Positions 1-64,000 of a stretch of 64,000 nucleotides of DNA are shown here, piece by piece. Both the position numbers and the translations under genes were made by a program. Below the pieces are notes generated by a model. It saw nothing but the letters and a program-made list of their open reading frames with translations, ran no database searches and was not told the DNA's origin. Source of the DNA: Patescibacteria group bacterium (GTDB taxonomy: Bacteria > Patescibacteriota > Microgenomatia > UBA10105 > UBA927); contig JAHJMO010000026.1 in the NCBI GenBank assembly GCA_018821245.1, positions 15,518 to 79,517 on the forward strand. Reading direction: 5' to 3'. How positions within the stretch are numbered: position 1 is the stretch's first letter; each line of letters opens with the position of its first letter.

Positions 1-1199
1 AAATCGCAATACATGCATGGTTTACGACAACCATCATCGCATGGGTACTGTTTATCCTGACGCATAACATATCGTCGTTCATCACGTCTCCGGTCATTGT
101 GCTTTTTGGGCTTATCGCGTGCAAAAATGACAAAATAAAGCTGTTGTATCTGGTAAAAATCATTCTCCTGGTTATTTTGATTTCGTGTTTTTTTACCCTA
201 CCCGCATTCACACTCACGGATACCATCAAAATTCCGGCGCTCTTAACGAAAGAAATTGCATTACGAAAAATCTACATGATCCCCGTCATGGAACAGATAA
301 AAACGTCTTGGTCCGTCATAATGGGGCAGGACATCATCTACAAGGAATTCACGGTCGGCATACCCATCGTGGGTGCTCTATTTGCCGGATTGTTCTCTCT
401 CGTCTTTTCCCGGACAAGAAAACAGATGAATCCGTTCGTTCTGTCGGTTCTGGGGATACTCATGCTGTCGCTTTTTTTTGTTGATCCTCTATCGGATGTT
501 TTCTATGCATTCCGCCCCTTGCAATATGTCCTGTATCCCTACCGGTTTCTTTTTTTGGCAACCTTTGCCGGTAGTCTCATCGCCGGATGCCTTTTGAGAA
601 AACACCTTTTGGTTGGCATATTTTTTGTCATCGTCACCGTCATGGCAGGATATCCGTTTGCTCATCCGTACATGGACATATTTCTGTTTCCCCGATCGTT
701 CTTTTCCCAGCCACAAATGCTTGGGTTTGCGGTACCGACCCTCAAAACTATGGGGATTGCGGAATTTTTACCGGCAACGGCAGATATCAATTTTCTCGTG
801 AATGAAGAACAGAGATATCTGACACAGGGTACATTGCCGGAAAAATTTATCCTCCCTCCTGATTCCGGAAGCGTAGTGCGTAGCAGCGTCAAACAGGAAT
901 CGCTCTCTGCCACTATACAAGCTGGTCGCAATCTACGGCTTACGGTGAGTACGCTCTACTATCCCAACTGGACTGCTTCGATAGACGGAAAACACGTCCC
1001 GATATCCCATGATACTTTTGGCAGAATTACTCTCGACGTTCCCGCCGGCACTCATGATATTCGACTCCGATTCGGATATAGCACCATAGAGAAGCTCGGG
1101 TGGAGTATCAGCGCCGCCGGGATAGTACTTTTTCTGCTGTTTCTTACGTATCCGCGGATAATTCATGAAGCGATAGTTAAATGTATTAGACCCAAATAA
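1..1199 (+). CDS. Polytopic membrane protein, 5'-truncated by window edge (YfhO-like / GT-C-type C-terminal domain)
   Basis: Frame stays open from nt 3 to the stop at 1199, so the gene starts upstream of the window. Multiple hydrophobic helices; C-terminal motif YYPNW..IDGKHV..GTHDIRLRFGY resembles the C-terminal domain of YfhO-type bacterial membrane proteins. Confidence 0.45.
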   Translation, partial: IAIHAWFTTTIIAWVLFILTHNISSFITSPVIVLFGLIACKNDKIKLLYLVKIILLVILISCFFTLPAFTLTDTIKIPALLTKEIALRKIYMIPVMEQIKTSWSVIMGQDIIYKEFTVGIPIVGALFAGLFSLVFSRTRKQMNPFVLSVLGILMLSLFFVDPLSDVFYAFRPLQYVLYPYRFLFLATFAGSLIAGCLLRKHLLVGIFFVIVTVMAGYPFAHPYMDIFLFPRSFFSQPQMLGFAVPTLKTMGIAEFLPATADINFLVNEEQRYLTQGTLPEKFILPPDSGSVVRSSVKQESLSATIQAGRNLRLTVSTLYYPNWTASIDGKHVPISHDTFGRITLDVPAGTHDIRLRFGYSTIEKLGWSISAAGIVLFLLFLTYPRIIHEAIVKCIRPK

Positions 1200-1206
1200 T
1201 TAATAG

Positions 1207-3033
1207 CTAGCCATTCTGACGCTTCGCGCGAACCCGATCAACGTTAGACAAATATTGTTTGCGCAATCGGAGGTTTTTCGGTGTAATTTCCAACAGCTCA
1301 TCGTCTTCGATAAAATCCAGACACTGTTCAAGTGAAAGGGCCATCGGAGAATCCAGCTGAATAGCAATATCAGCATTAGCAGAATGGATATTGGTGAGTT
1401 TTTTGGTTTTGCAGACGTTGATGTCTATGTCTTCATGCCTATTGTTGATGCCGATAATCATGCCTTCGTAGACAGGTACTCCCGGGCCGATGAGGGCCCG
1501 TCCCCGTTCTTGAACCGTCGTCAGTGCATATCCGGAAGATTTTCCGGTTTCACTTGCGATGAGTACACCGTTGCGGAGTTTAGGGATTTTCGGTACAGAC
1601 GGGAAGTATCCCGTGAAGCGGGTGGCAAACACGCCGTTTCCGCGGGTCTTTGTTAAAATATCCCCGCGGAACCCGAGCAAATTCTTGCTGGAAATTTTGT
1701 AAAGCATTTTCGTCACGCCCGTTGCATTGGTATAAGTATCGAGAAGTTGTGCTCTGCGTTTACCGAGTTCTTCCGAAATGATTCCGACAAATTCTCTTCC
1801 AATTTCTATTATTACCTCTTCGTATGGTTCGCAGGTTTCGTTGTTGATTTTTTTGACAATAACCTCCGGTTTACCGACCTGCATTTCATATCCTTCGCGC
1901 CGCAATGTTTCCAATAGAATTGCCAGATGCAGCTCTCCTCTTCCTGAGACTGCAAAACTGCTTCCTCCTGAATTTTGTTCGATGGTGAGACCGATATTTG
2001 TTTTCTTTTCCTGGATAAGACGTTGATGCAATTGCCTGGCTGTGCCATACGTGCCTTCAAGTCCGGCAAGGGGAGATGTATTTGCAGACAGTATGATTTT
2101 AAGCGTAGGCTCTTCGAGAGTGATTTTAGGAAAGCCCGTCGGGTCCGCAGGATCCGCTATCGTTTGTCCAATACTTACATCGGATTTGCCGGTAACTGCA
2201 ACAATGTCTCCCGTCGTTCCTCTCTCAACCTCTATTCGCTTGAGGCCTTTACTTGTAAACACTTGATCTATGCGGTATTCGCCTGCTTTCTCGTTTTCGT
2301 CAAGCAGAACAACCATCTGTTTTGCCTTTATTGAGCCTTGGGAAATTTTGCCAATTGCGTATGTGCCTTTGTGCGGATCAAAGTCCAGGGATGAAACAAG
2401 CATTTTAAACGGTTTATCAGCCGCATCTGCAGGAGGGTTGGGAATATTAGCAAGAATTGCTTCAAACAGTGCGTCAAGAGATCCTTTTTGGGAAATATCA
2501 TCAGGGAGGCTGTTCCATGCCTTCCCCTGACGGCCTACTGCATACAAAACCGGAAAATCAAGATGGTCCGCGCTGTCCACAAGCCGCAAAAATAAATTTT
2601 CCGTTTCTTTGAGCACTTCCCTCGGACGTGCGTCTGACCGGTCTATTTTATTTATAACAACGATTACACGAAGGTGCGCGCGGAGAGCCTGTTCAAGTAC
2701 AAATTGCGTTTGCGGAAGCGGTCCCTCTGACGCGTCGACCACCAGAAGCGCCCCATCTGCCATGTGGATGATCCGTTCCACCTCTCCTCCGAAATCCGCG
2801 TGACCCGGCGTATCAATGATATTTATTTTCGTGTTTTTGTAGATAACTGCGGTATTTTTTGCCAAAATAGTAATACCCTTTTCCCGCTCCAGGTCATAGC
2901 TATCCAGGATGGTCGCCTGTTGCATTTGTACTTCATTATAGCGGAATGTATGGGTTTGCTTGAGCATGCCATCTACAAGGGTAGTTTTCCCGTGATCGAC
3001 GTGAGCGATGATTGCAACGTTGCGTATATTCAT
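1207..3033 (-). CDS. typA: Translational GTPase TypA/BipA
   Basis: N-terminus [20 protein letters not shown] (G1), DTPGHADF (G3), NKID (G4); EF-G-like domain order. ATG (MNIRN) at 3033 preferred over the alt-codon start at 3060. Confidence 0.9.
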
Positions 3034-3422
3034 GGGTACAGGTAAAAAATATGCCCGCAACTTTTCGGCGGGTTTTTATTCTCGTCCGTATTTGTTCGTG
3101 GGGATAAGATATCCAGAGAAGCAACACGCGCTTAGCGGACTATTGCAGTATATCACGGACAGCTTGGCTTGGGCAACATGTGGCGTGCAATACGCGTACA
3201 GCAACCTATAGTTATATTGACTTTTCCATTCCTTTCTGATACACTCTTTTATTAGCAGATGAAAGAAATGCATCTGCTTAATTTAGAGTAACGTTACTAG
3301 AGACGTAAGATAAAGATAGCTACATAGTACTTCGTATTTTATTGAACTTCTATCTTGTCCCTCTCCAAATAACACCCTTTTAATTTAAGCAGTTTCTTTT
3401 CTTTGATCTGCCGCCGATTTTT

Positions 3423-4607
3423 ATGAGACCACAACACAGCTTTCGACGACCATCTTATCGCCAGCATAAGCGTAGCACTTCAGGCTCCAATGGGGCGACT
3501 CTTGCTGCTATTCGTGCTTCAACCCGCGCGGTGCAAACCGGGCAGTCTACGGCGGAAGCATCGTATGTTCCCCAAAATCAGTTTCAGGATTTTGCTATCT
3601 CGCAGTTATTAAAGACTAATATTGCCGCCAAAGGGTATGCTATTCCAACCCCCATACAAGACCAGGTAATCCCTGCAATTTTGGCAGGACGCGATGTGAT
3701 TGGTATTGCAAATACCGGGACCGGCAAAACCGCAGCGTTTTTGATTCCTTTGATAGAAAAATTATCACGAGACAAAAATCAACGCGTGCTTATCGTGACA
3801 CCCACTCGTGAACTTGCGCTTCAGATAGGGGTGGAGTTACGGGATTTCTCACGAGGCCTTGGTATTCGTTGGGCTATGATCATTGGAGGCGCCGGAGTTT
3901 GGCGTCAAAAACAAGATATTCAGGCTGGCGCCCGCGTCATTATTGGGACACCGGGCAGATTGAAAGATTTGATTCGTGAACGGATTCTTTCGATGTCTCA
4001 GTTTCGGAATGTCGTATTGGATGAAGCAGACCGCATGGTGGATATAGGATTTATTCATGACGTCAGCTATTTTATTTCTCTTCTTCCTAAAGAACGCCAG
4101 TCGTTGTTTTTTTCCGCGACCGTATCAGGGAAAGTGTCCCAGATACTTGCACAGTTTGTCCGCAACCCGGTGACTATATCGGTCAAAAAACAGGATATAG
4201 CACGCGGCGTGAGCCAAAGCATCATAGAGGTAACCAATGGCAAGAAGAAAATAGAGTATCTACATGAACTTCTTATCAAAAAAGATTTTGATAAAGTACT
4301 TGTTTTTGGCCGGACGAAATGGGGAGTTGAGAAGCTCGCGGATGAACTCGTATCCCGAGGGTTTAAAGCTGCCGCTATCCATAGCAACAAGCGTCAAATC
4401 CAGCGCCAGCGCACGCTCGCGCAATTTAAAAACAATGAGATTCAGATTCTCTTAGCTACGGACGTGGCATCACGCGGTCTTGACATTAACAATGTGAGTC
4501 ATGTCATCAATTATGATCCTCCGGCTTCTTATGATGACTATATCCATCGCATCGGCCGTACCGGGAGGGCAAACAAAACCGGCATTGCTCTCACATTTAT
4601 AAGTTAA
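3423..4607 (+). CDS. DEAD-box ATP-dependent RNA helicase
   Basis: Q-motif region, Walker A TGTGKTAAF, DEAD box (VLDEAD), SAT, HRIGRTGR motif VI; Arg-rich N-terminal tail. Confidence 0.9.
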   Translation: MRPQHSFRRPSYRQHKRSTSGSNGATLAAIRASTRAVQTGQSTAEASYVPQNQFQDFAISQLLKTNIAAKGYAIPTPIQDQVIPAILAGRDVIGIANTGTGKTAAFLIPLIEKLSRDKNQRVLIVTPTRELALQIGVELRDFSRGLGIRWAMIIGGAGVWRQKQDIQAGARVIIGTPGRLKDLIRERILSMSQFRNVVLDEADRMVDIGFIHDVSYFISLLPKERQSLFFSATVSGKVSQILAQFVRNPVTISVKKQDIARGVSQSIIEVTNGKKKIEYLHELLIKKDFDKVLVFGRTKWGVEKLADELVSRGFKAAAIHSNKRQIQRQRTLAQFKNNEIQILLATDVASRGLDINNVSHVINYDPPASYDDYIHRIGRTGRANKTGIALTFIS

Positions 4608-5059
4608 TGGCTCTTTGTTTGTGGTGATTGTTGCTTGTGGTCTTCTGTTGCGCGAATAACCCGCTCACCGACAATAATATCGTGTCTCGTTTGTTCAGTG
4701 AGGTTTAGTTTGGAAAGTTTCGCGAGCGGAAACCAGCAAACATGCTTGCCTTTATACCGTGAAGATTCTGTGGAATCTGGTATATCAACATAAAAAATAT
4801 AATGATCACCGAGCGTCGTATGAACGTAGTCGTATACCGGCAGAATAAAGTCCGCACGCAGTGTAATTCCCAGGATTTTTGATACAGAACGCTGAAAGAC
4901 CGTTCGGGGATCTTCTCCCTTTCGGCTTTTTCCACGAAAGAGCGTCAGAGGTGAGGTACCATCCTCGGTGAGTTGTTGCAAGAGAATTTGCTGGGAAGGC
5001 GAATGGTAAAGAAATCCGCTTGCATAAAATGTTTTATGCACGATCCCATCATACCACAA
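4604..5059 (-). CDS. Nudix-fold protein with degenerate Nudix box
   Basis: G-x5-E-x7-R spacing (GKSRKGEDPRTVFQRSVSKILGI) matches Nudix box geometry, but the REUxEE glutamates are replaced by R-S-V-S-K, so it is probably non-catalytic or divergent. Confidence 0.35.
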   Translation of the reverse strand: MWYDGIVHKTFYASGFLYHSPSQQILLQQLTEDGTSPLTLFRGKSRKGEDPRTVFQRSVSKILGITLRADFILPVYDYVHTTLGDHYIFYVDIPDSTESSRYKGKHVCWFPLAKLSKLNLTEQTRHDIIVGERVIRATEDHKQQSPQTKSH

Positions 5060-5292
5060 CTGGAGAGTAATTGTTACTACCTGACGACAATTTAAGTTCT
5101 AATAGCTATTGCACCACCCGGCAGGACATAATGCAGGGCATGAAATAACTAAAATCACTTAGCTTTGCGAAGCACACCGTCTCCCTCCGGGGGCCCGCCA
5201 GAGGACGGGTAAACGGGCAGGCAACAAGCGAGCAATTTCTACGGATTTCTATGAATTTCTTCGGATTTTGAAGCATCTGATATACTTGTGTT

Positions 5293-5949
5293 GTGGATAC
5301 TATAGCACGGGTAGGATTAATTGCCTTCATACTATATCTTCCGGTTTTTCTCATGCTGTTATTTCTTGCCGTGAAAAGATATAAAGAGTATTCATTCACC
5401 TCTTTATGGATGAGTAATCTTGGGGATACACGACATCAGAGTAGCTTTTTATTTAACTCAGGCTTTCTCCTCTACGGGCTGCTTAGCCTCTTTTTTGTCA
5501 ATGGATTGTCGAGAATCCTTCCGAACATGCTCATCCCGACTGTCGCTATTTTATTTTTATACATATGTTCTTTCTCAACTATCGTTGCTAGCCTTATTCC
5601 TATGAATAAAAACTTAAATGTCCATCACAAGTTTTCAAACATGGTGTTTATGAGTATAACTGCATTCTCCGCGTTACTTATTTATCCTATTTCCGTTTCT
5701 AATATAATATCTCGCTATTTCTTGGTACTAAACGTTATTTTAATTGTATTATCAGTTGTTCTCTCTGTCTCTTTTGCAAGATTAGTAAAAAAAACAGGAA
5801 AGATTCCGATAAGTCTTTTTGAAATAAGAAAAACAGAAAAATGCTTTATCGTGCGTAACGCAGCAGTACAGGAGTGGATATTTTTTCTTGTAGTAATTGT
5901 TTGGAATTTTGTTATGAGCCTTATAATCTTGCAGAATTTACATATTTGA
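5293..5949 (+). CDS. Hypothetical polytopic membrane protein
   Basis: 218 aa, about 6 hydrophobic helices, AT-rich codons (about 33% GC); no recognisable motif. Confidence 0.4.
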   Translation: MDTIARVGLIAFILYLPVFLMLLFLAVKRYKEYSFTSLWMSNLGDTRHQSSFLFNSGFLLYGLLSLFFVNGLSRILPNMLIPTVAILFLYICSFSTIVASLIPMNKNLNVHHKFSNMVFMSITAFSALLIYPISVSNIISRYFLVLNVILIVLSVVLSVSFARLVKKTGKIPISLFEIRKTEKCFIVRNAAVQEWIFFLVVIVWNFVMSLIILQNLHI

Positions 5950-5975
5950 TTTCATTTCTGGGGGGTGTTCAAGCC

Positions 5976-6944
5976 ATGAAACCAAAACATAAGATAACCA
6001 GAGCAGTACAGCCAACAGCGCCGTTTAATTTTGATGCCACGTTTCATAAACCCGCACATTTTCCGTCGGGTGATAATTACTGGGAATCTGGTGTCAGGTG
6101 GCAAACCTTTCGTTTTCTTGGAAAAGATTTGGGGGTGGTATTCAAAAATGCTGGTTCTGTTGATAAGCCAAAGATTAATATAGAGATTTACTCTGCTGAA
6201 CGACTGTCTGAAGAGTCTATTGAATGGTTCATCAATGAGGTTACATTCAGATATAACCTAGATCTGGATCTTGATGATTTCTATAAACGCTTTGCTGGTG
6301 ATAAATTTGTGGGGCCGGTAATCAAAAGGATTCGTGGCATGCGTCCCGGTCATCAGGACTCCCTTTACGAGTATCTCATCATCGGCATTGTTTTACAAAA
6401 CTGCACTGTTCTCCGATCAATCCAAATGATGCAGGTTTTGTTTGAAAAATACGGCACCCTGCTTGAGTTTGATGGTAAAAAACTGTGGTGTTTTTGGGAG
6501 CCAGGGAGCCTAAAGAGTGTCACCGAGGACGAACTACGAGCGTTAAAGGTGGGTTATCGTGCTAAATCGATAAAAAGGACCGATGATTACTTTGCTCAAG
6601 GGCTTACCGACGAAATGGAGTTGCGTAAAAAAGGTAGGGATATTCAAACGAAGGAATTGTTAAAACTTTACGGAGTTGGACCCGCTACCGTTTGGTATCT
6701 CCTGTTTGATGTATTTCATCACTGGGATTTTTTTAATCATATTTCCCCCTGGGAGCAAAAGATTTACACGAAGCTGTTTTTTGACAAAGATCCTGAAGCC
6801 CCCGTCCCTGTTAAAAAACTCCTGAAACATTTTGAAAAGTTTGGGGATTATAAACAACTTGCCGTTCACTACATCTGGGAAGATTTGTGGTGGAAACGCA
6901 AGGACGAGCACATTCCGTGGTTAGAAAAATTGATTAGAATATGA
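5976..6944 (+). CDS. HhH-GPD superfamily DNA glycosylase (AlkA/3-methyladenine glycosylase-like)
   Basis: Helix-hairpin-helix segment LLKLYGVGPATVWYLL followed by a conserved Asp region; N-terminal AlkA-like domain. ATG at 5976 with a G-rich SD avoids overlap with the upstream gene. Confidence 0.55.
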   Translation: MKPKHKITRAVQPTAPFNFDATFHKPAHFPSGDNYWESGVRWQTFRFLGKDLGVVFKNAGSVDKPKINIEIYSAERLSEESIEWFINEVTFRYNLDLDLDDFYKRFAGDKFVGPVIKRIRGMRPGHQDSLYEYLIIGIVLQNCTVLRSIQMMQVLFEKYGTLLEFDGKKLWCFWEPGSLKSVTEDELRALKVGYRAKSIKRTDDYFAQGLTDEMELRKKGRDIQTKELLKLYGVGPATVWYLLFDVFHHWDFFNHISPWEQKIYTKLFFDKDPEAPVPVKKLLKHFEKFGDYKQLAVHYIWEDLWWKRKDEHIPWLEKLIRI

Positions 6945-7112
6945 AAATAAATCTCAACTCACTTTTCAAGTATTCCACCTCCAAGGTGGTAAAATAGTAA
7001 CCAGATAATAGGTTCGAACACAGTCCATTGGGCGGAGTAAGTACTTTTTAGCCCGTTCTGACGGGCTATTTTATTAACTTCCTTACAGAAGTAGTATAAT
7101 AACTTCAGGTTT

Positions 7113-8597
7113 ATGTTGGAAAATAAAGATCAACTGATAAAAACGGCACAGAAAAATGTCGTGAAGTTTGGCCAATACGACGTGGCTAAATCACCACTTT
7201 TGTCTGATGCGCTTGTGTTAGCGCAAAGTCAACCAGAACAAATTCTTCGTACATTTGCCACGTATCACATGGTCATTCAGGACCTTTTTAAGTTAAATTC
7301 TGGTGAATTAGATCTTATTAGCCGGGTTAATAAGAAGCTTGGAAAAACGCGTGGCGCAAACGAGTTTATTGAGCGCATGAAACCATACGAGACAGAAATT
7401 TTACATATTGTCCGTCATGCTGGAGATACCCGAAATAAGCTAAATCAACAAGGGGTAAATGAACTTGCGACTATGATGGGAACCGCAGAGCAATTAAAAC
7501 GAACAGAACCAAACTGGAAACCAATCGACGGTGACCCTCGATCAGATAATGTAATATGGGGTTTTGTAAATGGCGCAACTGACCCACAAACTAATATAGA
7601 TTTTGCCATCTGCCATGGCATCGAACGGATATTAACTCAACACTTTCGGAATAATCGTGGTCTTGAATATACCAAACACAAAGATTGGTTACTTTTGGCT
7701 TTAAATGACGTTGTTGCACTCCGTGGCTCAAAAGGAAAATACCCGGAGGCAGGAATATTACCTCGATGGAGCCAGAAGCGACCTGGTGGATTGGGGTGGA
7801 TCAGTCAGCCAAGACTTGATGCATACAAAGCAGATATTAGATATGGGCGTGAGTTTGGGAAAGGCACTCTCTTAGGTGATAAGGGTGATGATTTTTTCCA
7901 AAAACCAATTGAACAGCAGGTTAAAGAAATGGGCTGGTCCCATGCCTGTCCTGTAGTTGACGAAGTAATCAAACATTACGGCGACCAATGGGTTAAAACC
8001 CATACTGAAGCCTCACCAACAGATATTCGTCAAGGAGGAGCTGAATTAGCAAGAGGACGATATGCTGAATGCAACTTTGTTTTTGGATTAATTGCTGATA
8101 CCGCTAGGGAACTAAACAAACCGCTTTACGAAAAATTAACCCGACCAGTTACAAGATTAGAAAACGAACCGGATGGCGATCACGGGTTAGAATTTGTTCC
8201 CGGTTCTCACCTAAGACAAATGTCACCAATGTCAACGCCAATAGGATATGCTTTGCCACGAGTTGTGATTGAACAAATGGGAAGGGGAGAAAAAAACATT
8301 AATAGAACTCCGGAACGAATGCATAAAGCTTTGGAAGTTATAGAAGAGGTTGTTAAAGATAGCAAAACTCCAATTGAATTAACAATCAGGTTGTCCGAAG
8401 AAGTTTCCCAAATGGACGCCGACCCTAAAAATGTTTTATATCTTTTGCTTTCCGCCGATATTCTCGGGGAAGAAAATTGTGTGACGATGTTCAGGGATAT
8501 GGTAGCTGAGATGAGAAAATCAGCTCCGACTCTAACCAGAGTCTATGATGAAATGTCCTCTGCAGAAAAACAGGATTTGGGTGTCGTTGATTTCTAA
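7113..8597 (+). CDS. Hypothetical protein (494 aa, soluble, no recognisable domain)
   Basis: Long uninterrupted ORF, about 40% GC, no TM segments, no motif I can name; sits in a low-GC island upstream of a HIT protein. Confidence 0.5.
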   Translation: MLENKDQLIKTAQKNVVKFGQYDVAKSPLLSDALVLAQSQPEQILRTFATYHMVIQDLFKLNSGELDLISRVNKKLGKTRGANEFIERMKPYETEILHIVRHAGDTRNKLNQQGVNELATMMGTAEQLKRTEPNWKPIDGDPRSDNVIWGFVNGATDPQTNIDFAICHGIERILTQHFRNNRGLEYTKHKDWLLLALNDVVALRGSKGKYPEAGILPRWSQKRPGGLGWISQPRLDAYKADIRYGREFGKGTLLGDKGDDFFQKPIEQQVKEMGWSHACPVVDEVIKHYGDQWVKTHTEASPTDIRQGGAELARGRYAECNFVFGLIADTARELNKPLYEKLTRPVTRLENEPDGDHGLEFVPGSHLRQMSPMSTPIGYALPRVVIEQMGRGEKNINRTPERMHKALEVIEEVVKDSKTPIELTIRLSEEVSQMDADPKNVLYLLLSADILGEENCVTMFRDMVAEMRKSAPTLTRVYDEMSSAEKQDLGVVDF

Positions 8598-8771
8598 CAA
8601 TAAACATAGAAGGTTCGAACATCGTCGTTTCGTCCGCCGTAGCTTTTAGCGGAGGAGACCATTGCTCGGAGCAATGATAGTTTAGAGCGTATTGACAAGC
8701 TAAATTAACTACTATTACATCAGTATTTAAGTCTTACGATTCCATTGTATTAGTTCTGATATAATTTAGTC

Positions 8772-9404
8772 ATGGATGATTTTACTGAGGAGAATCTAAA
8801 AAATAACTGTCCACATTGCGATCCCAACTCATTCGCACTGAAGTATCCGCTGGAAAAAACCAGTAAATTTTGGATTGTTTGTGATGTCCATCCTTTAACT
8901 GAAGGACATATTTTAATCATTCCAAAGAAGCACTTGAGTTGTATTGGTGAATACCAAGAAAATGATTATTCAGAATTTCTTTCTTTGTTTAATAAGTATT
9001 CAGACTTTATAAGAAAAACATATGGTTATGTTAGTACATTTGAACATGGCAAGATTGGTCAGACTGTATTTCATTCTCATGTCCACCTGTTACCATTTAA
9101 AGGTTCTTCCATAGAAATAATTCCAGAAGGATTAAATAATCTTGCTTTATTTAGTGATTTTTCTCATTTAAAAGATGTATTTCGTAAAGAAGGAAAATAT
9201 TTATATTTTTCAATTGGTGATAAAAAATGGGTTGTTAATACAGGTTTAGGATCTCCAAGATTCTTCAGGGACAGATTTGCAAAAGCCATTGGAAATCCCT
9301 TGCGGGGTGATTGGAAAAAGATGAGCCAAAATAGCAAATTAATGATGGAAGCCGAGCGAGATATTCAAGATCTTCGTGACAAATGGAATTCCTTTAAGAA
9401 GTGA
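8772..9404 (+). CDS. HIT (histidine triad) family nucleotide hydrolase/transferase with C-terminal extension
   Basis: GHILIIPKKH plus histidine triad HSHVHLLPF; about 100 aa C-terminal extension; very AT-rich (about 33% GC). Confidence 0.7.
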   Translation: MDDFTEENLKNNCPHCDPNSFALKYPLEKTSKFWIVCDVHPLTEGHILIIPKKHLSCIGEYQENDYSEFLSLFNKYSDFIRKTYGYVSTFEHGKIGQTVFHSHVHLLPFKGSSIEIIPEGLNNLALFSDFSHLKDVFRKEGKYLYFSIGDKKWVVNTGLGSPRFFRDRFAKAIGNPLRGDWKKMSQNSKLMMEAERDIQDLRDKWNSFKK

Positions 9405-9644
9405 GGTTATTAGTAGGGGACGGTTCTCTTTTAGCCTCATTTTTAGGTGTAAACCTAAAACACCCTCCAGGTGGAAAACACCAGTCAACACAAAGTCAAT
9501 TTTTCAACACACTCATTACATGGTGTAGCCTGAATTCTAATTGTTTACATATATCTGTTTTTCGGGGACGGGGATCAAGCTCCATCTCAATAATTTCTTT
9601 TAGGGAGAAGAATTTATCGATTTGCTTTATAATAATAATAACAA

Positions 9645-10121
9645 ATGAAACATTCCCTTAAAACCGGATTGAGCTTTGGTTTGACGTCTGCTACCATTAC
9701 TACCTTGGGTCTGATGGTAGGATTGTATTCTGGCACGCATTCCAAAGCAGCAGTGCTCGGTGGTATTTTTACGATTGCAGTCGCGGACGCTTTTTCCGAT
9801 GCATTAGGAATTCATATTTCCGAAGAATCGGAAAACATCCATAGCCCCCGGGAAATCTGGGAATCTACTTTTTCCACTTTCTTTTCCAAATTTTTTTTCG
9901 CTTTAACCTTTGCCGTGCCGTTATTGACGCTGTCTCTCCCTACTGCAATCACTGTTAGTGTCGTTTGGGGGTTGACACTGCTTACTGTATTTAGCGTGTA
10001 TTTAGCTAAGCTGCAAAAAATAAATCCCAAGGGAGTAGTGCTGGAACATTTGATTATCGGTATTGCTGTAATCGTGGTCTCTCGATTTATTGGTATGGGA
10101 GTGGCTAAAACTTTCGGTTGA
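9645..10121 (+). CDS. VIT1/CCC1-like small membrane protein
   Basis: GLSFGLTSA...GGIFTIAVADAFSDALG resembles the C-terminal TM domain of the VIT1/CCC1 iron/manganese transporter family; 158 aa, 4-5 TM helices. Confidence 0.4.
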   Translation: MKHSLKTGLSFGLTSATITTLGLMVGLYSGTHSKAAVLGGIFTIAVADAFSDALGIHISEESENIHSPREIWESTFSTFFSKFFFALTFAVPLLTLSLPTAITVSVVWGLTLLTVFSVYLAKLQKINPKGVVLEHLIIGIAVIVVSRFIGMGVAKTFG

Positions 10122-10135
10122 TTTTTCGTTTGGAT

Positions 10136-11749
10136 TTATTTACACAACGAGAGCAACACTTCTTTGATATAAGGATCCCTCTTTTGATAAATAGTGATTG
10201 TGGGATGATCGAATACGCGAAACGTTTCCTCGCTTGCGGTGTCGGAGATCACAATCGGACCTAAGTGGGGGACGGATGAAAATTGGGCTACCCTGTCAAA
10301 TCCGATGGCTCCCGAACCCAGATGGCGGTAAAAGCAGCTTGCATAAGGATAAAGGTTAGAAAGCCGCATGACAGACTGCTCCACCTTATCGCTCTCTATA
10401 ATAACGTAGTCAGCCAGCTCCAGGTTTTCGATAAGACGGTTACGTTTATCGGCATCATCGGGAAGCGTGTAGAAGTTGAAAAGACTTCTTTGGTATGGAA
10501 CGGATGACAGCGGCGGCATATCATAACGTATGATTTCATTCCATTCTTCAGACAAAATGCGTGAGCCGGGCTCTACATGCTCCATGAGCCATTGGGAAGC
10601 AAGAACTGCAGAATGCTGTTTTTGATATATAGAAGAAAATACCAACGCCCAAAGCATTGTGGCAATCAGCGCACAAGCAGTCAACGTGTTTCCTATCCAA
10701 GCCCGGGAACGTCTTGCGGTGCTTATGAGTCCTGCTCCAAAGATCGAAAAAAGTGGACCAACTGGCGCAAGATACCGGATGAACTTGACATATTGCATGG
10801 AGAGAAGCGCAAGAAACGCAATGCACCATATAGCCAGAATAACCAACAGTGCAGGTGACTTTTTATGATGAACAAGAGTCTGAATCATGCCTATACTCGC
10901 AAGTACCGGAACAGCAGGACCGAAGGCAAAAAATACGTTGCGGACCCAAAACAATGCGTTCGTCTGTTGGAATTGCATAGTCCAGTCAAAGACGAGTTTG
11001 CCGCTTACGACGTCGGAAAGATATCGAAAACGGCTGAGATACCCGGGCCAATCGATAAACGAGTACGGTGAAAGAACAAAAAACGTAGTTATACAAAATA
11101 GAGCAGTGATTGTTAAATGAAGAAATCGTTTTTTTTCTGATTTTTTTTTGGTAATAATTGCAAAAGCAGGAATTCCAAGAAACAGATACCCTGTATTTTT
11201 TGTAGCCAAACCGCATCCCGCAGCAATACCCATAAGTAGTCCACCAAGACGCGATGGTTTACGAAAAAATCTTACAGCAGAGAGGCACAACAGAAGCAGA
11301 AAAAACACAAGGAATGTGTCCGTTGTATACATGTGGGCCAGTTGGATATGAAGAGGAAGAAAAGCAAAAAACAAAGCAGAGAGCATTGCGCCTTGGGCTC
11401 CGAACAGACTTTTCCCTAAAAGATAGACTAGGAAAATAGAAATGCTCGCGAACGTAGCGCTTGAGAATCTGCCGACGCGTGTCATGTCAGCCGGAACAGT
11501 TACAAATGCGGAATTGTTTGTGATACGCGCGGCGCATTCGGCCGCCGCACGGAGAGCGTATACAGTAAGTCCGTTGTAATCATGAAATCCGGGGTTCAGT
11601 TGGTTAGGGAAGCGAATAGTCAGTGCGCGATTCACGATAAGCGCTTCATCAGGATGAATATTGCGGCCACCGTCCCATCGAAGATTTTGAAATCTCAAAA
11701 GCATTCCAATGAGTATAAAGAAGAGGAAGGTTATCCTTTTTGCTTTCAT
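10136..11749 (-). CDS. GT-C fold membrane glycosyltransferase (ArnT/PMT-like, GT39/GT83 family)
   Basis: N-terminal TM followed by the first-loop motif HPDE (GGRNIHPDEALI), about 12 TM helices, C-terminal soluble domain; typical ArnT/PMT architecture. ATG at 11749 preferred. Confidence 0.7.
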   Translation of the reverse strand: MKAKRITFLFFILIGMLLRFQNLRWDGGRNIHPDEALIVNRALTIRFPNQLNPGFHDYNGLTVYALRAAAECAARITNNSAFVTVPADMTRVGRFSSATFASISIFLVYLLGKSLFGAQGAMLSALFFAFLPLHIQLAHMYTTDTFLVFFLLLLCLSAVRFFRKPSRLGGLLMGIAAGCGLATKNTGYLFLGIPAFAIITKKKSEKKRFLHLTITALFCITTFFVLSPYSFIDWPGYLSRFRYLSDVVSGKLVFDWTMQFQQTNALFWVRNVFFAFGPAVPVLASIGMIQTLVHHKKSPALLVILAIWCIAFLALLSMQYVKFIRYLAPVGPLFSIFGAGLISTARRSRAWIGNTLTACALIATMLWALVFSSIYQKQHSAVLASQWLMEHVEPGSRILSEEWNEIIRYDMPPLSSVPYQRSLFNFYTLPDDADKRNRLIENLELADYVIIESDKVEQSVMRLSNLYPYASCFYRHLGSGAIGFDRVAQFSSVPHLGPIVISDTASEETFRVFDHPTITIYQKRDPYIKEVLLSLCK

Positions 11750-11970
11750 CACCTTTTGTATTGTACCAAAAGTGTGCTCTAGCAATGTGATGGAATAGTA
11801 TGGTATACTTCTGCCTGGCCCTGAAAGAATAAGGGTGACCTAGGAAAGAAGTGTGGAATAGCCGCGCTGAAAAAGTGCGAGCTTAACGTCCCTGTGAGAT
11901 CAGAAGGTATCTTCTTGAACTCTCTTTAGGCGATGTCCCCTTTAAGTCCTAAGGAGAAAGGAGTCCCAAT

Positions 11971-12249
11971 ATGGCAAATTTATTTATAGGGAATCTTCCC
12001 TATAACATGACAAGTGACCAGATGGGGCAATTATTTGCTCAAGCTGGTACAGTCGTGTCCGCAAAAGTGATCAGCGACAAATATTCAGGCCGTTCACGCG
12101 GTTTTGGTTTTGTCGAAATGTCAAACGATGAAGAGTCAAAGAAAGCTATTGAGATGTTCAACGGGAAAGACGTAGAAGGCAGAGCACTAGTGGTAAACGA
12201 AGCAAGACCAAGAGAAGATCGACCGAGGGAAGATAGACCGAGAAGATAA
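11971..12249 (+). CDS. RRM-domain RNA-binding protein
   Basis: RNP-2 LFIGNL and RNP-1 RGFGFVEM; C-terminal REDRP repeats; strong SD AAGGAGAAAGGAG. Confidence 0.85.
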   Translation: MANLFIGNLPYNMTSDQMGQLFAQAGTVVSAKVISDKYSGRSRGFGFVEMSNDEESKKAIEMFNGKDVEGRALVVNEARPREDRPREDRPRR

Positions 12250-12310
12250 TATAGTATAGATAAGTTTGGTAATAGATAAATTACGTAGTTACTTGGTTGG
12301 TAAATACTAC

Positions 12311-12340
12311 AGCCCCGCCATCGGCGGGGCTGTTTGTGAT
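12311..12340 (+). terminator. Intrinsic terminator after the RRM gene
   Basis: AGCCCCGCC-ATCG-GCGGGGCT hairpin followed by GTTTGTG. Confidence 0.6.
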
Positions 12341-12370
12341 GTCGCGATCAATTTGCTACCATAAGCCCGT

Positions 12371-12841
12371 ATGTTTCACAGCCCCAGCTTCGGACCGCTT
12401 ACGTTGGCAGAGGTGCGGGAGAAAATTTTGTCATTTCTTGCTAAGGATCCGGAGCGGAAATACCGTCTTGTTGTCGGAACAGACTCGCAACCCCGCAACG
12501 GAGCAGGAGTAGATTTTGTCACGGCGATCGTCGTTCATCGCGTCGGAACAGGAGGAATTTATTTTTGGAAGCGGGTCGTGAACAAAAAGGTATATGTTCT
12601 GCGGCAGAGGATGTACGAAGAAGCGATGGCGTCTTTGACTATGGCGGAGGAGGTGTTGGCCCTTTTGCATCAGGACGGCGTGACGAAATATGACGTAGAG
12701 ATTCATGTGGATATCGGCCAGTTTGGAGAGACGCGGGATATGATTGCAGAAATAGTCGGCATGGTGCGCGGAAGCGGGTACAGTGTGAAGATTAAACCGG
12801 AAAGTTATGCGGCAAGCTCCATAGCGGATAGGCACACGTAG
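12371..12841 (+). CDS. DUF458/YkuK-like RNase H-fold protein
   Basis: VVGTDSQ motif near the N-terminus characteristic of DUF458 (YkuK) proteins; 156 aa. Confidence 0.45.
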   Translation: MFHSPSFGPLTLAEVREKILSFLAKDPERKYRLVVGTDSQPRNGAGVDFVTAIVVHRVGTGGIYFWKRVVNKKVYVLRQRMYEEAMASLTMAEEVLALLHQDGVTKYDVEIHVDIGQFGETRDMIAEIVGMVRGSGYSVKIKPESYAASSIADRHT

Positions 12842-12896
12842 TAAAAGTCAAATGTCAAAGGTTAAAAGTCAAATATTGCCGCGAAACAGAGGGCAG

Positions 12897-14855
12897 TCAT
12901 TCTTGTGATTCAGCAGGTGTGGGTGAAGGAACAGGAAAAACTGCGCATCGGCCGTTTTTCGGTTCTGTGCCTCGGATAAAGTACTCCGTACGTCCAAAGT
13001 AGCACGGTATTGCGACGACACCGGACGGCTTGGGAAGTACTTCATCTTCTTTATCTTTGAGAAGTTCAATCATAATATCGTGCCAAATCGGAGAAGCCCC
13101 GGTAATACCTGATGTAAGATACGGATCCATTGGCGCGTTGTTGTTGTTTCCGACCCATACAACCACCACGTAAGAGGGGGCGTATCCGATGGTCCAATTA
13201 TCTCGTTTGTCATTGCTTGTGCCGGTTTTGACGGAGACGGTATGTCCGGGGATAACGAGTGATGATCCTCTCCCGAATGCTGCGGCACGTGCGTCGTTGT
13301 CGCTTAAGATGTTCCCCAATATCCACGCTACTTCCGGTGTTACGGCCTGTACTCCTTTCTTTGGCGTGTGGTGTTCAAGGATGTGTCCTGTATAGTCTGT
13401 AACTTCCAAAATAGGTATGAGTTTTCCTCTGCGCCCGCCGTTGGCCAGTGTTCCGTAGACTTTTGCCATATCAAGCATGGTAACGTCCCCCCCTCCCAGT
13501 GTGAGAGAGAGTCCGTAGCGGCTTTCATCCTGCCATGAGGTAATTCCCATGAGTCTGCCTTTGTTTATCATTGTTTGGACACCAATTTTTGAAAGAACTT
13601 TTACTGCAGGAACGTTATAAGAATTTGCAAGTGCGTATCGAAGCGGTGTTGGTCCGTGAAATTTACCGTCATAATTTACCGGTGCGTACGGTTTGCTTCC
13701 CGGAACCGTATAGACAACCGGAGAATCGTCTATGATTGTTGCGGCAGTAAACCCGTTTTCCAGAGCTGCTGCATAGTTAACCACCTTAATCGATGATCCG
13801 GGTTGACGCAGGCTTGTTGCGACATTAACATTGCCTTCGTCTTCAAGGTTGAAGTAGTCTTTGCTGCCTACCATAGAGAGAATTTCTCCGGTTTTCGGAT
13901 TGGTCACAAGCGCAGCTCCGTTGCCGACGCGAAGCGCGGCGAGAGATTCAATCTGTGACCTGATGATATCTTCTACTTTTTCCTGAAGTGTGATATCAAG
14001 GGACGTTACGATGCGTAACCCCCCCCGCTCTACAAGCCGCGGTCCGTATGTTGCCTCTAGAATTTCTTTGACAAACATGACAAAATGTGGAGCCCGGATA
14101 GGGATTCGGGGAGTGGCAAAGCGCATCTGCTCAGATAGCGCTTTCTCCTCGTCTCCATTTCCGATATATCCATATTCTGTCATAAGGCGTAATACCTCAG
14201 CCTGTCTGGCAAATGCTTTTTCGGGATGGTTGCCGAACGGAGAATATTCGCTTGGTGCCGCCGGAAGACCAGCCAAAAGCGCGCTTTCACTAAGTGTTAG
14301 TTCTTTTACGGATTTGCCAAAATACATTTGGCTTGCAGCTTCTATACCCCAAGCGGTGCCGCCATAGGGGACTTGATTAAAATACATTTCAAGAATCTGA
14401 TCTTTGCTGTATATCCGTTCTGCCCAGAATGCAAGGAAAATCTCTTTGAGTTTGCGTCGTATACTTAACTCCGGCGTTAATAGGGCGGACCGTATAAGTT
14501 GCTGGGTGATGGTGGATCCGCCTTGGATTTGTTTGTTTACGACAGTCTCTTTTAACGCTCTGAGGATTCCGCGGCCGGAAAAGCCGAGATGACGGTAGAA
14601 ATCGTGATCTTCAATGGCGATTGTGGCGTTGATAACGGTTTGGGGTATCTCCGAAAGCGTGAGAGGCGTTCTATTTTGATCGGCATAAATTTCATATAAT
14701 AGAATTCCGTTACGGTCAAAGATTTTTGTAGACACCTCAAGATCGCGGCTGGTGAGTAAATGAGGATCCGGGAGAGACTTAAGCATTTGATATCCCTGAT
14801 ACGGAATAAAAAAGAATAAAACGGTTACTGCTACACCAAACAAGAAAGACCGCAT
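12897..14855 (-). CDS. Class A penicillin-binding protein (bifunctional transglycosylase/transpeptidase), copy 1
   Basis: GT51 motifs EDHDFYRHLG, GGSTITQQL, RKxxE; transpeptidase SSIK (SxxK), SYN-like and KTGT. Start moved to the ATG preceding the single TM helix (MRSFLFGVAV...). Confidence 0.9.
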   Translation of the reverse strand: MRSFLFGVAVTVLFFFIPYQGYQMLKSLPDPHLLTSRDLEVSTKIFDRNGILLYEIYADQNRTPLTLSEIPQTVINATIAIEDHDFYRHLGFSGRGILRALKETVVNKQIQGGSTITQQLIRSALLTPELSIRRKLKEIFLAFWAERIYSKDQILEMYFNQVPYGGTAWGIEAASQMYFGKSVKELTLSESALLAGLPAAPSEYSPFGNHPEKAFARQAEVLRLMTEYGYIGNGDEEKALSEQMRFATPRIPIRAPHFVMFVKEILEATYGPRLVERGGLRIVTSLDITLQEKVEDIIRSQIESLAALRVGNGAALVTNPKTGEILSMVGSKDYFNLEDEGNVNVATSLRQPGSSIKVVNYAAALENGFTAATIIDDSPVVYTVPGSKPYAPVNYDGKFHGPTPLRYALANSYNVPAVKVLSKIGVQTMINKGRLMGITSWQDESRYGLSLTLGGGDVTMLDMAKVYGTLANGGRRGKLIPILEVTDYTGHILEHHTPKKGVQAVTPEVAWILGNILSDNDARAAAFGRGSSLVIPGHTVSVKTGTSNDKRDNWTIGYAPSYVVVVWVGNNNNAPMDPYLTSGITGASPIWHDIMIELLKDKEDEVLPKPSGVVAIPCYFGRTEYFIRGTEPKNGRCAVFPVPSPTPAESQE

Positions 14856-15227
14856 GTCGTGGAAAAACGAAGGGAATGCAATAGGGTGCCGCGGTAGAGG
14901 AAACGATGGAAGCCTGATGGCCACCCGCCGAAGTTTAGGAATCCTGATGTGGGGCCTTGTTGACAAACACATGCGACGTATATCATTCCATCCTTTCCTA
15001 AACGTACGTACTACAAGGCCAGCAAAAATTAAAACCATTCGGATTACGAAACGGAAGATATGTCTAACGAAGTCACCGATTTTAATACAAACAATTACCG
15101 GCCACCAATGAAATAACGATGGCGAAGTCGTATTTTTCAAGCCTTTTTGTTTCGGATTGTTGCGGCGCGCCATAGTGGGTGAGTTATAGCACAAACGATA
15201 AGAGAAGAGCAAGAAGCTGTTAATGCA

Positions 15228-17435
15228 TCACCTGACGAGTATAGTTTGGTTTTCCTGGTGCGCGCAGTCAAGGCACCATATGGATATGAGGTCTCGCAGA
15301 ACCTGATGTTCCTGCATCTCAAGATTATCTGTTTGTCCTGGTCGGGCAAGATCGCCGGTTGATTTGTCTATAACCACCGGCTGTGAAAGACGTTCCCGCT
15401 CCGAAGGCACAGTTCCTCTGATAAAATATTCAAAGCGGGTTTCGCATCCTTTATCCTCACCCTCCGGCGGAAGGAGCCCCGAGACGGTACAGATTTGAGC
15501 GCCGACAATGCCATCCGGAATCTTTGGCCAAATATCCGGTTTATCATCAAGTACCTTGCGCATAATGCTGTTCCAAATCGGAGCTGCTCCTGTAACGCCG
15601 GATACCAAAGATTGATTCATCGGGGTATTGTCATTGTTTCCAACCCATGTGACAACAAGGCGTTGCGGCGTATAGCCTATGGTCCAGTTGTCCCGCAGGT
15701 CATCTGTCGTGCCGGTCTTGACAGATACCGCTCGCCCCGGAATTACCAATGACGAATGTGGACCGAAAGCATCCTGCCGTGCGTTATTATCCAAAAGGAT
15801 ATGTGAGATAAGATACGCTGTTTCCGGAGAAATGACGCGGGTTCCGGATAAAAGAAGTTGCGAAGGCACGTCTTTGTTAAGGTTGGGATCTTTATATTCT
15901 TCCAGGATTTTTCCGACTTTGTCTTCGACTTTTAGGATCGCATGGAGTTCTTTATGGATTCCGGCATTTGCAAAAACACCGAAAGCCTGCGCCATATCTG
16001 TCATACGCACTTCTCCTGCGCCTAAGGTAAGAGAAAGCCCATAATGCTTCGGATCTTTTAACGTAGTGAGTCCGAAGGCGCTTGCGGATGCGACCATATC
16101 GCTTACTGTATTAAGATACAGCATTTTGACTGCCGGGATATTATATGAGTTTCCCAAAGCAAGCCTGAGTTGTACCGGCCCATGGAATTTGCCGTCGTAG
16201 TTATGCGGGCAGTAATTTGGCTGGTTGATGTTGGCAAAACATGTGGGGATATCCAGAAACATGGTGGCAGGGGTTACGATTTTTTTCTCCAGCCCTATGG
16301 CGTAATTGATGGGTTTGATGGAAGAACCGGGTTGTCGAAGCGCTGTCGTCACATTGAAGCTTCCTGAAGGAGATGCAAAATAGTCAACAGACCCAACCAT
16401 TGCAAGTATTTCTCCTGTTGCCGGATTAGTGACAAGTGTTGCTCCATTGGTAACGCGCATTCTGGAGAGTTTGTTGACTTCTGCCGAAACAGTCGCTTGA
16501 GCGTACTTCTGGAGATTAAGATCCAGAGTGGTGGTGACTTTAAGCCCGCCGAGCTCGACCAGACGTTCGCCGTAGGTATTCACCAGCTGTTCCTTGACAT
16601 GCATCACAAAATGCGGCGCTTGTATACCGACTGCCGGGCGAAATATAAGTTCTTCTTGTTTGGCGGCTTCCGACTGCCCCTTTGTTATATATTGATCTTC
16701 CGTCATGCGCAGAAGCACTTCTTCCTGCCGGGTTTTCGCAAGTTCAGGATGAGCGCCGTATGGTGAGTAAAGCGTTGGAGCTTGTGGAAGACCGGCCAAA
16801 AGTGCGCTTTCGGCAAGTGTCAGCTCTTTGACGTGTTTGCCGAAATACGTTTCGGCGGCTGTTTCAATGCCCCATGCGGTCCCTCCGTATGGAACTTGAT
16901 TCAAATACATTTCAAGTATTTTTTCTTTGGAATAGAGCATTTCCACCCAGAAGGCTAAGATTATCTCTTTTATTTTTCTTGTGAGCGTGCGCTCCGGGGT
17001 GAGGAGCGCCGACTTGACAAGTTGTTGCGTAATAGTAGATCCCCCTTGGAGTTTATGTTTGGCGATGGTGGCCGCCGCTGCCCGCAAAATCCCCCCCACA
17101 GGATTGATGCCGCGGTGTTGATAGAAATTTTTGTCTTCAATGGCTATGGTTGCAACTTGCACATATTTCGGTATCTCCGAAAGAGGAACAGTCGTGCGGT
17201 TTTGTTCGGCAAAAATATCAAAAAGGAGTTCTCCGTTTCGGTCATAAATTTTGGTAGCCAATGGTATATCATAGGAGGAGAGTTTCCTGGGCGACGGTAA
17301 ATCTTTGATGACGAAAACATACGAACTTATTATTATTCCGGCCGGCAAAAGCCAGAAAGCAAACTGCCGTTTTTTCCAAAAGGGTGTAGCCAGTTTTGAA
17401 AGAAATGTTCTGATAGCCGGTAACATGACATTCAT
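15228..17435 (-). CDS. Class A penicillin-binding protein, copy 2 (tandem paralog)
   Basis: EDKNFYQHRG, GGSTITQQL, RQPGSSIKP, KTGTTDD; same domain order as the downstream paralog. ATG at 17435 precedes the TM helix. Confidence 0.9.
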   Translation of the reverse strand: MNVMLPAIRTFLSKLATPFWKKRQFAFWLLPAGIIISSYVFVIKDLPSPRKLSSYDIPLATKIYDRNGELLFDIFAEQNRTTVPLSEIPKYVQVATIAIEDKNFYQHRGINPVGGILRAAAATIAKHKLQGGSTITQQLVKSALLTPERTLTRKIKEIILAFWVEMLYSKEKILEMYLNQVPYGGTAWGIETAAETYFGKHVKELTLAESALLAGLPQAPTLYSPYGAHPELAKTRQEEVLLRMTEDQYITKGQSEAAKQEELIFRPAVGIQAPHFVMHVKEQLVNTYGERLVELGGLKVTTTLDLNLQKYAQATVSAEVNKLSRMRVTNGATLVTNPATGEILAMVGSVDYFASPSGSFNVTTALRQPGSSIKPINYAIGLEKKIVTPATMFLDIPTCFANINQPNYCPHNYDGKFHGPVQLRLALGNSYNIPAVKMLYLNTVSDMVASASAFGLTTLKDPKHYGLSLTLGAGEVRMTDMAQAFGVFANAGIHKELHAILKVEDKVGKILEEYKDPNLNKDVPSQLLLSGTRVISPETAYLISHILLDNNARQDAFGPHSSLVIPGRAVSVKTGTTDDLRDNWTIGYTPQRLVVTWVGNNDNTPMNQSLVSGVTGAAPIWNSIMRKVLDDKPDIWPKIPDGIVGAQICTVSGLLPPEGEDKGCETRFEYFIRGTVPSERERLSQPVVIDKSTGDLARPGQTDNLEMQEHQVLRDLISIWCLDCAHQENQTILVR

Positions 17436-17497
17436 TATATAATACGTGACAGAAGAAAGGATATTGAGCGCCGGTTTATGCAGGCAATACGGATGCC

Positions 17498-18268
17498 ATG
17501 ACGATAGCAGATCCACGTATTCAGAAACGCAGCCAACCCAAAGAAACTGTTATTTTTGCCGCAGGACAGCTTCAGGGACAGCGAGATCTTCAGGAGGACC
17601 GGTTCCTCAATTTCAGCGATGAGTGTTTCGTCATAGCAGATGGGGTAGGAGGGATGCCGCATGGGGAGGTTGCGGCAACTATCGCCTGTGAGACAGCCAT
17701 CTGGGGGTATAAGCATATTCGGCAACGGCGTTGCTATTGGTTGAACAAAAAGCAGTTTATGCATAGGATTTTCCGTTCGACAAATTTGGCTGTCTGGCAG
17801 AAACACCGGGAAACAGGATTTGGAGACGGACTAGCCTCTACTCTTCTTGTGCTGATTGTCGGCGCAGAGACTCTGTGGATAGGTTCAGCGGGCGACAGCA
17901 ATGCATTTTTCTTTCGTAACGGCATGGTTCAGAAGCTCACTCATGAGGATGTTGATGCAGTTGGAAATCTTACAAAGGCACTGGGATTGAAGCGTTTGGG
18001 GCTCATGCCGCAGTTTATCAGGGAAGATTTTTTTGTACATGATGTCATTCTTTTGGCAACCGATGGAGTTTCTGATTATGTTACGACAAACGATTTGATG
18101 ATGATTATGTCCTCGGCAGGTTCAACGGCGGAAACTGTCAAAAGCGCAGTTGACTCTCTCATTCAGATTGCCGAGGAAAACGGTAGCAAAGACAATATGA
18201 CGGCTTGTTTGATCAAGCGGGCGTCCGTTGTGGGGCAATCTGTATTATCTTCGGATTCCATGATATAG
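17498..18268 (+). CDS. PP2C-family Ser/Thr protein phosphatase
   Basis: ADGVGG, GDSNAFF and ATDGVSD metal-binding Asp motifs of PPM phosphatases; divergent from the PBP pair. Confidence 0.8.
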   Translation: MTIADPRIQKRSQPKETVIFAAGQLQGQRDLQEDRFLNFSDECFVIADGVGGMPHGEVAATIACETAIWGYKHIRQRRCYWLNKKQFMHRIFRSTNLAVWQKHRETGFGDGLASTLLVLIVGAETLWIGSAGDSNAFFFRNGMVQKLTHEDVDAVGNLTKALGLKRLGLMPQFIREDFFVHDVILLATDGVSDYVTTNDLMMIMSSAGSTAETVKSAVDSLIQIAEENGSKDNMTACLIKRASVVGQSVLSSDSMI

Positions 18269-18307
18269 TAAAAAAGAATACAGAGTTTACGCGCTTTATA
18301 CTATAAT

Positions 18308-19792
18308 ATGCCTGCCGAATTTTTTAGCGAAATAAGCAATCACGCAACCCCTCCGACCTACAGGTTTTTTGACGGAGCGGGCTGGAAGGAAAGCACAAGT
18401 GCCGCGACGAGCGACGTTACCTCGCCGATACAAGGGGAAATTCTCGGACGGCTTCAGGTGGTGACTCACCAGGAGATAGACCAAGCGCTGGCAAACGCTC
18501 AAAAAGCACAGCCACAGTGGGAATCTACGCCATTACACCAGCGCGTCAAAATCATGCACCTATCGGCTGATTGGATTCGCCATTTTCGCGGATATCTCGC
18601 TTCGCTTCTTATTAAAGAAATTGGCAAGACAGATCTGGAAGCACAAGGAGAAATCGACAGGACGGCAGATCTTATTGACTATTTTGCCGATGAGGTTCAG
18701 TCGATCAGGGGGGAAACGTTGGATAGCGATAATTTTCCCGGTTTCGACAAAGGACGTTTGGCGATGATTGAGCGCGTGGCTTATGGAGTGGTCGTCGCTA
18801 TCGCACCATTTAACTATCCGGTTAACCTGGCGGCAAGTAAAATTGTTCCAGCACTTCTTATGGGTAACAGCGTCGTGTTTAAGCCGCCGACACAAGGAGG
18901 GATCAGCGGAGTGCATTTGACGCGGTTGTTTGAAAAAGCCGGGGTACCGCAGGGCGTGCTTTCTTGTATTACCGGCGGCGGAGGAGACATTGGGGACTAT
19001 CTCGTGGGTCACAGTGGTGTTGATATGTTGGCGTTTACGGGCGGCAGCGATACCGGAGTCCATATCGCAAAACAAGCAGGTATGGTACCGATGCTTTTTG
19101 AATGCGGAGGAAATAATCCGGCGGTTGTCTTACCTGATGCGGATCTGGCATTAGCCGCAAGAGAGATAGTTAGAGGTGCTTTCAGTTATTCCGGCCAACG
19201 TTGTACGGCAATTAAATATGTGCTAACTACAGAAAGTATTTTGAATCAATTATTGCCGCAGGTATTAAATAATATAAAAGAAATGGTGCGGATGGGCGAT
19301 CCTAGGAGTCCTGAAACTAAATTAGTCGGGCCGGTAATCTCTCCTAGTGCCGCGGAAAAAATTTTGCAGGCGATAAGCGAGTCAGTCGGTTTGGGTGCAA
19401 AAATAGAAATAGGAGGTAAGCGAAAAGACGCGCTTGTTGAACCGACAGTCTTAACACATGTTAAATCTCAGATGCCGGTAGTGGCGCATGAAATTTTCGG
19501 ACCGCTGGTTTCTTTTATTCAAGTCGCAAGTTTTGATGAGGCTTCCGAGATTATCAATAGCTCCAATTACGGCTTACAAGCCAGTATATTTACTCGCGAT
19601 GAGGGGACCGGTATTAATTTTGCCAAAAATCTCAAAGTCGGTTCGGTGCAGATAAACGGTTCGCCCCAGCGGGGACCCGATCATTTTCCGTTTTTAGGCG
19701 TCAAGCATTCCGGCGTGGGCGTCCAGGGTGTGCGGTATTCGTTGGAAGCCATGAGCAGGTTGAAGCCGGTGGTCCTCAATAAGCCGCAGTGA
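18308..19792 (+). CDS. Aldehyde dehydrogenase (non-phosphorylating GAPDH/GapN-like)
   Basis: ALDH motifs: FTGGSDTG, FECGGNNP (catalytic Glu region), GQRCTA (catalytic Cys); about 494 aa. Confidence 0.85.
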   Translation: MPAEFFSEISNHATPPTYRFFDGAGWKESTSAATSDVTSPIQGEILGRLQVVTHQEIDQALANAQKAQPQWESTPLHQRVKIMHLSADWIRHFRGYLASLLIKEIGKTDLEAQGEIDRTADLIDYFADEVQSIRGETLDSDNFPGFDKGRLAMIERVAYGVVVAIAPFNYPVNLAASKIVPALLMGNSVVFKPPTQGGISGVHLTRLFEKAGVPQGVLSCITGGGGDIGDYLVGHSGVDMLAFTGGSDTGVHIAKQAGMVPMLFECGGNNPAVVLPDADLALAAREIVRGAFSYSGQRCTAIKYVLTTESILNQLLPQVLNNIKEMVRMGDPRSPETKLVGPVISPSAAEKILQAISESVGLGAKIEIGGKRKDALVEPTVLTHVKSQMPVVAHEIFGPLVSFIQVASFDEASEIINSSNYGLQASIFTRDEGTGINFAKNLKVGSVQINGSPQRGPDHFPFLGVKHSGVGVQGVRYSLEAMSRLKPVVLNKPQ

Positions 19793-19800
19793 GTGTTATG

Positions 19801-20469
19801 TTACGCTTTAAAAATATCGGATTGTAGTTTTTTCGCTTCTTCCAAAAAGAATTTTTCCATTTCATGTCTGTCAAAAGGCACAATCATTCTCGGGATGTCT
19901 TTCAAAACTACGACTTGAGTAAACGTTTGTCCAAGCTGAATCGGATCGATGTGCCAATCGATTTTCGCTTTAGCCAGCGAGATCATCTTTTTTAAGTCAA
20001 AATCTTTGTCTTTCATGATAAAAAAGAGATCAACAAAGTCTCTGTCTCTGGCGTGGGTATAGATCGTATGGATTTTATTTGCCGTGATATCTTCCAGGCT
20101 GTCTATTTCCAACCCTTTCCATGTGCCGCCTTTCTGTATGCGGGGAAAAGGATAATAATTGAAATCAACTTTCAACTGGACATGAGGAAGTTGAAAGACA
20201 TATGAATACAGTCCTAAATACCGTTTAAATGCAATTTCTTTTGCGCCTAATTTTTTTCCGGCAAGCGCGACAAATTTATTGATGCTTGCTATATGAATTT
20301 CCTGATGTTCCGAAAAAAGATCGATATCTTCGGATTCTCTATGGTGGAGATAAAATTCCGAAAGGACCGTACCGCCCGTCCAATAAAACCGCTTTCGGAT
20401 GTACGGTTCGTTTACGACAAGTTCCAAAAATTTCTTATGATGTCTTTTGAGGATGGAGTTTTTCCCCAT
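19801..20469 (-). CDS. AbiEii/AbiGii-like nucleotidyltransferase toxin (type IV TA/abortive-infection family)
   Basis: FYWTGGTVLSEFYLHHRESEDIDLFS matches the DUF1814/AbiEii hallmark (GGTAL ... RxSxDxD); AT-rich (about 36% GC) unlike neighbouring guaA. Confidence 0.55.
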   Translation of the reverse strand: MGKNSILKRHHKKFLELVVNEPYIRKRFYWTGGTVLSEFYLHHRESEDIDLFSEHQEIHIASINKFVALAGKKLGAKEIAFKRYLGLYSYVFQLPHVQLKVDFNYYPFPRIQKGGTWKGLEIDSLEDITANKIHTIYTHARDRDFVDLFFIMKDKDFDLKKMISLAKAKIDWHIDPIQLGQTFTQVVVLKDIPRMIVPFDRHEMEKFFLEEAKKLQSDIFKA

Positions 20470-20663
20470 AATACATACGTTAAGTACGCTCGTGCATTTG
20501 GATCAAGCCGATCTTTTATTTTCGGCCAGGCTTTAATGAGCTTCTGTTTTTCTAATTTTTCATGCCCCAGACCATAATTTATAAGCTGAGTCATTTTCCA
20601 CAACTCGTATTCTTTGGGGTTTTCTTTCTTAAACTTTTTTTCATCTACCGACCAGTTATACAT
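20412..20663 (-). CDS. Small ORF overlapping the AbiEii-like gene start (possible partner/antitoxin fragment)
   Basis: 83-aa ORF with ATG at 20663 overlaps the downstream toxin-like gene by 58 nt in another frame. Too short for a canonical AbiEi antitoxin, so it may be a remnant. Confidence 0.3.
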   Translation of the reverse strand: MYNWSVDEKKFKKENPKEYELWKMTQLINYGLGHEKLEKQKLIKAWPKIKDRLDPNARAYLTYVLWGKTPSSKDIIRNFWNLS

Positions 20664-20723
20664 AGCTCTATTGTACCACAAATGACCATCTGTAGCCCTG
20701 ATTTTTTAGGGGGTTTTGTATTG

Positions 20724-22241
20724 CTATTCCCACTCCATGGTGGCAGGAGGTTTGGTGGTAATGTCGTAGACAACGCGGGATACTCCAGGGACTTCGTTGA
20801 CAATGCGCGAAGAAATTTTTTGAAGAAGACTATCAGGGAGCTTGGCCCAATCGGCAGTCATCCGATCCCGAGAGACTACTGCCCGTACCGCTATCACTTC
20901 TCCGAGTCCCCGGCCATCGCCTTTAACTGCGGTTGACTGTATACCGGTAGCCACGGCGAAAGAGTGAAGAAGCTTCTCATACCAGCCCGTCATGTTTACT
21001 TCTTCAACGATGATGGCATCAGCTAAACAAACACGTACAAGTCGTTCCTTGGTAACCTCTCCGATGATGCGGATGGCATAGCCGGGGCCGGGGTGCGGCT
21101 GTTGAGAGATGAATTGGCGCGGGATTCTGAGTCTTTTGGCTAACGAGCGGACTTGATCAGTGTATAATTCCCTGATCGGTTCAACCAGAATAAGCTTCAT
21201 TCTTTTGGGCAGGCCGCCGATATTGTGGTGGGATTTGATATTGGCGGCATATCTGGTTCCCTTGCTTTCTATAACATCAGAATAGATAGTTCCCTGGACC
21301 AGAAACTCGACATGTGTGTGGTTTTTAAGTTCTTTCTCAAACAGTTCAATGTATAATTTGCCAATCGCTTTTCGTTTTTCCTCCGGATCGGTTTTGCCCT
21401 TGAGGACTTTCAAAAATTCCTTTTCTTTAGAAAGAACAATCGGGTTGATGCCGAGCTTATTTCGGAAGTAGGAAACGACAGTCTGTGTGGTGCCTTTGCG
21501 CATGAGCCCGTTTTCGATATGAACAGGGATTAGTTGTTTTCCGATGGCGCGGGCAACGAGTGTTGCCGATACAGTTGAATCCAGTCCGCCGGAAACGGCT
21601 GCTATGGCTTTTTTGCTGCCGACGGTTTTTTTGATGGTTTTGATCATTGCTTCAATATCAACAGACTGTTGTTTGGCAGAAAGTCCACAGATATCCAGAA
21701 AATTTTTGAAGATTAAAGCGCCATGTTCTGTATGTTCGACTTCCGGATGGAACTGCACACAGTAAATCCTCCGTTTTTCATGAGTCATTGCCGCGGCCGC
21801 AACAGTTTCCGTATTGCCGACAAACGAAAACCCCAATGGGGGAGAGGCAACAACGTCGCCATGGCTCATCCAGACACGGGAACGAGTGGAGAGGGAGGAG
21901 AATAAGCGGGTATTACCATCGATGACGAGGGCTGCCGGCCCGAACTCCTTGGTTTTACCCGGTTTGACTTTTCCTCCCAAAAGATGAGCAGTTAGCTGTT
22001 GCCCGTAGCATATGCCTAATATCGGTATTCCGAGGGTATAGATCGTTTTACTGACTGTTGGGGCATGCCTTTCGTAAACGCTGGCCGGGCCGCCGGAGAA
22101 AATGATTCCGGCAGGTTTTACTGCAGTAATGACTTCTAAAGCGACGTCTGGTTCAATTATTTTGACCTGAATTCCAAAGTCCGCTACTCTCCGGGAAATA
22201 AGATGTGTAGTCTGCGATCCGAAGTCAACAACGATGATCAT
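20724..22241 (-). CDS. guaA: GMP synthase (glutamine-hydrolysing)
   Basis: N-terminal class I GATase (GICYGQQ catalytic Cys), ATP-PPase SGGLDS motif, C-terminal dimerisation domain ending PPATMEWE. Confidence 0.95.
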   Translation of the reverse strand: MIIVVDFGSQTTHLISRRVADFGIQVKIIEPDVALEVITAVKPAGIIFSGGPASVYERHAPTVSKTIYTLGIPILGICYGQQLTAHLLGGKVKPGKTKEFGPAALVIDGNTRLFSSLSTRSRVWMSHGDVVASPPLGFSFVGNTETVAAAAMTHEKRRIYCVQFHPEVEHTEHGALIFKNFLDICGLSAKQQSVDIEAMIKTIKKTVGSKKAIAAVSGGLDSTVSATLVARAIGKQLIPVHIENGLMRKGTTQTVVSYFRNKLGINPIVLSKEKEFLKVLKGKTDPEEKRKAIGKLYIELFEKELKNHTHVEFLVQGTIYSDVIESKGTRYAANIKSHHNIGGLPKRMKLILVEPIRELYTDQVRSLAKRLRIPRQFISQQPHPGPGYAIRIIGEVTKERLVRVCLADAIIVEEVNMTGWYEKLLHSFAVATGIQSTAVKGDGRGLGEVIAVRAVVSRDRMTADWAKLPDSLLQKISSRIVNEVPGVSRVVYDITTKPPATMEWE

Positions 22242-22252
22242 ACTTACGGCGT

Positions 22253-22525
22253 TTATGTGTTTGCTCCCGTGAGGGAGAATAAGTAGACGGTTTTTTGGTC
22301 CCGCGTGTTGGAGCCGAAATGTTTTCCAGCCGTAATTTTTTCTACGACAGTCTGTATTCCCCTGTCATCTTCATCTACTATACTGTGAAGCAAAATATGC
22401 AGTCCGTCGTTTCCGTTTGCCCAAACCGTAATTGTTTCGCCGGGTGACAGTGCTTTTGTAACAGGAAGACTATCCGGAAAAATATTAATTTGTTCGGTAA
22501 CCCTCTCCAGCATTTGTACGCTCAT
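22253..22525 (-). CDS. Hypothetical small protein (possibly cupin-like)
   Basis: 90 aa, beta-rich composition; no firm motif. Confidence 0.3.
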   Translation of the reverse strand: MSVQMLERVTEQINIFPDSLPVTKALSPGETITVWANGNDGLHILLHSIVDEDDRGIQTVVEKITAGKHFGSNTRDQKTVYLFSLTGANT

Positions 22526-23127
22526 TTTATTGTTTTCGGGAACACCATTTTGTTGAAATAGTATTTTTTTACAAAAGCAATTTGTTCATCTGTATATCCA
22601 AGCGAACACAATATTTTTTGAGCATCGTTTTCTGATGCGCCGTCTTTCGCCAGTTGTTGAGAGATGAGAGTAAGCATCTCTGTAGGTTCGTAAGGGAAAA
22701 GTATCCACTTGGTTGTTTCTTGTACGAAGAAATCAGGCCGCAATTCAGAACGTGGTTTATAAAACATCGTAGCGGTGATGATGCGCCTGGGACAGAGAGA
22801 GGCAAGATATGTAACTGCTCTTTTGAGTGTTCTTCCGCTATCTGCCACATCGTCAGCAAGCAGTATATTCTTGTCTTTAATTGAGGTTTGTAGTTTGGCC
22901 GTAATTTTGATTTTTCCTTGAGATTGGATATCGGTGTAGCTTTGGATGGTAATAGTAGATATTGGAATTCGGAGAAAATCGCTCAAAAGATGGCCAAGCG
23001 TCAGGCCTCCGCGTGCAATTGCCACAATTTCGTCAACGATAATTTGATTGGAAAGTATATCGCCGGCCAGTTTTTGCGCGAGGGCGTGGTATTCTTGCCA
23101 ACCAACCGGAAGATATTGAGGGCGCAT
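22522..23127 (-). CDS. Type I phosphoribosyltransferase (purine/xanthine PRT-like)
   Basis: PRPP-binding motif ILLADDVADSGRTL; 201 aa; adjacent to guaA. Confidence 0.75.
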   Translation of the reverse strand: MRPQYLPVGWQEYHALAQKLAGDILSNQIIVDEIVAIARGGLTLGHLLSDFLRIPISTITIQSYTDIQSQGKIKITAKLQTSIKDKNILLADDVADSGRTLKRAVTYLASLCPRRIITATMFYKPRSELRPDFFVQETTKWILFPYEPTEMLTLISQQLAKDGASENDAQKILCSLGYTDEQIAFVKKYYFNKMVFPKTIK

Positions 23128-23228
23128 AATCTATTATCCAACGCACCTTGACGAAAGTCAACACTTCGACAAACACAGTATTGATCCCCTAGCTTGTCGA
23201 AGGGGCAATGAGGTTTTATAATAGGGAC

Positions 23229-23840
23229 ATGGAGCAGGCATCCAAAAAACCTCTCAAATACCAAAGCGTTGCTATTTCAGGTCGGCCGGGTGCGGGCCGG
23301 TCGACGCTTCTTGCCAATCTTAAACCATATCTTATGCCGCTTGGGTGGGAATTTTTTTCCGGCGGGGACTGGGCCAGACAGTTTGCGATTGAAAATAATA
23401 AACATAACGCCAATGACACTAAACATCATTTTGCTACAGACTACGGGGAAGAAATCGACCACCAGATAGATTTGGCAATGCGCGACAAATTGGCAGACCC
23501 CAACAACCACTTGGCAATTGAGTCCTGGATAGCCGGATGGAATATGCGAGGCCTAAAGCACGTCCTTAAAGTTCTTCTTATGTGTGACGATGCGCTGCGC
23601 ATCGACCGTGTCGTCAACCGGGATAATCTAACGGTGGAGGAAACCAAACAACACTTGCGGGATAGGGAAGAGGCAAATATTGCCAAATGGAAAAAAATGT
23701 ACGGTGTCGACGATTTTTGGGATCCGAAATACTACGACATCATTATCAACACATACTCGCACGGACCCAAAGAAACGCTTGATGTCGTTCTTCAGGCCCT
23801 CGGATATTATTCTGCCAACGGGCAACCAAAAAATGACTGA
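23229..23840 (+). CDS. P-loop NMP kinase (cytidylate kinase-like)
   Basis: Walker A ISGRPGAGRST; about 200 aa; ATG at 23229 lies 6 nt after a TATAAT box, so it is possibly leaderless. Confidence 0.5.
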   Translation: MEQASKKPLKYQSVAISGRPGAGRSTLLANLKPYLMPLGWEFFSGGDWARQFAIENNKHNANDTKHHFATDYGEEIDHQIDLAMRDKLADPNNHLAIESWIAGWNMRGLKHVLKVLLMCDDALRIDRVVNRDNLTVEETKQHLRDREEANIAKWKKMYGVDDFWDPKYYDIIINTYSHGPKETLDVVLQALGYYSANGQPKND

Positions 23841-23987
23841 TTGCATGAAAAACAGTTCTATCGCTAGCCTCTTTTTTTAAAAGTGCACAAATTTCTTGAG
23901 GATTTTCTGAAGGAGTTTCTTGCAGAAGTAGAGGGGAGAAGATAGGGGACAGTATCGGGTAGCATACCCGTTTAGATAGATATCGCT

Positions 23988-24539
23988 ATGCCGTATCAGG
24001 AAACATCATTACCCGTCGGTATCCAAGAAGGAGGTGCTTATCGCCTATGGGAGAAAACGCAACGCCTTCTTGCGGTTATTTTTCCTGGCCAAAACTTTTT
24101 TGTAACAAGTGCCAATCATAATACTCCGACTATTTGTGCATACGATGCGATTCCAGTTACAGCGGATCGCCGTCGGGCATTAGCTCCAATTCTTGATATG
24201 TTAGGATATGGGGCACTCAATCATTTTTTAACGTCGGGCGGAATGGATACGATGGAAGTTACGACATATCATAAAGAGAGTGCCACCAATGCTGTTGAAG
24301 TAGGGTTTTACAAAGTACGAGAGCACACTGATGGAGGTATATATTTTCGACTTGAACTAGGAGGCACAGATGATTCTTCAGCGTCGATTGTATTGCGCAC
24401 TGGGTGTAACGAGTCTCCGTCCTTCACGAGGGGATTTGCTCGAGAACTTGCTGTTAGCCCACCGTCTACATTTCCCATCTGTGAACTCCTTGATGGATTC
24501 ATCCAAGCGAAACAAAGTAGTACATTATTCGCTAGATGA
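23988..24539 (+). CDS. Hypothetical protein
   Basis: 183 aa ORF with good coding potential, no motif recognised; hairpin CGGGTAGCATACCCG immediately upstream. Confidence 0.35.
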   Translation: MPYQETSLPVGIQEGGAYRLWEKTQRLLAVIFPGQNFFVTSANHNTPTICAYDAIPVTADRRRALAPILDMLGYGALNHFLTSGGMDTMEVTTYHKESATNAVEVGFYKVREHTDGGIYFRLELGGTDDSSASIVLRTGCNESPSFTRGFARELAVSPPSTFPICELLDGFIQAKQSSTLFAR

Positions 24540-24560
24540 GAAGGACGAGAGAGCATAGAG

Positions 24561-24600
24561 AGTAATACCTATTGACATAAGTATTACTTTATAGTATAGT
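24561..24600 (+). promoter_or_regulatory. vapBC promoter with overlapping inverted-repeat operator
   Basis: AGTAATAC...GTATTACT inverted repeat brackets a TTGACA -35 (24572-24577); 17-nt spacer; TATAGT -10 (24595-24600); a third half-site TTATTACT follows. Confidence 0.45.
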
Positions 24601-24607
24601 TATTACT

Positions 24608-24871
24608 ATGCAACTACAATTCATGACTACGATTACCACAAAAGGACAGGTGACGATACCGGAGTCGGTACGTCGAGCATTGGACGTGAGCGTTGGAGAC
24701 AAAGTGGCCTTTGTTCGTGTGGAGAGAGCGAGTAAGGAAGCCACCATTCGAATTATTTCCACAAGCGTCGTTGATAAACTCGCCGGTTCGTTAAAGAACG
24801 CAGTACCCTATACACCCCAAGCGAAGGTACGAAAGATTCTTGCCAGAGAACGTGCGAAACGATATACATGA
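24608..24871 (+). CDS. vapB: AbrB/MazE/SpoVT-family antitoxin (VapB-like)
   Basis: TKGQVTIPESVRRAL..GDKV swapped-hairpin DNA-binding motif; 4-nt overlap (ATGA) with the downstream PIN gene. Alternative ATG at 24623. Confidence 0.7.
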   Translation: MQLQFMTTITTKGQVTIPESVRRALDVSVGDKVAFVRVERASKEATIRIISTSVVDKLAGSLKNAVPYTPQAKVRKILARERAKRYT

Positions 24872-25269
24872 AAACTACGCAGGCGGTCCTTTTAGACACA
24901 AACGTCATTCTTCGATTTTTTCGTGAAGATCATCCCGAACATTTCAGGCGTGTAAAAAACCTATTTCAACAAGCGGAGAAAGGAATGATATTCTGTTATA
25001 TAGATCCTGTAGTTTTTGCAGAAGTGGTTTGGACACTGGCGTCATTTTATAAAGTAAACCGTTCTGAAATTACAACGAAGCTAGAAACACTTTTGGCACA
25101 GAAATGGATGGTCAACGAGCATAAGCAAACACTCCTTTCTGCGCTCTATCAGTATCAAGAAACAAATTTGGATTACATTGACTGTTGGCTTCTGGCAGTT
25201 TCGGAGGAATATGCTATCCCTATAGAAACATTTGATAAGAAATTGCAAAAACTCGTTCATGCATTGTGA
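24868..25269 (+). CDS. vapC: PIN-domain ribonuclease toxin (VapC-like)
   Basis: LLDTNVIL (first acidic residue), further conserved D/E positions, 133 aa; coupled to the upstream antitoxin. Confidence 0.8.
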   Translation: MKTTQAVLLDTNVILRFFREDHPEHFRRVKNLFQQAEKGMIFCYIDPVVFAEVVWTLASFYKVNRSEITTKLETLLAQKWMVNEHKQTLLSALYQYQETNLDYIDCWLLAVSEEYAIPIETFDKKLQKLVHAL

Positions 25270-25276
25270 CGTGTAT

Positions 25277-25858
25277 ATGATTCCAACGGAAGATCAGTGC
25301 AGGCAATTGTGGGAAAAGTATCACTTGCCGGAAAAAAAGCGCCGGCACGTAGAGTTAGTGGCGTGCGTTGCGCGCTTTCTCTCTCAACAATTAACAATTA
25401 ACAATTCACAATTAACAATTAATCACTCGCTTCTTGTTGCCGGAGCGCTCCTTCATGATATTGACAGCAAAGTACCTAAATTATCTGGAGAAAAACATCC
25501 GGATGCAGGTGTGAGAGTTCTTAAAATTGAAGGTTTAGCAAAGATAGCGCAGTTAATTAAGACGCATGCTTTGCATACAATTCTTGATCGACATTCTTGT
25601 CCAAAAACCCTGGAAGAAAAAATTTTGTTTTTGGCGGATAAAATGGTCAAATACGATATCATTACGGTAGACGAGCGTTTCAGGTTGTGGGGGAATGAGT
25701 CTTTGTCAGACGCCGAACAGAGAGTTCTTCGCGCGGCTTACCCCAAGGTGAAAGCTCTTGAAAAAGAACTATTATATCTTGCCGGGATTGGAAGTCCGGG
25801 ACAGGTGGCAAAGTTGATCATGGAAGAGTATACTAACAAAAAGAAGGAGGGCGTATGA
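25277..25858 (+). CDS. HD-domain phosphohydrolase
   Basis: H...HD motif (ALLHDIDSK) and downstream conserved D/K; carries an in-frame 7-bp tandem repeat insertion (25386-25423) encoding QQLTINNSQLTINHS. Confidence 0.6.
   Translation: MIPTEDQCRQLWEKYHLPEKKRRHVELVACVARFLSQQLTINNSQLTINHSLLVAGALLHDIDSKVPKLSGEKHPDAGVRVLKIEGLAKIAQLIKTHALHTILDRHSCPKTLEEKILFLADKMVKYDIITVDERFRLWGNESLSDAEQRVLRAAYPKVKALEKELLYLAGIGSPGQVAKLIMEEYTNKKKEGV
25386..25423 (+). repeat. Tandem heptamer array (AATTAAC/AATTCAC) x5, in-frame inside the HD-domain CDS
   Basis: caattaa caattaa caattca caattaa caattaa; translates QQLTINNSQLTINHS. Confidence 0.8.
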
Positions 25859-26427
25859 AACATATATTACGAATGCTTGTTATCGTTATTGTATTCCTTT
25901 TTGTTCTGTTTGTTTCCGGAGTTGCCGGGGGGTCTGTCTCTGCGGTAGACACAACTCCAGTAGCGACCCAGGCGACAAGCGCGCAAGGCGCCAAAGAATA
26001 TTTTCTTCCCTACCCGGGTATCCTCCCTGACCATCCTTTATACAAGATAAAGCTAGTGCGCGATTGGATTTTAGAACGGATCATCGTAGACCCGATACGA
26101 AAAACAGAATTTTACATTCTTCAGGGTGATAAGCGCCTCAACATGGGGATTGCTCTTGTGGAAAAAGGAAACAGCGCGCTCGCTGGTGAAGTCATAAGTC
26201 AATCGGGAAACTTCATGGAACAAGCCATGCATACCCTCACTTCTATAAAGACTGCCGGTCGGGAAGTCCCTCTATATGTTTTGGAACATATGGAGAGTGC
26301 TCTCGTAAAACATAATGACGTATTAGAAACCATGCGGGTAAATCAAAGCGGCTCTGCAGAGAGCGTTATTATAGATGCACAGAAACACATACAGGCACTC
26401 CGGCAGGACATTGCAAAAGTCAGGTAG
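25855..26427 (+). CDS. Secreted/membrane-anchored hypothetical protein (DUF5667-like)
   Basis: N-terminal TM/signal anchor; YFLPYPGILPDHPLYKIK motif resembles DUF5667 proteins; overlaps the HD gene by 4 nt. Confidence 0.4.
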   Translation: MKHILRMLVIVIVFLFVLFVSGVAGGSVSAVDTTPVATQATSAQGAKEYFLPYPGILPDHPLYKIKLVRDWILERIIVDPIRKTEFYILQGDKRLNMGIALVEKGNSALAGEVISQSGNFMEQAMHTLTSIKTAGREVPLYVLEHMESALVKHNDVLETMRVNQSGSAESVIIDAQKHIQALRQDIAKVR

Positions 26428-26750
26428 GGAGCAAAAGACGGGGACAGAAAACACTTAATTTGTGGAAAAACATTGGTTTCCGAACACAAAAATTATTCCC
26501 CGGTTTGGCAATATCGCTCCGTTGTCATTTCCAACATTACATTCTCCGTAGTATTCCCTCAAACTATAACAGGTCGAGGCTAAGAATAGACCATGAAAGG
26601 TTTTGATATAGAAATTGCCAGTTGACGCCGCTTATTTAGTGTCTTAGGATGTTTAGTGGCACCACCTATAGCGTTTTAGTTTTCATGCTTCACCAGGTAC
26701 AGTAGTCGCGTTTTCGGGTGTTATAACGAAGTGAAGCATGATTTTTATTC

Positions 26751-27197
26751 ATGAAATGTCCATATTGCAATCATAACGACACTGACGTTATCGAGACGCG
26801 CGACAGCGAGGATCTGCGAGTTACCAGAAGGAGGAGGTACTGCGCGAAATGCGAAAAAAGGTTTACCACGTATGAACGGATTGAAAGTGTTCCGTTGACG
26901 GTTATCAAAAAGGACGAGCGCAGAGAAACATTTGACAGAGAAAAGCTTAAGCGAGGTATTTTGAGAGCCAGCGGTAAGACAAAAATTACAGCAGTTGACG
27001 TGGACCGCATCGTTGACGAAGTTGAAAGAGAGCTGATTTCCGGAGACTCAACCGAAGTAAAAAGCAAGCAGATTGGGCAATTAGTAGCCAAGAGGCTCAA
27101 GAAATTGGATAAAATTGCCTACATTAGATTTGCCAGCGTGTTTCGTCGTTTTCTGGACATAGAAGATTTTGAAAAGGAAGTGAAAAAATTGCTGTAA
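26751..27197 (+). CDS. nrdR: Transcriptional repressor NrdR
   Basis: MKCPYCNHNDTDVIETR...YCAKCEKRFTTYERIE zinc ribbon followed by an ATP-cone. Confidence 0.95.
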   Translation: MKCPYCNHNDTDVIETRDSEDLRVTRRRRYCAKCEKRFTTYERIESVPLTVIKKDERRETFDREKLKRGILRASGKTKITAVDVDRIVDEVERELISGDSTEVKSKQIGQLVAKRLKKLDKIAYIRFASVFRRFLDIEDFEKEVKKLL

Positions 27198-27225
27198 GCA
27201 ATTTTTTCATGGTGAGAATTTACGT

Positions 27226-29343
27226 ATGGTAAAAAAGACAATTACCAAAATTAAAAAGCGAAGCGGTCGGATTGTTAAGTTTAATCCGCTAAAAATCGTC
27301 AACGCGATTGAAAAGGCATTTAAGGCTATTGGTGAAAAGGATGGGGCAAGAGTCAAGGTATTGGCAGACAAAGCTGTCAAGAAACTTGAAGAGCGGTACG
27401 ATGGGAAGATTATTCCTCAGGTTGAAGAGATCCAAAATATTATTGAAGAGGTCTTAATGCAACACTGCCATTATGATGTGGCTCGGGCCTATATTTTATA
27501 CAGAGATCTTAAGAATCGCGTTCGTGATATTCACTCTTTGATTGACTCGGACGAACTCGTCGGCGATTATCTTTCCAAACTTGATTGGCGCGTCCGGGAA
27601 AATTCCAACATGGCCTATTCTCTTCAGGGGTTAAACAATCATGTCTCCTCGGTGGTTTCTGCCAATTATTGGCTTAACAAGATTTATCCCCCTCAGATTA
27701 GACAAGTCCATGTTGATGGCGATCTTCATATTCATAATTTACAGATGTTGGCAGCCTATTGCTGTGGTTGGGATTTAAAGGATCTTTTAGTCGGGGGTTT
27801 CGGGGGAGTTCCTGGCAAGATTGAGTGTAAACCGCCAAAGCATTTTCGGACTACATTAGGGCAGTTGGTTAATTTTTTTTATACGCTTCAGGGGGAAATT
27901 GCCGGCGCGGTGGCAGTTTCTAATTTTGATAGCCTTCTCGCACCTTTTATCGCCTTTGATGGTCTTTCCTATTCAGAAGTAAAACAATCTCTTCAAGAAT
28001 TTATTTTTAACATGAATGTCCCCACCAGGGTAGGTTTTCAAACGCCCTTTTCTAATGTTACCCTTGATCTTATTATTCCTGACTTTTTGGCCAAAGAACC
28101 GGTGATTATCGGAGGCATTCCACAAGGTAAAACGTATGAAGAGTTTCAAAAAGAAGTTGATGTATTCAACAAAGCCTTTGCCGAAGTGATGCTTGAAGGA
28201 GATGCGAAGGGGCGAGTTTTTACTTTTCCCATTCCCACCTATAGTATAACCCGCGATTTTAATTGGGATAATCCGATTTATAAAGGAATTTGGGAAATGA
28301 CCCGCAAATACGGCATTCCTTATTTTTCCAATTTTGTCAATTCGGATATGAAACCGGAAGATGTCAGGAGTATGTGCTGCCGGTTGAGATTGTCAACCAA
28401 AGAACTTCAACATCGGGGAGGAGGGCTTTTTGGCGCTAATCCGTTGACTGGAAGCCTTGGTGTCGTAACTCTTAATTTACCAAGGATTGGTTATCTCGCT
28501 AAAACGAAAAAAGAATATTTTGAGAAACTTTCTCACTTGATGGACCTGGCCAAAGAAGCCCTGCTTCTCAAAAGGACAGTAGTGGAGAAGTTTACCGAAG
28601 AAGGACTTTATCCGTACTCCAAAGTGTATTTGGGGGGAGTTAAAGGCCGCTTCGGCGAATATTGGAAAAATCACTTCAACACCATTGGTTTAATTGGTAT
28701 GAACGAATCGCTTCTTAACTTTATGAACAAGAATATCGGCGAGGAGGAGGGACGGGTCTTTGCAGAAGAAATTCTGGATTTTATGCGGACTAAACTTTTA
28801 ATATATCAAAAAGAAACTGACCAGATGTTTAATCTGGAAGCCACGCCTGCCGAGGGGACTTCTTATAATTTGGCCAGACTTGACAAGAAACTGTACCCTA
28901 AGATTATCTGTGCTAATGAAAAGGAAATCGGCAAAGATCATGCAGAACCTTTTTATACTAATTCAACACATCTGCCGGTTAATTTTACCGATGATATTTT
29001 TCAAGCTCTTGACCTTCAAGATAACCTCCAGACAAAATATACCGGCGGAACGGTTTTCCATGGATTTTTAGGGGAAAGCTTGCCGGATACGGTCGCCGTT
29101 AAAACCATGGTAAAAAAAATTGCCGAGCATTATCACCTTCCTTATTATACCTTAACCCCCACCTTTAGCGTTTGTCCCGGTCACGGTTATCTTAAAGGGA
29201 AACAGGATACATGTCAGGAGTGCGGCAAAACGTGTGAGGTTTGGTCAAGAATTGTTGGCTACTTACGACCGGTTGTTCAGTGGAATGTTGGGAAACAGGT
29301 GGAATTTGCAGAAAGGAAGACTTACCGGATTAAAACAACCTAA
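27226..29343 (+). CDS. nrdD: Anaerobic ribonucleoside-triphosphate reductase (class III) NrdD
   Basis: N-terminal ATP-cone; C-terminal Zn-ribbon CPGHGYLKG...CQECG and glycyl-radical motif RIVGYLRPV. Confidence 0.9.
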   Translation: MVKKTITKIKKRSGRIVKFNPLKIVNAIEKAFKAIGEKDGARVKVLADKAVKKLEERYDGKIIPQVEEIQNIIEEVLMQHCHYDVARAYILYRDLKNRVRDIHSLIDSDELVGDYLSKLDWRVRENSNMAYSLQGLNNHVSSVVSANYWLNKIYPPQIRQVHVDGDLHIHNLQMLAAYCCGWDLKDLLVGGFGGVPGKIECKPPKHFRTTLGQLVNFFYTLQGEIAGAVAVSNFDSLLAPFIAFDGLSYSEVKQSLQEFIFNMNVPTRVGFQTPFSNVTLDLIIPDFLAKEPVIIGGIPQGKTYEEFQKEVDVFNKAFAEVMLEGDAKGRVFTFPIPTYSITRDFNWDNPIYKGIWEMTRKYGIPYFSNFVNSDMKPEDVRSMCCRLRLSTKELQHRGGGLFGANPLTGSLGVVTLNLPRIGYLAKTKKEYFEKLSHLMDLAKEALLLKRTVVEKFTEEGLYPYSKVYLGGVKGRFGEYWKNHFNTIGLIGMNESLLNFMNKNIGEEEGRVFAEEILDFMRTKLLIYQKETDQMFNLEATPAEGTSYNLARLDKKLYPKIICANEKEIGKDHAEPFYTNSTHLPVNFTDDIFQALDLQDNLQTKYTGGTVFHGFLGESLPDTVAVKTMVKKIAEHYHLPYYTLTPTFSVCPGHGYLKGKQDTCQECGKTCEVWSRIVGYLRPVVQWNVGKQVEFAERKTYRIKTT

Positions 29344-29349
29344 GACCTC

Positions 29350-30063
29350 ATGCTTATCAAAGGCCTACAAAAAACAACCTTGCTCGATTACCCTGGAAAA
29401 GTTTCCTGTATCGTGTTTGTCGGCGGTTGCAACTTCCGCTGCCCCTTTTGTCATAATTCTGATTTAGTTTTGGAGCCACAAAAATTACCCACTATCGCAG
29501 AAGATGATTTTTTTAACTTTATAAAGACAAGAGTCGGGCTTTTAGATGGGGTGGTTATCACCGGTGGCGAGCCCACTCTTTACTCTGATCTTTCCCGGTT
29601 TATGAAAAAAGTAAAAGGCTTGGGTTTTTTGGTTAAATTGGATACCAATGGGAGTAATCCGGAGATGGTGAAAGAATTGATAAAAGATAGATTAGTGGAT
29701 TATATAGCAATGGACCTGAAGGGGCCGCTAAAGAAATATTACAAATATATTGGACAAAGTCAAAATCACGGTCGTAATGCAGAACATATTGAGACGAGTA
29801 TAAAGATTATTTCGGAAAGCAGAGTGGAGTTTGAATTAAGGACCACGGTGGTGCCGACGCTACACACGAAGAAAGACTTACTAGAGATGGCAAAGCAGCT
29901 AAATAATATTGGTAATGTTAAGTGGTATCTTCAGCAATTCAGTCCAAAACAATGTTTGGATCCAGGGTTTGAGAAAATTAAGCCATACCCAAAGAGTTTT
30001 TTTGAGGATTCACTATCCGAGATTAAAAAATATTTGTCGACAACATTTTTAAGGGGTGTTTAG
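29350..30063 (+). CDS. nrdG: Anaerobic RNR activating enzyme NrdG (radical SAM)
   Basis: CNFRCPFCHN radical-SAM cluster motif; directly follows nrdD. Confidence 0.85.
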   Translation: MLIKGLQKTTLLDYPGKVSCIVFVGGCNFRCPFCHNSDLVLEPQKLPTIAEDDFFNFIKTRVGLLDGVVITGGEPTLYSDLSRFMKKVKGLGFLVKLDTNGSNPEMVKELIKDRLVDYIAMDLKGPLKKYYKYIGQSQNHGRNAEHIETSIKIISESRVEFELRTTVVPTLHTKKDLLEMAKQLNNIGNVKWYLQQFSPKQCLDPGFEKIKPYPKSFFEDSLSEIKKYLSTTFLRGV

Positions 30064-30097
30064 TCTGACACAAGGGTCGGCCTCCTCGTATTTGTGA

Positions 30098-30123
30098 CAA
30101 ATAAACAAATATACAAATAAATG
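30098..30123 (+). repeat. Tandem octamer array CAAATAWA x3, intergenic nrdG-pduO
   Basis: caaataaa caaatata caaataaa. Confidence 0.6.
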
Positions 30124-30159
30124 ACTTAATAACAAAACGGTTGAATGATTTGTAGATTT

Positions 30160-30714
30160 ATGAATATCTATACCCGCGCCGGCGACAAAGGATTTACTTC
30201 TATTTTTGGTGGGAAGCGAGTTTTGAAATGCCACGAGCTTGTGGATACATATGGGTTCATAGACGAGCTAAATAGTTGGGTGGGGTTGATAATTTCACAA
30301 CTTAATAAAAACGATGAAACCCGATTTTTTGTAGAAGTTCAGAAGCAACTGCTTGCTATTGGAAGTAGTCTGGCCGGCTGGAAGGGTTTGAAAAAAGAAT
30401 TAGTAGAAAAACAAATCAAGAAGATGGAGATCAAAATAGATTTGATGGAAAAAACTCTTCCTACGATAAAAAATTTTGTTCTTCCAGGCGGATCACGCGT
30501 GGGATCAATAGTTCATATTGCCAGAAGTATTTGCCGTAGGGCCGAACGACAAACCGTTTCCTTGGCACAGAAACAAATAATACAACCGGAGATCATCAAA
30601 TACCTGAATCGCCTGTCGGACTTGCTTTTTGTTTTCGCACGGTTTATAAACAGTCAGGGCGGCGTCACCGAAGTCGTTTGGTCTGGAGACGCGTCCACAG
30701 AAAAGAAACGGTAA
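30160..30714 (+). CDS. PduO-type ATP:cob(I)alamin adenosyltransferase
   Basis: N-terminal IYTRAGDKGFTSIFGG matches the PduO/MMAB ATR signature (iYTrtGDkGeTsl); about 185 aa. Confidence 0.8.
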   Translation: MNIYTRAGDKGFTSIFGGKRVLKCHELVDTYGFIDELNSWVGLIISQLNKNDETRFFVEVQKQLLAIGSSLAGWKGLKKELVEKQIKKMEIKIDLMEKTLPTIKNFVLPGGSRVGSIVHIARSICRRAERQTVSLAQKQIIQPEIIKYLNRLSDLLFVFARFINSQGGVTEVVWSGDASTEKKR

Positions 30715-30715
30715 A

Positions 30716-30870
30716 GATAAGAGGAATCCAGTGTAAATCTGGGGCTGTGCCGCAACGGTAGCCCTGTCGATGTCGTTTTACGACATAATGACCGGGGAGC
30801 CCGGAACTCATCTTTACCAAAAACAATCCCGAGCAGGAGAACTACGCGTAAGCGGAGAATGGAAAAATCT
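30716..30870 (+). promoter_or_regulatory. Cobalamin (B12) riboswitch aptamer
   Basis: GAGGAATCCAGTGTAAATCTGGGGCTGTGCCGCAACGGTAGCC aligns almost base-for-base with the conserved core of the E. coli btuB leader (GGGAAUCCAGUGCGAAUCUGGAGCUGACGCGCAGCGGUAAGG). Downstream helices GTCGTTTTACGAC and CCGGGGAGCCCGG, and a B12-box-like AATCCCGAGCAGGAG. Confidence 0.7.
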
Positions 30871-30943
30871 ACAGAATCACTAACGTACGAATAGGCAACG
30901 AGTATTCGTTCGTAGAGGTCTTTCGTAGATTTTGACATAGGAT

Positions 30944-30973
30944 CCCTCTCGGGAAAGAGAGGGTTTTTTATTT
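30944..30973 (+). terminator. Intrinsic terminator (likely riboswitch expression platform)
   Basis: CCCTCTC-GGGAAA-GAGAGGG followed by TTTTTTATTT; ends 9 nt before the ATG at 30982 with the SD AGAGGA inside/after the U-tract. Confidence 0.7.
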
Positions 30974-30981
30974 AGAGGAAT

Positions 30982-32925
30982 ATGCCATTTGCACGCGCAG
31001 AACTACCGGGTATGGGGCCACAATCATCAGGATGTTCCTGTTCTGTTGATACCGGTCTTTGGGTGAACTTATATAACGAAATTTATGATGATGTAGCAGA
31101 AAAAATGAAACAGACAGGATTGTTTTTTAACGAAGAACACGTAAAACACGAAGCGAGTAAACGATTCATGTTGCATGTTTACCTGCCAGACATAAAGAGT
31201 GTTGTTAAAGAGTGGAGAGGCGACAAGGTGATGGACGGGACAGTATATGACGTGACTAATCATGGACTGGAGATAGTATGGAAAGGTGAGAGAATAACTG
31301 CGGAGTATGAATTTGTTCTGAAGCGTCGCTCAATGGGCCTGGAAGATCCAGATGAGACACGCACGTTCTACAGAGCGCAAAAGAAAATTCTCGCCTCACC
31401 GAATGCAGATGTGTGGTTTCCGGTACACGAAAAAGCAGACGGAGAAGACCGCATACGGTATGCGGCCCACTGGGTGCGGGACGGCAATCGCGTACGCGCG
31501 GAAACGCACCGTATAGCAGGTGACCGGGATTTAAGCCTAAAAGAAGCGCGTCAGGTCATACGAGAAAAGGTCGGCTCATATGCGCCGCATGAGACAAGCA
31601 AGACAGATGCGTCGTTTGTGTTTTCCAACATTCAGGAGGCGGATCATAGGAGGAAAACCTTGCAAGCGCAATATGATCACAACATAAAACAGCAGAAAGA
31701 TATCATTTCACCACAGGATATTGACATAAAGATGGTTCACGTCGAAAAAATATACAACCCCAACCGTCAAGTTGATGCGTATCCGGCCGAACATCGGGTA
31801 ATTCGTGATGCAGCCGACACTTTATTACATTCTTCTCAACGTATAACAAAAGACACTACGACAGCGAGTGTAGCGTTTGCTTCTTTTTTGCGTGAATCGT
31901 TCAGGAAAAAAAAGAGAATTGATGCCCGAAGTACCATAAAAAATATTGAGAGCAGGCGACAGCAGAAAGCAAAAGAAAAGTTCATATCACAGAAAATTTT
32001 GTCGTTCTTTCGTCAATCGCAACCAGAAAGACCGGAAGGAAAAATTCGCCACAAGGTAGCCCACTGGATGCGTCGTTTAGAAAACAACGTGGACACACAG
32101 CATGTTGTTCATGCCGTAGCGAACATGTCAGCTGGTATAAGAAAGAAAATTGTGTTGTTGAGTGATATAGTTTCAAAATTTTTTCCTTGGACGAGGGGCG
32201 CGACAGGAACATTGGAAGGCGGAGCTGCAAAACGCAGGACACAATCTATAAAGGAGAAACAAGGAGAGAGGGAAAGAGAGTTTAAAAAAGCCGGTTGGTT
32301 TATAAAGCTGTTCAAAAGAGAGAACGATAAGCAAGCAGTAGAGGAACATTGGAATATTATCTGCAAAGTGCAACCGTTGAAGGCAGAAAAAATATCGCCG
32401 TTTTACACAATGCTTCGTGCGCTGGCTGCAAAGCTTCAAATATTTCCCGTCGCTTCCAAGCGGGAGGGAATAGAAATTACCACACAACAGGTCAAAGAAA
32501 AACAAGAGCTGATGTCAGAAGAGATGCTTCCGGAAGACAATCACCTTGTTCGGGAGAAGTCAATAGATATGTTTGAAACAACAAGCGACTTTTTTGTTTC
32601 AGCTCTCTTATGGTATGTATTGTATGAAGCAGATGTAGTCAATTTCGACGCGCAGAACCCCAGTCTTGTTGATGAGAAAAATATTAATGTATCGATACAT
32701 CAATATAAGACAGAAAAATTGGTGCAGAGTACAGCAGGTGGAAATTGGATTCTGTTTTCTATTATTTGGTATCTGGCGATGATCCGCGAACAAGGGAAAA
32801 GACAAGGCGTGAAACAAAAGAAAAAAGGAGGATCGAAGAAAAAGACGATTATTTGGGATAGAAACACAACAAACCCACCGGCGATACTTCCGCAACACAA
32901 TATAATATTTGTTTTTCGTTCGTGA
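30982..32925 (+). CDS. Hypothetical 647-aa protein, highly charged, two C-terminal TM helices
   Basis: Long ORF immediately after the riboswitch and terminator; K/R/E/Q-rich; hydrophobic segments FFVSALLWYVLY and NWILFSIIWYLAMI near the C-terminus; no known domain recognised. Confidence 0.5.
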   Translation: MPFARAELPGMGPQSSGCSCSVDTGLWVNLYNEIYDDVAEKMKQTGLFFNEEHVKHEASKRFMLHVYLPDIKSVVKEWRGDKVMDGTVYDVTNHGLEIVWKGERITAEYEFVLKRRSMGLEDPDETRTFYRAQKKILASPNADVWFPVHEKADGEDRIRYAAHWVRDGNRVRAETHRIAGDRDLSLKEARQVIREKVGSYAPHETSKTDASFVFSNIQEADHRRKTLQAQYDHNIKQQKDIISPQDIDIKMVHVEKIYNPNRQVDAYPAEHRVIRDAADTLLHSSQRITKDTTTASVAFASFLRESFRKKKRIDARSTIKNIESRRQQKAKEKFISQKILSFFRQSQPERPEGKIRHKVAHWMRRLENNVDTQHVVHAVANMSAGIRKKIVLLSDIVSKFFPWTRGATGTLEGGAAKRRTQSIKEKQGEREREFKKAGWFIKLFKRENDKQAVEEHWNIICKVQPLKAEKISPFYTMLRALAAKLQIFPVASKREGIEITTQQVKEKQELMSEEMLPEDNHLVREKSIDMFETTSDFFVSALLWYVLYEADVVNFDAQNPSLVDEKNINVSIHQYKTEKLVQSTAGGNWILFSIIWYLAMIREQGKRQGVKQKKKGGSKKKTIIWDRNTTNPPAILPQHNIIFVFRS

Positions 32926-32943
32926 TATGATGAAGATATTCTT

Positions 32944-33405
32944 ATGAACAATCTGCCCGATGATACTCAAATTCGCGCGAACAATACTCCGCCGGGGACT
33001 AACAACACGGCTTCGCAGACGGCGCCATCCGCCGGAGGCGCGTTTCTTAAGGAAGTTGAGAGGCCTTCCGCGGTTTCTTCTGAGGTGTCGATACGCCCCG
33101 CCACAGCAGAGACAGAATTACCGAAAGAGGTAGCGTCGGCAGGAGTGACGTTGAGACCCACAAGTGTCCCGATTCCGCCGAAGCTATCGCAAATGGGTGT
33201 TAAGCCTGCGGGAAACAATGTACCCACGCAGCCCAAGGCAACAACTGTCGCCCTGCCGCTTACCGATGACCAGATCGCTCAAGGGCTCCATCAGGGAATA
33301 ATGAGCTCATGGAGATGGCTTGCACAGTGGTGTCTTCGCCGCCTGAAACAATTACACGTTGGACTGAAAGCAATGCACGGGAAGTTAACAAGGGTTCGCG
33401 CGTAA
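32944..33405 (+). CDS. Hypothetical Pro/Thr/Ala-rich protein
   Basis: Low-complexity 153-aa ORF with a C-terminal amphipathic W/R-rich helix; stop TAA 3 nt before the next ATG (translationally coupled). Confidence 0.4.
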   Translation: MNNLPDDTQIRANNTPPGTNNTASQTAPSAGGAFLKEVERPSAVSSEVSIRPATAETELPKEVASAGVTLRPTSVPIPPKLSQMGVKPAGNNVPTQPKATTVALPLTDDQIAQGLHQGIMSSWRWLAQWCLRRLKQLHVGLKAMHGKLTRVRA

Positions 33406-33407
33406 CC

Positions 33408-35756
33408 ATGTCAGAACAATTATTAGATCTTACCTATCGTTTGGAGATGTTTGGAATAAGTCTCCTGTTTATCGCCTTGTTTCTGGCGGGGATGGCGCTT
33501 CTGGCCTACGGCGTGTTTTTGCTGTGGAAATACCGCGACAGAGAAAAGCAATCGCTTGAGTACGCGCTTCTTCAGGTGGCGGTGCCGCGCGACAATGAAA
33601 TAAAAATAGACGCATCCGAGCAAATGTTTGCAAGTCTGCATGGTATATATCACGGTGGTTTTTGGTCGTTTCTTACGCCGTCTCCGCATCTGTCGTTTGA
33701 GATTGTGGCGAAAAAAGAAGATATCCGGTTCTATATTTCTGTTCCGCGCAAATTTACGGATTTGGTCGAAAAACAAATTCACGGCGCTTATCCCGGAGCG
33801 GATATAAGGACAGTGGATGAGTATTCTATTTTTTCCGAAAAAGGCAATGTAGCCTTTGCAGCACTGCGACTGAAAAACCCAGACTATTTGCCTATCCGCA
33901 TCTTTCGGGATCTGCCGGTTGATCCTCTTTCGTCTATTACATCTGTTCTTGCCAAAATGCAGGAGGGTGAAGGAGCGGCAATTCAAATACTCGTCCAGCC
34001 CACGGGAGGAAAATGGCGAAACATAGGAAGGTCATATATTTCCAAGGTGAAGAAAAATGAGGCAAACCCGGAAAAAGCAAGCTTTAAAGTGGATCAAAAG
34101 TCCCTGGAGGCGATAGAACAAAAAACCAGCAAACCTGGCTTCAACGTCGTTGTCAGGATCGTTGTGTCTTCTGGGACGAAGGAATCGGCAGACATTCATT
34201 TGGAGAACATCCTTTCCTCGTTCTACCAGTTTACATCGGATCATAATGCATTTACCAAGGTCAAGCACCCCATAAAAAAATTATTCATGCTGGATTTTAT
34301 CTACAGGTATTTTCCGATTTGGAATTTTCCGTTCTTTCGTCAATATAGCGTGCTTAATAGTGATGAGTTGGCTACGGTATACCATTTGCCGAATAAATTC
34401 GTAGAAACGCCGCACGTTTTTTGGTTGAACGCCAAGCGTGCGCCAGCCCCATCACAAATCCCCTCAAGCGGGCTGTTTATAGGTGCTTCGCAATACCGAG
34501 GAGTTGACCGCCCGATTTACGTAGGCGACGACGACCGAAGGCGCCATACATATATCATTGGTAAGACAGGAACAGGTAAAACACAACTTCTGGAAGAGTT
34601 GGTTATGCAGGATATTTCCGCTGGTCGGGGGGTAGCTGTCATAGATCCGCATGGAGACCTGATCGACGGAATATTGTGCCGTATGCCGCCGGAGCGGGCA
34701 GAAGATGTAATCTATTTTGACCCGTCCGACACCGAGCGACCCATGGGGCTTAACATGCTTGAGTCATACACAGAGGAACAGAAGCATTATGTGGTAACGT
34801 CGATTGTCGGGCTTATGTACAAGTTGTATGATCCGATGAAAACAGGCATCATCGGCCCGCGTTTTGAGCACGCCATCAGGAATGCGATGCTCACGGTTAT
34901 GTGTGAGCCGGGGAATACATTTGTCGAAGTAGTCCGGGTGCTCACAGACAGTTCATTCGTTCAGGAATTGCTTCCCAAAGTGGACGATCCGGTTATTCGC
35001 CGTTATTGGACTGACCAGATTGCGCAAACCGCTGATTTTCATAAGTCCGAGGTATTGGACTATATCGTTTCGAAATTCGGCCGGTTCGTGACCAATAAAC
35101 TCATGCGCAACATCATCGGCCAGTCTAAATCATCATTCGATTTCCGTAAAGTTATGGATGAGGGCAAGGTGTTGCTGGTAAATTTGGCAAAGGGGAAAAT
35201 CGGTGAGGAGAATAGCAATTTCTTGGGTCTTATTATCGTTCCAAAGATTCTGATAGCCGCCATGAGCAGGCAGGAAGTGGCAGAAGAAAAACGGCGCGAC
35301 TTTTACCTCTATGTCGATGAGTTTCAGAATTTCGCAACGCCGGACTTTGCCCAGATTCTTTCAGAGGCCAGAAAGTATAAGCTCAACCTGATCGTTGCTA
35401 ACCAGTTTATCGGTCAGATGGAGGAAGAAGTAAAGAATGCTGTATTTGGTAACGTTGGGACACTCATCGCGTTCCGCGTGGGTGTGACGGACGCTAACTA
35501 CCTGCAGCATGAGTATCAGCCGACGTTTAATGAAATCGACCTTATCAATATCGATAAGTACAACGCATATGTCAAAACTATCGTGAATAATGAACCGGTT
35601 AAACCGTTTAGCCTGGATCTTACGAAAGACATGGGGAGGATCTATCAAACCCGCAATCCGCAGGTAGCCAAAGCAATTATTCAACTGTCGCGCCTGAAGT
35701 ACGGCAGGTCCAGGGAGTTGATCGAGGCGGAAATTGCGCATCGCGCGCGTTTATAG
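33408..35756 (+). CDS. VirD4/TraG/TraD-family (type IV coupling protein-like) membrane ATPase
   Basis: N-terminal TM helix; Walker A IGKTGTGKT; AVIDPHGDL (TraG/TrwB-type); Walker B FYLYVDEF; C-terminal TraD/TraG-like region. Confidence 0.6.
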   Translation: MSEQLLDLTYRLEMFGISLLFIALFLAGMALLAYGVFLLWKYRDREKQSLEYALLQVAVPRDNEIKIDASEQMFASLHGIYHGGFWSFLTPSPHLSFEIVAKKEDIRFYISVPRKFTDLVEKQIHGAYPGADIRTVDEYSIFSEKGNVAFAALRLKNPDYLPIRIFRDLPVDPLSSITSVLAKMQEGEGAAIQILVQPTGGKWRNIGRSYISKVKKNEANPEKASFKVDQKSLEAIEQKTSKPGFNVVVRIVVSSGTKESADIHLENILSSFYQFTSDHNAFTKVKHPIKKLFMLDFIYRYFPIWNFPFFRQYSVLNSDELATVYHLPNKFVETPHVFWLNAKRAPAPSQIPSSGLFIGASQYRGVDRPIYVGDDDRRRHTYIIGKTGTGKTQLLEELVMQDISAGRGVAVIDPHGDLIDGILCRMPPERAEDVIYFDPSDTERPMGLNMLESYTEEQKHYVVTSIVGLMYKLYDPMKTGIIGPRFEHAIRNAMLTVMCEPGNTFVEVVRVLTDSSFVQELLPKVDDPVIRRYWTDQIAQTADFHKSEVLDYIVSKFGRFVTNKLMRNIIGQSKSSFDFRKVMDEGKVLLVNLAKGKIGEENSNFLGLIIVPKILIAAMSRQEVAEEKRRDFYLYVDEFQNFATPDFAQILSEARKYKLNLIVANQFIGQMEEEVKNAVFGNVGTLIAFRVGVTDANYLQHEYQPTFNEIDLINIDKYNAYVKTIVNNEPVKPFSLDLTKDMGRIYQTRNPQVAKAIIQLSRLKYGRSRELIEAEIAHRARL

Positions 35757-35813
35757 CCGGTCGTTGCCAAACTCCTTCTTTACAAAATTTACCAATGCGG
35801 TATTCTACATTTC

Positions 35814-37169
35814 ATGATTGTTTATATCAGCAACGTATCAGAAGACGTATGGCCGTTTATTAGCTCCATATCCCAGGCGCAGGCGCGTGAGTTTGAAATT
35901 CAGGAGAATGCCAATCTGGCAGAGCGCGACCTTTTTTCGTTCCCTGGCGAGGATCACTTTCTTTTCGTCTCTCCCCGGTCTATCAGCCGGACCTTTCTGG
36001 ATTATTACATAGGATTATTCGGTAATAAGCATCTTTCTGTCTCAACGCCCAAGGTCCATACAGGAGTTATTTGTGAGGATATTCTGGCGGATGACGATGT
36101 CATGGATGAAATAGCGATTGCCGCAAACGGGGCCAAGCGATTAACACTTGTTTCCTACACCGCCTCACCACAGTTTTTGGCGCTTGTGTCGGAACTTCGA
36201 AAGAAAGGTTTTAACGTGTACACTCCTGAAGCACCGGAGCAGGAGGACGCATGGACGGTAAACTTTTTCGGCAGCAAGTCCGGGATACGTCAGCTTGCGC
36301 AGAAAAGTGCGGCAGTTGAACCGGACTTCGTCATGGCGGACGGCTTGGTTTGTTCGGGTATAGGAGACGCGGCGAAAATCGCAGCAAAAAAATATATTCG
36401 CGAAAAAGGCGTTGTCGTCAAAACCAATAAAGGGCATTCAGGCGCAGGAGTACTCATTTTCCGGCAGGGAGATTTGCCCGAGAATTACGATGAGTGCGAG
36501 GAACAGATAAAAACCACGCTTTCCCGTGACGGGTATTGGGAAAAATTCCCAATTGTCATTGAGAGTTTTGTAAAAGAAAACCGTGCGGTGGCCGGAGGAT
36601 TTCCAAATGTTGAGTTTAAGATTGCCAAACACGGTGAAGTGGAGTTCCTCTACTACTGCGCGCTTAGGGTGACGCCGGAGGGGGTATTTAAGGGGATAGA
36701 AATTCAAGATGAAGCAGTGTCGGATAAGCTCGGAGCACGCATGATGGATACGGGATTCTATGTAGGCGAGCAATATGCCTCTTACGGATATCGGGGATAT
36801 TTTGACGTGGACTTTGTCGCCAGTCGAAACGGACAACTGTATGTGACGGAGTCCAATACGCGGCGGACAGGGGGAACGCACGTGTATGAAACAACAAAAG
36901 CTCTATTTGGGAAAAACTTTATGACCGAGGTATATACATTGTCAAACAATATCTATCCATTGCCGAAACGGAAACAGATTTTTTTGGAAAATCTTTTAAA
37001 CGCGCTTTCGCCGATACTGTTTGACAAAAAAAGCAAAGAAGGTTTGATCGTCGCTTCTGAGCACATCTTAAACCAGGGGGCTTTTTCCTACATCATCTAC
37101 GGCCAGACGAAAAAGCGCGCTCTTGCCATCGAGGAAAAAATGGAAGAGATTGTACAAAAGTTAGTCTAA
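35814..37169 (+). CDS. ATP-grasp fold protein
   Basis: KGHSGAGV (P-loop-like), ...E-x-N-x-R (VTESNTRRTGG) catalytic loop typical of ATP-grasp ligases; 451 aa. Confidence 0.45.
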   Translation: MIVYISNVSEDVWPFISSISQAQAREFEIQENANLAERDLFSFPGEDHFLFVSPRSISRTFLDYYIGLFGNKHLSVSTPKVHTGVICEDILADDDVMDEIAIAANGAKRLTLVSYTASPQFLALVSELRKKGFNVYTPEAPEQEDAWTVNFFGSKSGIRQLAQKSAAVEPDFVMADGLVCSGIGDAAKIAAKKYIREKGVVVKTNKGHSGAGVLIFRQGDLPENYDECEEQIKTTLSRDGYWEKFPIVIESFVKENRAVAGGFPNVEFKIAKHGEVEFLYYCALRVTPEGVFKGIEIQDEAVSDKLGARMMDTGFYVGEQYASYGYRGYFDVDFVASRNGQLYVTESNTRRTGGTHVYETTKALFGKNFMTEVYTLSNNIYPLPKRKQIFLENLLNALSPILFDKKSKEGLIVASEHILNQGAFSYIIYGQTKKRALAIEEKMEEIVQKLV

Positions 37170-37234
37170 GAACCGCGTGCTCCATTCCGGTTTCATCGCA
37201 ATTTTTCCGCTGATTTAGTACAATGATATCCGAC

Positions 37235-37306
37235 GCGCCCGTAGCTCAGCGGAAGAGCGCGTGTCTTATAAACACGAGGTGCTTGGATCGTCACCAAGCG
37301 GGCGCA
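37235..37306 (+). tRNA. tRNA-Ile (anticodon UAU, reads AUA)
   Basis: Cloverleaf: acceptor GCGCCCG/CGGGCGC (7 bp), D-arm GCTC/GAGC, anticodon stem CGTGT/ACACG with loop CTTATAA (anticodon TAT), 5-nt variable loop, T-arm CTTGG/CCAAG, discriminator A, no encoded CCA. T-loop ATCGTCA is non-canonical (A54/T58), so a tRNAscan check is needed. Confidence 0.6.
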
Positions 37307-37307
37307 C

Positions 37308-37343
37308 AATATTAAACAAATTAACAATTAACAATTAACAATG
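37308..37343 (+). repeat. Tandem heptamer array AATTAAC x4 between tRNA 3' end and the idi start codon
   Basis: attaaac aaattaac aattaac aattaac aATG; the last unit supplies the idi ATG context. Confidence 0.75.
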
Positions 37344-37901
37344 ATCGAGTTAGTTATATTAGTAGATGAGCAGAATAACCAGATTGGCACGGCCGCGAAA
37401 GATACAGTGCACACAAAACATACTCCTTTACATCGCGCGTTTTCATTATTTCTGTTTAACAGTAAAAAAGAATTATTGATCACCCAACGGGCAAAAACAA
37501 AAAAAACGTTCCCCGGTGTCTGGACCAATACGGTTTGCGGCCATCCTGCGCCAGAAGAATCGATTCTGGACGCGGCACGACGCAGACTAAAGGAAGAATT
37601 GGGGATTGTTAGAACAACTAAAACGAGGCCTGGCCTCGGAAGGAGCGACAATACGCTCCCGGCGATTACTGAAGTAACTCAATATAGGTATCGTTTTGCA
37701 GACAAAAACGGTACCGTCGAAAACGAAATCTGTCCGATTTTGGTTACTTACGCAGACATTGATCCTAAGCCAAATCCATTGGAAATCGATGATTGGAAGT
37801 GGATGCCATGGAATGAATTTCTTAAAGATATTAAAACGAATAAAGACAAATATTCCCCTTGGTGCCGCGAAGAAGCGCAAATCCTTGCCCCCTTTATTTA
37901 A
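37341..37901 (+). CDS. idi: Isopentenyl-diphosphate delta-isomerase, type 1 (Nudix)
   Basis: LHRAFSLFLFN ... TFPGVWTNTVCGHP matches the IDI-1 signature (TNTCCSHP) and Nudix fold. Confidence 0.85.
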   Translation: MIELVILVDEQNNQIGTAAKDTVHTKHTPLHRAFSLFLFNSKKELLITQRAKTKKTFPGVWTNTVCGHPAPEESILDAARRRLKEELGIVRTTKTRPGLGRSDNTLPAITEVTQYRYRFADKNGTVENEICPILVTYADIDPKPNPLEIDDWKWMPWNEFLKDIKTNKDKYSPWCREEAQILAPFI

Positions 37902-37919
37902 CTTGTAGCTTGATGTAAA

Positions 37920-37957
37920 GCCACGACAAAATTCCGCTCGAGCGAGTGTTTGTCGTG
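37920..37957. terminator. Strong hairpin between convergent idi and tsaD (candidate bidirectional terminator)
   Basis: CCACGACAAA...TTTGTCGTGG 10-bp perfect stem with an 18-nt loop containing the palindrome GCTCGAGC; no clear U-tract. Confidence 0.35.
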
Positions 37958-38008
37958 GAGAATGTTTGACAAAAGCTAGGTGGCACGACATTGTTTGCTC
38001 TTGGCCGA

Positions 38009-39139
38009 TTATGCCTCCCCAACTTCAACCGCCAGATCAGGAACAGCCGTAATTTTTTTCCAGTCAGTTGATTTTCCGCGGAAAAAAGCATAAGCCCCGA
38101 TGTAGGCGGCGTTGTCGGTACAGAGTTCCGGAGACGGCACGTGAATTGTTATATTGTTAAATTGTTTTATTGTTGAAAAAAACTTTTCTCTAAGACGGAT
38201 ATTTGCTGCAACCCCGCCGGAGAGCAAAATACTTTTTGCTTTATATTTTTGAGCCGCCCGCAGTGTTTTTTCGACCAAAACATCAGTTATTGCTTCCTGA
38301 ACCTCGTAAGATGATTGTTCTATTGTTCTATTGTTATATTGTTGATTACGTTTCAGTTTATCGATCTCACGAAGAATGGCGGTTTTAAGGCCGCTGAAGG
38401 AGAAGTTAAGAGAATCATCGTTTAACATAGGGCGAGGGAGGGGAATCGTGAATTGTGAATTATGAATTGTGAATTTAGCAGCTGTTTCTTGGATGGCAAC
38501 ACCACCTCTATTGCCAAATCCAAGCAGTCTCGCAGCTTTGTCAAAACATTCTCCAGCGGCGTCATCCAGCGTTCCGCCGAGCCAGCATAGTTCCTTAACT
38601 GATTTCATTAGATAAAGTTCGGTGTGCCCACCGGAAACAACAAGAGATATGGCAGGGAATTTAATTGTTTTGTCATCCCAGACTTGATCGGGGATCTGCG
38701 TTTTTGAAGTCAGATTCCCGTCTTCGCGGGAATGACAAGAAAGCGGCTCAAGAAAATTCGCATACATGTGCGCCAGCACGTGATTGACGGGGATTATGGG
38801 TTTGTCGGTTACATACGCAATGGTTTTGGCGGTTTCAACGCCTGTCAGAAGCGAGCCTATCAACCCCGGCCCGACTGTCACGGCAATGGCGTCAATAGAA
38901 TCATTGATACATTGAAACATTGATACATTGACACCTGTTTTTAACGGTTTTAACGCTTCAATGATGACAGGGATGACGCACTTGAGTTGCTCGCGGGCGG
39001 CAACTTCCGGCACTATCCCGCCGTATTTTTCATGCATCGCCGAGGATGAAGCCACGACATTGCTTAATATTTTCGTTCCATCCTGAACTACGGAAGCAGC
39101 CGTCTCGTCACAAGAAGTTTCGATAGCGAGGATTTTCAT
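38009..39139 (-). CDS. tsaD: tRNA N6-adenosine threonylcarbamoyltransferase TsaD (Kae1/Gcp family)
   Basis: MKILAIETSCDETAASVV N-terminus, HxxGH-type metal motif region (SGGHTELY), C-terminal GG..AN motif; carries four in-frame AT-rich tandem-repeat insertions. Confidence 0.9.
   Translation of the reverse strand: MKILAIETSCDETAASVVQDGTKILSNVVASSSAMHEKYGGIVPEVAAREQLKCVIPVIIEALKPLKTGVNVSMFQCINDSIDAIAVTVGPGLIGSLLTGVETAKTIAYVTDKPIIPVNHVLAHMYANFLEPLSCHSREDGNLTSKTQIPDQVWDDKTIKFPAISLVVSGGHTELYLMKSVKELCWLGGTLDDAAGECFDKAARLLGFGNRGGVAIQETAAKFTIHNSQFTIPLPRPMLNDDSLNFSFSGLKTAILREIDKLKRNQQYNNRTIEQSSYEVQEAITDVLVEKTLRAAQKYKAKSILLSGGVAANIRLREKFFSTIKQFNNITIHVPSPELCTDNAAYIGAYAFFRGKSTDWKKITAVPDLAVEVGEA
38143..38176 (-). 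repeat. Tandem 8-mer array (AACAATWW) in-frame in tsaD, insertion 1
   Basis: Coding strand aacaataa aacaattt aacaatat aacaattc; encodes TIKQFNNITIH. Confidence 0.7.
38314..38346 (-). repeat. Tandem 8-mer array (AACAATAN) in-frame in tsaD, insertion 2
   Basis: Plus strand attgttct attgttct attgttat attgttga; encodes NQQYNNRTIEQ. Confidence 0.7.
38448..38476 (-). repeat. Tandem heptamer array (AATTCAC/AATTCAT) in-frame in tsaD, insertion 3
   Basis: Plus strand gtgaatt gtgaatt atgaatt gtgaatt; encodes KFTIHNSQFTIP, closely matching the HD-protein insert. Confidence 0.8.
38903..38934 (-). repeat. Tandem 8-mer array (CATTGAWA) in-frame in tsaD, insertion 4
   Basis: cattgata cattgaaa cattgata cattgaca; encodes NVSMFQCINDSI. 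Confidence 0.65.
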
Positions 39140-39149
39140 GTGTTCAATT

Positions 39150-39587
39150 CTACTCGAGGCCCAGGAGTTTAGCCAGTTGAGACGTTGATGGAGTATGGAT
39201 TTTAGGGATGACTGCCAGTTTGGCACCGAATTGACTAGCTTGTTTTTGTTTTTTATCTAAGATTGGGTCTCCTTCGGTAACTGCAATTACTTGGGGTTTA
39301 ATTTGGTTGACCAAGCCAAAATATTCTTCATCTGATTTCATCGGCGGGAGAGTAATTACTTCATCGACAAATTTTAAAGCTTCTAACATTTTTTTCCGTT
39401 GAATTTGCGAGTGGATCGGGCGGCTGTCGCCTTTCATCCGCCGAACATTAGCATCTGATTCCAGCGCCACGATCAGCCAATCACCCAGAGTCTTAGCTTG
39501 TCTAAGAAATTCGATGTGGCCAAAGTGCAAAAGATCGAAGCAGCCGCCCACCAAAACCACCATCTTTTTGTTTTTCATAGTAGACAT
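39150..39587 (-). CDS. Cytidylyltransferase-like nucleotidyltransferase (HxGH motif)
   Basis: VVLVGGCFDLLHFGH (HIGH-type) motif of the cytidylyltransferase/RfaE-domain-II family; 145 aa. Confidence 0.6.
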   Translation of the reverse strand: MSTMKNKKMVVLVGGCFDLLHFGHIEFLRQAKTLGDWLIVALESDANVRRMKGDSRPIHSQIQRKKMLEALKFVDEVITLPPMKSDEEYFGLVNQIKPQVIAVTEGDPILDKKQKQASQFGAKLAVIPKIHTPSTSQLAKLLGLE

Positions 39588-39611
39588 ATTAGTCTAATGA
39601 GCCGGATAAGT

Positions 39612-41006
39612 CTAATTTGATATACCCCGCAAGTACACCGCCTGCCACGGACGGAAGCTTGAGTAAAATGTTTGGTCCTGAAGGGTTTGTCCGTTTTTTG
39701 TTACAAGATATCGGAAGCTCGTTTTTGCCCCCCATGCCGCCCAGTCTACTTGTTTGACAACACCCGGGGCAAGCGTGGGGTCGTCTTGATAAAGAGGAGG
39801 CGGCGGCGCGGAGATATCCCACATTTTCTGTTCAAGTATCTGGGAAAATCTTCCGTCTTTTGCGCCATACAGATCAAAGACGAGACTCATTTGAGAAGTG
39901 TTGGGTTTTGCCTGAATGAGGATATAAGAAGGAGTGTCGTTTTTGATTTTAAGGTCAACTGATGGCGCAAAGACCGTTGCGTCAATGCCGGGCTTATATC
40001 CGGCTTGTTCATAATATTGGACCCGGTATGAGTGAGCATGGCGCTCGACGATTGAGAGCCCCGCGGCAAGCGCGGCACGAAAGAGAGTTGTTGACACTTG
40101 GCAGACGCCCCCACCGTCTCCCAGCACAGTTTTGCCGTCTTTTATGATGTACGCTGATTGATAGCCGGTGGCGGCGGAAATGTCACCGACTGCATTATTG
40201 AATGAAAATATCGATCCCGGCGCAATGAGAAGTCCGTTGATTCTGGACGCGGCAAGAACGACATTGTGTACTCTGCCGGGTATGGAATGCGCAAATTTCG
40301 AATATCCTCGTCCGATAAGCTCCCTGACGCCAAAAGAGTTCGCTTGGCCCGTGGTGATGGCGGCCTGTACGCGTTCGACGGGAAGATGGATAATAAACAC
40401 GTATCTGGAAGAAGAAACACCGGTAAGGGCATCCTGAAAACGCTTTTTGGCTGCGTCCGGATCCACGCGTCTCCCATCTCGCGAAGGCCGGAACGCGACG
40501 ACTCTTCCGTTCGCAAATTGGAATAGAGCGTCCTGCTCTGGAATATTTATGTGTGACGATAGGTCTGACAGAACATCATCCAAAAGCTGACTGTTCCAGC
40601 GGAAATACGGCGACAAATCCGTGGATCGCTTGATGAATTTTTGATAGAAATCGGAAAATATATATCCGGAGCGCCCGACCTGATATGCCTGTGTTGCAGA
40701 AAGCGTTGCGTCATACCCCAGATCAAGTTCCTGGCCCGAAAGCGTTGCTACCTCGTTTTCAAACCGGAATTCAAATGTTGCCCGCGTGAACGGTTCGTTT
40801 TTGGAAAGCCAATATCCCTTTATCTCTTCCGGCGTTTTTCCATCGAAAACGATATGGCCCACGGATACGCCACGGTAAGCTCTCCCTTTGTAGTAATGTT
40901 CAAATGCCCAGAGGGCGAAGGATGCCGTAATAACGATAAAGACTATGCCAATGAGGATGCCTACGGAGAACGAATAAAGAAAAGATGTTTTCTGCGTTCT
41001 TCTCAT
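39612..41006 (-). CDS. VanW-family protein
   Basis: N-terminal TM anchor; GGGVCQVSTTLF motif diagnostic of the VanW domain. Confidence 0.75.
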   Translation of the reverse strand: MRRTQKTSFLYSFSVGILIGIVFIVITASFALWAFEHYYKGRAYRGVSVGHIVFDGKTPEEIKGYWLSKNEPFTRATFEFRFENEVATLSGQELDLGYDATLSATQAYQVGRSGYIFSDFYQKFIKRSTDLSPYFRWNSQLLDDVLSDLSSHINIPEQDALFQFANGRVVAFRPSRDGRRVDPDAAKKRFQDALTGVSSSRYVFIIHLPVERVQAAITTGQANSFGVRELIGRGYSKFAHSIPGRVHNVVLAASRINGLLIAPGSIFSFNNAVGDISAATGYQSAYIIKDGKTVLGDGGGVCQVSTTLFRAALAAGLSIVERHAHSYRVQYYEQAGYKPGIDATVFAPSVDLKIKNDTPSYILIQAKPNTSQMSLVFDLYGAKDGRFSQILEQKMWDISAPPPPLYQDDPTLAPGVVKQVDWAAWGAKTSFRYLVTKNGQTLQDQTFYSSFRPWQAVYLRGISN

Positions 41007-41031
41007 GATATGATAATTGTAGCGCTTTAGT

Positions 41032-42618
41032 ATGGATGACGAAATCGGCAAATCAACGCAATCACAAGGCGGGGTGGTGATGGCCTATCCTCCGGAAGGC
41101 GTGAAAGGAGACAATGAGCAAAATACGGCCACCGACGGGAAGCACTCCGGTATTTCGGGGGATTCTCCACAGGCGTATGAGCCGGAAACAGTCGTTGTTC
41201 CTCCAGCGGCTACTTTTTCGGCCAATGCATTTATCCCAAACATTCCGAAAGCCGGAGGATCCGGCGGAGCAACTTCCGGTGGCGCGCAAACACCATCTTC
41301 TTCCGTTTCTTCATGGAAGAGGCGGATTTTGTCATTGGCAATCCTTTTTATCATTGCGGTTGCGTTATTTTTCGGCGGACGGTTTGTCGTCGGATATCTA
41401 GCCCGTTCCAAAGAGGTAACGATTTCTTATTGGGGGTTGTGGGAGAATGAAGCCGTAATACGCGGGATTCTTAACGATTTTGAAGCAAAAAATCCTAAGA
41501 TAAAAGTGCAATATGCAAAACAATCCCACAAACAGTACCGGGAGCGCCTACAAGCCGCAATTAACCGCGGTGATGGTCCGGACGTGTTTCGCTTTCACAA
41601 TACGTGGGTTGCAATGCTCAAAAACGAGCTTGCGCCGGTACCGAAAAACATTATGTCACCGGAGACATTTTCCTCAACATTCTACCCGACGGCAACGAAT
41701 GATCTTGTTGCCGGAGGAACGATATATGGAGTTCCGCTCATGATTGACGGATTGGGCTTATATTACAACGAGGATATTTTTACCAGTGCCGGGGTATCAC
41801 CTCCTACCACATGGGTCGAGCTTCTGAACATAGTTCCTAAGCTTACAGCAAAAGAAGGCAGCACTATTATGACTTCCGCTATTGCCCTGGGAACTGTTGG
41901 CAACGTTGAGCACTTCAGCGACATTTTGGCCTTGATGTTTTTGCAAAATGGTGCCAATCTCGCAGCTCCAACAGGGACACAAGCAGAAGAGACGCTCATT
42001 TTCTACCATAACTTTGCAGATCCAGCCAATCCGTACTATACATGGAACGAGACGTTAGACAATTCAATATACGCTTTTGCTATCGGGCGTGTGGCCATGA
42101 TTCTGGCTCCTTCATGGCGGGCATTTGATATACAGGAAATGAATCCCAGTCTCCATTTCAGAGTCGCACCGGTTCCGCAGCTTCCCGGAAATAATGTGAC
42201 GTGGGCTTCGTATTGGGTAGAAGGCGTTTCGGAGAAAAGTAAATATCAGGAGGCGGCTTGGAAGCTTATATCGTATTTGGCAGAAAGAGATGTTGTTTCG
42301 AAGTTATATACCGAAGCGTCAAAAACCCGGCTTTTTGGTGAACCATATGCCAGAGTAGACCTTGGTAATCAATTGACTGCGGACCCAATCGTTGGGGCAT
42401 ATATAACACAGGCGTCTTCTGCCCGTTCTTTTCCTTTAGCATCCCGGACGTTTGATAACGGTCTCAACGACAAAATGAGTAAATATCTGGAGGATGCTGT
42501 AAATAGTGTATCCGGTGGGGTAGCCCCTTCTGCGGCTCTTCAAACAATGAACGCTGGGTTTCGCCAGGTTCTCACTACATACGGATTGACATCCGGCGCT
42601 GCCCCAAGCACACAGTGA
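41032..42618 (+). CDS. Extracellular solute-binding protein (ABC transporter SBP family 1, sugar-type)
   Basis: Low-complexity N-terminus, TM anchor ILSLAILFIIAVALFF, then an SBP_bac_1-like fold (ISYWGLWENEAV..., NPKIKVQY). Confidence 0.65.
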   Translation: MDDEIGKSTQSQGGVVMAYPPEGVKGDNEQNTATDGKHSGISGDSPQAYEPETVVVPPAATFSANAFIPNIPKAGGSGGATSGGAQTPSSSVSSWKRRILSLAILFIIAVALFFGGRFVVGYLARSKEVTISYWGLWENEAVIRGILNDFEAKNPKIKVQYAKQSHKQYRERLQAAINRGDGPDVFRFHNTWVAMLKNELAPVPKNIMSPETFSSTFYPTATNDLVAGGTIYGVPLMIDGLGLYYNEDIFTSAGVSPPTTWVELLNIVPKLTAKEGSTIMTSAIALGTVGNVEHFSDILALMFLQNGANLAAPTGTQAEETLIFYHNFADPANPYYTWNETLDNSIYAFAIGRVAMILAPSWRAFDIQEMNPSLHFRVAPVPQLPGNNVTWASYWVEGVSEKSKYQEAAWKLISYLAERDVVSKLYTEASKTRLFGEPYARVDLGNQLTADPIVGAYITQASSARSFPLASRTFDNGLNDKMSKYLEDAVNSVSGGVAPSAALQTMNAGFRQVLTTYGLTSGAAPSTQ

Positions 42619-42621
42619 TGC

Positions 42622-43563
42622 ATGAAGATTACCGTCCGTGAATCATTTTTGGCTACCATCGCGTACGCCGATATATTTGACTACCCTCTTACACTAGAAG
42701 AGTGTGATATGTGGCGCATCTGCACCCCTAATACTGATTCACGGATTCATGAATGGTCAAATATAGTAACGAGACTAAAAAAGCGCGACAGGATTTTTTA
42801 TAGCCTTCGAAGAGATAGGTCTATCATAGATAAACGGGAAGACCGCGCCCGGTGGTCAGCAAAAAAAATCAATATAGCCCGACGCATGGCGCGCGTTTTG
42901 CGTTTCATCCCTACCATCAGGCTTATAGGAGTTACAGGCGGATTGGCTATGTATAATACCGAAAAAAACGATGATATAGATTTTTTCTGTATAGCCGCAA
43001 GCGGTACTCTGTGGATAAGCCGTTTTTTGGCAGTAGCGTTTATGGAGGTATTCGGACGCCGCCGCCGGCCGGCAGATGTGCGCGTGAAAGACAAAATCTG
43101 TCTGAACATGTTTATGTCAGAAGACGCACTGTGTGTTCCTGTACAAGAACAGGATTTGTACACGGCCCACGAGGTATTGCAGATGAGGGTATTATGGGAA
43201 AGAGGTGGGGTATACAGGGCCTTTTTGCGTGCTAACGGTTGGGTACGGAATTTTCTTCCGAATGCGTGGGAAGAAAGTTCACAGTTCATAGTTCATAGTT
43301 CACAGAAAAAACCCAAAAATAAATTATTTAAAAAAATCTTAGGGGTTTTGCTGTTAACTATTAACTATTTACTAATAACTATTGAGTCAATTGCAAAATT
43401 GGCTCAACTTTGGTATATGCAAAAACATCGGACTACGGAAGTGGTTACCGACACCATGATTCGTTTCCATCCGAAAGATGCTCGCCGCCGGGTAAGAGCG
43501 GCACTTGGGAAACGATTGAAACAGTGGAACATCCCCCTTGACAATATATTTTATGACCGTTAA
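42622..43563 (+). CDS. Hypothetical protein with Pol-beta-like nucleotidyltransferase signature
   Basis: GVTGGLAMY...DIDFFCIA resembles the hG[GS]...DxD minimal NTase motif; contains two in-frame tandem heptamer insertions (43276-43305, 43354-43386). Confidence 0.4.
   Translation: MKITVRESFLATIAYADIFDYPLTLEECDMWRICTPNTDSRIHEWSNIVTRLKKRDRIFYSLRRDRSIIDKREDRARWSAKKINIARRMARVLRFIPTIRLIGVTGGLAMYNTEKNDDIDFFCIAASGTLWISRFLAVAFMEVFGRRRRPADVRVKDKICLNMFMSEDALCVPVQEQDLYTAHEVLQMRVLWERGGVYRAFLRANGWVRNFLPNAWEESSQFIVHSSQKKPKNKLFKKILGVLLLTINYLLITIESIAKLAQLWYMQKHRTTEVVTDTMIRFHPKDARRRVRAALGKRLKQWNIPLDNIFYDR
43276..43305 (+). repeat. Tandem heptamer array AGTTCAY x4, in-frame in the 42622-43563 CDS
   Basis: agttcac agttcat agttcat agttcac; encodes SQFIVHSSQ. 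Confidence 0.75.
43354..43386 (+). repeat. Tandem heptamer array WTTAACT x4-5, in-frame in the 42622-43563 CDS
   Basis: ttaacta ttaacta tttacta ataacta ttgag; encodes LTINYLLITIE. Confidence 0.7.
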
Positions 43564-43565
43564 AA

Positions 43566-43590
43566 TAGCAGTCACTTCTAAAGACTGCCA
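43566..43590 (+). promoter_or_regulatory. CIRCE-like inverted repeat upstream of groES
   Basis: AGCAGTC-N9-GACTGCC, compared with CIRCE TTAGCACTC-N9-GAGTGCTAA; correct 9-nt spacer but degenerate arms. Confidence 0.3.
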
Positions 43591-43641
43591 ATTATACTAG
43601 CAGTAATTTTTATTAATAATGATTCAAAAGGAGGTAATGAT

Positions 43642-43938
43642 ATGGCGAAATTAAATATTCATCCTTTATTCGATAATGTACTCATTAAGCCGATTGAGGC
43701 CGAGGAAAGATTACCCTCAGGGATAGTATTACCCGACAGCGCTAAAGAAAAACCACAAATGGGGTTAGTGATGGCTGTTGGGCCGGGGACCACCGATGAC
43801 AAAGGCAATCCGGTTAAAATAATGGTTAAAGTCGGGCAGAAAGTGATGTATAAGAAATGGGGCGGCAATGAAGTTAAAGTGGGCGGTGAAGAGTGGACAA
43901 TGGTAGAACAAAAAGACATATTGGCAGTAGTTGAATAA
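43642..43938 (+). CDS. groES: Co-chaperonin GroES
   Basis: 98 aa, LPSGIVLPDSAKEKPQMGLVMAVGPG mobile-loop region; strong SD AAAGGAGG. Confidence 0.95.
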   Translation: MAKLNIHPLFDNVLIKPIEAEERLPSGIVLPDSAKEKPQMGLVMAVGPGTTDDKGNPVKIMVKVGQKVMYKKWGGNEVKVGGEEWTMVEQKDILAVVE

Positions 43939-45606
<1,668 letters not shown>

Positions 45607-45607
45607 A

Positions 45608-45623
45608 AAGTTCATAGTTCATA
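45608..45623 (+). repeat. Tandem heptamer AGTTCAT x2, 2 nt after the groEL stop
   Basis: agttcat agttcat ag; same unit as 43276-43305. Confidence 0.55.
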
Positions 45624-45648
45624 GAAAAACAAGATATAAAAATACAAA

Positions 45649-45676
45649 CGTCCCCCGCTCATCGGGGGACTTTTGA
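45649..45676 (+). terminator. Intrinsic terminator of the groESL operon
   Basis: GTCCCCC-GCTCATC-GGGGGAC followed by TTTTGAT. Confidence 0.7.
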
Positions 45677-45780
45677 TATAATAAGAGAGACGATCCACAC
45701 ACCAGGAAATCAGGAGAAATCCAACATATTCACGTGTTAACACGTTAATATATTAGTGTATTAATATGAAGCAGTAGGCA

Positions 45781-46551
45781 ATGTTTATTATCAATCGCTT
45801 TGGCGAGAAGTTGGAAGCACTGTGGCGGCGGCCGGTCGGCAACGGTCCGTTTCCGGTGGTTCTTTTTGTTTCCGGATTTGGGATGGATCTTCATGAGTCC
45901 AAAAATTCAAATGATGAAATATCTAATCAATTACTAAATAAAGGATTTGCTACGCTGCAGTTTTCTTTTGCGGGATGCGGGAGGTCAGAAGGAAATTACA
46001 CGGAAATGACGCTGGAACGTCAGGCAAAGCAAGTTGAGGATATGTTGACATGGTTGAGGCAGAGAGGTGATATAGATAATCAGAGAATTGGAATTCACGC
46101 TACGTCCATGGGCGTTGCCACAGTGCTTCTTGCGGATTTTGCTCGATGCGCGTCACTTTGTTTTGTCGCCGGTGTTTACAATGTAAACAGAAGCATTCAT
46201 CAGGTTTATGAAGAAGAACGAGGCGTCAAGATACACCATGAAGGAACCACACAGCTTCCACGCGGAAGCGGCGCAACTACTCCGGTTGGTCCTGTGTTTT
46301 GGAAAAGTATCGCCGCTTTTAACGTGATAACGCTAATTCAAAAACTTACGCTTCCTGTATTTCTTGTTCATGGCGATCAAGATACAAAAGTGTCGACGAG
46401 CGAAGTTCGAGAGGTGTTTGATAAAATACCAAGTAAAGAAAAAAGGTTAAAAATCTTTGCAGGAGGCGATCACGGTATAATTGATGTCCCGCGCTCAATG
46501 CGAGAAGAGTTTCTAAAGGAAGTTGTTAACTGGTTTCGAGAAACATTATGA
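45781..46551 (+). CDS. Alpha/beta-hydrolase (dienelactone hydrolase/peptidase S9-like)
   Basis: VVLFVSGFG ... GHSMG-like nucleophile elbow (HATSMGVA), C-terminal GGDHG; 256 aa. Confidence 0.65.
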   Translation: MFIINRFGEKLEALWRRPVGNGPFPVVLFVSGFGMDLHESKNSNDEISNQLLNKGFATLQFSFAGCGRSEGNYTEMTLERQAKQVEDMLTWLRQRGDIDNQRIGIHATSMGVATVLLADFARCASLCFVAGVYNVNRSIHQVYEEERGVKIHHEGTTQLPRGSGATTPVGPVFWKSIAAFNVITLIQKLTLPVFLVHGDQDTKVSTSEVREVFDKIPSKEKRLKIFAGGDHGIIDVPRSMREEFLKEVVNWFRETL

Positions 46552-47306
46552 CTCAGGCAACCCCCGAGATAATTGAGCCATCAGGAATTGTTGAACTAGT
46601 TGATGGGCAAAATAAAATCCGGATCAATCCGCATGGCGCTAGGATATTGAGTTTGGAGCTGCAGGGAAAGCAAATTTTGGGAGATTTTATAAGGGCAGAC
46701 GGTAAAGCAGGGAATTCCCATCCGGGTACTCCTATTCTGGGCGCCGAAAGAACCACCTGCTTCGGTTTGCCTCAACATGGACCTGGCCGGAATAGTCCTT
46801 GGCAAATAATTGAACGCAGCAACAGCCGCCTAGTTCTTGTTTATCAAGTCGAGGTAGAAATATATCCCAAAGGCATGGAAGTAAGACAGGAATTTATCTT
46901 GGATAAAGACGGTTTTCGTCTGATAACTACCCATGTTAATACAGGTGAGAATCCAGCGCCGGTAAATTCTGGCGAACATTTTTACTGGAACACGTCGGAA
47001 GGTTGGGATGGATTAAGAATAAACGGGGAATTGATGACGGATTTGGTAAAAAGCAACGGTGTTATTTCCATTCAACCAGACAATATTCTAGAAATTCCTG
47101 GATTGCCGAAAATTTCGCTTAAGCAAAAAGGTTTACCGTGGGCAACTTTGTGGGCAATCAGTAAGGATGGTAAATTTGATAGTCAGTATGTTTGCATTGA
47201 ACCAGGAGAAGGCGATCAGACCTACAGTGATTTTTTTGCGACCAAAAGAGCCTTGATTAACCCTGGACAAAGTCGGCAAACTGAGATATTAATAAATCTA
47301 GTTTAA
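46548..47306 (+). CDS. Aldose 1-epimerase family protein (glucose-6-phosphate 1-epimerase-like)
   Basis: PHGARILSL, GEHFYWN and CIEPGEG resemble the conserved motifs of YeaD/aldose-1-epimerase beta-sandwich proteins. Confidence 0.45.
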   Translation: MTQATPEIIEPSGIVELVDGQNKIRINPHGARILSLELQGKQILGDFIRADGKAGNSHPGTPILGAERTTCFGLPQHGPGRNSPWQIIERSNSRLVLVYQVEVEIYPKGMEVRQEFILDKDGFRLITTHVNTGENPAPVNSGEHFYWNTSEGWDGLRINGELMTDLVKSNGVISIQPDNILEIPGLPKISLKQKGLPWATLWAISKDGKFDSQYVCIEPGEGDQTYSDFFATKRALINPGQSRQTEILINLV

Positions 47307-47328
47307 AAAAAGATAAGATATTTTTTGT

Positions 47329-48378
47329 ATGAAATACAGAATTCTTGGGAAAACACATCTAAAAGTTTCAGAAGTTGGAATGGGGACCTGGCAACTCGCA
47401 GGTAAACCATGGGGTTGGGATGCTCCAGACGAAGAAGAAAGCATGAGAGCTCTTTATAGATTTGTAGAACTTGGTGGGAATTTTATTGATACAGCTTGGG
47501 TTTACGGAAGAGATGATGTACAGGATGACGAAAAGGGTAAACATTGCTCAGAAGAATTAATCGGCAAGTTTATAAAAGAATCAGGTAATAGAGACAAGGT
47601 GATTGTTGCCTCAAAAATTTCAGGTAAAAATCGTAAATGGCCAGCTTGGAAAGGTATCCCTATTTCAGAAGTTTTTCCAGAAGGTTATATCGAGACGATG
47701 GTTGACAGTTCTCTCAAAAGTTTGGGAATTGAAGCATTAGATTTAATGCAGTTTCATGTTTGGCAGGACGATTTTGCAAAAGAAGATGGTTGGAAAGAAG
47801 AGACTCAAAGAATTACAAAGAAAGGTAAAGTAAAATACTGGGGAATTTCGATAAATGACTACCAGCCAAGTAATTGTCTAAAGACACTTGATACCGGATT
47901 AATCGACACTATTCAATTCATTTTTAATATCTTTCACCAAAAACCTACAGAAAAGCTTCTTCCTTATGCAAAAGAACACAATATTGGTTTAATTGCCAGA
48001 GTTCCTCGTGATGAAGGGGGTCTAACAGGAAAATTAACATTAGATACAAAGTTTGATGACGATATGAGATCTAAATATTTTAGTAAGGAAAGATTACAAG
48101 AATTTATACCAAGAATTAAAGAATTGGAAAAAATTTTAGGCGATGAAGCAAAAACTTTACCAGAATTAGCACTTAGATACATCTTGTTTTTTGATGAAGT
48201 TTCGACAGTGATTCCGGGAACTCGAAAAGTAAAATATGTTGACGAAAATGTTTCAGTTTCTGACGGAAGAAAGTTGTCGGAAAAATTGATGGATGAATTA
48301 AAAAAGCACGCATGGGAAAGAAATTTCTACGTTGACCGTGATCCTTCAATTGGAAAAGACAGCTATATTGAGAAATAG
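47329..48378 (+). CDS. Aldo/keto reductase
   Basis: N-terminus YRILGKTHLKVSEVGMGTWQLAG (AKR signature), catalytic D/Y/K/H positions; AT-rich relative to neighbours. Confidence 0.85.
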   Translation: MKYRILGKTHLKVSEVGMGTWQLAGKPWGWDAPDEEESMRALYRFVELGGNFIDTAWVYGRDDVQDDEKGKHCSEELIGKFIKESGNRDKVIVASKISGKNRKWPAWKGIPISEVFPEGYIETMVDSSLKSLGIEALDLMQFHVWQDDFAKEDGWKEETQRITKKGKVKYWGISINDYQPSNCLKTLDTGLIDTIQFIFNIFHQKPTEKLLPYAKEHNIGLIARVPRDEGGLTGKLTLDTKFDDDMRSKYFSKERLQEFIPRIKELEKILGDEAKTLPELALRYILFFDEVSTVIPGTRKVKYVDENVSVSDGRKLSEKLMDELKKHAWERNFYVDRDPSIGKDSYIEK

Positions 48379-48448
48379 AACCCCTATTGACGCAAGCGAC
48401 ATCACCGGTCACGTCCTTGTTGTAGACGGCGGTTATAGCCTTAGATAG
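48362..48448 (+). pseudogene. Remnant of a short-chain dehydrogenase/reductase (SDR) C-terminus
   Basis: Frame 2 reads ...RNRTPIDASDITGHVLVVDGGYSLR*, the canonical SDR C-terminal end (..sDeASyITGq.lvVDGG..). No SDR N-terminal part exists upstream; it overlaps the AKR 3' end. Confidence 0.5.
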
Positions 48449-48512
48449 TCACAGCATTAACTACTATTTGTTTTTCTTGTTTGTCCGATTTTTTACCCGA
48501 TCATTTATATAT

Positions 48513-48893
48513 TTATATTAAGTATGCTATAGCAATGGGAATATAAAAACTACGGGAAATATATCTTTCGGTAAAGTTGGTAAGCCTTGAGGCCAAGCCA
48601 ATTGTCTGGCAAAAGTTGAAACGGAAGTTGCGGATCATCGCGCAAGATCGATAAATATCTCGTAGCACCAAACGGATTTTTAGTTGGCAAAAGGCGCGTT
48701 TGATAGTGTCGTAGTTAATATCATCAAGAAGGCGTTGCGCCTCTTCAAGCATTTGATGTGCTCCAATGCTGGTTTTGCTCTTGCCTACTGAAGCAAGTGT
48801 TAGAAAAAGAGTAAAGAGGAGTGTGTCGGTAACACCGTGGAATAGCCCATCCGTTAGTTTTAGAGCTATATTCGCGGATTTTTTGTTGTACAT
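48513..48893 (-). CDS. Hypothetical 126-aa ORF flanked by identical palindromes (possible IS/transposase C-terminal remnant)
   Basis: ORF has its own TTGACT-17-TATAAA promoter. The 10-bp perfect palindrome TGCTATAGCA occurs at both ends (48525-48534 and 48912-48921). C-terminal residues loosely resemble IS5-type transposase tails. Confidence 0.3.
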   Translation of the reverse strand: MYNKKSANIALKLTDGLFHGVTDTLLFTLFLTLASVGKSKTSIGAHQMLEEAQRLLDDINYDTIKRAFCQLKIRLVLRDIYRSCAMIRNFRFNFCQTIGLASRLTNFTERYISRSFYIPIAIAYLI

Positions 48894-49060
48894 ACTTTTT
48901 TTATACTAAACATGCTATAGCAAGTCAAGAATAAAATATTTTATTAACACAAAGCATGCGCCGCAGGGGAAAAGCATTATTTGTGAATTGTTGGCGAAAG
49001 GCAGAACTGATAGTATTGATAAGGGCATAAAGCAGGTAGCAAAATAAGAAAAAGCAAATC

Positions 49061-49834
49061 ATGAATAAATTAATTTTTTTAGGCACAGGAAACGCTGCGC
49101 ACCTTACGCGGCAGATGACGAGCTTGTGCATAGACACACCCAAAGGCGCTTTGCTTATCGACTGCGGGGACGGCATGGGAACAGTACGTCAGTTGGTGCG
49201 GGCAGGCGTAGATCTTGCGTCGGTAAACGACGTTTTTATCACTCACCGGCATGCCGATCACGTCATCGGTATGCCGCATTTTTTATTCCTTAAAATGCTT
49301 GATAAGTCTACCAGTGTACGCGTATGGGGACCTGATCAGGCGCTTCGGGTCGTCAAGCAGATATCGTTTCTCACTCACGACCTTCTCGTTATGAATAAAG
49401 AAAGAATTGCATTTTGCGTGGTATCACCCTGGAAGTCACGCGTTGTATCGAATGGTTGCAGGGTTACGGCGGCACCTGTGCGTCATATATCCGTAACGAC
49501 ATATGCGTTAAAAGTAGAAGTTGACGGGAAGAGTATCGTTTTTACATCCGACATGGGACCCAACGACAACATAGAGAGGCTTTCAAATGGTACAGACATT
49601 TTGATCCACGAGTGTTTTGGTTTATCCAAGGGTGAGGATCGGTTCCACGCCGGCCATAGCAGTGCAAAAGACGCCGGGGTTCTTGCGCAGAAAGCCGGAG
49701 TCAAACAACTTATTCTTACGCATTTTCCTGCGGGGGTTAATTTTGTCGAGCCCGAAGCCCTTGCGTCGGAAGCCCGACTGTATTTTAAGGGAGAGGTCCG
49801 TATAGCAAAAGATTTAATGGAATTGTGTATCTAG
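49061..49834 (+). CDS. MBL-fold metallo-hydrolase
   Basis: HRHADHVIG (HxHxDH) zinc motif plus downstream His/Asp ligands; 257 aa. Confidence 0.75.
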   Translation: MNKLIFLGTGNAAHLTRQMTSLCIDTPKGALLIDCGDGMGTVRQLVRAGVDLASVNDVFITHRHADHVIGMPHFLFLKMLDKSTSVRVWGPDQALRVVKQISFLTHDLLVMNKERIAFCVVSPWKSRVVSNGCRVTAAPVRHISVTTYALKVEVDGKSIVFTSDMGPNDNIERLSNGTDILIHECFGLSKGEDRFHAGHSSAKDAGVLAQKAGVKQLILTHFPAGVNFVEPEALASEARLYFKGEVRIAKDLMELCI

Positions 49835-49855
49835 CCACTCTCTGTCCTTTGTGCT

Positions 49856-50773
49856 ATGATCAAAATCGACATGAAATCGAAGCTCGGCTTTTTGCTTACG
49901 CTTATAGTATTGATAGGCCTGGGTTTTGCTGTTGTGCGCTTGATGAAGGGTAGATCTCCTAAAGAAGGTGAACTTCGAGTGGATAGCGCTCCAACCGTCA
50001 GTGTATTTTTGGACAATCAGCACCTAGGGAGGACGCCGTTTCGTAGTAAAGTGGCGGCCGGAGAACATACTGTTAAATTGGTTACCGACTCCGCTACCGC
50101 TCCGATTGCCGGTTGGCAGGGGAAGGTGGTCATAAGTACGAGCTTGTTGACATTCATCAATGCCAGTCTTGCCGAATCGGAATTTGCGTCCGCTGTCGAT
50201 ATTTTATGGCTGGAGAAAATATCCGGGAAGCATTCTGAATTGTCCGTCATCACCAATCCTGACGGAGCGACGGTGCACATAGATGATCAAACGAAAGGAT
50301 CAACCCCCCTGAATTTACAGGATATATCTGTGGGTGATCACAACATGACGGTTACCTCGCCGGGATTTGCTACACGAACGGTGAAGATAAAAACTGCTGC
50401 CGGGTATAAATTAATAGCCTCCCTCAAGCTTGCATTGTTTGACGGTATGACTGCGGAAGAAGCAACCGCTTCAGCCACGCCTTCCGCTCAAATCAAAGGA
50501 ACTCCAAAACCGACAGCAAAACAAGAAGCGTCACAGCGTCAGAACCCGCCACCCAAGCCATATGCGGTTATAAAGGAAACACCCATAGGATATTTGCGCG
50601 TACGCATGGAACCCACGACCGTTGCTACAATTGCCGGTCAGGTAAAACCCGGTGAACAATACACAATTCTGGAAACAAAAGAAGATGTTAAGGGAACCCC
50701 TTGGTACCAGGTTGTTTTCGATGGGACCAACAAAGGTTGGATTTCCAGCCAGTACGCGGAGAAAGTGGAGTAG
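49856..50773 (+). CDS. PEGA-domain protein with C-terminal bacterial SH3 domain
   Basis: N-terminal TM anchor; two PEGA-like repeats (VSVFLDNQHLGRTPF..GEHTVKL; ATVHIDDQTKGSTPLNL..GDHNMTV); C-terminal SH3b-like GYLRVRMEP...WYQVVFDGTNKGWISSQY. Confidence 0.6.
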   Translation: MIKIDMKSKLGFLLTLIVLIGLGFAVVRLMKGRSPKEGELRVDSAPTVSVFLDNQHLGRTPFRSKVAAGEHTVKLVTDSATAPIAGWQGKVVISTSLLTFINASLAESEFASAVDILWLEKISGKHSELSVITNPDGATVHIDDQTKGSTPLNLQDISVGDHNMTVTSPGFATRTVKIKTAAGYKLIASLKLALFDGMTAEEATASATPSAQIKGTPKPTAKQEASQRQNPPPKPYAVIKETPIGYLRVRMEPTTVATIAGQVKPGEQYTILETKEDVKGTPWYQVVFDGTNKGWISSQYAEKVE

Positions 50774-50776
50774 TAG

Positions 50777-51715
50777 TTAACCTCCAATGCCGTAGATGAC
50801 GATCAGCACCGTCAATCCCCAGAAAACAACTGTTGAAAGAAGCGGTAAGTCAGATGTGAGTATTTGTTCAGGCGACTCTCCTTTGCCTTCATAAATAAGC
50901 TGGAGATACCGCATGATGCCGTAAAGAACGAACGGGATTGTAATCATCATCCACTTACGCTCCGGAAAATCAGAGATAAAACCAGGATAGCTGCGCATAA
51001 GAAATCCACGACCGATCGGGCGCTCCAAGAAAGTATAGTACGCATAGGTAATAAACGTGGAGTTGGCAAACATAGCCGTGTATGTATCCAGAAGCTTTTC
51101 GGAATATCGGGAGAGACTTGCCCGCGTGTCTTTGGGGAGTATTCCTTGATATCCCTGAATAAGGGTAAGTTCTGCCCTTCGTTTCCCGATAGCCAGAAAG
51201 AGCGCCAAAGAAAGAGCTGCTAACGCAAGCCAGATAGAAATATGGTAACCGGTGGCCGCTTCTCCGGCATATACACGTATGACATAGCCGGTGGTGATAG
51301 AGAGGATGTCTACCACCGGGATGCGTTTAAGAATCAAAGAGTATGCATATTGAAGGAGAATAAAAACGGTCGCGATAAGAAAAAAAGGGTATCCCAATCG
51401 ATAACTTATAAACAAACCGATACACAACGCGGAGAATGAAACCATAAGCGCAATAGGTATCGGAAGCTTGCCGCTTGCCACGGGCCGGAAACGCTTAAAA
51501 GGATGCTTCCGGTCTGCCGGAGCATCCAACACGTCATTTGCGATATAGTTCGATGATGACAGAAGGCAAAAAGCGATGAATCCAAAGACGCTTATCGTAA
51601 GCAACCTGTGTTCAAGTAGTTGACCGGTGAAAAGGACAGTGGTAAACAACGCGAGATTTTTTAGCCACTGTTTTGGTCGTGCGGCTTTGATAATTGAGAA
51701 AAATAGCTCATCCAT
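50777..51715 (-). CDS. UbiA-family prenyltransferase (decaprenyl-phosphate phosphoribosyltransferase-like)
   Basis: RPKQWLKN...NDVLDAPADRKH (NDxxDxxxD) and second Asp-rich motif; 8-9 TM helices. ATG at 51715 overlaps the upstream GT4 gene by 55 nt. Confidence 0.7.
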   Translation of the reverse strand: MDELFFSIIKAARPKQWLKNLALFTTVLFTGQLLEHRLLTISVFGFIAFCLLSSSNYIANDVLDAPADRKHPFKRFRPVASGKLPIPIALMVSFSALCIGLFISYRLGYPFFLIATVFILLQYAYSLILKRIPVVDILSITTGYVIRVYAGEAATGYHISIWLALAALSLALFLAIGKRRAELTLIQGYQGILPKDTRASLSRYSEKLLDTYTAMFANSTFITYAYYTFLERPIGRGFLMRSYPGFISDFPERKWMMITIPFVLYGIMRYLQLIYEGKGESPEQILTSDLPLLSTVVFWGLTVLIVIYGIGG

Positions 51716-52752
51716 ATCAGAAATCCTCCGACAACAACTGCCAGAACTAGAAACGTAAACAATTTTTGTCTGCTGTTGACAGTGAGCGCTATCCAGCCCA
51801 GTATAGCCGACACGCTCCAGTAAAACAAGGCGATGCGGCGTTTCCCCCATCCGAGATCCAGAAGACGATGATGGAGATGCCCGCGATCAGCAAGCATCGG
51901 AGATTTATGACTTCCTAACCTGCGGAACAATGTGTATGCAGCATCGATCATGGGGACCCCCAACACAAGAAGAGCAGTGCCGAATTTCCCAAACGAAAGG
52001 ATTCCCAGAAGCGCCAAAAAAAATCCGGCAAGCGTCTTGCCTCCGTAACCGGGCATAATTTTCTGAGGATAGAAATTCCACGGCAAGAATCCTGCGTAGG
52101 CTCCACATACAATAAACGCCAACATACTTACCCATATCTGTTTGGGGTCACTGGCGACAAAACGGAGAGAGAGAAGGCCTAGGGCAAATGCGCTGATTGT
52201 TACAAATCCAGGCATTTGTCCATCAACCCCGGCGGACCATCCGACGATATTCATCGTCCACATGATCCAAATAAACGCCAGGATATCAGCCCATACGAGA
52301 ATCGAGTGCGAGCCAAAGAAGCTAAATGTTATACGCCATGAATCCAAAGGGAGTATGCCTCCGGTTAATGGGTTTGTTATATACGGTATGCCAGCTCCCG
52401 CACCGATGACAGTGAGTGCCGCAATGACATTTGTCGTAAGTCGTATATAAGGATTTATATCTTTTTTATCATCAGCGAGTCCGACGAGCATAAGGATAAC
52501 AGAGGCGATTATGATGCCAAACGTTAACTTTGATAGCGGAATATACAGAAGCATCGTTATTACAATACCGGCAAATAATGCAAGGCCGCCTGCGCGTGGA
52601 ATAACTCCTTTATGTGTGTGCGCCGGATGATACCGTTTTTTGGGGTCGTCAACGAGGTTGAGTTTATGAGCAAAACGCTTAACCAGGGCTGTAGAAAAAA
52701 ATGTAATGGCGGCTGCTATAATCAACGGTTCAAAAAAGACTATTGGAGTCAT
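51661..52752 (-). CDS. Polyprenyl-phosphate sugar-1-phosphate transferase (MraY/WecA/TagO, GT4 family)
   Basis: VDDPKKRYHPAHTHKGVIPRAGGLA, DD motif (GLADDKKDI), about 10 TM helices. Confidence 0.8.
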   Translation of the reverse strand: MTPIVFFEPLIIAAAITFFSTALVKRFAHKLNLVDDPKKRYHPAHTHKGVIPRAGGLALFAGIVITMLLYIPLSKLTFGIIIASVILMLVGLADDKKDINPYIRLTTNVIAALTVIGAGAGIPYITNPLTGGILPLDSWRITFSFFGSHSILVWADILAFIWIMWTMNIVGWSAGVDGQMPGFVTISAFALGLLSLRFVASDPKQIWVSMLAFIVCGAYAGFLPWNFYPQKIMPGYGGKTLAGFFLALLGILSFGKFGTALLVLGVPMIDAAYTLFRRLGSHKSPMLADRGHLHHRLLDLGWGKRRIALFYWSVSAILGWIALTVNSRQKLFTFLVLAVVVGGFLIWMSYFSQLSKPHDQNSG

Positions 52753-52754
52753 AG

Positions 52755-53144
52755 TTAAGTGACAATGAATAAAATATTTATCAACGTCGCCAGAGTCATG
52801 ATATTTACGAGTATCGACGTAAGCTGAAGCACTTTGGTGAATGTGGGGTGATCTTGTGTTATTGTCGTTGCTGCACCAACATTGGTTAGATAGATACAAA
52901 GACTTGAAAATGGAAGTAAAAAGAGCCACCCCGGATGAGCAAGCTGTTCCTCTCCCCATGGGCGGCTGTACCATAGCGGCACGGCAGGCGGGAGCAATTG
53001 CCAGGAAGATACAATTGCCGCGCAGGAAATGATGAAGCCCGTGACAGAAGTAATGGTAGCAATTTTACCGATCCATCCGCTATGGAATTGTCGTAAAACA
53101 CCAGACACGAGTACGCGTGAAGGAAATTTTGGCGCTATGGTCAT
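52755..53144 (-). CDS. Small hypothetical membrane protein
   Basis: 129 aa, 3-4 TM helices, embedded in the glycosyltransferase operon. Confidence 0.4.
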   Translation of the reverse strand: MTIAPKFPSRVLVSGVLRQFHSGWIGKIATITSVTGFIISCAAIVSSWQLLPPAVPLWYSRPWGEEQLAHPGWLFLLPFSSLCIYLTNVGAATTITQDHPTFTKVLQLTSILVNIMTLATLINILFIVT

Positions 53145-53153
53145 AGGTTTTTG

Positions 53154-54515
53154 TTATTGTGCGAGCGGTATAGCAGCATCCAGTTTATATACAATTTCAA
53201 ATGTTCCGTCCTCTTGGACAAGGAAAGCACGCATAGGGTATGGAGGGAAATCGTTGACTAATTGATCGGAAGACACTATGGCATCTCCTACGTACCATGG
53301 AAATGGCGAACCATGCGGATTGTAGAGGTATACGCGATCGCCGGTAAGTGAAGATCCGGGAGGGCGTACGCTGTAATATATAGACTCGAAAAAGATAAGC
53401 GGACTTGCGGCGAGAATGACATCATCGTCTTTATAGAGAACCAGTATCTGTTCGAAGGTATTTCGGATAGGAAGTTTGGGGTGGTGAGCTGGATACCACA
53501 GGCTAAAAGCTATGACGAAGATTGTCATCACCGATGCCAACGCTGCTCGGAATTTTTCCCTCTTCACGCTGCCGATGGCAAATATCACGACGAAGACTTC
53601 ACTTATAGAGACGGGTATAAGGTAACGGTTGACAAACATGGGCTTAACAAACGAGATGCCCACAATAACGGCAAGAGGAACAAAAATCATCCAAAGAAAA
53701 AACAGGACGAGCCGCCGGTTTTTTTTCTTCCGAAGTGCAAGAACGAAAAAGCTTATTAATATTAGCGATAGCCATGCCGTATATTTCCATCCATACCATG
53801 GGGTTCCCTCATAACCCAGGAACATATTTCCGAGGACTGACTTAATAAGCTGGAAATTTACCGGGAAAAACCAGGATTGTCTAAGCCGCGATAGTTCTCT
53901 GATGATTTTGATAAGCCAAGGAGCGATGAACAGGCCTATTGCGGCAAAAGACAGGACGTGCGGATCGCGACATATTGTGCTTATGCTTTTACGCTTTTTG
54001 GCAGAAATAACCTCCGTAGTCATCCAGTGCAACGCTTGAGCAAAGAGGAATACTGTGAAGTAGATATGGGTGTAGCATCCGAGAGTTGACCATATGACGT
54101 ACCAAACCCAGCGCTTTTTGCAATAGGCATACATTGATGCGGTTGCAAAAAATATATACCAACCATATGCCCGTACCTCAAAAGCATAGTAGAGAAGCAT
54201 GGGGTTTGTGAAGAAGAAAAGAGGCATGAACCACGAAAGCCAATGTTTTTTGAACAATTGTTCTGCCCAAACAATGACGATGAGTGTGGCAAGCGCAAAC
54301 CCCAAAAGAGATAAACTTCTGGCAGCGACTTCACCCGTGCCAAACACTTTGAGCCAGAAGTGCAAGAGCGCATAGTAGACAGGCGGTTCAAACCCGAGGT
54401 TTTTTACGATAAACGGAAGCGATCGCTGTGCCGTAAGGATAGAAAACGCTTCATCACGCCAAAGAGACTGGGTTAAATACAATAAAGGGCTGTGGTTTAA
54501 TAAAAAATTAAACAT
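53154..54515 (-). CDS. GT-C fold membrane glycosyltransferase (ArnT/PMT-like)
   Basis: N-terminal loop motif RDEAF after the first TM, about 11 TM helices, same family architecture as the 10136-11749 gene. Confidence 0.65.
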   Translation of the reverse strand: MFNFLLNHSPLLYLTQSLWRDEAFSILTAQRSLPFIVKNLGFEPPVYYALLHFWLKVFGTGEVAARSLSLLGFALATLIVIVWAEQLFKKHWLSWFMPLFFFTNPMLLYYAFEVRAYGWYIFFATASMYAYCKKRWVWYVIWSTLGCYTHIYFTVFLFAQALHWMTTEVISAKKRKSISTICRDPHVLSFAAIGLFIAPWLIKIIRELSRLRQSWFFPVNFQLIKSVLGNMFLGYEGTPWYGWKYTAWLSLILISFFVLALRKKKNRRLVLFFLWMIFVPLAVIVGISFVKPMFVNRYLIPVSISEVFVVIFAIGSVKREKFRAALASVMTIFVIAFSLWYPAHHPKLPIRNTFEQILVLYKDDDVILAASPLIFFESIYYSVRPPGSSLTGDRVYLYNPHGSPFPWYVGDAIVSSDQLVNDFPPYPMRAFLVQEDGTFEIVYKLDAAIPLAQ

Positions 54516-54535
54516 TTTTTAAGCACCTATCTCTA

Positions 54536-56017
54536 TTATATCTTTTCCGTAACCCGATATTCCAGACGTTTGCCCAGAAGCAGTCGGGTATGTGCATCAA
54601 GTCCCGGGAGAGCAGAAAGAAAGAAAGAAATGACCGGTAACGTGATCCATTGCAAATACAGGAGCGGTAGCTTCCAGCGTGGGTAATTCTGTGGCCGTGG
54701 CGGTTTGATGCGCCAGTCGATCATAAATACGACAATAAGAAAGATAGTAGAAAGCGTAAGTATGCTCGAAGAAATCCTGGCCAGATTATGCCCCAGGACT
54801 GTCCGGCCGAAAAGCGGATTGATCAAAGGCGGGATGGTGCTTCCGATAGTCAAAAGAAACCAATTAGCCGGCCAGAAAATATGATGCTCCATCAGAATCA
54901 ATAAGCGCTTGACCCGGTCAATCAATGAAATTTCCGTATGAAGCACGGCACCTCTGATGACATATGGTATATCCGCCACTCCCCAAGCCCAACGTTTCGC
55001 CTGTTCGTATTGGTTGATAAATGTAGGGAAAAACCCACGGCTTTCTGCTGCATCGACTAATATGGGAAGAAAAATCGGCTCGACGTGCACCTTATCACCA
55101 AGTTCAAAATATATTTTGAAGAACATATGATAATCTTCGGGAATGACATCGACAGACCAAAAACCTACCTTGGCAGCAGTAGCGTATGGTAAAGAATAGG
55201 TAGAAAAGTTTATTAACCTGTTTTTTTGAGAAAGAATAGCCAGATTCCAAATGCTATTTAATGTGTTAAGAAACCTGTTAGGGAGGGGGATGCGCCAGAT
55301 ATTATTGTGGAAAAGTATAGCACCCTGCCAAAGGTGAAATTTCCGATTCGGATCTGTCAAAAACTTATAGGAAAGACAAGAAAAATATTTCGGGTGCAGA
55401 AGGGCATCAGCGTCACATGACGTGACGGTGGTAAAATTAATCGGAATCTTTTTCTTCTGAAGATACCCGACAATGCTTTTTGCGGCATGAGCCATATTGG
55501 AAGATTTGCCTGCGATTTCTCCGTAATGAAGGACATGTCTGGTAATCAGGAAATGTCCAAAGCCCGCGCCGAAATCGCTCTTTAGTTGTCCGGCTACTTT
55601 TCTGGCGTTACTGTCTTTGTCCTCGGTAGCCAATACGATGATAAGTCGTTCTTTAGGAAAATCCTGGTGAGCAAGATTTTCCAGTGTGCGACGGAGTATG
55701 TGGATCGGTTCCTTGTACTCCGGAATAATGACGATATGATGGAGTTTCCCCCAATTGGGCAAAACTTGAGCGAGCTTTTTCCAGTCGACAGCGGTGTGGG
55801 CGGTAAGATTCACAAATGATCGAAGAGAGTGGACAACAAGGGCTAGTGATTTGTAGAACCAATAGACGTCAAAGGTAATAATTACATATGCTACCATCGC
55901 AGGGTGCCAGAAAGACAGCCAAAAAGGAAGGGTAATCAACATCCATGAGGAGGACGGCACTAATATCTCCAATGCCCGGCGGGTCTTATTTGGATACAAT
56001 TTGAATAATCGGCGCAT
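54536..56017 (-). CDS. Processive GT2 family glycosyltransferase (cellulose-synthase-like)
   Basis: DAD-type motif (SCDADALL), Q-x-x-RW motif (YEQAKRWAWG), flanking TM helices. Confidence 0.7.
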   Translation of the reverse strand: MRRLFKLYPNKTRRALEILVPSSSWMLITLPFWLSFWHPAMVAYVIITFDVYWFYKSLALVVHSLRSFVNLTAHTAVDWKKLAQVLPNWGKLHHIVIIPEYKEPIHILRRTLENLAHQDFPKERLIIVLATEDKDSNARKVAGQLKSDFGAGFGHFLITRHVLHYGEIAGKSSNMAHAAKSIVGYLQKKKIPINFTTVTSCDADALLHPKYFSCLSYKFLTDPNRKFHLWQGAILFHNNIWRIPLPNRFLNTLNSIWNLAILSQKNRLINFSTYSLPYATAAKVGFWSVDVIPEDYHMFFKIYFELGDKVHVEPIFLPILVDAAESRGFFPTFINQYEQAKRWAWGVADIPYVIRGAVLHTEISLIDRVKRLLILMEHHIFWPANWFLLTIGSTIPPLINPLFGRTVLGHNLARISSSILTLSTIFLIVVFMIDWRIKPPRPQNYPRWKLPLLYLQWITLPVISFFLSALPGLDAHTRLLLGKRLEYRVTEKI

Positions 56018-56054
56018 AACAGCAGTCTAATTATAACACGAGGAATAAGAATTG

Positions 56055-56750
56055 TTAGCGGATGTCAGGAAATCCGATTTTATCCGCCCGTCGGAACAAA
56101 AAATAATAAGTAAATGCCTTAAATATCCGCCAGAGAAGCACCGGGCCTTCATTGCCCCGCCGTCCCGAGCTTAAGACAACGAGATCTTGTCGAAAAATAA
56201 CGTTCCCTTGGGACTTTAATCTCCTCATCATTTCCAGATCTTCGGCAATCTTAAATTCCGGGGGGAATCCGCCAACCGCCCTGCCCGCGTCAGTTTTAAA
56301 AGCCATGTTTTGTCCGGCGGCCATCAGGATACCAAGCCAGTAAAGAATCTGATTAGCAATCTGCTGGATGGTGTTAACCCAAAACCGATACACCCACCAG
56401 CCGGAAGGTACGCGAAAAGTACCAAAAACCCCTACGACACCCGGGCTGCTCAAGGTTGTATGGATTTTAGTCAGCCAATCGGCAGGTACGACAGTATCAG
56501 CATCGGTGTAAGCGGTAATCTCGCTTTTGACGATTTCAAGCCCCTTTTGCCGGGCAAAACCGATTCCACGATGGGGGACCCGAAGAACTTTAGCACCCAT
56601 TTTCCCGGCGATCTCAGCGGTTTTATCTGTGGACATTCCGTCGACAACGATAATTTCGCTTGGTGGAGTGTCTAATTTTTGCAGCGATCTGAGCGTAGTC
56701 GGCAAATATTTTTCTTCGTTAAATGTTGGAATGACGACAGAGATGGTCAT
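56055..56750 (-). CDS. GT2 glycosyltransferase (dolichyl/polyprenyl-phosphate sugar synthase-like)
   Basis: MTISVVIPTFNEEKYL, VVDGMSTD, YTDADTV (DxD); 231 aa GT-A fold. Confidence 0.8.
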   Translation of the reverse strand: MTISVVIPTFNEEKYLPTTLRSLQKLDTPPSEIIVVDGMSTDKTAEIAGKMGAKVLRVPHRGIGFARQKGLEIVKSEITAYTDADTVVPADWLTKIHTTLSSPGVVGVFGTFRVPSGWWVYRFWVNTIQQIANQILYWLGILMAAGQNMAFKTDAGRAVGGFPPEFKIAEDLEMMRRLKSQGNVIFRQDLVVLSSGRRGNEGPVLLWRIFKAFTYYFLFRRADKIGFPDIR

Positions 56751-56762
56751 ATTTTAAAAATA

Positions 56763-56788
56763 GAGATACTAAGATATTAGGATACTAG
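56763..56788 (+). repeat. Tandem 8-mer array RGATAYTA x3, intergenic between GT2 and tatD
   Basis: agatacta agatatta ggatacta gg. Confidence 0.55.
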
Positions 56789-56798
56789 GAAAAGAACA

Positions 56799-57584
56799 TT
56801 AAGGCAACCCAAAAAGCGCACGGGCATTACGCATGACTGTTTCCTCAATTGTTTTAACCGGAATATTTTTTAGTTCTGCAGCGCGTCTGGCTATAAGAGG
56901 GATATACTTCGGTTCGTTGCGGGAGCCGCGGTGGGGAACAGGGGTAAGGTACGGTGCGTCTGTTTCCAAAAGTAACATTTCTAAAGGAATGTGGGGAACA
57001 ATCATCTGAAGTTGTTTAGAATATGTAACATTACCGTCAATACCCACATACATCCCGTATTCCTTAATCATTCTCAGATCCTGTAACCCGCCGGAAAAAC
57101 AATGGAAAACGCCGGCCGGCATTTTCGGCAGGTTATCCAGAACATGAAAGCAGTCCGCAAAAGCTTCGCGGCAGTGGATAATCACTGGCAGATTATGTTT
57201 AAGCGCCAACAAAAGCTGTTCTTCAAACAATATTTTTTGTACATCTTTCCTGCCCGCTGCTAACTCACCTTTATACATGTGATAATCAAGCCCGCATTCG
57301 CCGATGGCGATAATAGTTCTTGGTTCATAGTTATTAGTTCTGAGAAAAGATTCTAGTTTGCTTATGTCAGGTTCATGAACTGCTTCATAAGGGTGGAAGC
57401 CGACCGCGGCATAAACTACGCCGGGATATTTTTGGGACAGCTCGATTGCGGTTTTAGAGAAGTAGAGATCACAGCCCGGGTTAATGAATTTTTTGACCCC
57501 GGCTTTTTTGGCGTTGCCGATGACCATTGCCCGGTCTTGGTCATATTCCTTGAAGTTGAGGTGGCAGTGAGTATCGATGTACAT
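56799..57584 (-). CDS. tatD: TatD-family metal-dependent deoxyribonuclease
   Basis: MYIDTHCHLNF N-terminus and conserved His/Glu/Asp metal ligands across 261 aa. Confidence 0.9.
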   Translation of the reverse strand: MYIDTHCHLNFKEYDQDRAMVIGNAKKAGVKKFINPGCDLYFSKTAIELSQKYPGVVYAAVGFHPYEAVHEPDISKLESFLRTNNYEPRTIIAIGECGLDYHMYKGELAAGRKDVQKILFEEQLLLALKHNLPVIIHCREAFADCFHVLDNLPKMPAGVFHCFSGGLQDLRMIKEYGMYVGIDGNVTYSKQLQMIVPHIPLEMLLLETDAPYLTPVPHRGSRNEPKYIPLIARRAAELKNIPVKTIEETVMRNARALFGLP

Positions 57585-57587
57585 ACA

Positions 57588-57614
57588 ATGCTAAATGATA
57601 AATGACCAATACTA
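57588..57614 (+). repeat. Tandem heptamer-like array (TAAATGA/CTAAATA), filling the tatD-metG intergenic gap
   Basis: ctaaatga taaatgac caatac taaata; occupies almost the whole 34-nt spacer. Confidence 0.5.
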
Positions 57615-57618
57615 AATA

Positions 57619-59058
57619 TTATACTATTCTTGGGAATAGTGGTTGTTCAGACTTGATGGTCGGTCCGCCGAATTGTTTTAAAATAATTTCAGCAGTTTTT
57701 GGAAGAAAGGGTTGTGATTGAGTAGCAATAGTTCGAATGTTTTGTATTGCCTGTTCAAGAATCTTCTGAAGCGCGGTTCCTGATAGAGTCCATGGCTTTT
57801 TATCGTTGATATATTGATCCGTTGTTTTTATCGTATCCCAAACACACGCAATCGCATCATGGAGCCGAAATTCCTCGATAGCTTTTTTATAATTTCCTAT
57901 GTATACATCTTTGTATTTAGCATTTATCATTGGCCATTTAGCATTGCTTGCCAGCTTTGCTGTGCGGGCAATGACGTTGCCCAAGCCGTTGGCAAGATCT
58001 GCGTTATAGAGTTCCTTAAACCGCCGTTCGGAAAAGTCGCCGTCGGCAAAAGGCGGAATTTCGCGAAGTAAGTAATATCGCAGAGCATCGCTTCCGTATT
58101 TTTCAATCATAACAGATGGGTCAATGATGTTGCCGATAGTTTTGCTCATTTTTTGTCCGTTGACGGTAAAGTAACCGTGGACAAAAAGAGTTTTAGGAAG
58201 AGACAGTTTTGCTGAGAGTAAAAAAGCCGGCCAGTAGACGGCGTGGAAGCGGATAATGCCTTTGCCGATCACATGGACATCCGCCGGCCACCATTTATGA
58301 TACGTTTTTTCGTCCCACCCAAAACCAATTCCCGATTGGTAGATATTTAAAGCGTCAAACCAAACGTAGATTCGTTGCGTAGCATCTCCCGGTACCGGCA
58401 CACCCCAATTTTTTGCCCTGGCATTCGTGCGGGAAATACTAATGTCATGAAGCGGTTGTTTAAGGAATGATAATACTTCGTTTTTTCGGAAATCCGGGAC
58501 GATTTTTAAAGTATCGGAAGAAATGAGGTCAATCAGCTGTGTTTGGTATTTGGATAATTTGAAAAAATAATTTTCTTCGCTGACTTTGTCGAGTTTCTTG
58601 CCGGGATGCTCAGAGCATTCGCCGTTTGAATCCAGTTCATCCGGGGTATAAAAAGCCTCGCAACCCAAACAGTACAGTCCTTCATACGGCTTTTTGTAGA
58701 TGTCGCCATTTCTGGCGCAAAGCTCCCAAAGTTTTTGGCTGGAAGGGAAATGGTGAATTTGGTCGCTGCCTTTTTGGAAAATATCGAACTGTACATTAAG
58801 CGACTGGGCTAATTTTTGGAAGAGTTGGGAATAGACGTCAATGAATTGTTTCACCGGCACGCCGGCTTTTTCTGCCGCCTGCACGTTTTTGAGTGCGTTT
58901 TCGTCTCCGCCGGACAGCAAACACACTTCGTCACCAAGCAAGCGCCGGTAACGCGCTATCACATCCGCCTGAACGAACTCAAGAGCGTGCCCCACGTGCG
59001 GAGCGGCGTTGGTGTAGGGAATCGCGGTGGTGAGATAGAACTTTGCCATGAGCTCCAT
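57619..59058 (-). CDS. metG: Methionine--tRNA ligase (short form)
   Basis: TTAIPYTNAAPHVGHA (HIGH), KMSKT motif (GQKMSKTIGN); class I fold; no C-terminal dimerisation domain. Confidence 0.9.
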   Translation of the reverse strand: MELMAKFYLTTAIPYTNAAPHVGHALEFVQADVIARYRRLLGDEVCLLSGGDENALKNVQAAEKAGVPVKQFIDVYSQLFQKLAQSLNVQFDIFQKGSDQIHHFPSSQKLWELCARNGDIYKKPYEGLYCLGCEAFYTPDELDSNGECSEHPGKKLDKVSEENYFFKLSKYQTQLIDLISSDTLKIVPDFRKNEVLSFLKQPLHDISISRTNARAKNWGVPVPGDATQRIYVWFDALNIYQSGIGFGWDEKTYHKWWPADVHVIGKGIIRFHAVYWPAFLLSAKLSLPKTLFVHGYFTVNGQKMSKTIGNIIDPSVMIEKYGSDALRYYLLREIPPFADGDFSERRFKELYNADLANGLGNVIARTAKLASNAKWPMINAKYKDVYIGNYKKAIEEFRLHDAIACVWDTIKTTDQYINDKKPWTLSGTALQKILEQAIQNIRTIATQSQPFLPKTAEIILKQFGGPTIKSEQPLFPRIV

Positions 59059-59081
59059 TGTACAGATATGGCGTGGGTTCT

Positions 59082-59870
59082 TCAAGAAAGTTTTTTATTA
59101 ATCAGATCAATCTTCTTTGTTAATGCATCAATTTTTTGTTCAACCCGTTCCTGCTCAATATCCTGGCCTTTTTCCGTGAAATAGGAGGCTAGCGATGCGG
59201 TAAAGTAGGAAACAAGGACAGTGCCGACAACGATAAGAAATATCGAAACCGCTTTGGCCTCTGGTGTTTCGGGATAGACGTTGGCATAGCCGCCGGAAAA
59301 AGCGTTGACGACAGTCAGCCACAAACTTTCGGCAAGATTATTTACCCCTGTTTCGACATTTTGGTCGAAGTTGTACGTCAGTACGGTTCCCAATCCGATA
59401 AGTCCCAGAAAGACGAGCAAGAGGTAATTGAACCCGAAGCTGGAAAAAACGGTTTTTACCTCTGTGGTAAATCTGACAAACACGGCTAGTACACGGGCAA
59501 AACGGAGAATCCGAAGCGCCCGGGTGCTTCTGGCAAGTCTGGCTCCACGGGCGAGCCGCGCAACGCGGAAGATACGGAATATCCGAAGGAGAGGGAGAGC
59601 CACAACTAGGACATCGATCCAATGAGTGCGCAGGTATTGCCAGCGATTTCCGGAAAGATAGGTTTTAACTGTCAGCTCCAGCGCGAATGCGCCCCAGATA
59701 AACCAGTCAACAAGCTCTAAAACATGCTCAACAGCCGGATCAAGTGTCAACACAATCGGAAGGACTAGGGTGATGATCATGACGATGACCAAAACAAGCA
59801 TCGGCACCTCGGTATACCGTTCGATTTTCTCAAGTAATTGTTCTCGATTTAATTTTGTTTTTTGTTTCAT
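59082..59870 (-). CDS. Voltage-gated ion channel family protein (6-TM Ion_trans)
   Basis: S4 voltage-sensor with Arg every third residue (RIFRIFRVARLARGARLARSTRALRILRFARV), pore-loop TVVNAFSGGYANVYPET; ATG at 59870 has the SD AGGAAGG. Confidence 0.7.
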   Translation of the reverse strand: MKQKTKLNREQLLEKIERYTEVPMLVLVIVMIITLVLPIVLTLDPAVEHVLELVDWFIWGAFALELTVKTYLSGNRWQYLRTHWIDVLVVALPLLRIFRIFRVARLARGARLARSTRALRILRFARVLAVFVRFTTEVKTVFSSFGFNYLLLVFLGLIGLGTVLTYNFDQNVETGVNNLAESLWLTVVNAFSGGYANVYPETPEAKAVSIFLIVVGTVLVSYFTASLASYFTEKGQDIEQERVEQKIDALTKKIDLINKKLS

Positions 59871-60104
59871 ACGATTCCCCTTCCTTTTGCGTAGACGAAA
59901 TCTAAGCAAGAGGAAAGGCAGTTGGATCATGAAGGGCTTGAGCAGATTGCTCATCATGATACACCTTGCGGTGCGACCAACTGTCTTGTTCCCGAAGGTT
60001 ATAGAAGTACTTGAATGCCAAAAAGGCATATAGCCATGAATATTAAAATCAGCAATAGTATGGCAACTATTGCTGCTGAATCGTCTTTCATTGCTCCTCC
60101 TTGT

Positions 60105-60305
60105 TTATCCGAATGAGATGAGAAGCCATGCAATCAAGGCCAGCCCGATAACAAAGGTTGGGCCCATGAAGGCCAAGGTGGCACGTATAGCCCTTTTTCG
60201 ATCTTCTGGCGGTGAATATCTATTTACTTGCACCACCACCATGGTCAAAAAAGCAGCCCCAGCCGCAACGGCTGGTAAGAACTGACTCCAAAAATTATCA
60301 GGCAT
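60105..60305 (-). CDS. Small hydrophobic protein (66 aa)
   Basis: Perfect SD AAAGGAGGAAG 7 nt upstream of the ATG; two hydrophobic segments. Confidence 0.4.
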   Translation of the reverse strand: MPDNFWSQFLPAVAAGAAFLTMVVVQVNRYSPPEDRKRAIRATLAFMGPTFVIGLALIAWLLISFG

Positions 60306-60318
60306 CTTCTTCCTCCTT

Positions 60319-60432
60319 TTAGGATTTCAGAATGGCTAGGCAGGTTGCGAGTCCGCCCAGCAGAGTGAAAGCGAAGATTGTAATATAAAATACTGCAATC
60401 AGAATGTTCAAGATTATTTTTTTGAATTTCAT
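60319..60432 (-). CDS. Small hydrophobic peptide (37 aa, not in ORF track)
   Basis: ATG at 60432 preceded by the SD GAGGAG; MKFKKIILNILIAVFYITIFAFTLLGGLATCLAILKS; single TM with a GG pair. Confidence 0.3.
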   Translation of the reverse strand: MKFKKIILNILIAVFYITIFAFTLLGGLATCLAILKS

Positions 60433-60666
60433 GATTTTCTCCTCGTGAGCCGAATGGGATTTGGGTTTGGTTGGCTCAGCCAAGCTAAAGCGGAAAATTC
60501 CGCCTCAAATCGGCTAAGCCAACCTTTGTAACTTTTTTATAACCTTCAGGAATGTTAAAGAGCGAAAATATGCAATAAGTATATTCGCTTTTGAATAGCT
60601 TATAGCATATATCAATGCGTAGGATTATAGCGTCATGACCATTTTTCTACTTGAGTTGATGCTGAT

Positions 60667-60695
60667 TTGATTCTGAGGCGAAAATAGTGTATAAT
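60667..60695 (+). promoter_or_regulatory. Sigma-70-type promoter driving a leaderless transcript of the wHTH regulator gene
   Basis: TTGATT (60667-60672), 17 nt, TATAAT (60690-60695); ATG at 60704 begins 8 nt after the -10, with no SD. Confidence 0.45.
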
Positions 60696-60703
60696 TCACC
60701 TTT

Positions 60704-61879
60704 ATGAAAATAGCTCCTTATTATCAGAAATTGCTTGAGGCTGGCATGCAGGCTGCCAGTAGTCTTGAGCCTATAACTTTCGCGGGAATGTCGGACAGCG
60801 GTATTGACTATATTTTTACTTTATCCGTACCGCTTTTTACTTCCGAACTGGGAGGTGAGATAAAACCAGTTTTTCTCGATATTTCCGGATTAACCACGGC
60901 GGAAATGATTAGTGCGGAAATCAGTGCAATATTGTCTGATGAATTTGGTCAAAATATAGATAGCGATTATTCTTCAATTTCAAAGGCAGTAAAATTATTT
61001 ACTCAAAAAACAAAACTTGTTTTCGTGATGCACCTCGGCCACGACGGATTTCAGGAGAGTTCATTATTTGTTTTCATCAACCATTTACGAAACCTTTTAG
61101 GTTGGAGATTTTCCTATTGTATATTTACTTACGCTCGAGTTTTGTTTCAAGATAACGTTGCCGTCGTTGACAAAGTACTCAAAAGGAATATTGTGCCGGT
61201 GTTACCGCTTCTTCCGCCGGACGCACAGGTTGTACTGGGAAATTATGAAGAACGATACGGGGAAAAAACATCAAAGAACGCCAAAAATACCATCATCAGT
61301 AATTCTGGTGGAAATCCTGGCCTTCTTAAAGCTCTTTATTTACAGGCGATTCATGATCCCAATTGGAAAGAGCCAAATATTTTGGAAGAACAATTATATT
61401 TTCGCCTCAACAACATCGCGCTTGACCTTTCCAAAGAAGCAAAAGCCTATATCCAGAAACAAAACATAAAAGTGAATCCGCTTTTGGAGTATTTATTGTT
61501 TCGTTATGGGTACATACAAAAAATAAGTAAACATAACAGCGCATTCACACCGCTCTTAGTGGATTTTTTGCAAAAATACCAAAAGAAGGCTCCACAGTTG
61601 CCAATAATGAAACATAATGCCATTAATGAAGAATTATTGTATTTTACTAAAACCCAAAGGAAAGTTATGGATTATTTACGGGAGCATACCGGCGAGTTGA
61701 TTTCTAAAGATACATTGGCGCAAGTGCTTTGGGGAGAGAACTGGGCCGATCGGTATTCCGACTGGGCGATTGATCAGCTTATTTCAACGTTGCGTGATAA
61801 GCTGCATGTTGTAAAACACGAAGGGCAAATAATCACAAAGAGGGGCGAAGGGATTATTTATTTATCAAAGAAAATTTAG
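60704..61879 (+). CDS. Transcriptional regulator with C-terminal OmpR/PhoB-type winged-helix DNA-binding domain
   Basis: C-terminal 100 aa match the trans_reg_C pattern (LTKTQRKVMDYL..ISKDTLAQVLWGE...DQLISTLRDKL...ITKRGEGIIY); N-terminal 280 aa of unknown function, no receiver domain. Confidence 0.55.
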   Translation: MKIAPYYQKLLEAGMQAASSLEPITFAGMSDSGIDYIFTLSVPLFTSELGGEIKPVFLDISGLTTAEMISAEISAILSDEFGQNIDSDYSSISKAVKLFTQKTKLVFVMHLGHDGFQESSLFVFINHLRNLLGWRFSYCIFTYARVLFQDNVAVVDKVLKRNIVPVLPLLPPDAQVVLGNYEERYGEKTSKNAKNTIISNSGGNPGLLKALYLQAIHDPNWKEPNILEEQLYFRLNNIALDLSKEAKAYIQKQNIKVNPLLEYLLFRYGYIQKISKHNSAFTPLLVDFLQKYQKKAPQLPIMKHNAINEELLYFTKTQRKVMDYLREHTGELISKDTLAQVLWGENWADRYSDWAIDQLISTLRDKLHVVKHEGQIITKRGEGIIYLSKKI

Positions 61880-61880
61880 T

Positions 61881-63020
61881 ATGAGCACATGGCTACCAAT
61901 ATGTCCATCAAGTCCGGAGTTTTCGGGACCCTATGAACTTGTAGAGGTAGATATTCCCGTGTCGATTAACACCGGGAATCAGGCCTTACAGACAGAGCGG
62001 GGTCCAGATAGAAGGGTATGGTTTAATCGTGCGACAGATGATGTGGTTCATGAGGATCTTTGTGAGAATCGGTCGTTTGCAGCAATTGTTTCCGACTTTG
62101 ATGGGGTGATTGTAGATTCCGAAGGCCCGTATGGTTATTTTGCCGTTTCGTGGCGGGCGCTTTTTCGCGAAGCTGGTATTCAAGGATCGGATGAAGAATT
62201 AGAAGCATTACGTAAACTGGTTTATGGTTGGAGGAACGATCTCAACACCTCGGTCTCTCTGATGATTGAAAGAATAATCAGTGGCAGGAGTAAAGACGGT
62301 GGTGCTCTTACTGAAATCGAGAAGGAGAAGCTTCGTCAATTGATAGACGTTTCGGTGTTATACAAATGGAGTGAGTTTATGGATTGGCTAATAGCAGGAG
62401 ATAGTTTAGGTGAAAACGTGGTTCGTATAATAGCGGATCGTAAAGAACAGATAGGTAAAGCAATATTGGAAGAAGACCCAGCCCGTGTTTTGACGCTCGC
62501 GCCAATACTGCCGGGAGTTAAAGATTTTTTTGAAGCTCTACCACCGGATGTCATTGTCGCGTTGGCTTCAGCCTCGCGCGTTGAGACAACCATCAGGCCG
62601 ATTCTGGAAGCACATGCGAAAGTCGGTAATGAATGGTTGCTAGCAAGATTCAACGGGCTTATTTTCGGGGAGGGAGATTATTGCGGGTACAGCAAACCTC
62701 ACCGCAGGTTCTATGAATACGCGACACTTCGGGTAGGCACGGCGTTGTATGATAGGGGTATGTTGCCTCCAGGAGGACTCACCGTTTCTGACATGCTTTA
62801 TATAGGGGATGTGATTGCCCGTACGAAAGTTGGGGATCTGCCGATGACCAGGAAAGGAATGCACCACATTGTATTTCAACGGGGGAAAGACACAAACGCT
62901 TTCGGTCCACGTGCGGCAGTGGTTTCTGATTTTCTGGCGCTTCTTGATGTGGCAGGAAGTAGGAATATTATAGACAATATAACACTTCGAAGGCTCGCTT
63001 TGACACTTCAAATTCGTTAA
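61881..63020 (+). CDS. HAD-superfamily hydrolase with large cap insertion
   Basis: Motif I DFDGVIVDSEG (DxDG), motif II LASAS, motif III/IV K...GDVIA; stop/start abutting the regulator gene. Confidence 0.6.
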   Translation: MSTWLPICPSSPEFSGPYELVEVDIPVSINTGNQALQTERGPDRRVWFNRATDDVVHEDLCENRSFAAIVSDFDGVIVDSEGPYGYFAVSWRALFREAGIQGSDEELEALRKLVYGWRNDLNTSVSLMIERIISGRSKDGGALTEIEKEKLRQLIDVSVLYKWSEFMDWLIAGDSLGENVVRIIADRKEQIGKAILEEDPARVLTLAPILPGVKDFFEALPPDVIVALASASRVETTIRPILEAHAKVGNEWLLARFNGLIFGEGDYCGYSKPHRRFYEYATLRVGTALYDRGMLPPGGLTVSDMLYIGDVIARTKVGDLPMTRKGMHHIVFQRGKDTNAFGPRAAVVSDFLALLDVAGSRNIIDNITLRRLALTLQIR

Positions 63021-63021
63021 C

Positions 63022-63330
63022 CTACGAGTTTCGAAAGACAAGCTCCAGAGACAGAAGAGATGCTATCAGGAGTCCAAGATACATTGGCTCATAGAGACCC
63101 CATAATCGTAAGAACAGGAAAACAACAACTCCACAAGCTATCAACAAGCCACGTCGCACATTATTTAATACATAGAAAGACAGAAAAACCGTTGAAAGAA
63201 AAATAAGAACAAAGAATATTACCAAATATATTGTTTTTCCCGGTGCAATGAAATTGACGAACGACACAAATCCAGTGAGATTAATAATACCCAACATCAA
63301 CCACCAAAAGTCTCTTTTTTTGTGTCTCAT
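63022..63330 (-). CDS. Small hypothetical membrane protein
   Basis: 102 aa, three hydrophobic helices. Confidence 0.35.
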   Translation of the reverse strand: MRHKKRDFWWLMLGIINLTGFVSFVNFIAPGKTIYLVIFFVLIFLSTVFLSFYVLNNVRRGLLIACGVVVFLFLRLWGLYEPMYLGLLIASLLSLELVFRNS

Positions 63331-63377
63331 TGTTTTAATTGTAAAACCATCAGTAGCAGTGTTACAATGACTGCGTT

Positions 63378-64000
63378 ATGCAGGTTGATTTTATCATTCT
63401 CGCTATTGCCTTAATTGCCGGTTTTGTGTTTTTGGCATGGTTGGTGAAGCGTGAACTTTCCAAGCTCTCCGAGAAAAAAGAAGACACGACGCTTACGGAG
63501 TGGCTCAAAAGCATGCAATCGTCGATTGAGTCGACCAACAAAGCACTCAACGAAGCAATGCGCGGTCAAACCAGTGACGTAGCTAAACTTCTTCAATCGA
63601 ATACGAAACAACTTAATGAACGCTTAGATACTGCCGCACGGGTTATCGGTGACCTGAAGAAAAATTTAGGGGAAATGTCGGAAGTCGGCCGGGGAATTAA
63701 ATCACTGCAGGAGTTTTTACAATCGCCAAAACTGCGCGGTAATATCGGCGAGCAGGTACTCACGGACATGATTGGGCAGACCTTCCCAAAAAATTCTTTC
63801 CACCTGCAATATTCTTTCAAGTCTGGGGCGAAGGTTGACGCAGTCTTGAAGACAGACGCAGGACTTCTTTGTATAGATAGCAAGTTTCCTATGGAAAATT
63901 TCACTGCCATGCACAAGGGTGAAACCGAGACCGACCGCAGCCGTGCCAAAAAAGAATTTTTGTCAGACGTCAAAAAGCATGTCCACGACATAAGCAAAAA
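63378..64000 (+). CDS. rmuC: DNA recombination protein RmuC (3' truncated by window edge)
   Basis: N-terminal TM, coiled-coil, then LRGNIGEQVLTDMIGQTFP...KVDAVLKT...IDSKFP, characteristic of RmuC; frame open to the window end. Confidence 0.8.
   Translation, partial: MQVDFIILAIALIAGFVFLAWLVKRELSKLSEKKEDTTLTEWLKSMQSSIESTNKALNEAMRGQTSDVAKLLQSNTKQLNERLDTAARVIGDLKKNLGEMSEVGRGIKSLQEFLQSPKLRGNIGEQVLTDMIGQTFPKNSFHLQYSFKSGAKVDAVLKTDAGLLCIDSKFPMENFTAMHKGETETDRSRAKKEFLSDVKKHVHDISK

What the first reader, a model, noticed from the sequence alone, without database searches (positions are those of the whole stretch)
38009..39139. Essential tsaD gene tolerates four separate in-frame tandem-repeat insertions
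TsaD/Kae1 is normally about 340 aa. Here it is 376 aa, and the surplus corresponds to four AT-rich 26-34 bp tandem arrays at 38143, 38314, 38448 and 38903 that interrupt otherwise well-conserved Kae1 blocks. Repeated hits in one essential, slowly evolving gene imply either insertion into tolerant surface loops or a local hotspot.
Basis: seen in the sequence. Interest (0 to 1): 0.55.

Follow-up and report, generated by a model that had tools for sequence, protein, structure and literature searches.

The report
Frame-locked heptamer/octamer repeats inside tsaD
A housekeeping tRNA-modification gene of a Patescibacteria (CPR) bacterium carries four short 7-8-base tandem repeats in frame, and these sit at the same places in distant relatives with a different repeat unit in each species, so they are old sites kept repetitive at the DNA level, not four recent insertions.

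Summary
tsaD (38009-39139, minus strand, 376 aa) holds four in-frame arrays of about 30 nt with period 8, 8, 7 and 8. The window has 10 such arrays against 0.04 in shuffles, and 4 of the 10 lie in tsaD (P=2e-5).

- The arrays add about 21 of the ~41 surplus residues.
- One array (38144) adds about 1 residue. It overwrites native sequence and runs into a beta-strand.
- The arrays are not four separate hits. In 26 CPR orthologues, 44 arrays fall into six fixed sites, often in the same register and with the same length, but with species-specific units. Synonymous sites between these orthologues are saturated.

Positions i and i+7 co-vary, and about half of all imperfections are exactly those needed to break in-frame stops. 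Non-CPR tsaD loci have no such arrays. ValRS, TsaE, RecG and MetRS carry them too.

Best reading: slippage-born hepta/octanucleotide repeats in permissive surface segments. They are length-locked because a one-unit change shifts the frame, and kept periodic by intra-array templated conversion. The protein looks functional.

This is a new variant of a known kind. I found no description of it in the papers I could search.

The parts
38009..39139 (-). tsaD coding sequence, 376 aa, intact
   Evidence: ORF and start; 100% identical to annotated Patescibacteria TsaD with PF00814; E=1e-69 to Aquifex TsaD; AF2 pLDDT 87.7; TM 0.85 to E. coli TsaD 4ydu
38898..38931 (-). Array A (site A, aa 70-81 VNVSMFQCINDS): coding-strand unit TCAATGTA, about 4 copies; +9 residues against Aquifex TsaD
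   Evidence: TRF. Loop 67-73 plus helix 74-81, pLDDT 94-96. Orthologues: TCAATGCA in L081 and L082, TGTATCGG by TRF in L083, AAACAAAA in L003
38670..38738 (-).
   Evidence: Inverted repeat I16. Unaligned query aa 132-155 against solved TsaDs. Disordered in the model, pLDDT 42-59. Same element at the same site in L081, P0020. Single copy in the window. Fold not better than shuffles, z=-1.2
38443..38475 (-). Array C (site C, aa 222-233 KFTIHNSQFTIP, just before the invariant LPRP): coding-strand unit AATTCAC, 4.7 copies; +5 residues against Aquifex
   Evidence: TRF. Coil, pLDDT 83. In-register arrays of equal length with other units in L082 AATACAC, L083 TTGAAAA, L003 AAAGCAA. Nine DNA-verified arrays at this site, seven of them mapping to exactly aa 222-232
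38314..38345 (-). Array D (site D, aa 266-276 QQYNNRTIEQS): coding-strand unit AACAATAG, 3.8 copies; +6 residues against Aquifex
   Evidence: TRF. End of helix 249-264, loop, start of helix 270-298, pLDDT 97. In-register octamer array AGCTATGG in L003. 88% identical over 32 nt to array E but read in another frame (D1)
38144..38176 (-). Array E (site E, aa 322-332 STIKQFNNITI): coding-strand unit AACAATAT, 3.8 copies; adds only about 1 residue against Aquifex, so it overwrites native sequence
   Evidence: TRF. Alignment gap of 1. End of helix 314-324, loop, lead-in to strand 331-333, pLDDT 91. Orthologues carry heptamer arrays here: TTCATGA/TTCACAA in L081, L082, L001; CTAAACT in L083; ATACAAG in L003
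25386..25422 (+). Same kind of array (AACAATT x5.3) in frame in an HD-domain gene (QQLTINNSQLTIN). Read directly from the sequence printed: the one unit junction where TAA would fall in frame reads TCA
43276..43383 (+). Two heptamer arrays (AGTTCAC x4.3 at 43276-43305; TTAACTA x4.3 at 43354-43383) in frame in one gene without a Pfam match (42622-43563)
57313..57340 (-). Heptamer array in frame in the TatD gene (RTNNYEPRTI)
57915..57945 (-). Weak heptamer array (70% matches) in frame in the MetRS gene, between the catalytic and anticodon-binding domains
37319..37342 (+). Perfect intergenic heptamer array AATTAAC x3.4 between tRNA-Ile(UAU) and the NUDIX gene. One of six intergenic arrays of the same kind; the others are at 12843, 30097, 45609, 56765 and 57587

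Best explanation
The four arrays are hepta- and octanucleotide simple-sequence repeats of the 'long SSR' class, sitting in surface segments of TsaD that tolerate change. They are old array sites shared across Patescibacteria, not recent inserts.

Proposed mechanism:
1. Inferred: short direct repeats arise by replication slippage or template switching. This process has an intrinsic preference for about 7 nt.
2. Shown for the pattern, inferred for the cause: because 7 and 8 are not multiples of 3, a gain or loss of one unit shifts the frame of a housekeeping gene and is purged. Array length is therefore locked.
3. Shown as concerted evolution, inferred as mechanism: transient misalignment between neighbouring units copies one unit onto another without changing length. 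The units of one array stay alike while the unit sequence drifts between species.
4. Shown: selection keeps only those imperfections that break in-frame stop codons, and favours the A-rich strand as coding strand.

The encoded peptides are by-products that the fold accommodates as a loop plus short helix (A), a coil (C), helix ends (D) and a helix end plus strand lead-in (E). Together with a separate 69-nt palindromic insert (site B), they make this TsaD 376 aa long.
For: - Real and non-random: 10 arrays against 0.04 in shuffles; 4 of 10 in tsaD, P=2e-5.
- DNA-level rather than protein-level: the peptides are the three frames of one unit read in turn. Of 120 relatives, 46% (site C), 47% (E), 21% (A) and 14% (D) have peptides that can be encoded by a 7- or 8-periodic sequence with <=5 mismatches in 36 nt. 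None of 1,199 control windows from the same proteins do.
- Orthology of sites: 44 arrays in 26 CPR tsaD genes fall into six sites. Seven of the nine site C arrays map to exactly aa 222-232. Each site keeps its own period: C 7, A and D 8, E both.
- Concerted evolution:
  - In-register, equal-length arrays differ by substitutions present in all units. Query AATTCAC against L082 AATACAC; query TCAATGTA against L081/L082 TCAATGCA; query AACAATAG against L003 AGCTATGG.
  - Residues i and i+7 at site C are identical in 65/58/49% of 74 relatives, against 24/13/21% with shuffled partners.
  - Four-fold synonymous sites between the same orthologues are 22-43% identical, about the 26% random level. The arrays are 86-95% periodic.
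- Selection footprint: 19 of 48 arrays would carry an in-frame stop if perfect. 25 of their 48 deviations lie in those triplets, where 11% is expected (P=3e-12). This is partly forced, because the ORF is open. Only 23 deviations remain over the other 532 positions.
- Overwriting rather than insertion: array E adds about 1 residue.
- Period spectrum in 62 CPR loci: 74 arrays of period 7, 12 of period 8, none of period 6, one of period 5. There are no period-7/8 arrays in 203 kb of non-CPR loci.
- Stability: no copy-number differences inside arrays among members of 10 protein clusters at >=90% identity.
- Literature: heptanucleotide repeats are the most abundant long SSR class in many prokaryotes, and a link to polymerase slippage has been proposed. 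This is Mrazek et al. 2007 as summarised in PMC4679880. A preference for about four units was seen in Xanthomonas and Nostoc (PMC4692102).
Against: - No direct evidence for the conversion mechanism. No closely related genome pairs were available (best non-self relative 71% identical), so single conversion events were not seen.
- The enrichment in tsaD is not explained: 0.66 arrays per kb against 0.087 in flanks. Other conserved housekeeping genes in the window (GroEL, BipA, GuaA, NrdD) have none.
- The narrow total length of about 31-34 nt and about 4-5 copies is not predicted by simple slippage.
- How an array of non-triplet units first enters an open reading frame is not explained. Surplus lengths of +9, +5, +6 and +1 residues are not multiples of three units.
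- Unit sequences of the closest relatives are more alike than saturated synonymous sites (6/7 and 5/7 positions). Some purifying selection on the peptide, or a more recent common origin, must also act.
- Arrays D and E are 88% identical over 32 nt in different frames. That looks like copying between sites rather than purely local evolution.
Confidence: 0.55

Rival explanations
1. Mobile mini-elements. The arrays are small mobile or copy-pasted cassettes, comparable to Rickettsia palindromic elements or the 21-27-nt dispersed repeats of Nostoc. They insert in frame into permissive loops, and the same sites are hit again and again.
For: - Arrays D and E share a 32-nt sequence (88%), including the flanking TCA, but are read in different frames.
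- Relatives carry the same octamer-type peptide (TIQQYNNxTIE) at site B or site E instead.
- Arrays and small palindromes replace each other at the same sites. L081 has a hairpin at site C. A 21-nt GC-rich hairpin interrupts the site E array of L001 and occurs at site B of L003.
- Site B holds at least five different palindromic peptide types in relatives.
- Two proteins of one cluster (>=90% identity) differ by wholesale replacement of the site A segment.
Against: - Units are highly diverse within one genome.
- No termini or target duplications are visible at array borders. This is a by-eye reading of the sequences; no dedicated search was run.
- The 30-nt (AACAATAN)4 sequence occurs nowhere else in 64 kb.
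- Orthologous arrays are in register, of equal length, with related units.
- Arrays overlap conserved codons such as TIHVP rather than sitting between them.
Confidence: 0.15
2. Four independent, fairly recent insertions into tolerant surface loops of this one gene.
For: - The arrays are A+T-rich against the gene (26% against 48% G+C) and nearly perfect.
- Three of them add length against non-CPR TsaD.
- L001 lacks the arrays at sites A and C and is shorter there by 9 and 5 codons.
Against: - The same sites, the same length and a site-specific period are seen in orthologues down to about 42% identity.
- Unit sequences at site C across relatives are variants of one pattern (K-aromatic-x-I/V-x-N/S-x).
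- Array E adds about 1 residue.
Confidence: 0.08
3. The arrays have a function. Three versions are possible:
- Slippage-prone switches that turn tsaD, and so t6A synthesis, off and on.
- RNA- or DNA-level binding platforms.
- Added basic or polar surface for tRNA binding.
For: - Enrichment in tsaD and in other tRNA-handling proteins: ValRS, MetRS, TsaE.
- Long-term maintenance of periodicity.
- Arrays are rich in ANN codons, which by my own knowledge need t6A-modified tRNAs: 53% against 27% elsewhere in the gene.
- One cold-shock protein is reported to bind heptamer direct repeats (PMC4679880).
Against: - No length polymorphism within arrays among 10 clusters of >=90% identical proteins.
- Only 4-5 imperfect copies.
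- Unit sequence differs between sites and species, so no common binding motif exists.
- The peptide charge pattern is not conserved. Examples are KAKGKRQKAKI against KFTIHNSQFTI.
- Arrays also occur in genes unrelated to tRNA: RecG, NadE, VanW, TatD.
- ANN richness follows from A-richness.
Confidence: 0.1
4. Protein-level selection for a repeated peptide (for example a beta-hairpin with two alike strands), with the nucleotide periodicity as a side effect. Or an assembly artefact.
For: - Site C shows a conserved alternation K-aromatic-x-I/V.
- Short repeats can be collapsed or expanded by assemblers.
Against: - A 7-residue peptide that is the three frames of one heptamer cannot be explained by protein selection. 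The unconstrained 'x' positions co-vary most strongly: 58% against 13%.
- AlphaFold models site C as coil.
- The identical protein occurs on 4 contigs from independent sources.
- Orthologues from unrelated studies show arrays at the same sites.
Confidence: 0.03

Closest known systems
Long simple-sequence repeats of prokaryotes, heptanucleotide class (Mrazek, Guo and Shah 2007, as summarised in PMC4679880; GGGNATC repeats of Xanthomonas and Nostoc, PMC4692102)
   Same: - Head-to-tail repeats of a 7-nt (here also 8-nt) unit.
- About four units preferred.
- Far more frequent than chance.
- Many different units in one genome.
- Slippage proposed as origin.
   Different: - The known repeats are reported mainly between genes. 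In coding regions the favoured units are multiples of three, and SSRs are suppressed in the middle of genes (PMC4679880, PMC4692102).
- Here the non-triplet units lie in the middle of conserved housekeeping genes, in frame.
- They lie at orthologous sites across a whole radiation and show concerted evolution of the unit.
Cyanobacterial short tandemly repeated repetitive (STRR) heptamers (Calothrix/Nostoc; cited in PMC4692102) and TAACTGA repeats of Beggiatoaceae (PMC4679880)
   Same: - Tandem heptamers of 2-6 or more copies.
- Lineage-restricted abundance.
- Translation of such repeats yields 7-residue periodic peptides.
   Different: - Those families use one or a few fixed unit sequences per genome and are mostly intergenic.
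- The CPR arrays use many units.
- No unit is shared between sites, except arrays D and E.
Rickettsia palindromic elements and other in-frame 'selfish DNA in protein-coding genes' (Ogata et al. 2000, from my own knowledge; reviewed in PMC10969869)
   Same: - Short repeated DNA carried in frame inside conserved, presumably essential genes.
- Placed on the protein surface without loss of function.
- The 69-nt palindromic insert at site B is of this kind.
   Different: - RPEs are 100-150-nt palindromic, multi-copy mobile elements of a few families.
- The four arrays are direct tandem repeats of about 30 nt, not palindromic, and not multi-copy.
- The site B element is single-copy in this window.
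Tandem repeats of Borg elements that create disordered protein regions (PMC9879509)
   Same: Tandem nucleotide repeats inside ORFs that add low-complexity peptide segments. They are DNA-level in origin.
   Different: - From my own recollection of that paper, not re-read here: Borg in-gene repeats have unit lengths divisible by three.
- By its abstract, they are recently formed and evolve fast.
- Here units are 7-8 nt, sites are ancient, length is fixed, and most segments are modelled as ordered.
Phase-variable contingency loci (e.g. Haemophilus hepta- and tetranucleotide repeats, PMC2651432, PMC8262952)
   Same: Non-triplet repeat units inside or next to a gene, so that a one-unit change shifts the frame.
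   Different: - Contingency loci have many perfect copies, vary between close strains, and sit in surface or virulence genes.
- Here there are 4-5 imperfect copies and no variation within >=90% clusters.
- The genes here are housekeeping genes.

Membership tests
TsaD/Kae1/Qri7 (protein) | Sequence match to the family over the full length | tested here: met
   PF00814 on the identical database protein. E=1e-69 to Aquifex TsaD and 3e-66 to T. maritima TsaD
TsaD/Kae1/Qri7 (protein) | ASKHA fold with the two His of HxxxH and the Asp of CTDN, which by my own knowledge bind the metal | tested here: met
   H120, H124 and D342 are invariant in 120 relatives. The model has pLDDT 87.7. TM 0.85, rmsd 2.9 A to E. 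coli TsaD 4ydu
TsaD/Kae1/Qri7 (protein) | t6A synthesis activity with partners TsaB and TsaE | not testable with these tools
   No TsaB or TsaE was recognised among the 28 window ORFs scanned against Pfam; the other ORFs were not scanned. TsaE genes lie next to tsaD in the CPR loci L014, L019 and L045
Prokaryotic long simple-sequence repeats (unit 5-11 nt) | Head-to-tail copies of one short unit, at least about 3 copies, beyond chance | tested here: met
   TRF 3.8-4.7 copies, 86-95% matches. 10 observed against 0.04 in shuffles
Prokaryotic long simple-sequence repeats (unit 5-11 nt) | Usual location: intergenic, or in genes with units that are multiples of three | tested here: not met
   Units of 7 and 8 nt in the middle of ORFs. 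44 arrays of period 7/8 in 66.5 kb of CPR tsaD, none of period 6 or 9
Phase-variable contingency locus | Copy number differs between close strains, giving on/off alleles | tested here: not met
   No length differences inside arrays in 10 clusters of >=90% identical TsaD proteins with 3-8 members each. Frameshifted alleles would be missed by a protein-based look-up, so read-level data are still needed
Phase-variable contingency locus | Long perfect tract | tested here: not met
   3.8-4.7 imperfect copies
RPE/MITE-like in-frame palindromic elements | Palindromic or terminal-inverted-repeat structure | tested here: not met
   The four arrays are direct repeats. Only the separate site B insert has terminal inverted repeats of 10 nt at 90% (I16), and its fold is not better than shuffles (z=-1.2)
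RPE/MITE-like in-frame palindromic elements | Many dispersed copies in the same genome | tested here: not met
   Site B element: 1 copy in 64 kb with up to 3 mismatches, none in 83 other loci. The (AACAATAN)4 array occurs only at the two tsaD sites. Only 64 kb of the genome was available
Borg-type in-gene tandem repeats | Unit length divisible by three (my recollection of PMC9879509); recent, fast-evolving arrays (its abstract) | tested here: not met
   Periods 7 and 8. Sites shared by orthologues with saturated synonymous divergence

The most novel reading that the evidence does not exclude
The arrays are a distinct class of 'frame-locked' selfish or actively maintained repeats. They persist for very long times at fixed sites in conserved housekeeping genes of Patescibacteria (TsaD, ValRS, TsaE, RecG, MetRS). 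Any one-unit loss is a lethal frameshift, by the same logic that keeps inteins in essential genes. They would be kept periodic by a lineage-specific, length-preserving homogenising process, with a preferred total length of about 31-34 nt, that has not been described. A stronger version is that the enrichment in tsaD and tRNA-handling enzymes reflects a function tied to tRNA or t6A-dependent (ANN) decoding.
Probability: 0.2. Interest if true: 0.8.

Novelty: new variant of a known kind. Interest (0 to 1): 0.62.

Why it matters
Simple-sequence repeats with units that are not multiples of three are expected to be purged from the middle of conserved genes. Here they are enriched in one of the most conserved genes of life. 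They are fixed in position and length across a large bacterial radiation, and they evolve in concert while neutral sites are saturated.

If this holds genome-wide, three things follow:
- It gives a natural system for measuring length-preserving templated conversion against point mutation in organisms that cannot be cultured.
- It helps explain part of the odd low-complexity peptides and length variation of CPR proteins, which matters for annotation, alignment and structure prediction.
- It adds a second route, besides palindromic elements, by which DNA-level processes write new surface segments into essential proteins.

Tried and rejected
- **Head-on transcription as the cause of the tsaD hotspot.** In the window tsaD runs against the GC-skew-inferred replication direction. 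Across 36 CPR loci, those with and without arrays have the same fraction of genes on the tsaD strand (0.59 against 0.58) and the same skew. Rejected.
- **Strain-level copy-number variation.** No differences in arrays within 10 clusters at >=90% identity. The query's own cluster has a single member, so no polymorphism data exist for this gene.
- **Site B element as a dispersed repeat.** No further copy in the window or in 83 loci. Its fold is no better than shuffles.
- **A known RNA on either strand.** Rfam finds only a tRNA and a cobalamin riboswitch elsewhere. Promoter and terminator scans over 37000-41200 are at or below chance.
- **'Essential-gene lock' as a sufficient explanation of the enrichment.** GroEL, BipA, GuaA, NrdD and the PBPs in the window carry no arrays.
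- **Collapse to 2 units and re-expansion by 3 units as the homogenising route.** No relative is 7 residues shorter at site C.
- **Stop-free units as the main filter.** Only 29 of 48 consensus units are stop-free on the coding strand, against about 44% expected. This is a mild effect; the point deviations matter more.
- **Literature.** Searches for CPR/Patescibacteria with heptamer, heptanucleotide or in-frame tandem repeats found nothing relevant. Elhai et al. 2008 on very small mobile repeats in Nostoc could not be read, so the comparison with it rests on my memory.
- **The genome-contig scan.** It returned mostly relatives at 36-60% identity. Closer DNA had to be fetched by exact-protein look-up, and one of these had no DNA.
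Full report
**1. What is there**

The ORF on the minus strand at 38009-39226 has its homologue-supported start at the ATG at 39139 and encodes 376 aa. It is 100% identical to a database protein annotated as TsaD of a Patescibacteria (CPR) bacterium. That protein is seen on four contigs from independent sources and carries Pfam PF00814.

Tandem Repeats Finder reports four arrays inside the gene:

| Window position | Period | Copies |
|---|---|---|
| 38144-38174 | 8 | 3.8 |
| 38314-38343 | 8 | 3.8 |
| 38443-38475 | 7 | 4.7 |
| 38898-38931 | 8 | 3.8 |

On the coding strand the units are AACAATAT, AACAATAG, AATTCAC and TCAATGTA. All four arrays are read through in frame.

The window holds 10 arrays of period 7/8 at TRF score >=40, against 0.04 on average in 100 dinucleotide-preserving shuffles. 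Four of the ten lie in tsaD, which is 1.8% of the window (P=1.9e-5).

**2. Accounting for the extra length**

I used the alignment to Aquifex TsaD (335 aa):

| Feature | Query aa | Surplus against Aquifex |
|---|---|---|
| Array A (38898) | 70-81 | +9 |
| Site B, no counterpart in solved TsaD | 132-155 | +24 |
| Array C (38443) | 222-233 | +5 |
| Array D (38314) | 266-276 | +6 |
| Array E (38144) | 322-332 | +1 |

It is a 69-nt in-frame segment at 38670-38738.
- The segment is bounded by the inverted repeat TTGTCATCCC/GGAATGACAA (I16) and encodes ...CHSREDGNLTSKTQIPDQVWDD...
- It is a palindromic, MITE/RPE-like insert. It is present at the same site in the relatives L081/P0002 and P0020, and in another reading frame in P0003, P0010 and P0046.
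- It is single-copy in this window.
- Array E is hardly an insertion at all. It replaces native sequence.

**3. Structure**

- An AlphaFold2 model built on 120 relatives has mean pLDDT 87.7. It superposes on E. coli TsaD (4ydu) with TM 0.85 and rmsd 2.9 A.
- H120, H124 and D342 (by my own knowledge the metal-binding residues) and the glycine-rich motifs are invariant.
- Array A encodes loop 67-73 plus the short helix 74-81 (pLDDT 94-96).
- Site B is disordered (pLDDT 42-59).
- Array C is a coil just before the invariant LPRP (pLDDT 83).
- Array D spans the end of helix 249-264, a loop and the start of helix 270-298 (pLDDT 97).
- Array E spans the end of helix 314-324, a loop and the lead-in to strand 331-333 (pLDDT 91).
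The segments are nevertheless not simply loops.

**4. Not a peculiarity of this gene or genome**

- The same kind of array occurs in frame in four other genes of the window:
  - an HD-domain gene;
  - a gene without a Pfam match, which has two arrays;
  - TatD;
  - MetRS.
- It also occurs six times between genes.
- In 62 CPR loci that carry tsaD, there are 44 arrays of period 7/8 in 66.5 kb of tsaD (0.66 per kb). The flanks have 42 in 482 kb (0.087 per kb). Twenty-one loci from other phyla (203 kb) have none.
- The period spectrum is sharp: 74 arrays of period 7, 12 of period 8, none of period 6, one of period 5. Mean total length is 34 nt for period 7 and 30.5 nt for period 8.
- Array-bearing genes in the flanks include ValRS (six loci), TsaE (three), RecG (two), NadE and VanW. 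Three ValRS loci have an array of equal length at one site, just before the ATTRPE motif.
- A caveat: three of the six peptide patterns used to fetch these loci were array-encoded. None of the arrays found in those loci has the query's units, so I consider the bias small.

**5. The key result: fixed sites, changing units**

- All 44 arrays of the 26 array-bearing CPR tsaD genes map to six sites. The counts are B 13, E 11, C 9, A 6, D 3, and 2 at an N-terminal site. Seven of the nine site C arrays align to exactly query aa 222-232.
- A codon alignment shows arrays in the same register and of the same length, but with different units:

| Site | Query | L082 (71%) | L083 (67%) | L003 (57%) |
|---|---|---|---|---|
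| C | AATTCAC | AATACAC | TTGAAAA | AAAGCAA |
| D | AACAATAG | decayed | none | AGCTATGG |
| A | TCAATGTA | TCAATGCA | TGTATCGG (TRF) | AAACAAAA |

- L081 (71%) also has TCAATGCA at site A.
- Differences between close relatives are single substitutions present in all units.
- Among 120 relatives, I asked whether the site peptide can be encoded by a 7- or 8-periodic sequence with <=5 mismatches in 36 nt. It can in 46% (C), 47% (E), 21% (A) and 14% (D) of them. None of 1,199 control windows passes. Each site has its own preferred period.
- At site C, residues i and i+7 are identical in 65%, 58% and 49% of 74 relatives. With shuffled partners the figures are 24%, 13% and 21%.
- Four-fold synonymous sites between these orthologues are 22-43% identical, which is at the random level. 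The arrays cannot be passive relics. They are homogenised, or regenerated, in place without change of length.

**6. Footprints of selection**

- With a period of 7 or 8, all three reading frames of the unit are translated in turn.
- Nineteen of 48 arrays would contain an in-frame stop if they were perfect. Of the 48 deviations from consensus in those arrays, 25 lie in exactly those triplets, where 11% would be expected (P=3e-12).
- That excess is partly forced, because the ORF is open. Only 23 deviations remain over the other 532 positions, or 4%.
- The coding strand of the arrays is A-rich (A 48%, T 26%, C 16%, G 9%). This makes them rich in ANN codons: 53% against 27% elsewhere in tsaD.

**7. 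Mechanism**

The best-supported reading has three parts.

- Origin. The arrays are hepta/octanucleotide simple-sequence repeats born by slippage or template switching. The excess of heptanucleotide repeats in prokaryotes and a link to polymerase slippage were proposed by Mrazek et al. 2007, as summarised in PMC4679880. A four-unit preference is known from Xanthomonas and Nostoc (PMC4692102).
- Length lock. In a housekeeping ORF, one-unit changes are frameshifts, so length is locked.
- Homogenisation. Transient misalignment between neighbouring units can copy one unit onto another without a length change, which gives concerted evolution.

The pattern is shown. The mechanism is inferred.

Rivals:
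- Mobile cassettes.
  - For: arrays D and E are 88% identical over 32 nt in different frames; arrays and small hairpins replace one another at the same sites.
  - Against: unit diversity, and orthology in register.
- Four recent independent insertions. This is contradicted for sites C and D.
- A switch or binding function. There is no length polymorphism in >=90% identity clusters and no shared motif.
- Protein-level selection or an assembly artefact. Both are excluded by the three-frame periodicity and by independent assemblies.

Still unexplained:
- Why tsaD is so rich in arrays. Head-on transcription was tested and rejected, and other conserved genes in the window have none.
- Why the total length is so narrowly about 31-34 nt.
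- How non-triplet arrays first enter an ORF.

**8. Comparison with what is known**

- The arrays work like long SSRs, but they break the usual rule that in-gene repeats have triplet-multiple units and are suppressed in mid-gene.
- They resemble Rickettsia palindromic elements in being DNA-level passengers in essential genes. Only the site B insert is palindromic.
- They differ from Borg in-gene repeats, which by my recollection of PMC9879509 have triplet-multiple units and by its abstract are young.
- They differ from contingency loci, which have many perfect copies and vary between strains.
- I found no description of in-ORF hepta/octamer arrays in CPR in the library I could search. That library is incomplete.

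**9. Verdict**

Novelty: a new variant of a known kind. Interest: 0.62.

Noticed in passing
window 37235-37342: A tRNA-Ile with anticodon UAU lies one gene away from tsaD. It is followed after 11 nt by a perfect heptamer array (AATTAAC x3.4) that runs into the start codon of the NUDIX gene at 37341.
   Followed up: partly
window 30698-30829: A cobalamin riboswitch (Rfam RF00174, 38 bits) lies upstream of a 647-aa ORF without a Pfam match (30982-32925). The region also holds an anaerobic ribonucleotide reductase (27226-29343).
   Followed up: no
L001 (tsaD match 412-1449, site E) and L003 (tsaD match 5001-6110, site B): A 21-nt G+C-rich mini-hairpin sits in frame. It reads CCTGCCTCGCCGGCAGTCAGG in L001 and CCTGCCTGCCGGCAGGCAGGG in L003. 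In L001 it interrupts a heptamer array. This resembles the very small mobile repeats described in Nostoc, a comparison from my own memory.
   Followed up: partly
L025 6834-6873, L027 5554-5586, L034 6960-6996: ValRS genes downstream of tsaD carry heptamer arrays of equal length at one site, just before the ATTRPE motif. The units are CTACAAA, ATACAAA and ATCAAAA. L027 ValRS has four arrays.
   Followed up: partly
L014 6240-6275, L019 10866-10917, L045 6209-6508: TsaE, the partner ATPase of TsaD, lies next to tsaD in these CPR loci and also carries period-7/8 arrays. In L019, and for the 6489 array of L045, the array lies between the SPTF and DxYRL motifs. In L014, and for the 6209 array of L045, it lies at the 5' end of the ORF.
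   Followed up: no
proteins P0078 and P0150 (one cluster at >=90% identity): The two proteins are nearly identical, except that the whole site A segment is replaced. INALSAIRYQPIIIKN becomes EPKKSLALSTKLSFEEIIMRH, a version seen in other lineages (P0071, P0114). This suggests recombination or rapid turnover at that site.
   Followed up: partly
window 38144-38176 and 38314-38345: The two octamer arrays of tsaD are 88% identical over 32 nt, including a flanking TCA, but are translated in different frames. The sequence occurs nowhere else in the window.
   Followed up: yes
alignment of 120 TsaD relatives, query aa 128-160 (site B): Relatives carry at least five unrelated repeat-derived peptide types at this one site:
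- CHSREGGNL...IPDQVGDD
- VIASxNEAIPSGSP...ARDD
- SSSFIVHS...STMNHEP (apparently two inverted heptamer arrays)
- SSRA...SRDN
- TIQQYNNxTIE
   Followed up: partly
window 37921-37958: A 19-nt inverted repeat (CCACGACAAAATTCCGCTC/GAGCGAGTGTTTGTCGTGG) lies between the convergent NUDIX and tsaD genes. It is a likely bidirectional terminator.
   Followed up: no
window 33309-35756 and L083 13225-15573: A type IV secretion coupling-protein-like ATPase (TrwB/TraG-type domains) lies near tsaD in both the query and a relative whose TsaD is 67% identical, with conserved gene order around it.
   Followed up: no
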